In this document: one piece after another, positions 1 to 32,000 of the stretch
Layout: every line of letters starts with the position of its first letter
Position numbering within the stretch: the first letter of the stretch is position 1
Assembly: GCF_000341895.1 (NCBI RefSeq)
Contig: NC_020409.1
Span: 2,460,001-2,492,000 of the forward strand
Direction: 5' to 3'
DNA length: 32,000 nucleotides
Origin: Pseudodesulfovibrio piezophilus C1TLV30
GTDB taxonomy: Bacteria; Desulfobacterota; Desulfovibrionia; Desulfovibrionales; Desulfovibrionaceae
Made by a program: the position numbers and the translations under genes
The notes under the pieces: generated by a model
The model's database searches: none
The model's input: only the letters and a program-made list of their open reading frames with translations
What the model was told of the DNA's origin: nothing

Positions 1-496
1 TTTTTACTTTCCGTTTGGTATTGTTGATGATGCAGAATTGAGAAATATCTGCCGCAGTCCCGGCGGTTGTCGGGATGCATATGAGTGGCGGCCCTGGGTG
101 TTGGACATTATCCACGCCTTCAAAATCAAGGATATGACGTCCATTGGTGCAGACAATACCTATGGCCTTGGCGCAGTCCATGGGCGATCCACCTCCGACG
201 GCGATGATGGTGTCGCATCCTTCCTTGAGATAGACCTCCGCTCCGGCCATGACTTCTCCGTCACGAGGGTTGGGTGTGACATCGGAGAAAAGGGTGCTTT
301 TAACGCCGGCTTTGGCCAGACTTTGCATGACATTGTCCGGGATACCCAGTTTTTCGAGGACATGACCAGAGACTATCAGAGCTTTTTTTGACGCCAGATT
401 GGCTGCGTATTGACCTGCCAGCTCGGCAGCTCCGGCTCCGAAGACAAATTCGGGTGCCACGAATTTTCTGAGTTCCGAAATGTCATAGCTCGACAT
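1..496 (-). CDS. iron-containing (group III) alcohol dehydrogenase, N-terminal part only; the 3' end lies beyond the window edge
   Basis: This gene is absent from the ORF track because it runs off the window. My minus-strand translation from ATG 496 (alternative ATG 502) reads MSSYDISELRKFVAPEFVFGAGAAELAGQYAANLASKKALIVSGHVLEKLGIPDNVMQSLAKAGVKSTLFSDVTPNPRDGEVMAGAEVYLKEGCDTIIAVGGGSPMDCAKAIGIVCTNG...PLICIPTTAGTAADISQF. The GGGSxxD and PTTAGT motifs are Fe-ADH hallmarks. A GGAGG lies about 9 nt upstream of ATG 496. Confidence 0.85.
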   Translation of the reverse strand, partial: MSSYDISELRKFVAPEFVFGAGAAELAGQYAANLASKKALIVSGHVLEKLGIPDNVMQSLAKAGVKSTLFSDVTPNPRDGEVMAGAEVYLKEGCDTIIAVGGGSPMDCAKAIGIVCTNGRHILDFEGVDNVQHPGPPLICIPTTAGTAADISQFCIINNTKRKVK

Positions 497-596
497 GGTC
501 ATACTCCTCCCCGTGTTCTCTTTCCGAAAGTTTCTCCTTTTAGCAGTATCGTATGAAATGGGCCTTGTAAAACCCGTTAGATTGATAAATGCGGAA

Positions 597-3500
597 TTAG
601 GCTTTCTTCTTCATGAGGGCAAGAAGCTGGTCAAGGGCAGAACTCAATGTCTTTAAGGCATCCTTGCAGGGTGAGCCTTGTCGGCAGGATATTTCCAGAT
701 TGGCCGCAGCTGTGGCTGCCACGTGAGCGCCTATGGATAAGCAGATGGACTTGAGCGTATGGGCAAGGTAGGCCGATGTTTTCTTGTTTCCGGAGCCGAC
801 GGCCTGTTTGATCTCTTCGGCCATATTGGTCATTTCGGTCTTGGCTGTGGTCAGGAAATCCTGGAATATGGCTTCGTCGACACCGAGATCCTCCATGGCT
901 TGCTCCGGCGACCACATGACAGGGAACTCTTCCTTGGTCTGGGGGGAGTCCGGTCCCACTCTTTCAACAATTTTATCCCGGACGGTCGGCAATGTCTTCC
1001 TGGAGGTTTGTCTGGATGGTGAGATCATGGCCCGTGTGCCGACCAGACGATTAATGATTGCGCTCAATTCGTTGAAATCCACTGGCTTGGAAACATAATC
1101 GTCCATACCTGCGTCCAGGCTCTTGTCTCGGAATTCCTTGAGCGCGTGGGCAGTGACCCCGATGATGGGAATGGCCGGATTGGGGATGGGACCGCCAGGG
1201 ACGGCGGAGCGTATCGCCTTGGTGGCCGAAATTCCGTCCAGGACCGGCATCTCGATATCCATGAGGATCAGATCAAAATCTTCATTCTTAAGAAGTTCAA
1301 GGACTTCAAGTCCGTTGCTGGCCACGGAATAGGTATACCCCATTTCTTCAAGCCTGAGAGATGTGACCATGACATTGACATCGTTATCCTCTGCCACCAG
1401 CACATGCACCCCGCCGGTGGAAGACATCGCGGCCTTTGGAAGCCCTGTATCGGGAGTGGGGCAGGCAAAGCCGGGTTCATACCAAGCGGTAAAGGCAAAA
1501 GTACTGCCATTGCCGACCTTGCTTTCCACACAAATATCGCCGCCCATGAGTCCGATCAGTTGTTTGCAGATCGCGAGGCCGAGGCCCGTGCCGCCAAATG
1601 CCCGTGTTGTTTGGGAAAAGCTTTGAAAGATGGTGTCCATGAATTCTTCGGGAATACCGATTCCGGTATCTTCCACTTCAAAGAGCAGCCCGATGGTGCG
1701 GGCGTCGGATGCGGTCCTATGCGGGTCCGGGGCGGCTTTGCTGACCCGAATAGAGATGATTCCCCTGTGCGTGAACTTGATGGCGTTGCCCACCAGATTC
1801 ATCAAAACCTGGCGGAGTGACAAGGGATCGCCCTTGACGCAGGTCGGAACATCTTCCGCAATATCAAGGATTACCTTTAATTCCTTTTCACGGCCCTGTA
1901 TTTCCAGCCCCTTGATGGTGGTCCTGACATGATAGGGCAGGTCGAAATCGGTTCTATCAAGAGTCAGCTTTCGCGCTTCAATCTTTGAAAGGTCGAGAAT
2001 ATCATTGATGATAGACAGTAAATGCCGGGCCGAATTCATGACAGTGTGTAGGTAATCCCGTTGGGCATCATTCAATTCTGTCTGAAGGGTAATTTCAGTC
2101 ATACCGACAATGGCATTCATGGGAGTACGAATTTCATGGCTCATGGCTGCCAGAAATTCACTTTTCGCCCGGTTGGCGGCTTCGGCATCTTCTCGCGTGC
2201 GCATGAGGTCTTCCTGGGCGCGGCGGTGTTCGGAAATATCATCCCAAGCCCAGATAATCCCCCTTCCCAGGCTTTCCGGTGCCATGGCTTTGGCATACAT
2301 GCGGCACCAGATGGCATTCCCGTTCTTGTCTCTGAATGCCTGCTCTGTATTGAACTCTCCTCGCGCCTGGAGTGCGTCGCGCGACTCCTGGATGAATTCC
2401 TCGACAGCATTTTGGTCATCAAGAAGAAAGGAAATGTCATTGCCGATCAGATCGCCGGGAGCATAACCGAATATCTCGGCACCGCGTCTGTTGATAGTGA
2501 CGAATTTACGCCCTCGCGACATGGCGATACCGACCAGTGAGTTCTCCAATATCGCTTCGAATTTGGAGAGAGATTGGCGTATTCTGTTCTCGGATTCCTT
2601 GCGGACCGAGATGTCGCGGACATTGGCGAGGATGGCTTCCTGACCACGAAAGACGATACGGTTCAGATAGACTTCGGCGTCAAATTCGGAACCATCATGG
2701 GGGCGACGCCCCTTCCATTCGAAGTATTGTGGTTCGCCGTTGATCACCGCCCGCCAAATGGCGGAGAGCCGGTAGACGGCATTGTCGCGGCTGGACATGT
2801 CTCTAGCTATGGAGAGATCACTGATTTCATCTCGGGTGATGCGATACATCTTGAGCATGCGGGCGTTGACATCAAGGATATGTCCTCCGACATCATGGAT
2901 GAAAATCGCATCGTGGGAAGAGTCGAAAACCGTTCGCATGGCTTCCACGGATTCTTTGGCTTCGCTGGTCCGGCTACGAACCCGTTCTTCGAGAAGCTGG
3001 TGCGCCTTGCGCAGTTCCTTTTCCGCATATTTGCGTCGGGCCGTGTTTGCCATCAGGACCAGAATGATCACCATTTGAATGGTGGTAAATGCGGCTCCGG
3101 CCCAGATGAGTTTCGTATTTTCCGCATAGAAAGAGCGGGGCTGATTGATGATCACGGAATCTTCCGGCAGCATATCCAGATTGATATTGTAGTGCTTGAG
3201 CTGCTGGTAATCGAACATGAGTGATGACAGGCTCTGTTTTATGACCGGGATATCTTGCGGATGTCGTCCTGCCAGCACATGCAAGGCGATCTGGGCCATG
3301 GATTGGCCTTGTGAGTATCCGCTTGTGAGCATCCCGCCTACGATGCCGTGCCCGAGATCGAAATCAAGCAGACCATAGACAGGGACCGTTGCTGCTTCGG
3401 AGATGGTTTCAATGGCCTCCGGTGCTTCATGAAAACGGCCTGATTTATCTCGATAATAGACCCCGTACAGCACAATGCTGTTTTTTGGAAGAGCTTGGAC

Positions 3501-4178
3501 TTCCTGTACGATCTCTCTTAAATCTTTTCCTTTTGCATACAGTACTTCGATTCCGGCAACAAAATCTTTGAGAGCCAGTCGTATGTTTCTGCTGATAGAC
3601 AGTCCCGATGGCGTGGAGTCATTGATCACATAGACGTGTTCTGTCTCGGGATGGAGGTTCAGCGCCCACCACAGTGTGCCTTTGGCATCCATGTTTTCAG
3701 CCACCCCCGTGAAAAGCGGCTGGCCCTTGATCAATTCATCCCTGAAAAAATTGATGCCGCAGAAGACCACGGGAACATTCGGGAACAGCTCGTCATGAAA
3801 GCGTCGCATGAACTCCAGGGCATTATTGTCCGTGACCATGATCAGGTCGATAGTCATGCCGTTGAATTTATGCAGGTATACATCATGGAGATGCTGGATA
3901 TATTGTTCGCTGAATGTGACCCGCTTGGTATCCATGTTTTCCACATGGAGGGTAATGCCTGTTTCCTTGGGACGCAGGACATCCATGAGGCCGCTGAATA
4001 TCTCCTCGTTCCAACTGAAGGTATGGTGATAAGAGTTCAGGAGCAGGATATGCTTTCTTTGCAGGTCGGTCGCCGTGGCGTGGGCTGGGCAGAAGATCAT
4101 GCCCAGCATCACAATAACCGACATGGTGATGCTGATTGATTTCAATGCGCGCAAGGGAGGTAAGAAGTGGCGTTTCAT
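597..4178 (-). CDS. hybrid sensor histidine kinase: signal/TM, periplasmic ABC-substrate-binding-like sensor domain, TM, PAS x2-3, HisKA, HATPase_c, REC, Hpt
   Basis: The track ORF spans 597..4322. I place the start at ATG 4178 (MKRHFLPPLRALKSISITMSVIVMLGMIFCPAHA, signal/TM-like). Supporting motifs are the H-box FLAAMSHEIRTPMNAIVGM, the G-box GGTGLGLAICKQLIGLMGG, a receiver (VLVAEDNDVN...LILMDIEMPVLDG...KP) and a C-terminal Hpt-like AHTLKSICLSIGA. A second TM segment is LIWAGAAFTTIQMVIILVLMA. Confidence 0.93.
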   Translation of the reverse strand: MKRHFLPPLRALKSISITMSVIVMLGMIFCPAHATATDLQRKHILLLNSYHHTFSWNEEIFSGLMDVLRPKETGITLHVENMDTKRVTFSEQYIQHLHDVYLHKFNGMTIDLIMVTDNNALEFMRRFHDELFPNVPVVFCGINFFRDELIKGQPLFTGVAENMDAKGTLWWALNLHPETEHVYVINDSTPSGLSISRNIRLALKDFVAGIEVLYAKGKDLREIVQEVQALPKNSIVLYGVYYRDKSGRFHEAPEAIETISEAATVPVYGLLDFDLGHGIVGGMLTSGYSQGQSMAQIALHVLAGRHPQDIPVIKQSLSSLMFDYQQLKHYNINLDMLPEDSVIINQPRSFYAENTKLIWAGAAFTTIQMVIILVLMANTARRKYAEKELRKAHQLLEERVRSRTSEAKESVEAMRTVFDSSHDAIFIHDVGGHILDVNARMLKMYRITRDEISDLSIARDMSSRDNAVYRLSAIWRAVINGEPQYFEWKGRRPHDGSEFDAEVYLNRIVFRGQEAILANVRDISVRKESENRIRQSLSKFEAILENSLVGIAMSRGRKFVTINRRGAEIFGYAPGDLIGNDISFLLDDQNAVEEFIQESRDALQARGEFNTEQAFRDKNGNAIWCRMYAKAMAPESLGRGIIWAWDDISEHRRAQEDLMRTREDAEAANRAKSEFLAAMSHEIRTPMNAIVGMTEITLQTELNDAQRDYLHTVMNSARHLLSIINDILDLSKIEARKLTLDRTDFDLPYHVRTTIKGLEIQGREKELKVILDIAEDVPTCVKGDPLSLRQVLMNLVGNAIKFTHRGIISIRVSKAAPDPHRTASDARTIGLLFEVEDTGIGIPEEFMDTIFQSFSQTTRAFGGTGLGLAICKQLIGLMGGDICVESKVGNGSTFAFTAWYEPGFACPTPDTGLPKAAMSSTGGVHVLVAEDNDVNVMVTSLRLEEMGYTYSVASNGLEVLELLKNEDFDLILMDIEMPVLDGISATKAIRSAVPGGPIPNPAIPIIGVTAHALKEFRDKSLDAGMDDYVSKPVDFNELSAIINRLVGTRAMISPSRQTSRKTLPTVRDKIVERVGPDSPQTKEEFPVMWSPEQAMEDLGVDEAIFQDFLTTAKTEMTNMAEEIKQAVGSGNKKTSAYLAHTLKSICLSIGAHVAATAAANLEISCRQGSPCKDALKTLSSALDQLLALMKKKA

Positions 4179-4392
4179 GATAATGTACCTGAGAGTTTCA
4201 AGAGTGCCGACCCTATCAGATGCATATATGGAAATAAAGACAGCACCGATTGAGTCGCCTTTGGTTTTTGAGCGCTTGTGTTGACTTACCCCGGTCATGG
4301 CCGGGCATTCTTGAAGAAACATGGTCTGGATATGATTTTTTTTTATGGAGGAACAGTTTTTTTACACTTTATAATCTTCTTTTTATCCTTTT

Positions 4393-4406
4393 TTGACTCA
4401 AGTCAT
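4393..4406. promoter_or_regulatory. candidate CRP/FNR-family (HcpR-type) operator, TTGAC-N4-GTCAT, upstream of hcp
   Basis: The sequence TTGACTCAAGTCAT is a 5+5 inverted repeat with one imperfect outer position. Its centre lies 32 nt upstream of the centre of a -10-like TAAACA (4429-4434), which is the class II (-41.5) geometry. It sits 74-87 nt upstream of the hcp ATG, inside a T-rich intergenic region. Confidence 0.4.
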
Positions 4407-4479
4407 ACTGATGATATCGGGAATGTTCTAAACAAGGACTCAACGACGGAAACTTTCCAAAACATAAAGGAGTACACCC

Positions 4480-6087
4480 ATGTTTTGTTATCAATGTGAA
4501 CAAACCGCCAAAGGCGGCTGCACCAAAGTTGGCGTGTGTGGCAAGAAAGACACCACTGCATCCCTTCAGGATCTTCTTCTTTACTTGACCAAAGGATTGG
4601 CTCAGGTAGCCGTGGCTGCTCGCAAAGCAGGAATTGAAGACGCGGAAGCTAATCTATTTACCGCAAAAGCGGTTTTTTCCACTCTGACCAATGTTAACTT
4701 TGACGATACCCGTTTTGTCGCGTTGATTGAAGAGTGTGTCGCCAAGCGTGATGCGCTCAAAGCCAGAATTCCTTCTGTTGAATTCTCCGGCCCCGCCATT
4801 TTTATTCCGGCAGCTGACCTGGCTGGCCTCGTGGAGCAGGGGAAAGAGTTCGGTGTCGAAAATGACCCTGAAACCAACCCTGACCTCAAGTCCCTGAAGC
4901 AGACTTTGACCTATGGACTCAAGGGTGTCTGCGCCTATGCTGATCATGCCGCCATTCTGGGCAAGGAAGACAATGAATTGTACGCCAAGATTCAAGGATT
5001 GCTTGCTGCGACACTGTCCACGGACTTGACCTTGGAGCAGTGTGTGGAAGCCGGTCTTGAATGCGGTCGTATCAACATTCGCGCCATGGAGTTGCTGGAC
5101 GATGCCAATACTTCCACGTATGGCCACCCCGAACCTACTGAAGTGAAACTCGGGGCCACGGCAGGCAAGGCCATTCTTGTTTCCGGGCATGACCTCAAGG
5201 ACCTGGCGACATTGCTCAAGCAGACTGAAGGCAAGGGCATCAATATCTATACTCATGGTGAAATGCTGCCTTGTACTGCATATCCCGAGTTGAAGAAATA
5301 CAAGCATCTTGCCGGTCACTACGGCACGGCATGGCAGAATCAGCAGAAGGAGTTCGCAGAATTCCCCGGTGCCATTCTCATGACCACCAACTGCATACAG
5401 AAGCCCACAAATTATATGGATTCGATCTTCACCACCGGCCTTGTCGGTTGGCCCGGAGCCGTTCATGTTTCCAATGACGATTTCACTCCCGTGATCGAAA
5501 AGGCGCTTGCCATGGAAGGGTTCCCTGAAGACACCGAAAAGGGAACTGTTATGACAGGCTTTGCCCGCAATGCTGTCATGTCTGTTGCCGGAACCGTTAT
5601 AGACGCGGTCAAGGCCGGGAATATCAAGCACTTTTTCCTCGTCGGCGGTTGTGACGGAGCCAAGCCCGGGCGTAACTACTATACCGAGTTTGTGGAAAAA
5701 ACCCCTGCCGATACCGTGGTTCTGACACTGGCCTGCGGCAAATTCCGTTTCTTTGACAAGCAGCTTGGCGATATCGGCGGCATCCCCCGTCTGCTCGACA
5801 TCGGTCAGTGCAACGACGCCTATTCCGCTGTCCAGATCGCTCTGGCTTTGGCCGATGCCTTTGATTGCGAAGTCAATGACCTGCCGCTTTCTCTGGTCTT
5901 GTCCTGGTATGAGCAGAAGGCTGTGGCAATCCTGCTCTCACTGCTCGCCCTGGGTATCAAGAATATCAAGCTCGGCCCCACACTGCCTGCGTTCATCACT
6001 CCGAATGTTTTGAACTTCCTGGTCGAAAATTATAATATTGCTCCCATCTCCACACCGGATGAAGACCTCAAGGAAATCCTCGGATAA
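4480..6087 (+). CDS. hcp: hydroxylamine reductase / hybrid cluster protein (class I Hcp)
   Basis: The N-terminus MFCYQCEQTAKGGCTKVGVCGK carries the Cx2Cx7Cx5C cluster motif. The 535-aa length fits Hcp, the protein reads as Hcp along its full length, and AAGGAG lies 7 nt upstream of the ATG. Confidence 0.96.
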   Translation: MFCYQCEQTAKGGCTKVGVCGKKDTTASLQDLLLYLTKGLAQVAVAARKAGIEDAEANLFTAKAVFSTLTNVNFDDTRFVALIEECVAKRDALKARIPSVEFSGPAIFIPAADLAGLVEQGKEFGVENDPETNPDLKSLKQTLTYGLKGVCAYADHAAILGKEDNELYAKIQGLLAATLSTDLTLEQCVEAGLECGRINIRAMELLDDANTSTYGHPEPTEVKLGATAGKAILVSGHDLKDLATLLKQTEGKGINIYTHGEMLPCTAYPELKKYKHLAGHYGTAWQNQQKEFAEFPGAILMTTNCIQKPTNYMDSIFTTGLVGWPGAVHVSNDDFTPVIEKALAMEGFPEDTEKGTVMTGFARNAVMSVAGTVIDAVKAGNIKHFFLVGGCDGAKPGRNYYTEFVEKTPADTVVLTLACGKFRFFDKQLGDIGGIPRLLDIGQCNDAYSAVQIALALADAFDCEVNDLPLSLVLSWYEQKAVAILLSLLALGIKNIKLGPTLPAFITPNVLNFLVENYNIAPISTPDEDLKEILG

Positions 6088-6104
6088 TCCTCAACCATAA
6101 AGCA

Positions 6105-6146
6105 AGCCCCTGCTCCGACACATGTCGAAGCAGGGGCTTTTCTGTT
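6105..6146 (+). terminator. rho-independent terminator after hcp, possibly bidirectional with the convergent gene ending at 6163
   Basis: A perfect 10-bp stem pairs AGCCCCTGCT (6105-6114) with AGCAGGGGCT (6129-6138) around a 14-nt loop, followed by TTTTCTGTT. Confidence 0.75.
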
Positions 6147-6162
6147 GACGGGAGGGGAGATC

Positions 6163-6927
6163 TTAGAACCGAATCAGATAGCGGCGGGCGATCTTGTTGT
6201 AGGTTCCATCCTGGCGCATCTTGCTGATGGCGATTCCCAATGCCTGGAGTATCTCTTCCTTGTGGGGATAGGTCGAGGTTCGGGAAAGAGCGAGGTAGGA
6301 AGGCTTTTTGGTCAGAAGTTTCTTGGGCAGATACACGATGGAGCTGGTGAGTCCCATATCCTTGAGTCGGTAGTATGTGACGTCGATATTTCCCGCATAG
6401 GCATCAATTTCGCCTGAGAGAAGACCCCTCAGTGCTGCGGTCAGGTCAGGGTAGTCCTTGGCTTGCATGATACCTGCATCAAGGGCGTCATGAAATTCCT
6501 TGCCGAGATCAGTCCCGGCGATTCGTCCTATAATCTTCCGTTTGAGGTCGGTGTAGGAGTCAAAGGAAAAGGTGTCACCGACCTTGGTGAAAAGTACATA
6601 TTCACTGAAATGAATGGGAGCATCCCGCATGAAGGAAGCCACCTTGTCCCTGTCCGGGGTAGGGAAGAGCGCAAACGCCCCGACGCATTCGCCGGTTTTC
6701 AGCCTCAGCAGCAGTGTGTCCAGTGGTGCCATGTCTATCTGGATGTCCAATCCGGCCCGTTTGGCTGCTTCAGTGATGACATCCACATCGATCCCGGCAG
6801 GCTGTCCATCTTTTTCCATGGAATAGGGCGCAAAGTCGATATTTGTTACGAAGACAGGGTGTTGTGCCATTGCAGTCGAGGCAAAGATGGTCAGAACGAG
6901 GGCGAAGGCAAAAAGATATGAACGCAT
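6163..6927 (-). CDS. periplasmic solute-binding protein, family 3 (amino-acid/polar solute type)
   Basis: The track ORF spans 6163..7098. I place the start at ATG 6927 (MRSYLFAFALVLTIFASTAMAQ, a signal peptide) with AGGAG upstream. The body matches the SBP_bac_3 style (FAPYSMEKDGQPAGIDVDVI...). Confidence 0.88.
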   Translation of the reverse strand: MRSYLFAFALVLTIFASTAMAQHPVFVTNIDFAPYSMEKDGQPAGIDVDVITEAAKRAGLDIQIDMAPLDTLLLRLKTGECVGAFALFPTPDRDKVASFMRDAPIHFSEYVLFTKVGDTFSFDSYTDLKRKIIGRIAGTDLGKEFHDALDAGIMQAKDYPDLTAALRGLLSGEIDAYAGNIDVTYYRLKDMGLTSSIVYLPKKLLTKKPSYLALSRTSTYPHKEEILQALGIAISKMRQDGTYNKIARRYLIRF

Positions 6928-7055
6928 ACGGTACTCCTGAAAGGATCGGGTTTTGTGACTCTCTACGCGGTTCGACGCGGGGAGACAAGCTGGGGTGTGG
7001 AACTGTGTCGTATTATAATTAAATCCTTTTTCCTTTTGCAGTACAAGTGCTGATA

Positions 7056-10000
7056 ATGGGAGACAAAGCCAGAGGGGTATACAGGGTGAGCAGTTCACAG
7101 GTGCTGGTTATAGACGATAACCCGACATTCAGGGCATTGGTCCAGGTTCACCTGGCCAAGAAGGGGTATGATGTTGTCGAGGCAGACAGCGGACCTGAAG
7201 GAATCGAGCTGTTCATGCACAATCTGCCGGATGTGGTGTTGGTGGATTTGCGTATGCCTGAGATGGACGGACATGAGGTCCTTGTCGATCTGGCTGGGCG
7301 TTCAGCGGAGATACCCCTGATCGTGATAACCGGAGACAGTCAAATAGAGGATGCGATCAAGGCCTTGCGAAACGGGGCTTGGGATTTTGTCACCAAGGGA
7401 GAGGACTTCCTGTCCGAATTGGACAGTGCTCTGACCAAAGGGCTTGAACGGTCCGAGTCAGTCGCTCGGGAGCGGAAGCGCCTTGATCGGGAAATCGCCG
7501 AAAGACGTAAGGCAGAAGCTGCCTTGAAGGGGCAGTTGGAGTTTATTCAGACTGTTATCGATGCGGTTCCGAATCAGATTTTTTATAAGGGACGTGATGG
7601 GGTCTATCTCGGATGCAACAAGGCTTTCGAGGATTTGGTGGGATTGTCGGCCGGAGAGATAATAGGCAAACGGGTTCAGGATATTGCCCCTCCTGGTGAA
7701 CGGGATATGTATGTTCGCAAGGATGAGGAACTCTATTTCGGAACCAAGAATCAGGAATTTGAACAGCGTACCCGATTTGGTGGCGTGGTTCGGGATATTT
7801 TGGTGCGCAAGGCCCTGTTCCGGGATCTGGAAGGACAGCCCAACGGCATTGTCGGTGTCTTGAGTGATATTACCCGTCAGAAGGAGAGTCAGCAGGAATT
7901 GCGGGCAAGCAAGGAACGGTTCCGTTCCCTTCTCGAATCTTCCCCCCTCCCCATCATCATCGCCGATATCGAGGACGGTTCATGCGTCTATGTCAATCAC
8001 CGGGGAGCAGAATATTTCGGAGTGGACCCGACAGAAGCTGTCGGTATGTCCACCATGACGTTTTATCCTGATCATGCGCTGTGGGAGAGGCTGAAGGCCG
8101 GTGTGCTTCAAAACGGTATTTTGTCCGATGAAGAGGTCGAGGTGCGCCGGTTTGACGGAACACATCTCTGGACGCTGGCATCGGCATCATCCATGGAATT
8201 GGATGGCAACCGTGTGATGAGCATTTCCTTTTCCGATCTGACAGAGCGCAAAGATTTGGAAGAAGCGATGGAGAAATTCAAATTCATAGCCAATGCCTCC
8301 CATGACATGATGACTCTAAGTAACAGGGAATTTCTCTATGAGGCGGCGAACCAGGCATATCTGGATCAACATGGGAAGAGTGAAGAGGCCATTCTCGGCC
8401 ATTCCATGACCGATGTTTGGGGAGAGGAGTCCTTCACCAAAGGGATTCAACCGTACTTTACCCAGTGCCTATCCGGCACGGCTGTCAAATATGAAGCGCG
8501 CTTTTCTTTTTCCGGGAAATCTCCCCGTGATTATGAAGTCAGCATGTACCCGTATTTCGGTTCTGATGGTCAAGTTTCTCATGTTGCCACGGTCTCCAAG
8601 GATATTACTGAAGCGCTGGAGGCCAAAGCGGAGATACTGGAAAGCCGGGAACATTTCAGAACCATCTTCGAAAGCTCCTTGGACCCCATCGTTCTTTTTG
8701 ACAGCCGATTGCACGTCTTTGGCATGAATACATCGGCCATCGCCAAGTTCGGCTTCAATCAACAGGCGGTCATGGGACATGACATGAGGAAATTTTTTGT
8801 CTCCACCCCGGATTTTGTTCTTTTCAGAAAAACCGTTATGCCGATTTTGGAAAGTCAGGGAGCCTGGATGGGAGATTGGACATTCGCCAATAGCGCGAAG
8901 ATGGCAATACCGACCGAAACTACCATCTCGGCTATTCCACCCCGTGCAGATGGAGAAGAAAGGGGGTATGTCGCTATTGTGCGGGATATTAGCCCGAGGA
9001 TTCGCGCAGAGAATGAGCGCAGGGAAACCGAGGAACGGTACAGGGCCGTGTTTGAGTCTTCTGGCGCAGCGACGATTCTTGTCGATGAAGAGGGGATTGT
9101 TACCAAGGCCAATCAACGTTTTCTCGACCTTTTTGAAGCCCCGGCCAGTGATATTGAAGGGCGAATTCATTGGAACGAGTTTGTTGCGGATGAAGACAAG
9201 AAATTCATGGAGCAGCGAAAAGAGACATTGGTCCGTGCACCAGGGCATATCTCCCGGTATGAATTTCGATTCATGTCGTTAAGCGGGGAGTTGCGGCATG
9301 TCTTTCTGGAAGCCAGCGTCCTTCCGGGAACTGACCAATCCATCGTGTCCATTACGGATATCACGGATCGAAAACGTGATGAGAATCGGCTGCGTGAAGC
9401 TTTGGATGAAATGGAGGCCATTCAGCAGAATACTATCGTGGGAATCGGGTTGTTCCTTGATGACAAGATTGTGCGCATCAACAAGCGCGGGGCAGAAATT
9501 TTCGGTTATGAGCCGAAAGATATCCTTGGCCGGTCTCCCTCTGCCTTTTTCCTTTCCGAGCGGAGCTACATGAGTTTTCGCAGGCGTTGTGTCTATAACC
9601 TTATCGTTCATGGTGCCTTTCAGTCGGAGCGGTCCTTTCGTCGGGTTGATGCCACCTGGATATGGGTACACCTTTATGCCCAACCAGTGGATAGGACGGA
9701 TTTGAGAAAAGGTGTCATCTGGACCATCCTTGATATCTCGGAGCGTCGGCATAATGAAATAGTGGCCAATATGCTCTATCAGATTTCCAATGCCGTCAGT
9801 TCTACCTCAGACCTTCATGAATTTTATGAACGAATTCACGCGATCCTCAGTCGAACCATCAATGCGACCAATTTTTTTATTGCCCTTTTGGACAAAGATC
9901 AGCAGATGCTGGAATTTTCTTACTTCGAGGATGAGAAAGATGACCTCAAAGGACATGTTCTCGACCTCCGCCAGCATGGGAAAAAAAGCCTTTCTGCCGA

Positions 10001-11513
10001 GGTTATTCGTACCGGGATGCCCCATTTGGTAACAACCGGGAAAGTTCAGGCGAAGAGTGTTTATATCCCGGATAATTCGGCTGCATATGGTTTGGTTATA
10101 CGAAATCGGCAGGATATTCTTGATGCAAATGGGGTCGAGAACAAAGACATGATCGGTACGTGCTCCAGAGTCTGGCTCGGGGTTCCCCTGAAGATCAAGG
10201 GTGAAGTCGTGGGGGTGATGGCTGTTCAGTCCTATGACGACCCGGATCAATTCTCCTCCAAGGACGCGGCCATGATTATTTCGGTTTCAGAGCAGATAGC
10301 CTTGGCCATAGAGCGTAAGGGAAATGAGCGGGATCTTCTGAAGGCAAAGGAACTTGCCGAGGCGGCCAGTCAGTCGAAAAGTGAATTTCTTGCCAATATG
10401 AGCCATGAGGTGCGGACACCGTTGAATGGTGTTTTGGGTATGTTGCAACTCGCTCAGACAACTGACCTGACGGAAGAACAGCGGGATTATGTTGACACGG
10501 CCCTCAGTTCAGGGCGGAGCCTGCTTTCTATTATCAATGATATTCTGGATTTTTCAAAAATAGAGGCGGGTAAACTTGAAGTTGTGACCGAGCCATTTTC
10601 CTTTTCCCAGCTGGTGCAGGATGTTCTGATGACATTCAGAGGACAGGCCAGAAACAAGGGGATTGATCTGGTTCTCGACCTGCCTGATGAAATCCCCGAA
10701 CCTCTGGTAGGTGGCAAGGGCAGGTTGCGGCAGATCCTTTTCAATCTGGTTGGGAATGGCGTGAAATTTACCACTGACGGGCATGTCGGCATCTTTGCAC
10801 AGATCCTGCGGCAGAAAAGGGACGCGGGGACATTGTTGTTGCTCATCTGTGTCGAGGATACGGGTATCGGCATCCCTGACGACAAGATTGAAGATATCTT
10901 TGAGCCATTCACTCAGGTGGACGGATCATATGTCAGGCAACATCAGGGAACAGGATTGGGACTTGGTATCGTCAAACGATTGGTGGATCTTTTAAACGGC
11001 ACCTTGACCATAGATACGGAAGAGGGGCGTGGCACGGCCTTGTATTTGACCATGGAATTCGGGATCGAGTCCATGTCTTTGGCCGAGTCCCTTGGGAATT
11101 TCCCCGATAGAAGTTCGGGCAAGCGGTTCCTGGTTGTGGAAGATAATCGCGTGAATCGCATTCTTGCTGCGCGAATGCTCGCCAAATTGGGGCATGATTC
11201 CGACGTTGCCTGTGATGGATGGGAAGCATTGGAAAAATTGAAAAATGAGGATTTTGACGCCGTATTCATGGATATTCAAATGCCTGGTATGGATGGTGTC
11301 GCAACGACAAGCAGAATCCGGGCGGCCAAGCCCGGTTCAGGAATTAATCCCGAGATTCCCATTGTTGCCATGACTGCTCACGCAATGCTTGGGGATAGGG
11401 AAGTGTTCATTGATAGTGGTATGGATGAGTATATTGCCAAGCCCGTGGAACTGGATGAGATAAGTTCAACCATCGCTCGCCTGTTCACCAGGAAGGGGAA
11501 GTCAATTCAATAA
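7056..11513 (+). CDS. hybrid sensor histidine kinase/response regulator: N-terminal REC, coiled coil, about 6 PAS, GAF, HisKA, HATPase_c, C-terminal REC (no Hpt)
   Basis: The ORF opens at GTG 7047 and the first ATG is at 7056. Supporting motifs are an N-terminal receiver ([10 protein letters not shown]...[12 protein letters not shown]), the H-box [19 protein letters not shown], the G-box [18 protein letters not shown] and a second receiver ([10 protein letters not shown]...[12 protein letters not shown]...KP). A GAF-like segment lies before the H-box. Confidence 0.93.
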
Positions 11514-11639
11514 GAGGGAGAAAGCAAAGAAGCCTGAACTGCTTTCTTCAACATATCCTCCTTGTTGAGTGGGAAATGGTTTGGTGCCAAAACGTGAGAC
11601 TGTTATCTTCACTTAACAATCTAGAAAATATCTCCATTT

Positions 11640-11667
11640 TTGCTAGCCTTCACAGGTTGATTATTAT
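11640..11667 (+). promoter_or_regulatory. candidate sigma70-type promoter, TTGCTA-N16-TATTAT
   Basis: The -35 element matches the consensus at 4/6 positions and the -10 at 5/6, with a 16-nt spacer. The implied transcription start is near 11674. That would make the downstream HD-GYP gene nearly leaderless, starting at ATG 11679 rather than GTG 11670. Confidence 0.25.
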
Positions 11668-11669
11668 AT

Positions 11670-12659
11670 GTGAAGGAGATGGATACAAATACTCGAGCCG
11701 CCCGGCCCGTATCCTATTTTCCCGTCTCTCCGGTCATGTTGTTCCCGGAGGCTCTAGGGGACTTTGCAGTCTACCTCTGGCAAGGAGGGGACTTTGTCCT
11801 TTACACCCAATCGGGTCAGCAGTTCACTCTCCGTCATCGCCAGATACTCCACCAGAATGATGTCAAGGAAATCTACATTCAAAGCTCGGAAAAACCTGAG
11901 TATGAACGGTATATAGAGCAGAATCTGGGGAAGATTCTACTTGATGAAACACTTCCCATCGAAGTTCGATCAAAAGTTTTTTATGAAGCATCCGCTGTCG
12001 TCATGCAGGATGTTTTTGACCGCAAGCTTCCGAGCGCTCTGCGGGCGAGGCATTTCGACCGGATTACGGATATAGTCAAGAACTCCATCTCGTTTTTGGC
12101 TTCAGACAACTCCCTTTCAGCAATCGCTCCTTTTATTTCACATGATTACAAGACATATACGCACTGCATGCATGTCTTCATCTATTCGGTTGCCGTTTTT
12201 CAGAGTTATGACATGACTGACAGTGAAGTGTTTGAATGTGGTCTTGGCGCACTGCTTCATGATGTCGGCAAGGCCAAGATTCCCCGGCGTATTCTCAACA
12301 AGCGAGGCTCTCTGACCCAGGCCGAACGTGAGATCGTCAAGGAACACCCGATTCATGGGGTCTCCATGTGTGCCCATCTGCCCATGACTCAGAACACGAT
12401 CAACTGTATTCTTTTCCATCATGAGAAACTCGATGGTACAGGATATCCCGCAGGGCTGAAAAGCGATAATATTCCCATGCCGGTACGGATAATTTCCTTG
12501 GCCGATGTCTATGATGCCCTGACCACGGAACGCCCCTATGCCGAAGGCATGGAACCTTATGAAGCCTTGACGCTGATGAGGCATGACATGCGGGATGCCT
12601 TGGATATGAACGTCTTCAAGCAATTCGTGGCTGTTTTAAGCGGTGCGGATCTTCTCTGA
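11670..12659 (+). CDS. HD-GYP domain cyclic-di-GMP phosphodiesterase with intact motifs
   Basis: The motifs THCMHV...LLHDVGKAKIP...EHPIHG...FHHEKLDGTGYPAGL...LADVYDALTTERPY are all present. The start is uncertain: GTG 11670 or ATG 11679. Confidence 0.88.
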   Translation: MKEMDTNTRAARPVSYFPVSPVMLFPEALGDFAVYLWQGGDFVLYTQSGQQFTLRHRQILHQNDVKEIYIQSSEKPEYERYIEQNLGKILLDETLPIEVRSKVFYEASAVVMQDVFDRKLPSALRARHFDRITDIVKNSISFLASDNSLSAIAPFISHDYKTYTHCMHVFIYSVAVFQSYDMTDSEVFECGLGALLHDVGKAKIPRRILNKRGSLTQAEREIVKEHPIHGVSMCAHLPMTQNTINCILFHHEKLDGTGYPAGLKSDNIPMPVRIISLADVYDALTTERPYAEGMEPYEALTLMRHDMRDALDMNVFKQFVAVLSGADLL

Positions 12660-12845
12660 TCTTTCGAAATATTCTCGTATTCCAGCTCAATGATTTTCTA
12701 TCTTTTTTGGTGGTTTCCCTGCACTTTCTGGAGGTGTGTGTCTCGCGTGCCTGATCTCTTGTTTTGAGAGGGGGCGGAGACTGTATGGTTTCATATGGCC
12801 TTCCGGGTTTTTTCAAATGAGAATGCGTGGGAATGCAAAAAGGAA

Positions 12846-12878
12846 AGCCCCGGACAGAGAACTGTCCGGGGCTTTTGT
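12846..12878. terminator. bidirectional rho-independent terminator between the convergent HD-GYP gene and proX
   Basis: A perfect 12-bp stem pairs AGCCCCGGACAG (12846-12857) with CTGTCCGGGGCT (12862-12873) around a 4-nt loop. TTTT follows on the plus strand, and an A-rich run on the left side gives a U-tract on the minus strand. Confidence 0.8.
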
Positions 12879-12895
12879 CTTCATACTGTGGAAGT

Positions 12896-13924
12896 TTACT
12901 CAGCAGCTTGGCGGGCGGCTTTTATCCAACCTTCCCAGGTTGCCTTGTTCTTGGCGATCCATTCGTCTGCGTGGCGGGCGATGTCCTTGTCGGATTTTTC
13001 ACCCTGATTCATCTTGGTGTTCTGTTCGCTGATATCGACCAGCGGCAGGGTAAAGAGCTCGAGGAATTTCGCAGCAGCGGGGTTCTTGGCGAGGAATTTC
13101 TTGTTGGCCACGACACGAATATCGGAGACGACAAAGCCTGCCTTGAGCGGATTGGACACGGCACCGACAACATCGGAAGCTGTCATGCGGTCCTTGGCTC
13201 CGGCCTGTGCTTCAGTCGGGTTGATCTCAGGGACATTGATCCACATGACGTCTTTGCCGGGCTTGAATTTGAAGATAGTCCAGTTTGGGGTCCAGGTATA
13301 AAAGAAGACGGGCTTGCCGGATTTGTAGTTACCCAGGGCAGAAGCCATTCCTGCTTCGTAGGCGGCCTTGACCGGGTTGATGTGGTCTTTCAGGTCATAG
13401 ACCTTCATATGGTGGGAAATGACCTTTTCGCATCCCCATCCTGGAGGGCAGGCAGTCAGATCAGCTTTGCCGTCGCCGTTGGTATCAAATGCTTTTTGGA
13501 CCTCAGGGCGCTTGAAGTCATCAAGGGATTTGATGTTGTATTTTTCCACTTCGCGTTTGGAAACAAGATATCCCTGAAGGCCACCGGCCTTGGCGACGTA
13601 CCCGATTTTCTGTGCGTATTTATCAAAGTTCTTTGGCAACTGGGCATCGTGCATGGGGAACCAGCCGTTCGCCCAGTAGTCGAGGTCGCCCATGGTTACG
13701 GATTTGTAGAAGATGGGGTTGGCGAGGTCTTTGACCTTGGCAACTTTGTATCCCAGTTCTTCCATTCCCTTACGAATGAGGACTTCCTGAAAGAAGCCAG
13801 TGTTCCAGGTTGCACGGGCCGGGCGCAGGGTGACACCTTCTCCCGGTGTCATGTTCATTGCCATTGCAGTGGTCGCGAGCATGAGGATGCAGAGTGCCGC
13901 GAGGGTGGTTTTCATCAGTTTCAT
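12896..13924 (-). CDS. proX: glycine betaine/proline betaine ABC transporter substrate-binding protein
   Basis: The protein begins with the signal peptide MKLMKTTLAALCILMLATTAMA and resembles ProX along its length (DLDYWANGWFPMH, GYLVSK, FFYTWTPNW). AAGGAGG lies upstream of the start. Confidence 0.92.
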   Translation of the reverse strand: MKLMKTTLAALCILMLATTAMAMNMTPGEGVTLRPARATWNTGFFQEVLIRKGMEELGYKVAKVKDLANPIFYKSVTMGDLDYWANGWFPMHDAQLPKNFDKYAQKIGYVAKAGGLQGYLVSKREVEKYNIKSLDDFKRPEVQKAFDTNGDGKADLTACPPGWGCEKVISHHMKVYDLKDHINPVKAAYEAGMASALGNYKSGKPVFFYTWTPNWTIFKFKPGKDVMWINVPEINPTEAQAGAKDRMTASDVVGAVSNPLKAGFVVSDIRVVANKKFLAKNPAAAKFLELFTLPLVDISEQNTKMNQGEKSDKDIARHADEWIAKNKATWEGWIKAARQAAE

Positions 13925-13945
13925 GGAACCTCCTTAGATTCTTAT

Positions 13946-14776
13946 TTACTGTTTTTTAGCCATGGATTGGGTGATGCGGTCGAGAACAATGGCCATGAGC
14001 ACAATGCCGAGACCGCCAACGACGGCGCGACCGATATCAAGGGTGTTCAGACCGTAGATGACGGGTGATCCGAGACCGCCTGCACCGATGAGGGCGGCGA
14101 TAACGACCATGGAAAGAGCCATCATGATGGTCTGGTTCAGCCCGGCCAGGATAGTGGGCAGGGCCAGGGGAATCTGGACTTTGACCAGAACCTGCCAGCG
14201 GGTCGCTCCAAAGGCCTGTGCAGCTTCGATGAGTTCGGGATGGACTCCCCGAATGCCAAGGCTGGTCAATCGGATGATCGGTGGCAGGGCAAAGATGATC
14301 GTTGCCAGGACACCCGCGACGTTACCGACGGAGAAAAGCATGACAATGGGCACCAGGTAAACGAAAGCCGGGGTCGTCTGCATGGCGTCCATGACAGGGC
14401 GTAGTCCCGTCTGAAAGGTGTCGCTCCGGCCGGCCATGATGCCGAGCGGGACACCGAAAAGAGTACAGATGATTACGGATGAGAGGACCATCGCCAGGGT
14501 GATCATGGTTTCTTCCCACAGGCCAAGACAGCCGATGAGGACCATGGAGAGAATGGAAAACAGGGCCAGTCGTTTGCCGGAATACTTCCATGCGGCAAAG
14601 CCGATGACGGCGATGACGATGACAGGATGCAGGGCAGTGAGGCCATGCTCGAAACCGTTGAGAAGTTGTTCAACGGGCCATTTGAGAGTCTGGAAGAATT
14701 CCCGGTAGTTGTCCACCAGCCATTCCACGAAGACCGACACCCATTGATCCATGGGTATGATTGCATCTTCAAACAT
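13946..14776 (-). CDS. proW: glycine betaine/proline ABC transporter permease
   Basis: This is a multi-TM protein with the EAA-type loop IEAAQAFGATRWQVLVKVQIPLALPTI. Its start overlaps the proV stop (TAATG). Confidence 0.93.
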   Translation of the reverse strand: MFEDAIIPMDQWVSVFVEWLVDNYREFFQTLKWPVEQLLNGFEHGLTALHPVIVIAVIGFAAWKYSGKRLALFSILSMVLIGCLGLWEETMITLAMVLSSVIICTLFGVPLGIMAGRSDTFQTGLRPVMDAMQTTPAFVYLVPIVMLFSVGNVAGVLATIIFALPPIIRLTSLGIRGVHPELIEAAQAFGATRWQVLVKVQIPLALPTILAGLNQTIMMALSMVVIAALIGAGGLGSPVIYGLNTLDIGRAVVGGLGIVLMAIVLDRITQSMAKKQ

Positions 14777-15996
14777 TATTCATTCACTCCGGTTTCAAGA
14801 TTGACTTCCGTTTTGTGGAGTATTCTGAGGAAGCGGTTTTTGGAGACCACTCCTTTATAAACATCATTTTCATCGACCACCGGGACGGGCCAGGACGCCT
14901 CGGCTACTTTGGGGAGAATGTCCTGCATGGAATCTTCCATCCGTACCGCAGTTCCTTCCGGAAGAAATGCCTGGCTGATGGGAGAGTTGGGGATCCCGGC
15001 TTCAAGGGCATTTCTGATACCTTCTGAAGAGATGACGCCGAGGAAGCGGTGGCGGGCGTCGAGGACATATCCATGTTCACGCTCGCTGCCACTGAGAATT
15101 TCGTGCGCGGTGCGCAGGCTTCCCTGTTTGGTGACGATGATTGTCGGGTGGGTATCGCGTGCAATATCCGCCGCGCTGATGACATTGGTCGGGTCCACGC
15201 CACGGAAAAAGGCTCGCACGTAGTCGTTGGCCGGATTTTGGAGGATTTCATCCGGGGTGCCGACCTGGACAACATTGCCGCCTTCCATGATGGCGATACG
15301 ATCGCCGATGCGCAGGGCCTCATCAAGGTCATGTGATATAAAGACGATGGTGCGTTGCTGTTCTTCCTGGAGTTTCAGCAGTTCATCCTGCATTTCAGTG
15401 CGAATAAGTGGATCGAGGGCTGAAAAGGCTTCATCCATAAGCAGGATGTCCGGGTCCACGGCGAGGCCGCGCGCCAGGCCGACACGCTGTTGCATGCCGC
15501 CACTGAGTTGGTCAGGGTACTGGTTTTCCCAACCAGTCAGGCCAACCTGTTCCAGGGCTTCCAGAGCGCGTTCATGGCGCTGGGCCTTTTCTATACCTGC
15601 CAATTCCAGGCCGAAAGCGGCATTGTCCAAAACGGTCTGGTGCGGCATGAGGGCGAAGGACTGGAAGACCATGCTCATGTTATGCAAGCGGAATTTGACC
15701 AGCTCATCGTTGTTCATGGCCGTGACGTCCTGACCATCGACTATGACACGTCCGGCAGTCGGCTCAATGAGTCGATTGAGCATCCGCACAATGGTCGATT
15801 TTCCTGAGCCGGAAAGGCCCATGATGACAAAAATCTCGCCCGCTTCAATGGAGAAGCTGGCATCACAGACGCCGACGGTCATGCCGGTTTCCTCCAAAAC
15901 GGATTTCTTGTCATGGCCGTTTTGAAGCATTTTGAGTCCCTTGGCAGGCTTGCTGCCAAAGATCTTGTAAAGGTTTTCTACACGAATCTTTTCCAT
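14776..15996 (-). CDS. proV: glycine betaine/proline ABC transporter ATP-binding protein with a C-terminal CBS pair
   Basis: Supporting motifs are Walker A GLSGSGKST, signature LSGGMQQRVGLARGL and Walker B ILLMDEAFSALD. The CBS-like C-terminal half is typical of ProV/OpuAA. Confidence 0.94.
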   Translation of the reverse strand: MEKIRVENLYKIFGSKPAKGLKMLQNGHDKKSVLEETGMTVGVCDASFSIEAGEIFVIMGLSGSGKSTIVRMLNRLIEPTAGRVIVDGQDVTAMNNDELVKFRLHNMSMVFQSFALMPHQTVLDNAAFGLELAGIEKAQRHERALEALEQVGLTGWENQYPDQLSGGMQQRVGLARGLAVDPDILLMDEAFSALDPLIRTEMQDELLKLQEEQQRTIVFISHDLDEALRIGDRIAIMEGGNVVQVGTPDEILQNPANDYVRAFFRGVDPTNVISAADIARDTHPTIIVTKQGSLRTAHEILSGSEREHGYVLDARHRFLGVISSEGIRNALEAGIPNSPISQAFLPEGTAVRMEDSMQDILPKVAEASWPVPVVDENDVYKGVVSKNRFLRILHKTEVNLETGVNE

Positions 15997-16013
15997 GGTA
16001 TCTCCATAGGATA

Positions 16014-16043
16014 TTATAAAAACCGCCTCCGTAACACGGGGCG
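16014..16043 (-). terminator. terminator-like hairpin plus U-tract about 18 nt upstream of the proV start codon: either a leader attenuator or the end of an unannotated minus-strand transcript
   Basis: The minus strand reads CGCCCCG-TGTTA-CGGAGGCG followed by GTTTTTATAAT. That is a 7-bp GC-rich stem with one bulged A and a 5-nt loop. The proV SD (GGAGA) and ATG follow immediately. Confidence 0.4.
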
Positions 16044-16661
16044 TAAGTCAAAGGCGTGGGCAGAGAGGAGGAAGTCAGGAGGGAGGAACCCGCTTTCGCA
16101 GGCCACAAGGGAGGGTATTGCGGGATTGCCCGGAAAATGATGTTACTATTTTTCTTATGTGATAGAGAGTAGGTAAAGGCATATTATAATGTAGTGAAGA
16201 AAAGTAACAATGAAAACCGTAGAAATGGCAGTCAATACTGTAGTGTTTCCCTTTAGTAGTACGTATTTGTATTGACTATGAGTCCGTTGTTTCTTTTCTA
16301 ATGCGAATTCTGCGCAGTCGTCTCAAAATTGGAGCAGGAGTCTCCAGGCAGTTCATTAAAATGTAACTCGCGATTGTAAGGATAGATAAAATGCCAGTCC
16401 CTGTCAAATGAGCTCTTATGTGACAGAAAAACAACGAAAATCATAACACAGATTTGTGAAATGCATACTCTTGAGGTTCTGAGGATATGACGTGGTCCGA
16501 CACGGGCAGGATTTCTTCTCCCGCCAGTGTTTTTTCATGGGTGAAGAGCCTGCCTGTGTCGCATGAGTTTATCGTAATGAAATAACACTTTACCATAAAG
16601 GTTTCCATATTATATGGATGGATGAGATACAGTCTGTTGGGACTCGGAAAAGGGAACCGTT

Positions 16662-17726
16662 TTGAGAGGGAGTATTGCATTGAAAACCTGTGAAGACGTT
16701 CGGAATATGAAAGGCCTCCTCGATCGTTTTGGTATTGGCAATGACCCGGATTGGATATCCATAGTCCTCTTCGTGCGCAATCTGTTGAGTCGGCTTTCTA
16801 TCTATACAGATGACAAGAAAGCGGAAATTCAACGGGAAATTTTTGGAGAACTGGCCAAGAAAGATTTTTCGGAGGAGCATTTCGAAGTCGTGCTCGCCAT
16901 GCTTGATATGTACGTCATGCAGACGATCGGTGCTCAGGATCTAGAGGATGCCCTGACCAGGGAAAAACGATCCGCCTCTCAATTGTTGAATGAAATGAAT
17001 GAGGTCATCGATACCATGAATGGGTCCAGCGAGCGACAGAATCGCAAGCTCGACGCTTTTAAAGAGCAGACTGTGGGGGTTATCGAGTCCGGTGAAGATC
17101 AGTCCGTCATCGTTGCCAAGGTTCGACAGATGTTTCAGGAATTGATCGTTGAATTCAAAGAAGAAGCCAAGCTGCTGCAATCGCGGGCTTTAATGCTTGA
17201 ACGGTCGGCAAATTTTGATCCCCTTTTGACAGAGCTGCATAATCGGCGCGCTTTTGATGCCTTTTTGAATGATGCCATCCTGGCTCAACGCAAAAAGCCC
17301 GGCTCCCTCTGCCTCCTGATGATTGATGTCGATCTCTTTAAAAATGTCAATGACACGTATGGGCATCAGGCAGGTGATGATGTTTTGCGGGCCCTGGCCC
17401 GAATTCTAACGGCTCATGTCATCCAATACAACGGATTCCCGGCGCGATACGGAGGTGAAGAATTGGTGGTGGTCATTCAGGATATGCCCCTGGATATCGC
17501 CGTTCTCAAGGCTGAAGCATTGCGAACCAATGTCGAGCAGTATGGGTTTCGCATCCGTAATGAGGGGCGGCTGACTGAAGCCGAAGTCTCATGTACTGTT
17601 TCCATTGGGGTTGCCCAGTGGCAGAAAGGGTGGGATGCAGGGCAACTTGTTCGTGCGGCGGACACCGCACTCTATCGAGCCAAGGATTCCGGGCGTAATC
17701 AGGTCTGCACTGCGAGGCCTTCATAA
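16662..17726 (+). CDS. cytoplasmic diguanylate cyclase (GGDEF domain, active site GGEEL) with a helical/coiled-coil N-terminal region of about 170 aa
   Basis: Supporting motifs are RRAFDAFL...LLMIDVDLFKNVNDTYGHQAGDDVL...ARYGGEELVVV (GGEEL at nt 17451-17465)...RAADTALYRAKDSGRNQV. There is no TM segment, and I see no RxxD I-site just upstream of GGEEL. The start is either TTG 16662 or ATG 16707. Confidence 0.88.
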   Translation: MRGSIALKTCEDVRNMKGLLDRFGIGNDPDWISIVLFVRNLLSRLSIYTDDKKAEIQREIFGELAKKDFSEEHFEVVLAMLDMYVMQTIGAQDLEDALTREKRSASQLLNEMNEVIDTMNGSSERQNRKLDAFKEQTVGVIESGEDQSVIVAKVRQMFQELIVEFKEEAKLLQSRALMLERSANFDPLLTELHNRRAFDAFLNDAILAQRKKPGSLCLLMIDVDLFKNVNDTYGHQAGDDVLRALARILTAHVIQYNGFPARYGGEELVVVIQDMPLDIAVLKAEALRTNVEQYGFRIRNEGRLTEAEVSCTVSIGVAQWQKGWDAGQLVRAADTALYRAKDSGRNQVCTARPS

Positions 17727-17772
17727 AAAAGGGACTGTACTGGATTCTCCCGGAGAGGTACACTGTGAGGCA

Positions 17773-18906
17773 ATGCAGCTGAAAAGTGTCCAATTCCTGT
17801 TTCTCTTGATTGTCCTATTCGTGATTCTCCTGACTCCGTCTCAAGGAGAGGCAGGGGAGGTCATGGTTCTCCATTCCACAGACAGAAGTGATGGCCGTAC
17901 TGCATCGTTGATGCAGGGCATCCGTGACGCCCTTGGCAGCGACTTCAGTGTTTCAGAAGTGTTCCTCGGTACAGCCACTGACGACGAAGATCACTACGAC
18001 GATCAGTTCCAAAAACTTTTTTCTTCTCAGCCGGATGATTCTGTCGTTGCCGTGGTGACTGATGGGTCGGAGGCCTTTTCATTCATGCGAAAATTTCGCG
18101 AAGATCTTTATGTCGGTACCCCCGTGATCTATTGTGGGCAAGCAAGGCCGAATCCGGAATTTTTGCGTCAATGCGGCAATTGCACCGGGGTGCCCCTTCA
18201 TGATGGAGTCGCTGCGACGGTTGATCTGATCTTTTCTCTTGTCCCGACGACAGAGACAGTGGTGGGAATCCTTGACGCCACTCCGGGAAGCCGGGAACTT
18301 CGGTCGCAGGTAGAGCAGGCCATGGAGCCGTATTTCAGCCACGCCCAGCTCATTTTTCCGGGATATGAACCTGGTGATGACGATGGACTTGATATGGCAC
18401 AGCTTGCCAGGGTTGCTGCCAGTGTGCCGCCATCAGCAGCAGTCCTGTTTCTGGATTTTTCCGTGGACAATTCGGGGGAGCCGGTTCTTCCGGCTGATGC
18501 TGTTCGTGAGGTGACCCGGCTCAGTGACGCACCTGTGTATGTCCTGAACGATCAATGGCTGGGAGCAGGAGTGCTTGGCGGGGTGTTTGTGACTGGCCAG
18601 ACGCAGGGCCTCCGTGTTGGACACTTGGTCCAACGGGTGCTTTCCGGGGAACGGGCAGAGGAGATGCTGCCAGAAAGTCCTGAATTGGATGTGGTGTTGG
18701 ACCAGACTGTCATGGCCCGCTTCGGTCTGGGCAGAGATGCCTTACCTCCGGGGGCAAAGGGGATCAACCCAGTCCCCAGCCCGGATATAGTGGAAGGCGT
18801 CTCTCCAGTGTGGTACGGGTTTGCCGTGGCAGGTCTCATCCTTGTTCTGGTTGTTGTTTGGGTCAGGAGCCGAGCAACTCAAAAAGATAGGCGGTCTGGA
18901 GACTGA
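17773..18906 (+). CDS. stand-alone periplasmic ABC-substrate-binding-like sensor domain with a signal peptide and a single C-terminal TM anchor; no output domain
   Basis: The track ORF spans 17605..18906. I place the start at ATG 17773 (MQLKSVQFLFLLIVLFVILLTPSQGEA). The protein is paralogous to the periplasmic domain of the 597-4178 kinase: VTDGSEAFSFMRKFREDLYVGTPVIYCG matches VTDNNALEFMRRFHDELFPNVPVVFCG, and APVYVLNDQWLGAGVLGGVFVTGQTQG matches VPVYGLLDFDLGHGIVGGMLTSGYSQG. It ends with WYGFAVAGLILVLVVVWV followed by a 13-aa tail. Confidence 0.8.
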   Translation: MQLKSVQFLFLLIVLFVILLTPSQGEAGEVMVLHSTDRSDGRTASLMQGIRDALGSDFSVSEVFLGTATDDEDHYDDQFQKLFSSQPDDSVVAVVTDGSEAFSFMRKFREDLYVGTPVIYCGQARPNPEFLRQCGNCTGVPLHDGVAATVDLIFSLVPTTETVVGILDATPGSRELRSQVEQAMEPYFSHAQLIFPGYEPGDDDGLDMAQLARVAASVPPSAAVLFLDFSVDNSGEPVLPADAVREVTRLSDAPVYVLNDQWLGAGVLGGVFVTGQTQGLRVGHLVQRVLSGERAEEMLPESPELDVVLDQTVMARFGLGRDALPPGAKGINPVPSPDIVEGVSPVWYGFAVAGLILVLVVVWVRSRATQKDRRSGD

Positions 18907-19078
18907 CCATTATCAGGACGGCACTGGTGGCGATGACGACCATCCGGCGGGTTTCCTGGCGGACTTTGAAGCAGATGTCGGCAAGTTGTTCGGAGATATA
19001 TTCCGTTGTGTATTTTTTGTGTTGCAGCCAGATCATGAGTGTCTCCTCGATGTATGGTGTGTGTTCGATTTTTCTCAT
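18863..19078 (-). CDS. possible 71-aa tail-anchored small protein (weak call)
   Basis: From ATG 19078 the product reads MRKIEHTPYIEETLMIWLQHKKYTTEYISEQLADICFKVRQETRRMVVIATSAVLIMVSLQTAYLFELLGS, with a hydrophobic C-terminal segment. There is no convincing SD, and the 3' end overlaps the convergent gene by 44 nt. Confidence 0.2.
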   Translation of the reverse strand: MRKIEHTPYIEETLMIWLQHKKYTTEYISEQLADICFKVRQETRRMVVIATSAVLIMVSLQTAYLFELLGS

Positions 19079-19210
19079 CAAGGGGCAGCGTACCGTCTTT
19101 GCTCTTTCCCACAAGCCTATTTGTCACAGGGGAGTGACGCCCGAAAAACAATTTCGAAGCGGTTTCGTGACATGGTTCGATTGTGTCGGAGCAGGGGTGG
19201 AGCGGTTGCT

Positions 19211-20233
19211 TCAGGAAGGAATCGTTTGGAGAAATCGGACAAGGGTCCGGCAGATGACCGGGTCGTACAGTTCTTCCCGATTGAGTAATTCGGCGGCGGC
19301 TTCGGCGGTCGAAAAGCCTCTTCGCTGGGGAGTGTCGGTTATCATGGCGCTGTATGTATCAGTGACGGCCACGATACGACCGAGTTGGCTGATGGCGTTC
19401 CCTTTCAGCTTATTCGGATACCCACTTCCGTTGAGGCGTTCGTGGTGCTGGAGCGCCGGTTCCCGTATTTCCGGTTGAATCAGACTCAATCGTGTCAGGA
19501 TGGTGTCGCTTTTGCCCGGATGTCCCCGCATGGTTCTTTGCTCCATGGGTGTCAATTTCTGTTTTCTACCGAGCATCAGATGCGATATCTTGGTCATTCC
19601 TATATCATAGAGAAAAAAACCGAGGGCGACGGCATTCAGTGTTTTTGAGTGCAGATCTTCCCTATGCAGTTTGGTATAGACCGCCAGTGCCATGAGCGAG
19701 GCATTAACCCTGCGGCGTGGTGGACTGAGGTCAGCATGAATGTGCTGGACTATCTTCATGATATGGCTTGGCGAACGGGAAAGATAGGAGCAGAGCGTTT
19801 CGAGCGTTTGAGTGAGTGCCTTCAGTTCTCTTGGCATGGGGTGGTCGAAGAGATCATCCTGCCTGATCTTCAACTCTCCGATGAGAATGGAGGACTTTTC
19901 TTCCCAAGCCAGGTTCGGGTCCTTGAGCGCCATTTTGATATTGGTAGCGACCGTGGCCGAGTACTGAGATATCTGTTTACGGGAAAAAAAGAGGTCGCCG
20001 TCTTCACTGAGTTCACGAAATCGTTCGCGCTGTGCCCCTGAGACATCTTCCCCAGCCGTATAAATACGTGAGAGAAGCCCTGCCGATTCCCTGAATTCGT
20101 ACAGGTCCACCGGGTACCTGACGGGTGGAAAGCATTCCAGAATATGCGGATCAATCTGATTATAGTCTTCCGTACTCAGATTATCCGGGTCATTATCCCT
20201 ACTGGATTTTGTATTATTCTCTACATCGGCCAT
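19211..20233 (-). CDS. HD-GYP family protein with a degenerate metal-binding motif (YD in place of HD) and a retained HHE..GYP
   Basis: The sequence reads RRRVNASLMALAVY...ALGFFLYDIGMTKISHLMLGRKQKLTPMEQRTMRGHPGKS...QHHERLNGSGYPNKL...VTDTYSAMITD. The YD codons are at nt 19604-19609 (TATGAT on the minus strand). Confidence 0.85.
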   Translation of the reverse strand: MADVENNTKSSRDNDPDNLSTEDYNQIDPHILECFPPVRYPVDLYEFRESAGLLSRIYTAGEDVSGAQRERFRELSEDGDLFFSRKQISQYSATVATNIKMALKDPNLAWEEKSSILIGELKIRQDDLFDHPMPRELKALTQTLETLCSYLSRSPSHIMKIVQHIHADLSPPRRRVNASLMALAVYTKLHREDLHSKTLNAVALGFFLYDIGMTKISHLMLGRKQKLTPMEQRTMRGHPGKSDTILTRLSLIQPEIREPALQHHERLNGSGYPNKLKGNAISQLGRIVAVTDTYSAMITDTPQRRGFSTAEAAAELLNREELYDPVICRTLVRFLQTIPS

Positions 20234-20307
20234 GCTTTACAAGCCCCGGTTATCAAGAAAGAGTTTTTCCTATAGCCTGGATACGATTTCTCGTCGAGTC
20301 CCAAATA

Positions 20308-20532
20308 TCAACTGAAGGCAATCCAGGAAACCGCAAGGGTCCACAAGAATCCGCAAAGCAGGGCCGTGCCCGGTATCATCCACCATTTGAGCAGGATGGG
20401 GTGGCCCCGTAGCGTGAATGTGCCGCAACAGGAAAAAAGGCTGAGAATCATTTGGATGAGCAAGCCGGAAGCGGCAAGGGCAGGCAGGGCGAAAATCCAG
20501 AAAACAGGGTCAGCGATCCAGGTTTCGCTCAC
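20308..20532 (-). CDS. 74-aa small membrane protein with two predicted TM helices
   Basis: The gene has a GTG start preceded by a strong SD (AAGGAGG, 8-nt spacer). The hydrophobic stretches are PVFWIFALPALAASGLLIQMILSLF and WWMIPGTALLCGFLWTLAVSWIAF. It sits between the DAC-fold gene and the HD-GYP gene on the same strand. Confidence 0.6.
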   Translation of the reverse strand: MSETWIADPVFWIFALPALAASGLLIQMILSLFSCCGTFTLRGHPILLKWWMIPGTALLCGFLWTLAVSWIAFS

Positions 20533-20570
20533 GAATATGACCTCCTTTTTTCACTTATCGGGGCCATGGG

Positions 20571-21995
20571 TCAGGCCATGATCCATTCGGCGAGAAGGGG
20601 AGGTCTGGGGAGGCCGTGGATTTGTTCAAAATGGCACTTTGCCGTCAGTTCCACTCCGTTCTTGATGATGGAGACCGGCCTGTCTGCCGAGACCACAACA
20701 ACAACGATCTCTTCATGCTCTGCTGTGAAACGCAGGGCTGAATTGAATCGCGCGCCACGCGCCCGATTTTCACCGGGGACACTCCGCCCGTCCATCAGAC
20801 ATCCGAAGCCATGCAGTTTCAGATCGCGGCCGATATGGAGTGCACCATCAAGCTTGGCCAGGGAACAGGCAAGTTTGAGTTGACTGCTCTCCTGGAGGTC
20901 AAGATCCTTTTCAAAGTGCTGGCCGGACATGGTCAGCAGATTTTCGCCGGTATCAATGACCAGAGTGCACCCGTGCTTGCGGTCGCGTACCCGGTTGACC
21001 AGGAGGGAAACTATTTTGAGCAGGGTGTGCTGTTCTCCCATCTCCATTTCGGTTTCCAGAAGCTGCTCTTCCAGTTGAACGAGATTTGCCCGTTGGTTTG
21101 ATGAGTGGAATCGACCGTCGAGAAAGCTGCAAATGAGGTTGTCCTTGATCCAGAGAAATCCATGTGTACCGCTGAATTGTGCTGCCAGATAGGAGCCGGG
21201 CATGGGGCCGATGGCAATACCCAGGATGCGTTGGCCGTCCGAGACAAGGACCCGCCCGGATTCTTCAACGGCCTGAAGAAGCTTGCGGACATGCTTGATA
21301 TCGTGCAGGTGCGGTTGTTCCAGGGAAGGAAATCGGCAGATGAATCGGACCCGATCCAGTTGGCTCGGTTCCACCACGACCACTCTCCCTCGCGGCCATT
21401 CTCCTTCTTCCTGCGTGGCGGAGACGCCCAGTATGGCATCAAGAAACGGGTAGACACGGATTCGGGTGTCAAGCCAGCCCTGGCGACTTCGTTCGTCCAC
21501 GATGTAGTCTCTGATAGCGTGGGTTGCGCAGTGCTGGAGTATGAATCCGGCTGTGTCGAGATTCTGCACATCGCGGGTCGCAAAATTCTGGGAGACCAGG
21601 CCTGCCGCATATTCCAGCCAACGCTCTGTCGGTCCCACTGAGCACATATCCGGGTGTTGTTCCGTAAACCATGCCTGATAGTGCATATGTCTGGAACGGG
21701 CGACCAAAGAAATAATACCGGAGAGGCCGAGGTCGTTCTCTTCATCTTCTCTAAGCTGCATTTCCCGTCCGGTGACGGCATCTCCTCGCCATTGGTTGGA
21801 ATAGAGGTAGTAGTCTCTGAGCTTGGGTTCGTGGCCACTCAGAAGATCCTGCGGATCGCAAATGCGGGGAGGGGAACCTGGAGTCTCGGCATAGATAAGC
21901 GCAGCACGGCTGGGATGGGAAAAGTGGGACAGGCCGTCCCGCAGTCCATCCAGGATATGGAATATGCAGATATTTTCAAACGATGCCATACTCAT
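20571..21995 (-). CDS. DisA_N/DAC (diadenylate cyclase) fold protein with an unassigned N-terminal region of about 330 aa; DGA motif present, RHR motif replaced by RFN
   Basis: The track ORF spans 20571..22046. I place the start at ATG 21995 (MSMASFENI...) with a GGGAAGAG purine tract upstream. The C-terminus HGCTLVIDTGENL...AKLDGALHIGRDLKLHGFGCLM...RARGARFNSALRFTAEHEEIVVVVVSADRPVSIIKNG aligns by eye with CdaA (IGALIVIERETGL...LHDGAVI...LGTRHRAAVGISE..D.L.IIVSEETGGVSVAKNG). Confidence 0.75.
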   Translation of the reverse strand: MSMASFENICIFHILDGLRDGLSHFSHPSRAALIYAETPGSPPRICDPQDLLSGHEPKLRDYYLYSNQWRGDAVTGREMQLREDEENDLGLSGIISLVARSRHMHYQAWFTEQHPDMCSVGPTERWLEYAAGLVSQNFATRDVQNLDTAGFILQHCATHAIRDYIVDERSRQGWLDTRIRVYPFLDAILGVSATQEEGEWPRGRVVVVEPSQLDRVRFICRFPSLEQPHLHDIKHVRKLLQAVEESGRVLVSDGQRILGIAIGPMPGSYLAAQFSGTHGFLWIKDNLICSFLDGRFHSSNQRANLVQLEEQLLETEMEMGEQHTLLKIVSLLVNRVRDRKHGCTLVIDTGENLLTMSGQHFEKDLDLQESSQLKLACSLAKLDGALHIGRDLKLHGFGCLMDGRSVPGENRARGARFNSALRFTAEHEEIVVVVVSADRPVSIIKNGVELTAKCHFEQIHGLPRPPLLAEWIMA

Positions 21996-22144
21996 GTGCT
22001 CTTCCCTTGACGTTGCGGGTATCCGGTGTGGATGCAGTGTATGCATGTAGCCTCAAAGAGTGAAGAAAGTCCAGATACACTCGCATGGATGGACCTCACC
22101 TTCTTTGCCTTCTGATTCTTTTTTGCGTGGCGGTTGTGCAACGA

Positions 22145-22160
22145 TGGAAAGAGGTTTGCT
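22145..22160 (+). promoter_or_regulatory. weak candidate sigma54 (-24/-12) promoter, TGGAAA-N5-TTGCT
   Basis: The GG (22146-22147) and GC (22158-22159) have the canonical spacing, and the -12 TTGCT is perfect. The -24 element is TGGAAA rather than TGGCAC. The site lies about 30 nt upstream of the DUF429 ATG. No enhancer-binding protein is encoded nearby. Confidence 0.2.
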
Positions 22161-22190
22161 TGCCGCCCGTTGGACGCGTATATAGAGAGG

Positions 22191-22919
22191 ATGAAATATG
22201 TTGGTGTGGATGCGTGCAAGTGTGGCTGGATGGCGGCGATCATGGACAAAACCGGGGTTCGGTGTGAAGTTTTTCCCGAATTTGCCGGAATATGGGATGC
22301 CCATTCGGATATTCAACGTCTTTTTGTGGATATCCCCGTGGGATTGGCCGCCGAAGGGGACAGGGGGGCTGATATGGAAGCTCGACGGTTCCTGCCGCCG
22401 GGATTCAAGAGTTCCATTTTTAATACGCCGGTTCGAAAGGCTCTTTATGCTAGGACAAACGCAGAGGCAAAATCGATAAATCAGGAATTGACCGGTAAGT
22501 CGTTATCTGAGCAATCACTGGGAATCAGCAAAAAAATTCGAGAAGTTGACCGTTGGCTTCAGGCCCACCAAAAGGAACAGGGAAAGGTCTTTGAGTCCCA
22601 CCCTGAGATATGTTTTATCCACTGTGCCGGGGGGCCATTGTCTTATGGGAAAAAGGATTTTCTTGGTACCTTGGAGCGCATGAAAATCGTAAGAAAATTT
22701 GTCAAGAGCGCGGAAGATCTGCTGGTCAGTGTTCGGGAGCGGTATACGCGGACCAACGTGGCTGCCGATGATATATTGGATGCCATGGTTCTGGCGGTTG
22801 TTGCAAAAGAATGCGACGGTAGACCGAGCTTCTTCCCTGCCGGGGTGGAGGAACCGCCCCAAGACGAGACCGGGCTTCCCATGGCTGTCTGGTATCATGA
22901 TTTTTCCAACCCCCGATAA
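22191..22919 (+). CDS. DUF429 family protein (predicted RNase H-like fold nuclease)
   Basis: I place the start at ATG 22191 (MKYVGVDACKCGW...) with AGAGAGG upstream. The pattern VGVDACK.GW...FVDIPVGL...ARRFL...SSIFNTP...KIREVD...ESHPEICF...GKKDFLG..ER matches my recollection of DUF429. Confidence 0.75.
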   Translation: MKYVGVDACKCGWMAAIMDKTGVRCEVFPEFAGIWDAHSDIQRLFVDIPVGLAAEGDRGADMEARRFLPPGFKSSIFNTPVRKALYARTNAEAKSINQELTGKSLSEQSLGISKKIREVDRWLQAHQKEQGKVFESHPEICFIHCAGGPLSYGKKDFLGTLERMKIVRKFVKSAEDLLVSVRERYTRTNVAADDILDAMVLAVVAKECDGRPSFFPAGVEEPPQDETGLPMAVWYHDFSNPR

Positions 22920-22931
22920 AGGGAGACTGTA

Positions 22932-24209
22932 ATGCAATGCGAAATCATGTCCATGGCTTGGAAAAAAGGCATGATAGTGCCACTCCTGGTCCTGCTACTG
23001 ACCTTGGGAGCCTGTATGAAAACAGTGCACCATCCGCCTCTTGAGGTGACCTTCCTGCCCAATCGGGGGGATTTTATTTCTGGATATGGTGATCCTCTTT
23101 CTCCTGCAGAGGTTATGGGAATGATGCGGGGGAAGGACTATATTTTGATAGGTGAAGGGCACAGGAATGTCTGTGACCACAAGATGCAACAACAGGTGCT
23201 GGGCGAGCTGACATCCTCTAATGTGCCTTTGGCGGTGGGATTGGAAATGGTCGCTGTTGATATGCAACCCATTCTCGATGATTTCGCTCAGGGCCAGATA
23301 GAGATGGATGATCTGGAAGAAGAACTGCAATGGAAGACGAAGTGGGGATATTCGTATTCACTTTTTCGCGGTCTCTTTGAAATTGCCCGGCGAAACAGCT
23401 TGCCTGTTGCCGGGTTGAATGTCCCGACACGAGTGACCAGGAAGATCACCAGGGAAGGGCTTGAAAGCCTGACCGATGAGGAGCGGGCATTTCTTCCCAA
23501 GGAGATTGTTCCCCCGTCCAATGCCCAGGTTCCTTTTTTGGATATGATTTTTTCTCAGCATTTCGAAAAGGATACCAAGGGTACGATCAAACGAGATCGT
23601 TTTCATCTGGTTCAATCCATTTGGGATTCTAAGATGGCCGAGGAGGCTGTTCGGCTCCATGGAGAATACAATTGGCCGGTCATGGTTATAGCCGGTGGTG
23701 GTCATGTGGAGAACGGGTGGGGTATAGCCCGGCGTATCCGACGTCTGGAGCCGGGAGCGAAGATTTTTATACTCATGCCGTGGCGCGGTGGTGACTTCGA
23801 CGACGAAGCGGCTGATGCCTTGTTCTACTGTCCAGACACCTATGAATCAAAGATGGGGGCGACCCTTGTTGCCACCGGAACGGAAGGGCTGCTGGTGGAA
23901 GCTGTCAAGCGGGATTCCAGAGCGGCCAAGGCCGGATTGCGGCCAGGGGATGTGCTTGTGGAAGCAGCCGGAATCAGGCTGGAGTCTCTTTTCAGCCTCC
24001 ACATGGCTGGTGCCAAGACATATGAGTTGGGCAAGGAACTTGTTTTCACTGTCCGGCGAGGTTCTGAAATATTTGAAGTGAATGTGGGAAAACTGGGACA
24101 GGGGAAAAAGACGATGTCCGGGAATAAAAAACATGGAATGGCCGGGGGCATGAAGAAGATGATGCCGAAGCAGAATGTGGATGACGCTGCCGGGAAGGAG
24201 AAGAACTGA
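22932..24209 (+). CDS. ChaN-family (haem-binding uptake, Tiki superfamily) lipoprotein with a C-terminal PDZ domain
   Basis: A lipobox LLLTLGAC is present. The ChaN-like core reads KDYILIGEGHRNVCDHKMQQQVL...LAVGLEMVAVDMQPILDDF...LPVAGLNVPTRVTRKITREG. The PDZ-like segment is GLLVEAVKRDSRAAKAGLRPGDVLVEAAG. GGGAG lies 7 nt upstream of the ATG. Confidence 0.78.
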   Translation: MQCEIMSMAWKKGMIVPLLVLLLTLGACMKTVHHPPLEVTFLPNRGDFISGYGDPLSPAEVMGMMRGKDYILIGEGHRNVCDHKMQQQVLGELTSSNVPLAVGLEMVAVDMQPILDDFAQGQIEMDDLEEELQWKTKWGYSYSLFRGLFEIARRNSLPVAGLNVPTRVTRKITREGLESLTDEERAFLPKEIVPPSNAQVPFLDMIFSQHFEKDTKGTIKRDRFHLVQSIWDSKMAEEAVRLHGEYNWPVMVIAGGGHVENGWGIARRIRRLEPGAKIFILMPWRGGDFDDEAADALFYCPDTYESKMGATLVATGTEGLLVEAVKRDSRAAKAGLRPGDVLVEAAGIRLESLFSLHMAGAKTYELGKELVFTVRRGSEIFEVNVGKLGQGKKTMSGNKKHGMAGGMKKMMPKQNVDDAAGKEKN

Positions 24210-24697
24210 TGCAAAAATTGATGTCTATTCTTGTGTGTCTTCTGGTTTTATTGCCTTCCATTGAAGCTTTTGGCCAGGGGCTTCCAGGCCTAATGGTCCA
24301 GACGGTGGGCGAACTGGAGCGTATCGAACTGATAACCGGATCGGCTGCACAGAAGGAAGTGAATCGGCTTCATGGCAAGAGCCTTGCGGCCGAGGCCAGT
24401 GCTGTGGCCCGATATGCGATTCCGGGGAGTACGAATCATCCGGCAGAAGTCTGGGTTTCCCGTGTCAGCTCGGAGCAGGAGGCGCGGCGTCAGACCGGTG
24501 AGATGGTCCACAAGATGTTCGAGAATCCGAATTCTCCTTTTCGGAACCCGCATCGTTTCGATCATGCAGGCAAGGCGGTCTATCATTTTGAAGGCATGGG
24601 CATGGTCCACCTCATCTGGTATAGCGGCGATCTCGTTTTTTGGATCAGTGCGGAGAGCGACCACGAATCCATACTGTTGGAAGCATTCTGTCGATAA
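24209..24697 (+). CDS. secreted hypothetical protein (162 aa)
   Basis: The protein begins with the signal peptide MQKLMSILVCLLVLLPSIEAFG. AAGGAG lies 8 nt upstream, and the start overlaps the upstream stop (TGATG). I do not recognise a family. Confidence 0.7.
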   Translation: MQKLMSILVCLLVLLPSIEAFGQGLPGLMVQTVGELERIELITGSAAQKEVNRLHGKSLAAEASAVARYAIPGSTNHPAEVWVSRVSSEQEARRQTGEMVHKMFENPNSPFRNPHRFDHAGKAVYHFEGMGMVHLIWYSGDLVFWISAESDHESILLEAFCR

Positions 24698-24763
24698 TTC
24701 CTTGGACGTTCAGTAGGGCAGGGAAAACTTTTCAGGCGCGGGGTTTTCAGGTATTCAGGGGCC

Positions 24764-25588
24764 ATGCCCGAACTACCTGAAGTGGAAGTAATTGCCCGCG
24801 GACTCGACTCAACCCTGCCGGGGCGGAGAATAGCTTTAGCCAACCATGTTGACCTGACGCGACTCAGCGAACCAGCTGCAACCCTGCTCCCCCGGATTCT
24901 GGGGCGGCGCATAGTTCGGGCCTACCGTCGGGCCAAGGTCCTGTTGATTGAGTTGAGCGAGGGCATGACCATGGCTTTTCATTTGAAAATGACTGGCCGG
25001 GTGGTTCATGGCCCCACTCGGCGGGCGCAGAAGCATGACCGACTTTTTCTCTCCTTAGATGATGGCTCCCTGCTTTCCTTTTCAGATATGCGAAAGTTCG
25101 GCTATGTGCGTTCCTTTACGGCCGAAGAATTAGGGAGTTGGTGCTTTCTGGAAAAATGTGGTCCTGAACCTTTGGAAACATCTCCCCGGATATTGGCCGA
25201 TCGACTGGAAGGGCGCAAAGGCAAGATCAAGGCCCTCTTGCTGAACCAGTCCGTGGTTGTCGGAGTGGGCAATATCTACGCGGATGAATCCCTTTTTCAT
25301 GCTGGTATCCACCCGGAAACACCGGGGAATATCATCAGCCTTTCGCGACGAGTCTCGTTGTTTACAAAGTTGCAAAGTGTGCTCAAGCAGGCCATAGCCG
25401 AGAATGGGAGCTCCATAAGAAATTACGTGAATGCAGATGGTGATGCCGGGGCATTTCAAAATAATTTCACTGTGTATGGGAGAAAAGGGGAACCATGCCG
25501 GACGTGTAAGAGTGTCTTGGAGGTTGTCAAAGTGGCGGGAAGAAGCTCGACATTCTGCCCTCGATGTCAGCGTCGAAACCAGGGGTGA
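24764..25588 (+). CDS. mutM: formamidopyrimidine-DNA glycosylase
   Basis: The catalytic N-terminus MPELPEVEV is present, with an H2TH region and the C-terminal zinc finger CRTC...CPRCQ. Confidence 0.95.
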   Translation: MPELPEVEVIARGLDSTLPGRRIALANHVDLTRLSEPAATLLPRILGRRIVRAYRRAKVLLIELSEGMTMAFHLKMTGRVVHGPTRRAQKHDRLFLSLDDGSLLSFSDMRKFGYVRSFTAEELGSWCFLEKCGPEPLETSPRILADRLEGRKGKIKALLLNQSVVVGVGNIYADESLFHAGIHPETPGNIISLSRRVSLFTKLQSVLKQAIAENGSSIRNYVNADGDAGAFQNNFTVYGRKGEPCRTCKSVLEVVKVAGRSSTFCPRCQRRNQG

Positions 25589-25866
25589 CAAGTCCGCAAT
25601 GTTCTGTGAAAGTTGTTTGTGGACCTGGACGCGGATATTCTGGTGAAGCCTGTCTGTGCATTGTGGTTCATGAGTGGAAAGACAGGATAACTCGTTGCTT
25701 TTTGTCTTAAAAGCTGCTTCTCAATATCTTATTATATTCCAAGAAGTTATAAGTTTGACTCAAAAAAATGTCTTTCAGACAGTTAAAACTGAAGTATAAT
25801 ACAATTTTCCAATTAATCTATTGTATTTGAGTATATTAAATAAAGTCTAGTAAAAATTTAGAGAAG

Positions 25867-27468
25867 GTGGCTAACAAGATTTCAGGGAGTTACGCCATCG
25901 TCGTTAATCCGGGAACAGAAGTGAATAAGCACGGAAAGAATATTGCGAAAAAAGCCGCAGTGGTGGCTGGGGCGACATTGATTTCACGTCTCTTGGGGTT
26001 TGTTAGAGATGTCATCGTTGCTTTTGCCTTGGGGGCAGGAATGTTTGCGGATGCCTTCTTTGTGGCCTTCCGTATTCCAAACCTGTTGCGCAGGCTTTTT
26101 GGTGAAGGGTCACTGACCATGGCTTTTATTCCGGTTTTCTCGAGGATCATGGAAGAGGAGGGGGAAGAGGCGGCTCAAGCCATGGCACGCTCCGCGATGA
26201 TCTGGTTGTGTGTCATTCTCGGCTGCATCACGCTTCTGGTGGAATTGAGTGCTGGGCCTCTGACTATGATCATTGCACCGGGATTCCTTGATAATTCTGT
26301 GCAGTTTCAGGCAACAGTGGAGTTGATCCGCATTTGTTTTCCATATGTCATCTTCATTTGCGGCGTGGCTTTGTGCATGGGTATTCTCAATGCCAGAGAC
26401 CATTTTCTTTCCCCGGCCCTTGCTCCGGTCGTGCTAAATATCTCGCTGATCGGAGCGGCGCTGATCGGCTATTTTTTCGGGCTGAACGTTGCCTATTCCA
26501 TGGCTTATGGGGTTCTGGCGGGTGGAGTCGGGCAGTTGTTGCTTCAGCAGCCGTTTTTGTTTTCATCAGGGTTTCGTTGGAAAGGGGGGTGGAGTTGGAG
26601 AAACCAGGGGGTCGCCCGGATGGGGATGCTCATGCTTCCCACCGTGTTCGGGGCTGCGGTTTATCAGATCAATATTCTGCTCGGCACTTTGCTCGCCTCT
26701 TACCTGCCTGTGGGGTCTGTTTCCTATCTGTATTATGCTGATCGGCTGGTCCAATTTCCCCTTGGTGTTTTCGGCATAGCGGTCTCTACGGCAGCTCTGC
26801 CAAGTCTGGCCAAACTGGCTGCCAGAGGAGAGATGGAAGAATTCGATGGGGCACTTTCCGTTTCACTCGCACTGACACTGTTTATAGCGCTGCCATCAGC
26901 TGCCGGTCTGATAGGGCTTGCGAATCCGGTTATCGGATTGCTGTTTGAGCGCGGTGCTTTTTCGGCTGAAGCGGTTTCTGCCACAGCTCAGGCTTTGGTT
27001 GCCTATTCGATAGGTTTGCCATTCATCGCTCTGGCCCGTCCCCTGGTCGCCGGATTTTATGCCCTGGAAGATACCAGGACTCCTGTTCGGGTTGCTGTCC
27101 TTTGCCTTCTCAGCAATGTGGGCCTTGGCATTTTTCTGATGCAATCACTTGCTCATGTGGGGCTGGCTTTGGCGGTCAGCCTTTCTTCGTTTCTCAACTT
27201 TATCTGTTTGTACGTTCTTCTGGTTCAAAAACGGGGCAGAGGGCTGATTGGTCTTGGTATGGTGGTCAAATCTGTCATGCTCAGCCTGATTGTCGGCGTC
27301 GGTGCGTTTCTGACCGCAGTATGGCACCCGTGGTGGCTTGCGCTGATCCCGTTTTGGTGTGTTTTTTACATCGGAGCCGGCCATATGCTTGGCATGCAGG
27401 AAGCTCGTTTATTGACAGGACTTGTGGCTACCAGAATTCGCAGACGCAAAAAAGTGAGGGAGGGATAA
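25867..27468 (+). CDS. murJ: lipid II flippase MurJ (MviN family)
   Basis: The N-terminal signature ATLISRLLGFVRDVIVAFALGAG is present, and the 533-aa protein is polytopic. The start is uncertain: GTG 25867 has an adjacent purine tract, and GTG 25921 is an alternative. Confidence 0.92.
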   Translation: MANKISGSYAIVVNPGTEVNKHGKNIAKKAAVVAGATLISRLLGFVRDVIVAFALGAGMFADAFFVAFRIPNLLRRLFGEGSLTMAFIPVFSRIMEEEGEEAAQAMARSAMIWLCVILGCITLLVELSAGPLTMIIAPGFLDNSVQFQATVELIRICFPYVIFICGVALCMGILNARDHFLSPALAPVVLNISLIGAALIGYFFGLNVAYSMAYGVLAGGVGQLLLQQPFLFSSGFRWKGGWSWRNQGVARMGMLMLPTVFGAAVYQINILLGTLLASYLPVGSVSYLYYADRLVQFPLGVFGIAVSTAALPSLAKLAARGEMEEFDGALSVSLALTLFIALPSAAGLIGLANPVIGLLFERGAFSAEAVSATAQALVAYSIGLPFIALARPLVAGFYALEDTRTPVRVAVLCLLSNVGLGIFLMQSLAHVGLALAVSLSSFLNFICLYVLLVQKRGRGLIGLGMVVKSVMLSLIVGVGAFLTAVWHPWWLALIPFWCVFYIGAGHMLGMQEARLLTGLVATRIRRRKKVREG

Positions 27469-27470
27469 TC

Positions 27471-28241
27471 GTGGTTGAGTTCGACACGAATGCCATTCTG
27501 AAGCAGCGCGATTTTTTCCCGCGCGGCATGGTCCAACCCGAGGGAGGGTATCGGTTTTCCCTTGATTCACTTTTGCTGGCCTGTTTTGTTCATCCCGGAC
27601 GGCGTCATTCCGGACTTGATCTTGGGTGCGGTTGTGGGGTGGTGGGGCTTGCCATGTTACTCCGTCGTCCGGATTTGAAGATACTCGGCGTGGAGAGTGA
27701 AGCTCTGTCTGTGGAGTGTGCCCGCGAGAATAGTGTCAGACTCCATTTCTCCAGTATGATGAATGTCACCCAGGGTGATGTGAAGGAATGGCGGCCTGAT
27801 GCTGTGGTGGATTTTGTCGTCTCAAATCCTCCATACAGAAAGCTCGGGCAGGGCCGAGTCAGCCAGGGTGAGAGTCGTCAAGCGGCCCGCTTTGAAGGCA
27901 AGGGAGATTTTGCCGGATTTGCCCGGTGTGCCGCTCTTGCCCTCAAGACACGGGGAAAGTTCACGTTTGTCCATCTCCCCGAGCGCATCCCCGAGTTGCT
28001 GGCAGTGTTGTCGAAAAATGGTCTGGAGCCCAAAAGAATGCGCATGGTCCATGGTCGGGCTGATGAAAATGCCACCATGGTGCTGATCGAAGCAATCAAA
28101 GCCGGAGGGGGTGGTCTGATCGTCGAGCCTCCGCTTGTCCTGCATCAGGGGCATGGGAAACAGACGCAGTTGACCGAGCAGGTGTTGGAATTTTGTCCTT
28201 TTTTACGCTCCAAGCATGAAGGAAGCGATGAGCATGAGTGA
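27471..28241 (+). CDS. SAM-dependent N6-adenine methyltransferase, tRNA1(Val) m6A37 TrmN6/YfiC-like
   Basis: The track ORF spans 27102..28241, but its first 369 nt overlap murJ in another frame. I place the start at GTG 27471, 2 nt after the murJ stop. Supporting motifs are GYRFSLDSLLLA, DLGCGCGVVGLAML and VVSNPPY. Confidence 0.82.
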   Translation: MVEFDTNAILKQRDFFPRGMVQPEGGYRFSLDSLLLACFVHPGRRHSGLDLGCGCGVVGLAMLLRRPDLKILGVESEALSVECARENSVRLHFSSMMNVTQGDVKEWRPDAVVDFVVSNPPYRKLGQGRVSQGESRQAARFEGKGDFAGFARCAALALKTRGKFTFVHLPERIPELLAVLSKNGLEPKRMRMVHGRADENATMVLIEAIKAGGGGLIVEPPLVLHQGHGKQTQLTEQVLEFCPFLRSKHEGSDEHE

Positions 28242-29136
28242 TTTCGTTAGCAAAAGAGTGACCGAATTCTTTGGGAGCGGAAGATTGTACTGTGCTGAGA
28301 CCGTTGTGTCGATCATGGCCGAGGCAGGAGGCCGTGACTCGTCCGACATCGTTCGTATGGCAACCGGATTTTGCAGCGGCGGTGCGCGGACAGATGGTCA
28401 GTGTGGTGCTGTCTCTGGCGCGATCATGGGGCTTGGCCTCTATGCGGGACGGCGCACAGTCGGAGAGGACTATGAGCCAGTGTATGTGTTGGTGCAGGAA
28501 TTTATGGAACGATTTGACAAACAGTACGAGTCTCTGTCCTGTACCAAGCTCTGTGGGTGCAATCTGGCTTCGGATGCAGGCCGTATGCAATTCAAGCAGA
28601 AGCGAGTTGTCGAAACCTGTATTGAAATAGCTGTTTTTGCCATTGAGACAGCGCTCGGTCTACTTCAGGAGCATGGCTTTCTGCCGGATGAGAATGAGAG
28701 TCTCAAGTCCCGGCTCGCTCCATGCGGGCTTTTATGCGGGAAATGTCTGGCATATGAAAGTGGGCCAATTCAACTTTTGAGCGTTGGTCTGGCTGCCACG
28801 CTGGGAGACTCTTTTGGTGTCTATGCCGAACGGTTTCGGCACGCGAATCCGGTATTTGCCCAGTATCCGGCCTTCAGGGAGATGCTGGACTTTTTCAGCC
28901 GGGGAAGCTGTACGGGATGCCGTGGGAGTGGGGGCCTTTTCAGGGAGTGTGCCGTCTCCACATGTGTGGTGGAACACGGGGTGGATTACTGTTACCAATG
29001 TGAGTATTTCCCTTGCGGGAAACATGGTATGCCCGAGGCGCTGGCCGCTGTTTGGAAAAGTCGGAATGAAGCCATGCGTGAGCTTGGTCCAGAGGAATGG
29101 TGCCATCAGTGTCAGGAACAACTCCGTTATCCATGA
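28216..29136 (+). CDS. C_GCAxxG_C_C family domain fused to a DUF3795-like Cys-rich domain
   Basis: The N-terminal half reads YCAETVV...GFCSGGARTDGQCGAVSGAIMGLG...CTKLCGC. The C-terminal half reads CGLLCGKC...CTGCRGSGG...C..STC....DYCYQCEYFPC. The start is 28216, 28228 or 28234, and 28234 has the best spacing to GGAAG. Confidence 0.78.
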   Translation: MKEAMSMSDFVSKRVTEFFGSGRLYCAETVVSIMAEAGGRDSSDIVRMATGFCSGGARTDGQCGAVSGAIMGLGLYAGRRTVGEDYEPVYVLVQEFMERFDKQYESLSCTKLCGCNLASDAGRMQFKQKRVVETCIEIAVFAIETALGLLQEHGFLPDENESLKSRLAPCGLLCGKCLAYESGPIQLLSVGLAATLGDSFGVYAERFRHANPVFAQYPAFREMLDFFSRGSCTGCRGSGGLFRECAVSTCVVEHGVDYCYQCEYFPCGKHGMPEALAAVWKSRNEAMRELGPEEWCHQCQEQLRYP

Positions 29137-29200
29137 CGATAAGCTTTCGATAATGAAAAAATACCTATATGAAAAGATTTAAAACTTATTCGGTAAGCAG

Positions 29201-30544
29201 ATGATAACCAGGATACTTCTTGAAAATTTCATGGCTCATGAGCGCACTGAACTGGAGCTCGGTCCTGGCGTCAATGCGCTGACTGGTCCCAATAATACGG
29301 GTAAGTCTGCTCTTGTCGAAGGGCTGCGGTGCGTGGCGACCAACCCTATCCCGAAGCATTACATTCGGCATGGCGCACAGGAGGCGCGGGTCACGGTGGA
29401 GTTGGAGGATGGTACCAGGATTGTCTGGATACGCAAAAAGCGCTCCTCCGGGTATGAAATGTGGCGTCCTGGTATGGAAGAACCACAGAAGTATTGGAAA
29501 TTTGGTCGGAAACCGCCCGAAGAAGTCCTGGCGGCGCTTCGCCTTGATCTCGTTGAGTTGGAAACCGGTGGTGAAATCGATGTGCATGTGGGCAATCAGC
29601 GCGAACCGGTTTTTCTGCTCAATCAGCCCGGTTCCAATGCAGCAGCTTTCTTTGCCGCTTCCACGGAAGGTGCGCATCTTCTGGCCATGCAAAATCTGCT
29701 CAAGCGCAAGACGCAGGAGACCAAACGCTCCGAAAGGGAATTGGAGGATCGTCTTGACTCTGTTCATGATAGTTTGGACGCATTCTATTCCTTGCCGGGC
29801 ATTGAAATGAACCTGGAAAAGGCGCGGGAGATGGAGGCGCAGGCTCAGACCGTTCAGGATCAGATCCCAAGGCTGGAAAAGACTCTCTCCACCTACGGCT
29901 CTCTGTTGGATGATCTGGCGCGCCAAAGCAGGAGAATTACATCTCTCAATGCTGTTCAACCGGTTCCGGCTCTGACTGAAGTCCGCGATTTGAATTCTTT
30001 GATTACACATATGGGTGATGTTTTTCGAGCGTTTAGCAAAGGCGTGGGAGTTGTTAGGGTACTGTCGGTCTTGCGGGTACTTCCGGAAATTGAGAAAACG
30101 TCCCGTCTGGCTTTGTTTTGTGACCACTTTCGCCAGTTGGCAAAGGATTTGCGTACTGCGAGGGCTGGATGCGCAGCGATGGATGGCTTGAGCGCACCAC
30201 CGGTCCCGGCGGAGACCTCGGGTCTTGCGGAGCTGACAGAAGCTTTGATCACTTCCATATATAGGGCACGTCGGGAGCAACGACGAACTGAAGTCTTGCA
30301 GTCTGTTGTGGAGCCTCCCAGCGTGACCGAGTGCGGGGCGCTGGAGTCCCTGCTTGGAGAAATAGGGTCTCTTGATCTGGACAGGCAGCGGGCGCAGGAG
30401 AGGTTCGATGCATTGGAGAAGCAGTTGGAGACATTGAAGGATGACATCGCATACCGGGTCGGGGAAGTGGGATGCTGTCCGACTTGCGGTGCGGACATCA
30501 ACGCTGAAGCCTTCCTTGATCGGGGGTGTCGTCATGACGGTTGA
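29201..30544 (+). CDS. SMC/SbcC/Rad50-like ABC ATPase, N-terminal half only: Walker A head lobe, long coiled coil, CxxC zinc-hook-like motif at the C-terminus
   Basis: The N-terminus reads MITRILLENFMAHERTELELGPGVNALTGPNNTGKSALVEGL, with Walker A at nt 29285-29308. About 270 aa of charged helical sequence follow. The protein ends ...VGEVGCCPTCGADINAEAFLDRGCRHDG, with CPTC at nt 30476-30487. I find no signature (LSGG) or Walker B motif. Confidence 0.85.
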   Translation: MITRILLENFMAHERTELELGPGVNALTGPNNTGKSALVEGLRCVATNPIPKHYIRHGAQEARVTVELEDGTRIVWIRKKRSSGYEMWRPGMEEPQKYWKFGRKPPEEVLAALRLDLVELETGGEIDVHVGNQREPVFLLNQPGSNAAAFFAASTEGAHLLAMQNLLKRKTQETKRSERELEDRLDSVHDSLDAFYSLPGIEMNLEKAREMEAQAQTVQDQIPRLEKTLSTYGSLLDDLARQSRRITSLNAVQPVPALTEVRDLNSLITHMGDVFRAFSKGVGVVRVLSVLRVLPEIEKTSRLALFCDHFRQLAKDLRTARAGCAAMDGLSAPPVPAETSGLAELTEALITSIYRARREQRRTEVLQSVVEPPSVTECGALESLLGEIGSLDLDRQRAQERFDALEKQLETLKDDIAYRVGEVGCCPTCGADINAEAFLDRGCRHDG

Positions 30545-31493
30545 TGTCGTTGAAGCCAAAGGGCTTTTCCTGATCGCGGACCCGCATCTGGCGGACACTC
30601 CGCCGGGTCAACGGCTGGATGGTTATCTCGATCAGATCATGAACAAGATGGCCGCGTGTCTGGATCGGGCGCGGGAGTTGGACCTCGCCGTGGTTTTTCT
30701 TGGCGACATGTTTCATTGGCCTCGTGACAACTCCAACAAGATGCTTGTGGATCTCATTGCGCTTTTTGGCTCCCGGCAGGGCAATGATCAGGTCTGGGCA
30801 TTAGTGGGAAATCACGACAAGTATCAGGCCCGTTTTACCGATGACGTAAGTCTTGCTGTTCTGGAGGCGGCTGGAGTGCTTCGACTCATGAAGGAGGATG
30901 GTCCCCAGTTTCGTCTGAAGACGGACAAAGGAGATGTCCTGGTCGGTGCCAGCCCTGACGGGACTCCATTGCCCAAAGGATACGAAAAGCAGGAGGGTGA
31001 CCCTGACACCGTGATCTGGCTTTCCCATCATAATATCCAGTTCCCTGAATTTATGGAGAAAGCTTACTCCATCAAAGAGTTGCCGGGTATTGACTGGCTG
31101 ATAAACGGGCACATACATCGCCCGCAGCCGACCTTGACCAAAGGGCAGACTTCGTGGGCCAATCCCGGCAATGTGACCCGGCTCACTTTTACGCGCATAT
31201 CCATGACTCGGGAACCGGCGGCGGCCATCTGGACCCCCGGATGTGGTGATCTGGAAAAATGGGTTATTCCCTTTGAACCTTTTGCAGCGGTCTTTCCTGA
31301 TCAGGAATTACCACCTGAAGAAGTTCAGGTGGAAGGGGAGTCTGATTACGTGAAGGGACTGGAAAGACTGGCCTGGCAACGGACACAAGAAGGCATGGGG
31401 TTGAAAGAGTTTTTGACTGATAATGTCCCTCGTGAGACCCGTGAAGGGGAACTCATATGGGAGCTTTACGAGGAGGTTGTACGTGGTGAATGA
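30534..31493 (+). CDS. calcineurin-like metallophosphoesterase, Mre11/SbcD-type nuclease motifs intact
   Basis: I place the start at ATG 30534, overlapping the upstream gene by 11 nt. The five motifs are LIADPHL (DxH), FLGDMFH (GDxxH), LVGNHD (GNHD), WLSHHN (H) and INGHIHRP (GHxH). Confidence 0.87.
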   Translation: MTVDVVEAKGLFLIADPHLADTPPGQRLDGYLDQIMNKMAACLDRARELDLAVVFLGDMFHWPRDNSNKMLVDLIALFGSRQGNDQVWALVGNHDKYQARFTDDVSLAVLEAAGVLRLMKEDGPQFRLKTDKGDVLVGASPDGTPLPKGYEKQEGDPDTVIWLSHHNIQFPEFMEKAYSIKELPGIDWLINGHIHRPQPTLTKGQTSWANPGNVTRLTFTRISMTREPAAAIWTPGCGDLEKWVIPFEPFAAVFPDQELPPEEVQVEGESDYVKGLERLAWQRTQEGMGLKEFLTDNVPRETREGELIWELYEEVVRGE

Positions 31494-31512
31494 TAATCCC
31501 AATGGAGCAGGC

Positions 31513-31809
31513 ATGAATCCGGACGTGACGCTGGAGCAGGAGTTGAACGGCTTGCGGCGGCAGTATGAACATCTGCGCGATCAGCGGGTGCGGGCCGAAA
31601 CGCAGGTGGCGGATTTATCCGGCCGCCTTGATGCCCTCAAGGCCCAGGCTTTGGAGGAGTACGGGACCAGTGACCCGAAAGAACTGCAACGTCTTTTACA
31701 GGATAAACGTCAAGAAAATGAGCGTATTGTCGCAGAATATCGCGAACATATACAAACGGTTCAGAGTGATCTGGCACAGGTCGAAAACCGCACGGATGGA
31801 GACGGCTAG
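31513..31809 (+). CDS. 98-aa all-helical/coiled-coil protein
   Basis: ATG 31513 has a GGAG 5 nt upstream; in-frame GTGs at 31483 and 31486 are alternatives. The sequence MNPDVTLEQELNGLRRQYEHLRDQRVRAETQVADLSGRLDALKAQALEEYG...ERIVAEYREHIQTVQSDLAQVE is heptad-like and highly charged. Confidence 0.6.
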   Translation: MNPDVTLEQELNGLRRQYEHLRDQRVRAETQVADLSGRLDALKAQALEEYGTSDPKELQRLLQDKRQENERIVAEYREHIQTVQSDLAQVENRTDGDG

Positions 31810-32000
31810 TGGAAACTCCCTTTCCCGGAACGGATTTGAGGGCATTGGAGAGGCGTCACGACCGCCTGTCTGCCAAAGCCGAGGCGTTGCATGCGGAGCA
31901 TGGACGAGTGCGGAAACAGCTTGGAGCCATTCAGAACTTTCTCGTATTGGCTCCTGCGGCCAAGGATCGTTTGGAAGAGTTGTCCAAGACTCTTTTCGGC
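31809..32000 (+). CDS. 5' part of a further coiled-coil protein that runs off the window; possibly the descending coil and C-terminal ATPase lobe of the split SbcC-like protein
   Basis: This ORF is absent from the track because it has no stop in the window. GTG 31809 overlaps the upstream stop (TAGTG) and has GGAGA 6 nt upstream. The frame opens only after the TGA at 31767-31769. My translation is VETPFPGTDLRALERRHDRLSAKAEALHAEHGRVRKQLGAIQNFLVLAPAAKDRLEELSKTLFG, 64 codons with no stop. Confidence 0.5.
   Translation, partial: METPFPGTDLRALERRHDRLSAKAEALHAEHGRVRKQLGAIQNFLVLAPAAKDRLEELSKTLFG

What the first reader, a model, noticed from the sequence alone, without database searches (positions are those of the whole stretch)
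19211..21995. Co-directional module of a DAC-fold protein, a 74-aa two-TM protein and an HD-GYP protein, in which both nucleotide-signalling domains carry substituted catalytic residues
Seen in sequence:
- Three minus-strand genes are separated by only 38 and 74 nt.
- The middle small gene has a near-perfect SD (AAGGAGG, 8-nt spacer).
- The first product ends in a diadenylate-cyclase (DisA_N) fold. The last is an HD-GYP-family protein.

Inference: pairing a cyclase-fold protein with a phosphodiesterase-fold protein around a tiny membrane protein looks like a self-contained cyclic-nucleotide module. However, the cyclase RHR motif reads RFN and the phosphodiesterase HD reads YD (see the two separate findings). 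The pair may therefore act as nucleotide receptors or scaffolds, or use a different nucleotide, rather than as a conventional make-and-break enzyme pair. I do not know of a described system with this composition.
Basis: partly seen in the sequence, partly recalled or inferred. Interest (0 to 1): 0.7.

Follow-up and report, generated by a model that had tools for sequence, protein, structure and literature searches.

The report
Diadenylate cyclase operon with membrane partners
This is a chromosomal operon of a sulfate-reducing bacterium that encodes a known class of cyclic-di-AMP synthase, whose unusual motif is normal for that class, followed by small membrane proteins that always accompany it in this genus and by a degenerate HD-GYP protein that is only an optional neighbour.

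Summary
Three minus-strand genes sit 38 and 74 nt apart, the middle one has an AAGGAGG Shine-Dalgarno, and the motifs read R-F-N (for RHR) and Y-D (for HD).

- **The cyclase.** It has the described DACND-DACNH-DAC architecture and occurs in at least 575 Desulfobacterota species. R-[Y/F/H]-N is the class-wide signature. It is shared with a genuine DS-2C protein, a family reported to make c-di-AMP in vitro, so it is not evidence of a dead enzyme. The DGA Asp, the first Arg, the Ser and the acidic metal ligand are all kept.
- **The 74-aa two-TM gene.** It is real (dN/dS about 0.32). It follows the cyclase in 20 of 20 Pseudodesulfovibrio/Salidesulfovibrio contexts and nowhere outside that clade.
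- **The HD-GYP protein.** It is a clade-restricted, degenerate protein with a Bd1817-like fold. It is adjacent in only 8 of 15 species-level loci. In others it is replaced by an MCP-like gene or by nothing, and it lies elsewhere in at least 3 contexts.
- **A missed gene.** A fourth co-directional gene (57 aa, one TM helix) lies at 18863-19036.

Most likely this is a housekeeping c-di-AMP cyclase with lineage-specific membrane partners and a facultative degenerate HD-GYP neighbour. Interest is modest.

The parts
20571..21995 (-). DACND-DACNH-DAC protein (474 aa), soluble diadenylate-cyclase-class protein
   Evidence: ORF. Pfam hits to DACND, DACNH and DAC. 100% identical cluster P0001, with Pseudodesulfovibrio orthologs at 74-89%. 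AF2 model pLDDT 86.5. The top 50 Foldseek hits are all CdaA/DacA/CdaM/DisA.
21483..21983 (-). DACND putative sensor domain (residues 5-171)
   Evidence: PF21749, 239 bits.
21129..21452 (-). DACNH domain (residues 182-289)
   Evidence: PF21750, 110.9 bits.
20655..20996 (-). DAC (DisA_N) catalytic-fold domain (residues 334-447)
   Evidence: PF02457, 54.3 bits against a cut-off of 27. Foldseek matches to CdaA at probability 1.00.
20841..20849 (-). DGA motif (D383-G384-A385), retained
   Evidence: Sequence. D383 and G384 are invariant and A385 is >=90% conserved in 56 family members. The motif aligns to the CdaA D171-G172-A173 motif.
20742..20750 (-). R416-F417-N418, at the position of the canonical RHR motif
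   Evidence: Sequence. Alignment to CdaA R203-H204-R205. R and N are invariant and the middle residue is F or Y across the family. The pattern is class-wide.
20541..20547 (-). Shine-Dalgarno AAGGAGG of the 74-aa gene, 8-nt spacer to GTG
   Evidence: Read directly from the sequence.
20308..20532 (-). 74-aa two-TM hairpin protein. The termini are acidic or neutral. The inter-helix loop is basic (CC-x-TF-x-LRG[RH]-x3-LKWW).
   Evidence: ORF. Hydropathy gives two segments, about 10-37 and 50-74. It lies directly downstream of the cyclase gene in 15/15 clade loci and in L083, L084, L087 and L088. dN/dS is about 0.32 over 16 orthologs. Only 28 clusters exist in the 5.8-billion-protein database.
19211..20233 (-). 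Degenerate HD-GYP protein (340 aa): DUF3391-like N-terminal domain, helical linker and a YD-GYP domain
   Evidence: Pfam HD_5. 100% identical to the P. piezophilus protein P0121. AF2 model pLDDT 86.5. The best full-length fold match is Bd1817 (3TM8/3TMB).
19604..19609 (-). Y209-D210 in place of the HD dyad. It is followed by I-G-M213, where canonical domains have I-G-K.
   Evidence: Sequence. Alignments to 5Z7C, 4MCW and 4R8Z. Y is nearly invariant (one F), and D and M are invariant in 20 orthologs.
18863..19036 (-). Fourth co-directional small gene: 57 aa, cytoplasmic N-terminus (W-x2-H-x-KYT-x-EY ... RETRRM) and one C-terminal TM helix. It has its own GAGGAG Shine-Dalgarno.
   Evidence: Sequence. 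Alignment with the called genes of L087 and L083. tblastn finds it in 12 related loci, including loci that lack the HD-GYP gene.
18892..18909 (-). Terminator-like hairpin plus T-run at the 3' end of the 57-aa gene; possible end of the transcript
   Evidence: Consensus scan. The number of such sites in the region is not above the shuffled expectation, so this is weak evidence.

Best explanation
**What it is.** The cluster is a chromosomal, vertically inherited operon of Pseudodesulfovibrio piezophilus.

**The cyclase.** The first gene encodes a soluble protein of the DACND-DACNH-DAC class, which is widespread in Desulfobacterota. I infer that it is a working cyclic-dinucleotide synthase, most probably for c-di-AMP. 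Two N-terminal domains regulate it. The R-[F/Y]-N motif is the normal form of the RHR motif in this class.

**The small membrane proteins.** In the Pseudodesulfovibrio/Salidesulfovibrio lineage the cyclase gene is followed by a 74-aa two-helix membrane hairpin. In most Pseudodesulfovibrio a 57-aa single-helix membrane protein lies further downstream. I infer that these small proteins tether the cyclase to the membrane or modulate it through their conserved basic cytoplasmic segments. That would couple nucleotide synthesis to a membrane or osmotic cue.

**The HD-GYP protein.** Its gene occupies a variable slot between the two small genes. It is a clade-restricted protein with a Bd1817-like fold. 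Its first metal site and its canonical c-di-GMP recognition motifs are remodelled, so it is probably not a conventional phosphodiesterase. It is a facultative regulator or receptor, not a required partner of the cyclase.

**Shown here:** gene structure, domain and fold assignments, motif positions, the class-wide conservation of the motif, and the neighbourhood statistics.

**Inferred:** catalytic activity, co-transcription, a physical interaction with the small proteins, and the role of the HD-GYP protein.
For: **Cyclase class and distribution**
- Pfam architecture.
- At least 575 species genomes encode a relative.
- Identity stays at 52-89% across Desulfobacterota orders, with about 69% mean column identity. 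This indicates strong purifying selection.

**Active-site residues**
- D383/G384 (DGA), R416, S436 and D438 are invariant in 56 sequences.
- They align to CdaA D171/G172, R203, S222 and E224.
- In PanS the Asp and the first Arg are the residues that contact the phosphodiester.

**R-x-N is class-wide and compatible with activity**
- Counts among representatives: RYN 63, RFN 31, RHN 7.
- The Citrobacter DS-2C equivalog (NF053872, 803.8 bits against a cut-off of 630) has RGSRYNSG. It sits next to patatin and CD-NTase genes.
- DS-2C homologs make c-di-AMP in vitro.

**Fold**
- All top Foldseek hits are diadenylate cyclases.

**Small gene**
- Present in 20 of 20 clade contexts, with gaps of -16 to 116 nt.
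- dN/dS about 0.32.
- Strong Shine-Dalgarno.

**57-aa gene**
-.

**HD-GYP is optional**
- Adjacent in 8 of 15 loci.
- Replaced by an MCP-like gene in L007, L008 and L011, or by nothing in L001, L002, L003 and L005.
- Located elsewhere in L082, L089 and L091.

**HD-GYP is degenerate but constrained**
- N177, Y209, D210, M213, H238, QHHER, GxGYP and D292 are conserved.
- KPG and RxY[K/R] are not conserved (one search compared).

**Not a defence island**
- No PADLOC hit.
- G+C is normal.
- The flanks are housekeeping genes.
Against: - No enzymatic data exist for any DACND-class protein.
- I could not see the sequences of the DS-2C proteins that were actually assayed. The argument that R-Y-N is compatible with activity therefore rests on a family equivalog.
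- His of RHR, Thr202 and His170 of CdaA are all replaced (F, A and L). Product or metal preference could therefore differ.
- I could not check whether the genome carries a canonical CdaA or DisA. If it does, this protein's role is less clear.
- The HD-GYP gene stays with the cyclase and the small gene in 12 of 15 distinct contexts examined. This includes one with different flanks on both sides (L088) and holds across two genera. That hints at some functional linkage which my 'facultative' reading may undervalue.
- Nothing shows that the small proteins touch the cyclase.
Confidence: 0.5

Rival explanations
1. The three genes form one self-contained cyclic-nucleotide module. Both the DAC and the HD-GYP proteins are non-catalytic receptors or scaffolds, or they work on a non-canonical nucleotide. 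The 74-aa membrane protein is the output or the anchor.
For: - The genes are tightly spaced and co-directional, with no structured spacer.
- Both signature motifs are altered at the catalytic positions.
- The trio recurs in 12 contexts across two genera. In L088 its flanks differ from the window's on both sides.
- DAC domains can make products other than c-di-AMP, for example cUA.
- The HD-GYP family has lost the c-di-GMP-specific RxY[K/R] and KPG motifs, so its ligand is open.
Against: - The HD-GYP gene is absent from the slot in 7 of 15 species-level loci, after at least three independent events.
- It is relocated in at least 3 contexts.
- R-x-N is class-wide and is shared with a DS-2C equivalog, a family reported to be active.
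- At least 65 cyclase orthologs outside the clade have neither partner.
- HD-GYP domains are not known to act on c-di-AMP.
Confidence: 0.15
2. The DAC domain is catalytically dead. The protein acts as a sensor or receptor for ATP or c-di-AMP, or as a regulator of another cyclase, throughout the DACND class.
For: - RHR mutants of canonical DACs lose activity (established knowledge for DisA and CdaA; not re-checked here).
- Three of the canonical contact residues differ: T202 to A, H204 to F, R205 to N. CdaA H170 is L here.
- The upstream DACNH domain is itself described as a degenerate DAC-like fold.
Against: - D of DGA, the first Arg, the Ser and the acidic metal ligand are invariant.
- The same motif set occurs in DS-2C, whose homologs are active.
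- The altered motif is extremely well conserved (GARxNSALRF). That fits a functional site rather than decay.
Confidence: 0.15
3. An anti-phage system of the PanDA/Panoptoo or DS-2 type. A DAC makes a signal that controls a small membrane-disrupting effector.
For: - There is a weak NCBIfam hit to the DS-2 anti-phage protein: 65 bits over the DACNH-DAC region.
- A two-TM protein is encoded next to a DAC, as in PanS/PanE.
Against: - The score is far below the 630-bit cut-off.
- There is no PADLOC hit.
- The small protein is 74 aa. That leaves no room for the beta-barrel nucleotide receptor that defines 2TM-beta effectors.
- There is no CD-NTase, patatin or mobile-element context.
- G+C is normal.
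- The gene is a syntenic core gene across a genus and is found in at least 575 species.
Confidence: 0.04

Closest known systems
DACND-DACNH-DAC class of diadenylate cyclases (Pfam PF21749, PF21750, PF02457). The N-terminal domains were defined in Galperin 2023, J Bacteriol 205:e00023-23. I know that paper from memory and from citations; its text was not available.
   Same: The three-domain architecture is the same, with all three Pfam models well above threshold. The conserved GAR[FY]NSALRF motif is the same as in the rest of the class.
   Different: Nothing differs in the protein itself. The pairing with a 74-aa two-TM gene and a 57-aa TM gene, restricted to one lineage, is not something I could find described.
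DS-2C / CdaG (DACNG-DACNH-DAC) cyclases of DS-2 CBASS-like anti-phage operons
   Same: It shares the DACNH-DAC core. It shares the R-[Y/F]-N-S, DG[AT] and VS-x-D-R/G motifs. DS-2C homologs are shown to make c-di-AMP.
   Different: The N-terminal domain is DACND, not DACNG. The NF053872 score is 65 against a cut-off of 630. There is no CD-NTase or patatin neighbour. The context is the chromosomal core, not a defence island.
PanDA / Panoptoo (minimal DAC PanS plus 2TM-beta effector PanE)
   Same: A DAC-fold gene is followed by a gene for a two-TM protein.
   Different: PanS is about 150 aa with no sensor domains, and PanE carries a nucleotide-binding beta-barrel. Here the cyclase is 474 aa with two extra domains. 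The membrane protein is a bare 74-aa hairpin.
Bd1817 family (DUF3391-HD-GYP), Bdellovibrio bacteriovorus, PDB 3TM8
   Same: The full-length fold matches: 318-322 aligned columns, TM about 0.6, E = 3e-10. The architecture is an N-terminal beta-rich domain, a long helix and an HD-GYP domain.
   Different: Pfam DUF3391 is not detected by sequence. The HD dyad reads YD, the first His is missing, and K of HDxGK is M.
Degenerate, non-catalytic HD-GYP proteins: DvhD of Desulfovibrio vulgaris (PDB 9RBZ, c-di-GMP-bound), HnoD, ECA3548, PA2572 (YN-GYP)
   Same: The HD dyad is lost while the GYP region is retained. DvhD is a precedent in the same bacterial family for an HD-GYP domain used as a receptor.
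   Different: Here HHE is intact, but the c-di-GMP-specific RxY[K/R] and KPG motifs are not conserved. A c-di-GMP receptor role therefore cannot be assumed. The domain context also differs, with no Cache, PAS or REC domain.
cdaA-cdaR-glmM operon of Firmicutes (own knowledge)
   Same: A diadenylate cyclase is co-encoded with accessory proteins that regulate it at the membrane.
   Different: CdaA is itself membrane-anchored, and CdaR and GlmM are large proteins. Here the cyclase is soluble and the co-encoded proteins are 74-aa and 57-aa membrane peptides. There is no homology between the two sets.

Membership tests
DAC / DisA_N diadenylate cyclase domain (PF02457) | Match to the family HMM above the curated cut-off | tested here: met
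   54.3 bits against a cut-off of 27, residues 334-447.
DAC / DisA_N diadenylate cyclase domain (PF02457) | DAC fold | tested here: met
   AF2 model pLDDT 86.5. The top 50 Foldseek PDB hits are all CdaA/DacA/CdaM/DisA, probability 1.00, target TM about 0.6.
DAC / DisA_N diadenylate cyclase domain (PF02457) | DGA motif | tested here: met
   D383 and G384 are invariant and A385 is >=90% conserved. The motif aligns to CdaA D171-G172-A173.
DAC / DisA_N diadenylate cyclase domain (PF02457) | RHR motif | tested here: not met
   It reads R416-F417-N418, so only the first Arg is kept. The same deviation is found across the DACNH-DAC clade, including DS-2C.
DAC / DisA_N diadenylate cyclase domain (PF02457) | Synthesis of c-di-AMP from ATP | not testable with these tools
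   This needs biochemistry. The only indirect support is the reported activity of DS-2C homologs.
DACND-DACNH-DAC class | DACND and DACNH domains N-terminal to DAC | tested here: met
   PF21749 at 239.2 bits and PF21750 at 110.9 bits.
DS-2C / CdaG anti-phage cyclase (NF053872) | Equivalog HMM score of at least 630 bits | tested here: not met
   65.2 bits, over the DACNH-DAC part only. A true member scores 803.8.
DS-2C / CdaG anti-phage cyclase (NF053872) | Neighbouring CD-NTase and effector genes in a defence-island context | tested here: not met
   The neighbours are DUF429, ChaN-PDZ, Fpg, GGDEF and MurJ. There are no PADLOC hits.
PanDA / Panoptoo | Minimal (about 150 aa) DAC with no regulatory domain | tested here: not met
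   The protein is 474 aa with DACND and DACNH domains.
PanDA / Panoptoo | Partner with two TM helices plus a nucleotide-binding beta-barrel (S-2TM-beta) | tested here: not met
   The partner is 74 aa and consists entirely of two hydrophobic helices and a 13-residue loop. It has no Pfam or NCBIfam hit.
HD-GYP c-di-GMP phosphodiesterase | HD-GYP domain model match, HHE and GYP motifs | tested here: met
   HD_5 at 84.4 bits. QHHER and GxGYP are invariant in 20 orthologs.
HD-GYP c-di-GMP phosphodiesterase | Complete metal-ligand set (first His, and His of the HD dyad) | tested here: not met
   N177-A-S stands where the first His should be, and Y209 replaces His of the HD dyad.
HD-GYP c-di-GMP phosphodiesterase | Substrate-recognition motifs: K of HDxGK, KPG, and RxY[K/R] | tested here: not met
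   M213 is invariant in place of K. KPG reads R-K-Q or variants. The RxY[K/R] position reads T-P-Q-R and varies among orthologs. The motifs are as defined.
HD-GYP c-di-GMP phosphodiesterase | Hydrolysis of c-di-GMP or cGAMP | not testable with these tools
   This needs an enzyme assay.
Bd1817 family (DUF3391-HD-GYP) | N-terminal DUF3391 domain joined by a long helix to HD-GYP | tested here: inconclusive
   The full-length Foldseek match to 3TM8/3TMB (E = 3e-10, about 320 columns) supports it. The Pfam DUF3391 HMM gives no hit.

The most novel reading that the evidence does not exclude
In Pseudodesulfovibrio the cluster works as one unit. Two tiny membrane proteins (74 aa and 57 aa) recruit and gate a soluble DACND-class cyclase. 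The YD-GYP protein, with its rebuilt metal site and base-recognition site, is a dedicated receptor or hydrolase for the cyclase's product. That would make it the first HD-GYP-family protein acting on c-di-AMP or on another DAC product, and a direct link between c-di-AMP and the adjacent c-di-GMP genes.
Probability: 0.1. Interest if true: 0.65.

Novelty: new variant of a known kind. Interest (0 to 1): 0.3.

Why it matters
c-di-AMP signalling is almost unstudied in sulfate reducers, and no DACND-class cyclase has been characterised.

This analysis removes a false lead. The 'broken' RHR motif is the class norm, and a bona fide member of the DS-2C family, which is reported to be active, carries it too. 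That matters for anyone who annotates DAC proteins as inactive from the motif alone.

It also gives testable leads:
- a genus-wide pairing of a soluble cyclase with one or two very small membrane proteins, which are possible membrane or osmotic inputs;
- a compact family of YD-GYP proteins whose ligand is unknown.

None of this is a new kind of system. The three-gene 'module' as proposed is not a conserved unit.

Tried and rejected
- **PDB sequence searches with the cyclase.** The single sequence gave nothing, and the family profile gave only one spurious marginal match (bS21m, E = 0.044). I used a verified CdaA sequence with hhalign, and Foldseek, instead.
- **PADLOC.** No hits for any of the three proteins, so a defence reading was dropped.
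- **Rfam and tRNA scans of the window.** Nothing found, including no c-di-AMP riboswitch.
- **Promoter and terminator scan.** Counts were not above the shuffled expectation. The 74-nt spacer has no significant structure (z = +0.83). The operon structure therefore stays an inference.
- **Conserved neighbours of the cyclase outside the clade.** Clustering all ORFs of 80 loci gave only lineage-level synteny, at most 10 of 65 loci. A scan for small hydrophobic ORFs downstream found only sporadic, unrelated ones: L066 (64 aa) and L018.
- **Literature.** Galperin 2023 is not held. No paper pairs 'CdaD' with c-di-AMP. Nothing useful on c-di-AMP in Desulfovibrio. No supplement was available with the DS-2C sequences. 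I therefore recovered a DS-2C equivalog from a Citrobacter plasmid.
- **The nearby OpuA-type transporter with a CBS ATPase.** I considered it as a linked c-di-AMP target and rejected it as part of the cluster. It is absent from this position in all related loci.

Full report
**1. Observation**

The window carries three minus-strand ORFs:
- 20571-21995 (474 aa from the start that orthologs support),
- 20308-20532 (74 aa, GTG start),
- 19211-20233 (340 aa).

They are separated by exactly 38 and 74 nt. The sequence shows AAGGAGG 8 nt upstream of the GTG of the middle gene.

Pfam gives DACND (5-171), DACNH (182-289) and DAC/DisA_N (334-447) for the first protein. It gives HD_5/HD for the third and nothing for the 74-aa protein.

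The best database matches identify the organism as Pseudodesulfovibrio piezophilus or a near-identical strain. The HD-GYP protein is 100% identical to P0121, and the cyclase is 100% identical to P0001.

**2. Are the substituted positions the catalytic ones?**

For the cyclase I verified an L. monocytogenes CdaA sequence against PDB 6HVL/4RV7. I aligned it to a 56-sequence family profile and in a small multiple alignment.
- D383-G384-A385 falls on the DGA motif.
- G414-A415-R416-F417-N418 falls on G-T202-R203-H204-R205.
- S436 falls on S222 and D438 on E224.

An AlphaFold2 model (pLDDT 86.5) matches only diadenylate cyclases among its top 50 PDB hits.

For the HD-GYP protein I used phmmer alignments to V-cGAP3, PmGH and PA4781.
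- Y209-D210 falls on the HD dyad.
- No histidine stands at the first metal-ligand position (N177-A-S).

**3. What the cyclase substitution means**

It is not a local degeneration.
- In 12 and then 56 family members spanning several Desulfobacterota orders (52-89% identity), R416, N418 and S419 are invariant. The middle residue is F or Y.
- An exhaustive HMMER search listed the 150 best of the 50%-identity representatives, reaching down to about 27% identity. About 100 of them span the motif. At this position they gave RYN 63, RFN 31 and RHN 7. A few further strings from my motif scan (REL, RPE, RPS and similar) are probably off-target.
- Every long representative I checked has the same DACND-DACNH-DAC architecture.

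I then recovered a bona fide DS-2C anti-phage cyclase from a Citrobacter plasmid. It scores 803.8 bits on NF053872 (cut-off 630) and lies next to a patatin gene and a nucleotidyltransferase gene. It reads GIDGT, RGSRYNSG and VVSDDRT, which is the same motif set.

A 2026 preprint reports that three DS-2C homologs synthesise c-di-AMP in vitro. It also reports that in the PanS structure the DGA Asp and the first Arg are the residues that read the phosphodiester (bioRxiv 10.64898/2026.08.10.743927).

R-[Y/F]-N is therefore the normal form of this motif in the DACNH-DAC clade, and it is compatible with activity.

Caveat: I did not see the sequences of the proteins that were assayed, and no DACND-class protein has been tested.

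**4. Is the three-gene arrangement conserved?**

A scan of one genome per species found at least 575 species with a relative of the cyclase. Eighty loci were kept.

tblastn and ORF inspection gave the following.
- The 74-aa gene lies directly downstream, with a gap of -16 to 116 nt, in all 15 loci of the Pseudodesulfovibrio/Salidesulfovibrio clade (cyclase identity 66-83%).
- It is in none of the 65 more distant loci (59% identity or less).
- Four further contexts (L083, L084, L087, L088) also have it.

The HD-GYP ortholog follows in only 8 of the 15 loci.
- In L001, L002, L003 and L005 the slot is empty.
- In L007, L008 and L011 an MCP-like gene of about 860 aa occupies it.
- The small-protein sequences group these loci into at least three separate lineages. 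That implies at least three independent losses or replacements.

Conversely, HD-GYP orthologs that keep the YD signature sit in unrelated places.
- In strain JC047 the gene lies among thiamine and glycosyltransferase genes, while the cyclase and small gene are on another contig.
- In two other contexts it lies next to DUF922 and glutamate synthase genes.

Outside the clade no gene family is a conserved neighbour of the cyclase.

Against a purely accidental adjacency, the trio persists in 12 of 15 distinct HD-GYP contexts and across two genera. In L088 its flanks differ from the window's on both sides.

My reading is that the trio was ancestral in this clade and that the HD-GYP gene is dispensable and mobile within genomes.

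**5. The small proteins**

The 74-aa gene is a real gene.
- Sixteen orthologs align without frame problems.
- They share the conserved core LPALxxSGLLxQMxLSLFSCCxTFxLRGRxxxLKWWMIP.
- dN/dS is about 0.32, although synonymous sites are near saturation.
- Hydropathy gives two helices (about 10-37 and 50-74) around a basic loop (R42, H44, K49). The N-terminus is acidic. By the positive-inside rule, the loop is cytoplasmic.
- Only 28 clusters exist in a 5.8-billion-protein database, all at 58% identity or more.

It lies at 18863-19036 (-).
- It encodes 57 aa and has a GAGGAG Shine-Dalgarno 6 nt before the ATG.
- It has a conserved cytoplasmic N-terminus and one C-terminal helix.
- It is present in 12 related loci, including those without the HD-GYP gene. 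In those loci it directly follows the 74-aa gene.

The backbone of the locus is therefore: cyclase, 74-aa hairpin, a variable slot (HD-GYP, MCP-like gene or nothing), 57-aa protein. Then come a convergent unknown gene, a GGDEF gene and a canonical HD-GYP gene.

**6. The HD-GYP protein**

- Its orthologs are confined to this clade: 56 clusters at 38% identity or more, then a drop to generic HD-GYP hits at 29%.
- It evolves faster than the cyclase: 38-56% against 66-80% identity in the same genomes.
- It is still constrained. N177, D210, M213, H238, QHHER, GxGYP and D292 are invariant. Y209 is nearly so, with one F.
- Its AlphaFold2 model (pLDDT 86.5) matches Bd1817 over the full length. That indicates a DUF3391-like domain, a helix and an HD-GYP domain.
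- It also matches the c-di-GMP-bound degenerate HD-GYP domain of D. vulgaris DvhD.

I compared it with the determinants listed by Galperin & Chou. It lacks both histidines of the first metal site, the Lys of HDxGK, the KPG motif and a conserved RxY[K/R] motif.

It is therefore unlikely to be a conventional c-di-GMP phosphodiesterase. A c-di-GMP receptor role, as in DvhD, HnoD or PA2572, cannot simply be assumed either. HD-GYP domains are not known to hydrolyse c-di-AMP.

**7. Mechanism proposed**

Shown:
- a strongly conserved, chromosomal, non-defence cyclase gene of a described class;
- the core catalytic residues are retained;
- the gene is always followed, in this lineage, by a tiny membrane hairpin gene and usually by a second small membrane protein gene.

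Inferred:
- The cyclase makes c-di-AMP, or possibly another cyclic dinucleotide.
- The genes are co-transcribed. The gaps are short, each small gene has a strong Shine-Dalgarno, and the spacer has no structure.
- The small proteins tether the soluble enzyme to the membrane or modulate it.
- The YD-GYP protein is an optional regulator or receptor.

I put about 0.5 on this overall picture.

The rivals are:
- a catalytically dead DAC class (0.15);
- an anti-phage DAC-effector pair (0.04).

**8. Comparison with known systems, and novelty**

- The cyclase is a member of the DACND-DACNH-DAC class. All architectural tests were met. The RHR test was not met, but in the way typical of that class.
- It is not a DS-2C/CdaG protein and not a PanDA/Panoptoo system. 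The defining features were tested and not met.
- The HD-GYP protein has a Bd1817-like fold and fails the metal-ligand and substrate-motif tests for an active HD-GYP phosphodiesterase.
- The lineage-specific pairing of a soluble DAC with 74-aa and 57-aa membrane proteins, and the YD/IGM variant of HD-GYP, appear to be undescribed.
- Both are variants within known kinds, not a new kind of system.

Interest is modest (0.3). The main value is in correcting the 'degenerate cyclase' inference and in offering small, testable leads for c-di-AMP biology in sulfate reducers.

Noticed in passing
window 18863-19036 (-): An unannotated 57-aa gene on the same strand, 174 nt after the HD-GYP stop codon. It has a GAGGAG Shine-Dalgarno and one C-terminal TM helix. 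Its 3' end overlaps the convergent gene by 44 nt. It is conserved in 12 related loci, including those that lack the HD-GYP gene.
   Followed up: yes
window 12896-15996 (-): An OpuA-type glycine-betaine ABC transporter: an OpuAC binding protein, a permease and an ATPase with a CBS domain. CBS ATPases of such transporters are c-di-AMP targets in Firmicutes (own knowledge). In related genomes the GGDEF gene and the canonical HD-GYP gene are adjacent, so this transporter is an insertion specific to this genome's version of the neighbourhood.
   Followed up: partly
window 16662-17726 (+) and 11670-12659 (+): A GGDEF protein and a canonical HD-GYP protein (HD intact). Both are syntenic with the cyclase locus across the genus, so the YD-GYP gene sits in a region rich in c-di-GMP genes. 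The region also has two large PAS/GAF hybrid histidine kinases, at 597-4322 (-) and 7047-11513 (+).
   Followed up: partly
window about 17830-18906 (+): A convergent gene for a protein of about 360 aa. It has an N-terminal signal or TM segment and a C-terminal TM helix, and no Pfam match. It is a conserved neighbour in 14-15 of the 15 clade loci, and its 5' part overlaps the end of the GGDEF ORF.
   Followed up: no
L066 7457-7651 (+); L018: In a distant Desulfovibrionales MAG, an unrelated 64-aa two-TM ORF starts 16 nt after the cyclase stop codon. L018 has a 125-aa two-TM ORF at 71 nt. Small membrane partners of this cyclase class may have arisen more than once, or these ORFs may be chance.
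   Followed up: no
L081 4278-5792 (Priestia megaterium plasmid NZ_CP065336): A 504-aa plasmid-borne DACNH-DAC protein with GARFNSA. It lies next to a cytosine methyltransferase, an NgoFVII-type restriction enzyme and Vsr. It scores only 193 bits on the DS-2C model, so it may be another defence-associated DAC subfamily.
   Followed up: no
P0255, P0256, P0264 (orthologs of the 74-aa protein): NCBI records name these 74-81-aa proteins 'competence protein ComEC'. That name looks like an annotation artefact for a bare two-helix peptide.
   Followed up: no

What the first reader, a model, noticed from the sequence alone, without database searches (positions are those of the whole stretch)
29201..32000. 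SbcC/Rad50-like ATPase apparently split at its zinc hook, with an Mre11/SbcD-type phosphoesterase and a small coiled-coil gene inserted between the pieces
Seen in sequence:
- Gene 1 (447 aa) has an SMC/SbcC-type N-terminal head with Walker A (GPNNTGKS), then about 270 aa of coiled-coil-like sequence.
- It terminates 18 aa after a CPTC motif. That is exactly where the Rad50 (CPVC) and SbcC (CPLC) zinc hook sits, at the apex of the coiled coil.
- It has no ABC signature or Walker B motif, so it is only half of an ABC ATPase.
- The next gene overlaps it by 11 nt and carries all five Mre11/SbcD phosphoesterase motifs.
- A 98-aa helical protein with its own SD follows. Then comes a GTG-start ORF whose start overlaps the preceding stop; it is also helical and leaves the window.

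Established knowledge: canonical sbcDC, mre11-rad50 and yhaON encode the nuclease first and the ATPase as one uninterrupted protein of roughly 900-1100 aa.

Inference, two readings:
- (a) A multi-subunit Rad50-like complex whose ascending and descending coils are separate polypeptides joined at the hook.
- (b) A relative of the ABC-three-component / Lamassu-type defence architecture, which combines a coiled-coil ABC ATPase, a small helical middle component and an effector. Here the effector would be a metallophosphoesterase.

The cluster begins after a 64-nt AT-rich gap that separates it from the housekeeping murJ-side genes.
Basis: partly seen in the sequence, partly recalled or inferred. Interest (0 to 1): 0.8.

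Follow-up and report, generated by a model that had tools for sequence, protein, structure and literature searches.

The report
Split Rad50-like ATPase with Mre11-like nuclease
A sulfate-reducing bacterium carries a conserved four-gene operon for an Mre11/Rad50-type DNA-end nuclease whose ATPase is made from two separate proteins, and it belongs to a large, apparently undescribed family in which the ATPase chain always stops at the zinc-binding tip of its arm.

Summary
The ORF that leaves the window is a complete 217-aa protein on the extended contig. It carries the ABC signature (SGQGGS), Walker B/D-loop (FLVLDEQD) and H-loop (SHH). Gene 1 (N-lobe, arm, CPTC) plus gene 4 (C-lobe) therefore make one Rad50-like head.

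Gene 2 has all five metallophosphoesterase motifs, and its 50 best PDB fold matches are all Mre11/SbcD. Gene 3 is a conserved helix–YGTxDxxEL–helix protein.

The order g1-g2-g3-g4 is kept in 12 further loci across Desulfobacterota, usually among housekeeping genes. It is not a pseudogene and not a recognised defence system.

New here: a profile search found 1,147 relatives. Most of the best 150 are single 590–780-aa proteins with the C-lobe first, then the N-lobe, arm and a C-terminal CPxC. This is a circular permutation of Rad50.

These fused forms sit on proteobacterial megaplasmids and mobile-element-like regions as g3–[g4·g1]–g2, the same cyclic gene order. Their Mre11-like partner is sometimes catalytically dead.

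No returning coil exists in either form. The arm is built from 3–7 roughly 39-aa proline-delimited repeats.

Most likely function: an ATP-dependent DNA end/hairpin nuclease. This is inferred and untested. I found no description of the family in the searchable literature.

The parts
29137..29200 (.). 64-nt AT-rich intergenic gap upstream of g1 (28% GC)
   Evidence: No convincing sigma-70 match on the + strand. The gap is only 3 nt in P. mercurii ND132, so it is not a conserved boundary.
29201..30544 (+). g1: N-terminal half of a Rad50-like ABC ATPase. It comprises the N-lobe with Walker A and Q-loop, two long helices, three proline-delimited helical repeats of about 39 aa, CPTCG and an 18-aa tail. 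447 aa.
   Evidence: (AAA_23 1.9e-12). One search shows the invariant residues; the head matches Smc6/Rad50/RecN, and profile positions 367-436 match the Rad50 zinc-hook entries 6zff and 1l8d. One search gives the AF2 helices; the best fold matches are Rad50 heads.
29285..29308 (+). Walker A, GPNNTGKS (residues 29-36)
   Evidence: G29, N31, N32, G34, K35 and S36 are invariant.
29579..29614 (+). Family motif DVHVGNQREPVF (residues 127-138), containing the presumed Q-loop glutamine
   Evidence: Invariant D127, H129, G131, Q133, R134, P136 and F138. The same motif occurs in the fused relatives. It served as the search pattern.
29957..30334 (+). Arm region built of proline-delimited helical repeats of about 39 aa (residues ~253-378). 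Homologues carry 3-7 repeats.
   Evidence: AF2 helices 262-288, 301-327 and 340-368 are separated by 12-aa loops. A 40-aa indel is visible in the alignment. The spacing of about 39 aa and the length classes 410 / 447-452 / 480-486 / 521-533 / 564 aa come.
30476..30487 (+). CPTC zinc-hook-like motif, followed by G and an 18-aa tail with C443 and H445
   Evidence: G424, C426, P427, C429 and G430 are invariant. All 118 split homologues examined end 14-27 aa after CPxC, and 100 of them have at least two His/Cys in the tail.
30534..31493 (+). g2: Mre11/SbcD-type metallophosphoesterase, 319 aa. Motifs I-V are intact and a conserved C-terminal helix-loop-helix is present.
   Evidence: Metallophos 2.4e-8. 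One search shows invariant D16, H18, G57, D58, G92, N93, H94, D95, H165, H166, G192, H193 and H195. AF2 pLDDT 78, pTM 0.75; the top 50 PDB fold matches are all Mre11/SbcD, with 3av0_A at 6e-10.
31483..31809 (+). g3: small helix-(E/K)xYGTxDxxEL-helix protein. It is 108 aa from GTG 31483, or 98 aa from ATG 31513.
   Evidence: A homologue lies immediately upstream of the C-lobe gene or domain in every locus examined. It matches no curated family.
31809..32000 (+). g4, first 64 codons only. It is the C-terminal half of the ABC ATPase and runs off the window. The complete protein is 217 aa at L001 11276-11929.
   Evidence: The motifs SGQGGS, FLVLDEQD and VISHH are invariant in 13 homologues. Pfam SMC_N positions 118-199 match, as does PADLOC mad3 at 3.8e-8. 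The cohesin SMC head matches at 1e-4 over Walker B to H-loop. P0241 from P. piezophilus is identical.

Best explanation
The four overlapping genes encode the subunits of one non-canonical Mre11-Rad50/SbcCD-like machine.

**Shown**
- g1 supplies the N-lobe of an ABC ATPase head (Walker A, Q-loop). It also supplies an arm that ends in a CPxCG zinc motif.
- g4 supplies the C-lobe (signature, Walker B, D-loop, H-loop), preceded by a short helix.
- g2 is an Mre11-fold two-metal nuclease with every catalytic motif intact and a conserved C-terminal helix-loop-helix.
- g3 is a conserved helical-hairpin protein that is always encoded directly before the C-lobe.
- The arrangement is a circular permutation of Rad50 with the breakpoint at the arm tip. 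In most relatives the same two halves are fused in the order C-lobe then N-lobe.
- Split loci (g1,g2,g3,g4) and fused loci (g3,[g4-g1],g2) keep the same cyclic gene order.

**Inferred**
- g1 and g4 assemble in trans into a Rad50-like head. Their helices (g1 155-196, g4 ~8-48) would form the coiled-coil neck.
- g2 docks on that neck through its C-terminal helices, as Mre11/SbcD does. g3 packs on the next g1 helix.
- Two heads engage on ATP, and the CPxC tips join two arms through zinc.
- The complex binds DNA ends or hairpins and cuts them in an ATP-dependent way.
- In Pseudodesulfovibrio this is a chromosomal housekeeping repair function.
- The permutation arose by tandem duplication of the operon, followed by fusion and loss. 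The direction of that change is unknown.
For: **Head halves**
- g4 motifs are present and invariant.
- g4 matches the C-terminal part of SMC_N and ABC C-lobes.
- The g1 N-lobe matches Rad50, SMC and RecN by sequence and by fold.

**Nuclease**
- Motifs are present.
- The 50 best PDB fold matches are all Mre11/SbcD.

**Conservation**
- tblastn finds g1-g2-g3-g4 in that order in 10 of 10 further genome loci. These come from Desulfovibrionaceae, Desulfobacca, Syntrophobacteraceae, Desulfacinum and an unclassified bin, at 30-44% g1 identity.
- The same order occurs in P. mercurii and in L018.
- All 118 listed full-length g1 homologues are 405-468 aa and end just after CPxC.
- All listed g4 homologues are 198-243 aa.

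**Coupling**
- The genes overlap by 11, 11 and 1 nt.

**Permuted relatives**
- The profile search gave 1,147 hits. Of the best 150, 92 are 590 aa or longer, with the g4-like domain at residues ~5-230.
- Pfam places the SMC_N C-terminal part before the start of AAA_23.
- 84 of the 92 have Walker B before Walker A, and 80 end in CPxC.
- Both halves match g4 and g1.

**Gene order and context**
- The shared cyclic gene order is seen.
- Context is housekeeping: fpg-murJ synteny in the genus, and nuo, trk or atp neighbours elsewhere.
- GC content is like the surroundings.
- No close relative was found in phage collections.
Against: - No biochemical or genetic data exist for any member.
- Assembly of g1 with g4 was not modelled, because only single chains could be predicted.
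- What pairs with the long g1 arm is unknown.
- The tail after CPxC usually holds two more His/Cys. The zinc site could therefore be a cis knuckle rather than a trans hook. The match to Rad50 hook structures appears only with the profile (E about 1e-3), not with the single sequence.
- Some megaplasmid relatives have lost every nuclease motif in the g2 homologue. Nuclease activity is thus not essential to the family as a whole.
- Many fused relatives lie in mobile-element-like regions. That leaves room for a conflict or maintenance role.
- I could not check whether the genome also has a canonical sbcCD.
Confidence: 0.6

Rival explanations
1. It is a defence or conflict system of the Lamassu / ABC-three-component kind. 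A hook-bearing SMC-like sensor (g1+g4) and a small helical middle component (g3) would detect foreign DNA ends and unleash an effector, here the metallophosphoesterase g2.
For: - g1 matches PADLOC LmuB models (3.7e-12, covering residues 2-435). LmuB is itself a CxxC SMC thought to derive from SbcC (PMC12663957).
- g3 sits directly before the C-lobe, as LmuC sits before LmuB (same paper).
- Relatives occur on megaplasmids and in mobile-element-like regions with methylase, Lar, SLT and TopoIII genes.
- One split variant lies beside NACHT and DUF6361 genes.
Against: - There is no match to LmuA or LmuC, and no PADLOC match at all for g2.
- g2 is a full Mre11-fold protein with a conserved C-terminal partner-binding-like region, not a swappable effector.
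- In Pseudodesulfovibrio the operon is syntenic with fpg-murJ, has normal GC content, and has no defence or mobile genes nearby.
- Other Desulfobacterota have nuo, trk or atp neighbours.
- Dead-nuclease relatives would be effector-less.
Confidence: 0.15
2. It is primarily an SMC-like DNA-tethering or replicon-maintenance complex. The ATPase arms bridge or organise DNA, for example sister replicons or megaplasmid copies, and the Mre11-like subunit is mainly a structural clamp with optional nuclease activity.
For: - The g2 homologues of Pseudomonas pBASL58, Vibrio vulnificus and Alteromonas megaplasmids have lost all metal-binding motifs. They keep the fold-defining and C-terminal regions, and the ATPase motifs stay intact.
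- The module lies near parAB, recJ, ligD, helicase and topoisomerase genes on 0.25-1.3-Mb plasmids.
Against: - In the window's clade every catalytic residue of g2 is invariant. g2 is the best-conserved subunit, at 58-81% identity. That argues for selection on catalysis here.
- Canonical Mre11-Rad50 also tethers DNA, so this rival overlaps with the best explanation.
Confidence: 0.15
3. The ORFs are fragments of a decayed sbcC gene (a pseudogene), with an unrelated phosphoesterase inserted.
For: None beyond the first impression that g1 is half of an ABC ATPase.
Against: - The same four ORFs, with intact motifs, occur in the same order across lineages at 30-57% identity.
- Start/stop overlaps are conserved.
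- Among the 150 best relatives of g4, none has the C-lobe at the end of a long canonical-order protein.
Confidence: 0.01

Closest known systems
Mre11-Rad50 / SbcCD (including T4 gp46/47 and B. subtilis SbcEF = YhaNO)
   Same: - Two-metal Mre11-fold nuclease with motifs I-V and a C-terminal helical region.
- ABC ATPase head with a Rad50-like N-lobe, signature motif, Walker B, D-loop and H-loop.
- A helical arm ending in CPxCG.
- Nuclease and ATPase genes translationally coupled in one operon.
   Different: - The ATPase is two polypeptides here, or is fused in the reverse order (C-lobe then N-lobe) in relatives.
- The chain stops 14-27 aa after CPxC, so there is no returning coiled-coil strand.
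- The distal arm is 3-7 proline-delimited repeats of about 39 aa rather than a continuous coil.
- There is an extra conserved subunit, g3.
- The nuclease gene lies between the ATPase halves.
- Scores are far below the curated Rad50/SbcC/Mre11 thresholds.
Lamassu (LmuA-LmuC-LmuB / DdmABC)
   Same: - A CxxC SMC-like ATPase related to SbcC.
- A small helical protein encoded just upstream of the ATPase (C-lobe) gene.
- Occurrence of relatives on mobile elements.
   Different: - LmuB is one chain with an intramolecular coiled coil.
- Lamassu has an LmuA effector with a specific C-terminal domain. No LmuA or LmuC homology is seen here.
- The partner here is a complete Mre11-like protein.
- The window's locus is a syntenic housekeeping site.
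Mre11/Rad50 fusion proteins (Mimivirus R555 type; PMC3175470)
   Same: Another natural rearrangement of the Mre11-Rad50 gene pair, also found on plasmids and megaplasmids.
   Different: Those fuse the nuclease to the N-terminus of a canonical-order Rad50. Here the ATPase itself is cut at the arm tip and is either split or permuted.
RloC and other hook-bearing ABC ATPases; archaea-specific SMC-related proteins (ASRP)
   Same: - RloC shares a Rad50-like head with a CxxC in a coiled-coil insert.
- ASRP is the best NCBIfam match for the g1 N-lobe (3e-15).
   Different: - Both are single chains in canonical order.
- RloC carries an anticodon-nuclease domain.
- The ASRP score (56 bits) is far below its cut-off (300 bits).

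Membership tests
Rad50/SbcC (SMC-like ABC ATPase with zinc hook) | N-lobe with Walker A and Q-loop of the SMC/Rad50 type | tested here: met
   AAA_23 at 1.9e-12. Profile matches to Smc6, Rad50 and RecN heads. The best Foldseek matches are P. furiosus Rad50 heads.
Rad50/SbcC (SMC-like ABC ATPase with zinc hook) | C-lobe with signature motif, Walker B, D-loop and H-loop | tested here: met
   Present and invariant, but on a separate polypeptide, g4.
Rad50/SbcC (SMC-like ABC ATPase with zinc hook) | One polypeptide in which an antiparallel intramolecular coiled coil separates the N- and C-lobes | tested here: not met
   The two lobes are in separate genes with two other genes between them. Relatives are fused with the C-lobe first. 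The chain ends 18 aa after CPTC.
Rad50/SbcC (SMC-like ABC ATPase with zinc hook) | CxxC zinc hook at the arm apex that dimerises two arms | tested here: inconclusive
   CPxCG is invariant at the end of a long helix. Profile positions 367-436 match the Rad50 hook entries 6zff and 1l8d at E about 1e-3. The single sequence does not. The tail usually holds two more His/Cys that could complete a cis site. Zinc binding and dimerisation cannot be tested here.
Rad50/SbcC (SMC-like ABC ATPase with zinc hook) | Score above the curated family thresholds (NCBIfam Rad50/SbcC equivalogs) | tested here: not met
   The best is Rad50_Sulf at 50 bits against a cut-off of 1000. No SbcC model matches g1 or g4.
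Mre11/SbcD nuclease | Five calcineurin-like phosphoesterase motifs (DxH, GD, GNHD/E, H, GHxH) | tested here: met
   D16, H18, G57, D58, G92-N93-H94-D95, H165, H166, G192, H193 and H195 are invariant in 17 homologues. Metallophos at 2.4e-8.
Mre11/SbcD nuclease | Mre11-type fold (nuclease plus capping domain), as distinct from other metallophosphoesterases | tested here: met
   The AF2 model has pTM 0.75. The 50 best PDB matches are all Mre11 or SbcD, with TMq 0.45-0.58.
Mre11/SbcD nuclease | C-terminal helix-loop-helix that binds the Rad50 coiled-coil base | tested here: inconclusive
   Predicted helices are at 271-282, 290-297 and 303-316. The region is strongly conserved (GLERLAW...GLK.FL...LIWELYEEV) and is kept even in dead-nuclease relatives. 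Only a very weak alignment to M. jannaschii Mre11 337-368 was found. Binding was not modelled.
Mre11/SbcD nuclease | Score above the curated Mre11/SbcD family thresholds | tested here: not met
   Mre11_Pyroc scores 14 bits against a cut-off of 600. The best NCBIfam match is PdeM at 25.5 bits against 150.
Lamassu (LmuABC) | LmuB-type SMC-like ATPase | tested here: inconclusive
   g1 matches LmuB models at 3.7e-12 and weaker. These matches are of the same order as those to GajA, AriA and PtuA heads. g4 matches no LmuB model.
Lamassu (LmuABC) | LmuA effector and LmuC middle component | tested here: not met
   g2 has no PADLOC match. g3 matches only coiled-coil noise (E >= 0.01) and no LmuC model.
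ABC-three-component (ABC-3C) systems of Krishnan et al. 2020 | ABC ATPase plus the specific middle-component and effector-component families | not testable with these tools
   No models of those components are available, and the paper is not held in the library.

The most novel reading that the evidence does not exclude
This is the first recognised family of circularly permuted or split Rad50/SMC-like ATPases.
- The polypeptide ends at the zinc motif of the arm tip.
- The arm therefore cannot be the intramolecular antiparallel coiled coil that defines every characterised SMC-like protein.
- Instead it would be a segmented rod of quantised 39-aa repeats. The rod would either be paired in parallel between two protomers and stapled by zinc, or stand as a single-chain repeat rod.
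- It would be completed by a dedicated helical-hairpin subunit (g3) and an Mre11-like subunit that can be live or dead.
- The split and fused forms would be related by an operon-level duplication-and-permutation event.
Probability: 0.4. Interest if true: 0.85.

Novelty: new variant of a known kind. Interest (0 to 1): 0.74.

Why it matters
**For SMC-like protein mechanism**
- Every characterised Rad50, SbcC, SMC, MukB, RecN or LmuB folds back on itself, so that one chain forms both strands of its arm.
- Models of how ATP hydrolysis in the head is communicated to the hook or hinge rest on that topology.
- This is a widespread natural family: 1,147 clusters at 50% identity, from Desulfobacterota chromosomes to proteobacterial megaplasmids.
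- It cuts the chain exactly at the arm tip and discards most of the returning strand. It also tolerates splitting the head into two proteins.
- It therefore gives a ready-made test of which parts of the arm are needed for Mre11-Rad50 function.
- It also offers a clean example of circular permutation arising at the level of a whole operon.

**For annotation**
- About a thousand g4-type proteins have no Pfam domain and are mostly labelled hypothetical or left unnamed.
- The g3 proteins likewise have no Pfam domain and no informative annotation.
- Both can now be read as subunits of an Mre11-Rad50-like complex.

**For sulfate reducers**
- This may be their SbcCD equivalent.

Tried and rejected
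- **Pseudogene or frameshift idea:** rejected. Lengths and order are conserved in hundreds of homologues.
- **Known defence system:** PADLOC gives only generic ABC-head matches and nothing for g2.
- **Phage origin:** there is no match of g4 in IMG/VR and no match of the fused protein in GenBank phages. A second IMG/VR scan gave only distant relatives on very large 'viral' contigs.
- **Curated families:** nothing reaches an NCBIfam threshold.
- **Promoter and terminator scan:** uninformative, at chance level.
- **Rfam:** no RNA family in the window.
- **Literature:** six full-text searches and four papers read gave no description of a split or permuted Rad50.
  - The SPN3US phage paper's 'split' refers to separated sbcC and sbcD genes.
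  - The Mimivirus paper describes Mre11-Rad50 fusions.
  - The ABC-ATPase classification of Krishnan et al. 2020 could not be read, so prior mention there cannot be excluded.
- **Hook segment alone against PDB:** only coiled-coil and zinc-ribbon noise.
- **Short metagenome contigs for two more split representatives:** uninformative.
- **Handing the complete g4 from the extended contig to the deep search:** I used the identical database protein instead.
- **Multimer modelling:** I did not concatenate chains to force this, because the structure tool is restricted to native sequences.

Full report
**1. Observation**

- g1 (29201-30544, 447 aa) starts with an SMC-type N-lobe. It carries Walker A GPNNTGKS and continues as helical sequence.
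- g1 has C426-P-T-C429-G, 18 residues before its stop. It has no signature or Walker B motif.
- g2 starts at ATG 30534, inside the end of g1 (11-nt overlap). It carries DPH, GD, GNHD, HH and GHIH.
- A small helical ORF ends at 31809.
- A GTG ORF begins at 31809 (TAGTG) and leaves the window.
- The 64-nt gap before g1 is 28% GC, against 52% for the window.

One correction concerns g3. It probably starts at GTG 31483, which has a GAGGAGG Shine-Dalgarno sequence. The extra residues NDNPNGAG align with NNNPNQTG of a homologue. That makes g3 108 aa with another 11-nt overlap, so the four genes look translationally coupled throughout.

**2. Extending the contig**

An exact-protein look-up of g2 found three JGI metagenome contigs carrying the locus.
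- On the 99-kb contig (L001) the fourth gene is complete. It is 217 aa and is followed by peroxiredoxin genes.
- Its sequence contains SGQGGS, PFLVLDEQD and VISHH, that is, the ABC signature, Walker B with D-loop, and H-loop.
- These residues are invariant in 13 homologues.
- Pfam aligns it to positions 118-199 of the 220-position SMC_N model.
- PADLOC aligns it to the C-terminal third of the coil-less ABC ATPase mad3, at 3.8e-8.
- A profile search of PDB finds the Walker B to H-loop region of a cohesin SMC head, at 1e-4.

g1 and g4 are the two lobes of one ABC ATPase.

Identical g2 and g4 proteins are on record from the 3.65-Mb chromosome of Pseudodesulfovibrio piezophilus. That identifies the organism.

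**3. The other two proteins**

*g2*
- It matches Metallophos (2.4e-8) but no curated Mre11/SbcD model above threshold.
- With a 17-sequence alignment, AlphaFold2 gives pLDDT 78 and pTM 0.75.
- The 50 best Foldseek matches in PDB are all Mre11 or SbcD. The best is M. jannaschii Mre11 3av0_A at 6e-10, TMq 0.57.
- All metal-binding residues are invariant.
- The C-terminal 50 residues form a strongly conserved helix-loop-helix. This is the position of the Rad50-binding domain in Mre11. Only a very weak alignment supports that equivalence.

*g3*
- It matches nothing curated.
- It is a recognisable family: about 45 aa of helix, a conserved (E/K)xYGTxDxxEL turn, then about 40 aa of helix with conserved N and EY.

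*g1*
- The head is Rad50-like by fold. The top matches are P. furiosus Rad50, then Smc5/6, RecN, SMC and RecF.
- The last 70 profile positions match the Rad50 zinc-hook crystal entries 6zff and 1l8d at E about 1e-3. The single sequence does not reproduce this.

**4. Not a pseudogene, not an island**

*Lengths*
- The 118 listed full-length g1 homologues are 405-468 aa. All end 14-27 residues after CPxC.
- The listed g4 homologues are 198-243 aa, and none has a precomputed Pfam domain.

*Gene order*
- A scan of one genome per species returned ten further loci. They come from Desulfovibrionaceae, Desulfobacca, Syntrophobacteraceae, Desulfacinum and an unclassified bin.
- tblastn finds g1, g2, g3 and g4 in that order in all ten, at 30-44% g1 identity.

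*Context*
- P. mercurii ND132 has the same fpg-murJ-methyltransferase-DUF3795 genes upstream, with only 3 nt before g1.
- Neighbours in other lineages read, from their first residues alone, like NuoF/NuoG-type, Trk-type and ATP-synthase-beta genes. This is a reading by eye, not a family search.
- The rest of the window encodes histidine kinases, a hybrid-cluster protein, HD-GYP and GGDEF proteins and an ABC transporter.
- The cluster's GC content (54-56%) is close to that of its surroundings.
- PADLOC gives g1 only head-type matches (LmuB 3.7e-12, then GajA, AriA, PtuA) and gives g2 nothing.

**5. The wider family is circularly permuted**

A full HMMER search of 1.84 billion cluster representatives with the g4 profile gave 1,147 hits at E <= 0.001.
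- Among the best 150, 51 are short, like g4.
- Seven are 389-531 aa.
- 92 are 590-782 aa, and in every one of these the g4-like domain lies at the N-terminus (about residues 5-230).

Pfam on ten of the hits included six of the 92 long ones.
- In all six, AAA_23/AAA_15 position 1 starts at residue ~221-257. In five of them a C-lobe model (SMC_N 145-213 or AAA_21 ~250-299) also matches ahead of it, at residues ~125-203.
- The order is therefore C-lobe, a short linker, then N-lobe.

The sequences show the same family motifs as g4 and g1. These are GxGGS, DExDCW, ISHH, NFMSH, GxNDxGKS, IRHG and DVHxGxQKxPxF. They also show proline-punctuated repeats and a terminal CPxC.

By regular expression, 84 of the 92 have Walker B before Walker A. 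80 end in CPxC with a median 14-residue tail, and 65 of those tails hold two or more His/Cys. phmmer confirms both halves.

This is a circular permutation of Rad50. The native termini are joined and the new termini are at the arm tip. Most of the returning strand is gone.

**6. Shared cyclic gene order**

In fused loci the order is g3, [g4-g1], g2.
- L015 has a g2 homologue at 1.4e-36.
- Variovorax SRS16 plasmid 2 and Bosea pANAM02 have annotated metallophosphoesterases.
- Methylorubrum extorquens AM1 megaplasmid also has the g4-like, g1-like and g2-like parts in that order, though g3 was not detected there.

The window has g1, g2, g3, g4. Both are rotations of the same cycle. Tandem duplication of the operon followed by fusion and loss would produce exactly that. 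The direction of change was not resolved.

A distant split variant (L018) has the window's order. It has seven repeats in g1 and a g4 with an unknown C-terminal extension of about 310 aa, and it lies beside a NACHT gene.

tblastn of a fused member against PLSDB finds 25 plasmids of 0.25-1.3 Mb. The hosts include Pseudomonas, Variovorax, Vibrio, Bosea, Alteromonas, Aeromonas, Rhizobium and Methylorubrum. The module typically sits near helicase, topoisomerase III, SLT, DUF1064, RecJ, LigD or ParAB genes.

In Pseudomonas pBASL58, Vibrio vulnificus FORC_036 and Alteromonas pKD01, the protein in the g2 position lacks every metal-binding motif. For pBASL58 and Vibrio, phmmer against g2 supports homology; the Alteromonas protein rests on position and the alignment only. 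All three align across the C-terminal helical region.

GenBank phages have no match. IMG/VR has only distant relatives on very large contigs.

**7. The arm**

AlphaFold2 of g1 (pLDDT 73) predicts helices 155-196 and 201-252. It then predicts three helices of about 27 aa separated by 12-aa proline-rich loops, and a last helix 379-423 leading into CPTCG.
- Homologues differ by whole repeats. Lengths fall at 410, 447-452, 480-486, 521-533 and 564 aa, and Pro-Pro motifs recur every ~39 residues.
- The alignable cores of g3 and g4 do not change length in the same loci.
- The long distal arm therefore has no encoded antiparallel partner.

I infer that only the neck is a conventional two-chain coiled coil (g1 155-196 with g4 ~8-48). 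On that reading g3 would pack on the next helix. The repeat rod would either pair in parallel with the second protomer or stand alone.

The zinc site may be a trans hook, or a cis C2-H/C2 knuckle.

None of this could be modelled, because only single chains can be predicted here.

**8. Function**

*Shown*
- The catalytic equipment of both an ABC ATPase and an Mre11-type nuclease is intact and under strong conservation in the window's clade.
- g2 is the best-conserved subunit (58-81% identity).

*Inferred from established knowledge of Mre11-Rad50/SbcCD*
- ATP-driven head engagement clamps DNA ends or hairpins and positions the nuclease.
- The chromosomal, syntenic, housekeeping setting in Pseudodesulfovibrio favours repair over defence.
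- The dead-nuclease megaplasmid forms show that the family can also work without cutting. This keeps a tethering or maintenance role alive for those members.

**9. Comparison and novelty**

- It works like Mre11-Rad50, but it fails the topological definition of Rad50/SbcC and the curated thresholds.
- It resembles Lamassu in having a small helical protein before the ATPase and a CxxC arm (PMC12663957). It lacks LmuA and LmuC.
- Known rearrangements of the gene pair are fusions of Mre11 to Rad50 (PMC3175470), not splits or permutations.
- Six literature searches found no description of this architecture.
- The most likely place for a prior mention, Krishnan et al. 2020, is not held.

I therefore rate it a new variant of a known kind, with high interest for SMC and Rad50 mechanism.

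Noticed in passing
window 31483-31512: g3 probably starts at GTG 31483 rather than ATG 31513. It has a strong GAGGAGG Shine-Dalgarno sequence, and the extra residues are conserved in homologues. That gives 108 aa and an 11-nt overlap with g2, identical in length to the g1/g2 overlap.
   Followed up: partly
L020 8754-9656; L021 8965-9837; L024 6698-7474: On the Pseudomonas pBASL58, Vibrio vulnificus FORC_036 and Alteromonas pKD01 megaplasmids, the protein in the g2 position lacks all metallophosphoesterase metal-binding motifs. It still aligns across the C-terminal helical region. phmmer against g2 supports homology for the first two. This looks like a dead Mre11-like subunit.
   Followed up: partly
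L018 4081-12624: This is a distant split variant. g1 has seven repeats (564 aa), followed by an MPE, g3, and a g4 with an unknown C-terminal extension of about 310 aa. Then come 585-aa and 723-aa unknown proteins and a NACHT protein. DUF6361 lies upstream. It may be a defence-island version.
   Followed up: partly
L017 6373-6999: The g3 homologue is tandemly duplicated within one 208-aa protein, directly upstream of a fused ATPase. The locus lies among PilMNO, topoisomerase III and primase-like genes, with no MPE next to it.
   Followed up: partly
L028 ~4989-10309; L029 ~4992-10064: Two IMG/VR contigs (86 kb and 470 kb) carry a distant g1-like gene followed directly by an MPE. A g4-like C-lobe gene lies about 3 kb further downstream. 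This is a looser split arrangement on jumbo-phage-like or megaplasmid-like elements.
   Followed up: no
P0069: A 750-aa 'eukaryotic' TRINITY transcript product fuses the upstream C_GCAxxG/DUF3795 protein to g1. It is most likely bacterial contamination or readthrough in a transcriptome assembly. It does suggest that the two genes are co-transcribed.
   Followed up: no
L014 7092-8001 versus window 29137-29200: In P. mercurii ND132 the DUF3795 gene ends 3 nt before g1. There, murJ, the methyltransferase, DUF3795 and g1-g4 form one tightly packed same-strand block. The 64-nt AT-rich gap is specific to the window's lineage.
   Followed up: partly
window 28216-29136: The gene just upstream of the cluster combines C_GCAxxG_C_C and DUF3795 (cysteine-rich, 306 aa). 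It is syntenic with the cluster in two Pseudodesulfovibrio species. Any functional link to the operon is unknown.
   Followed up: no
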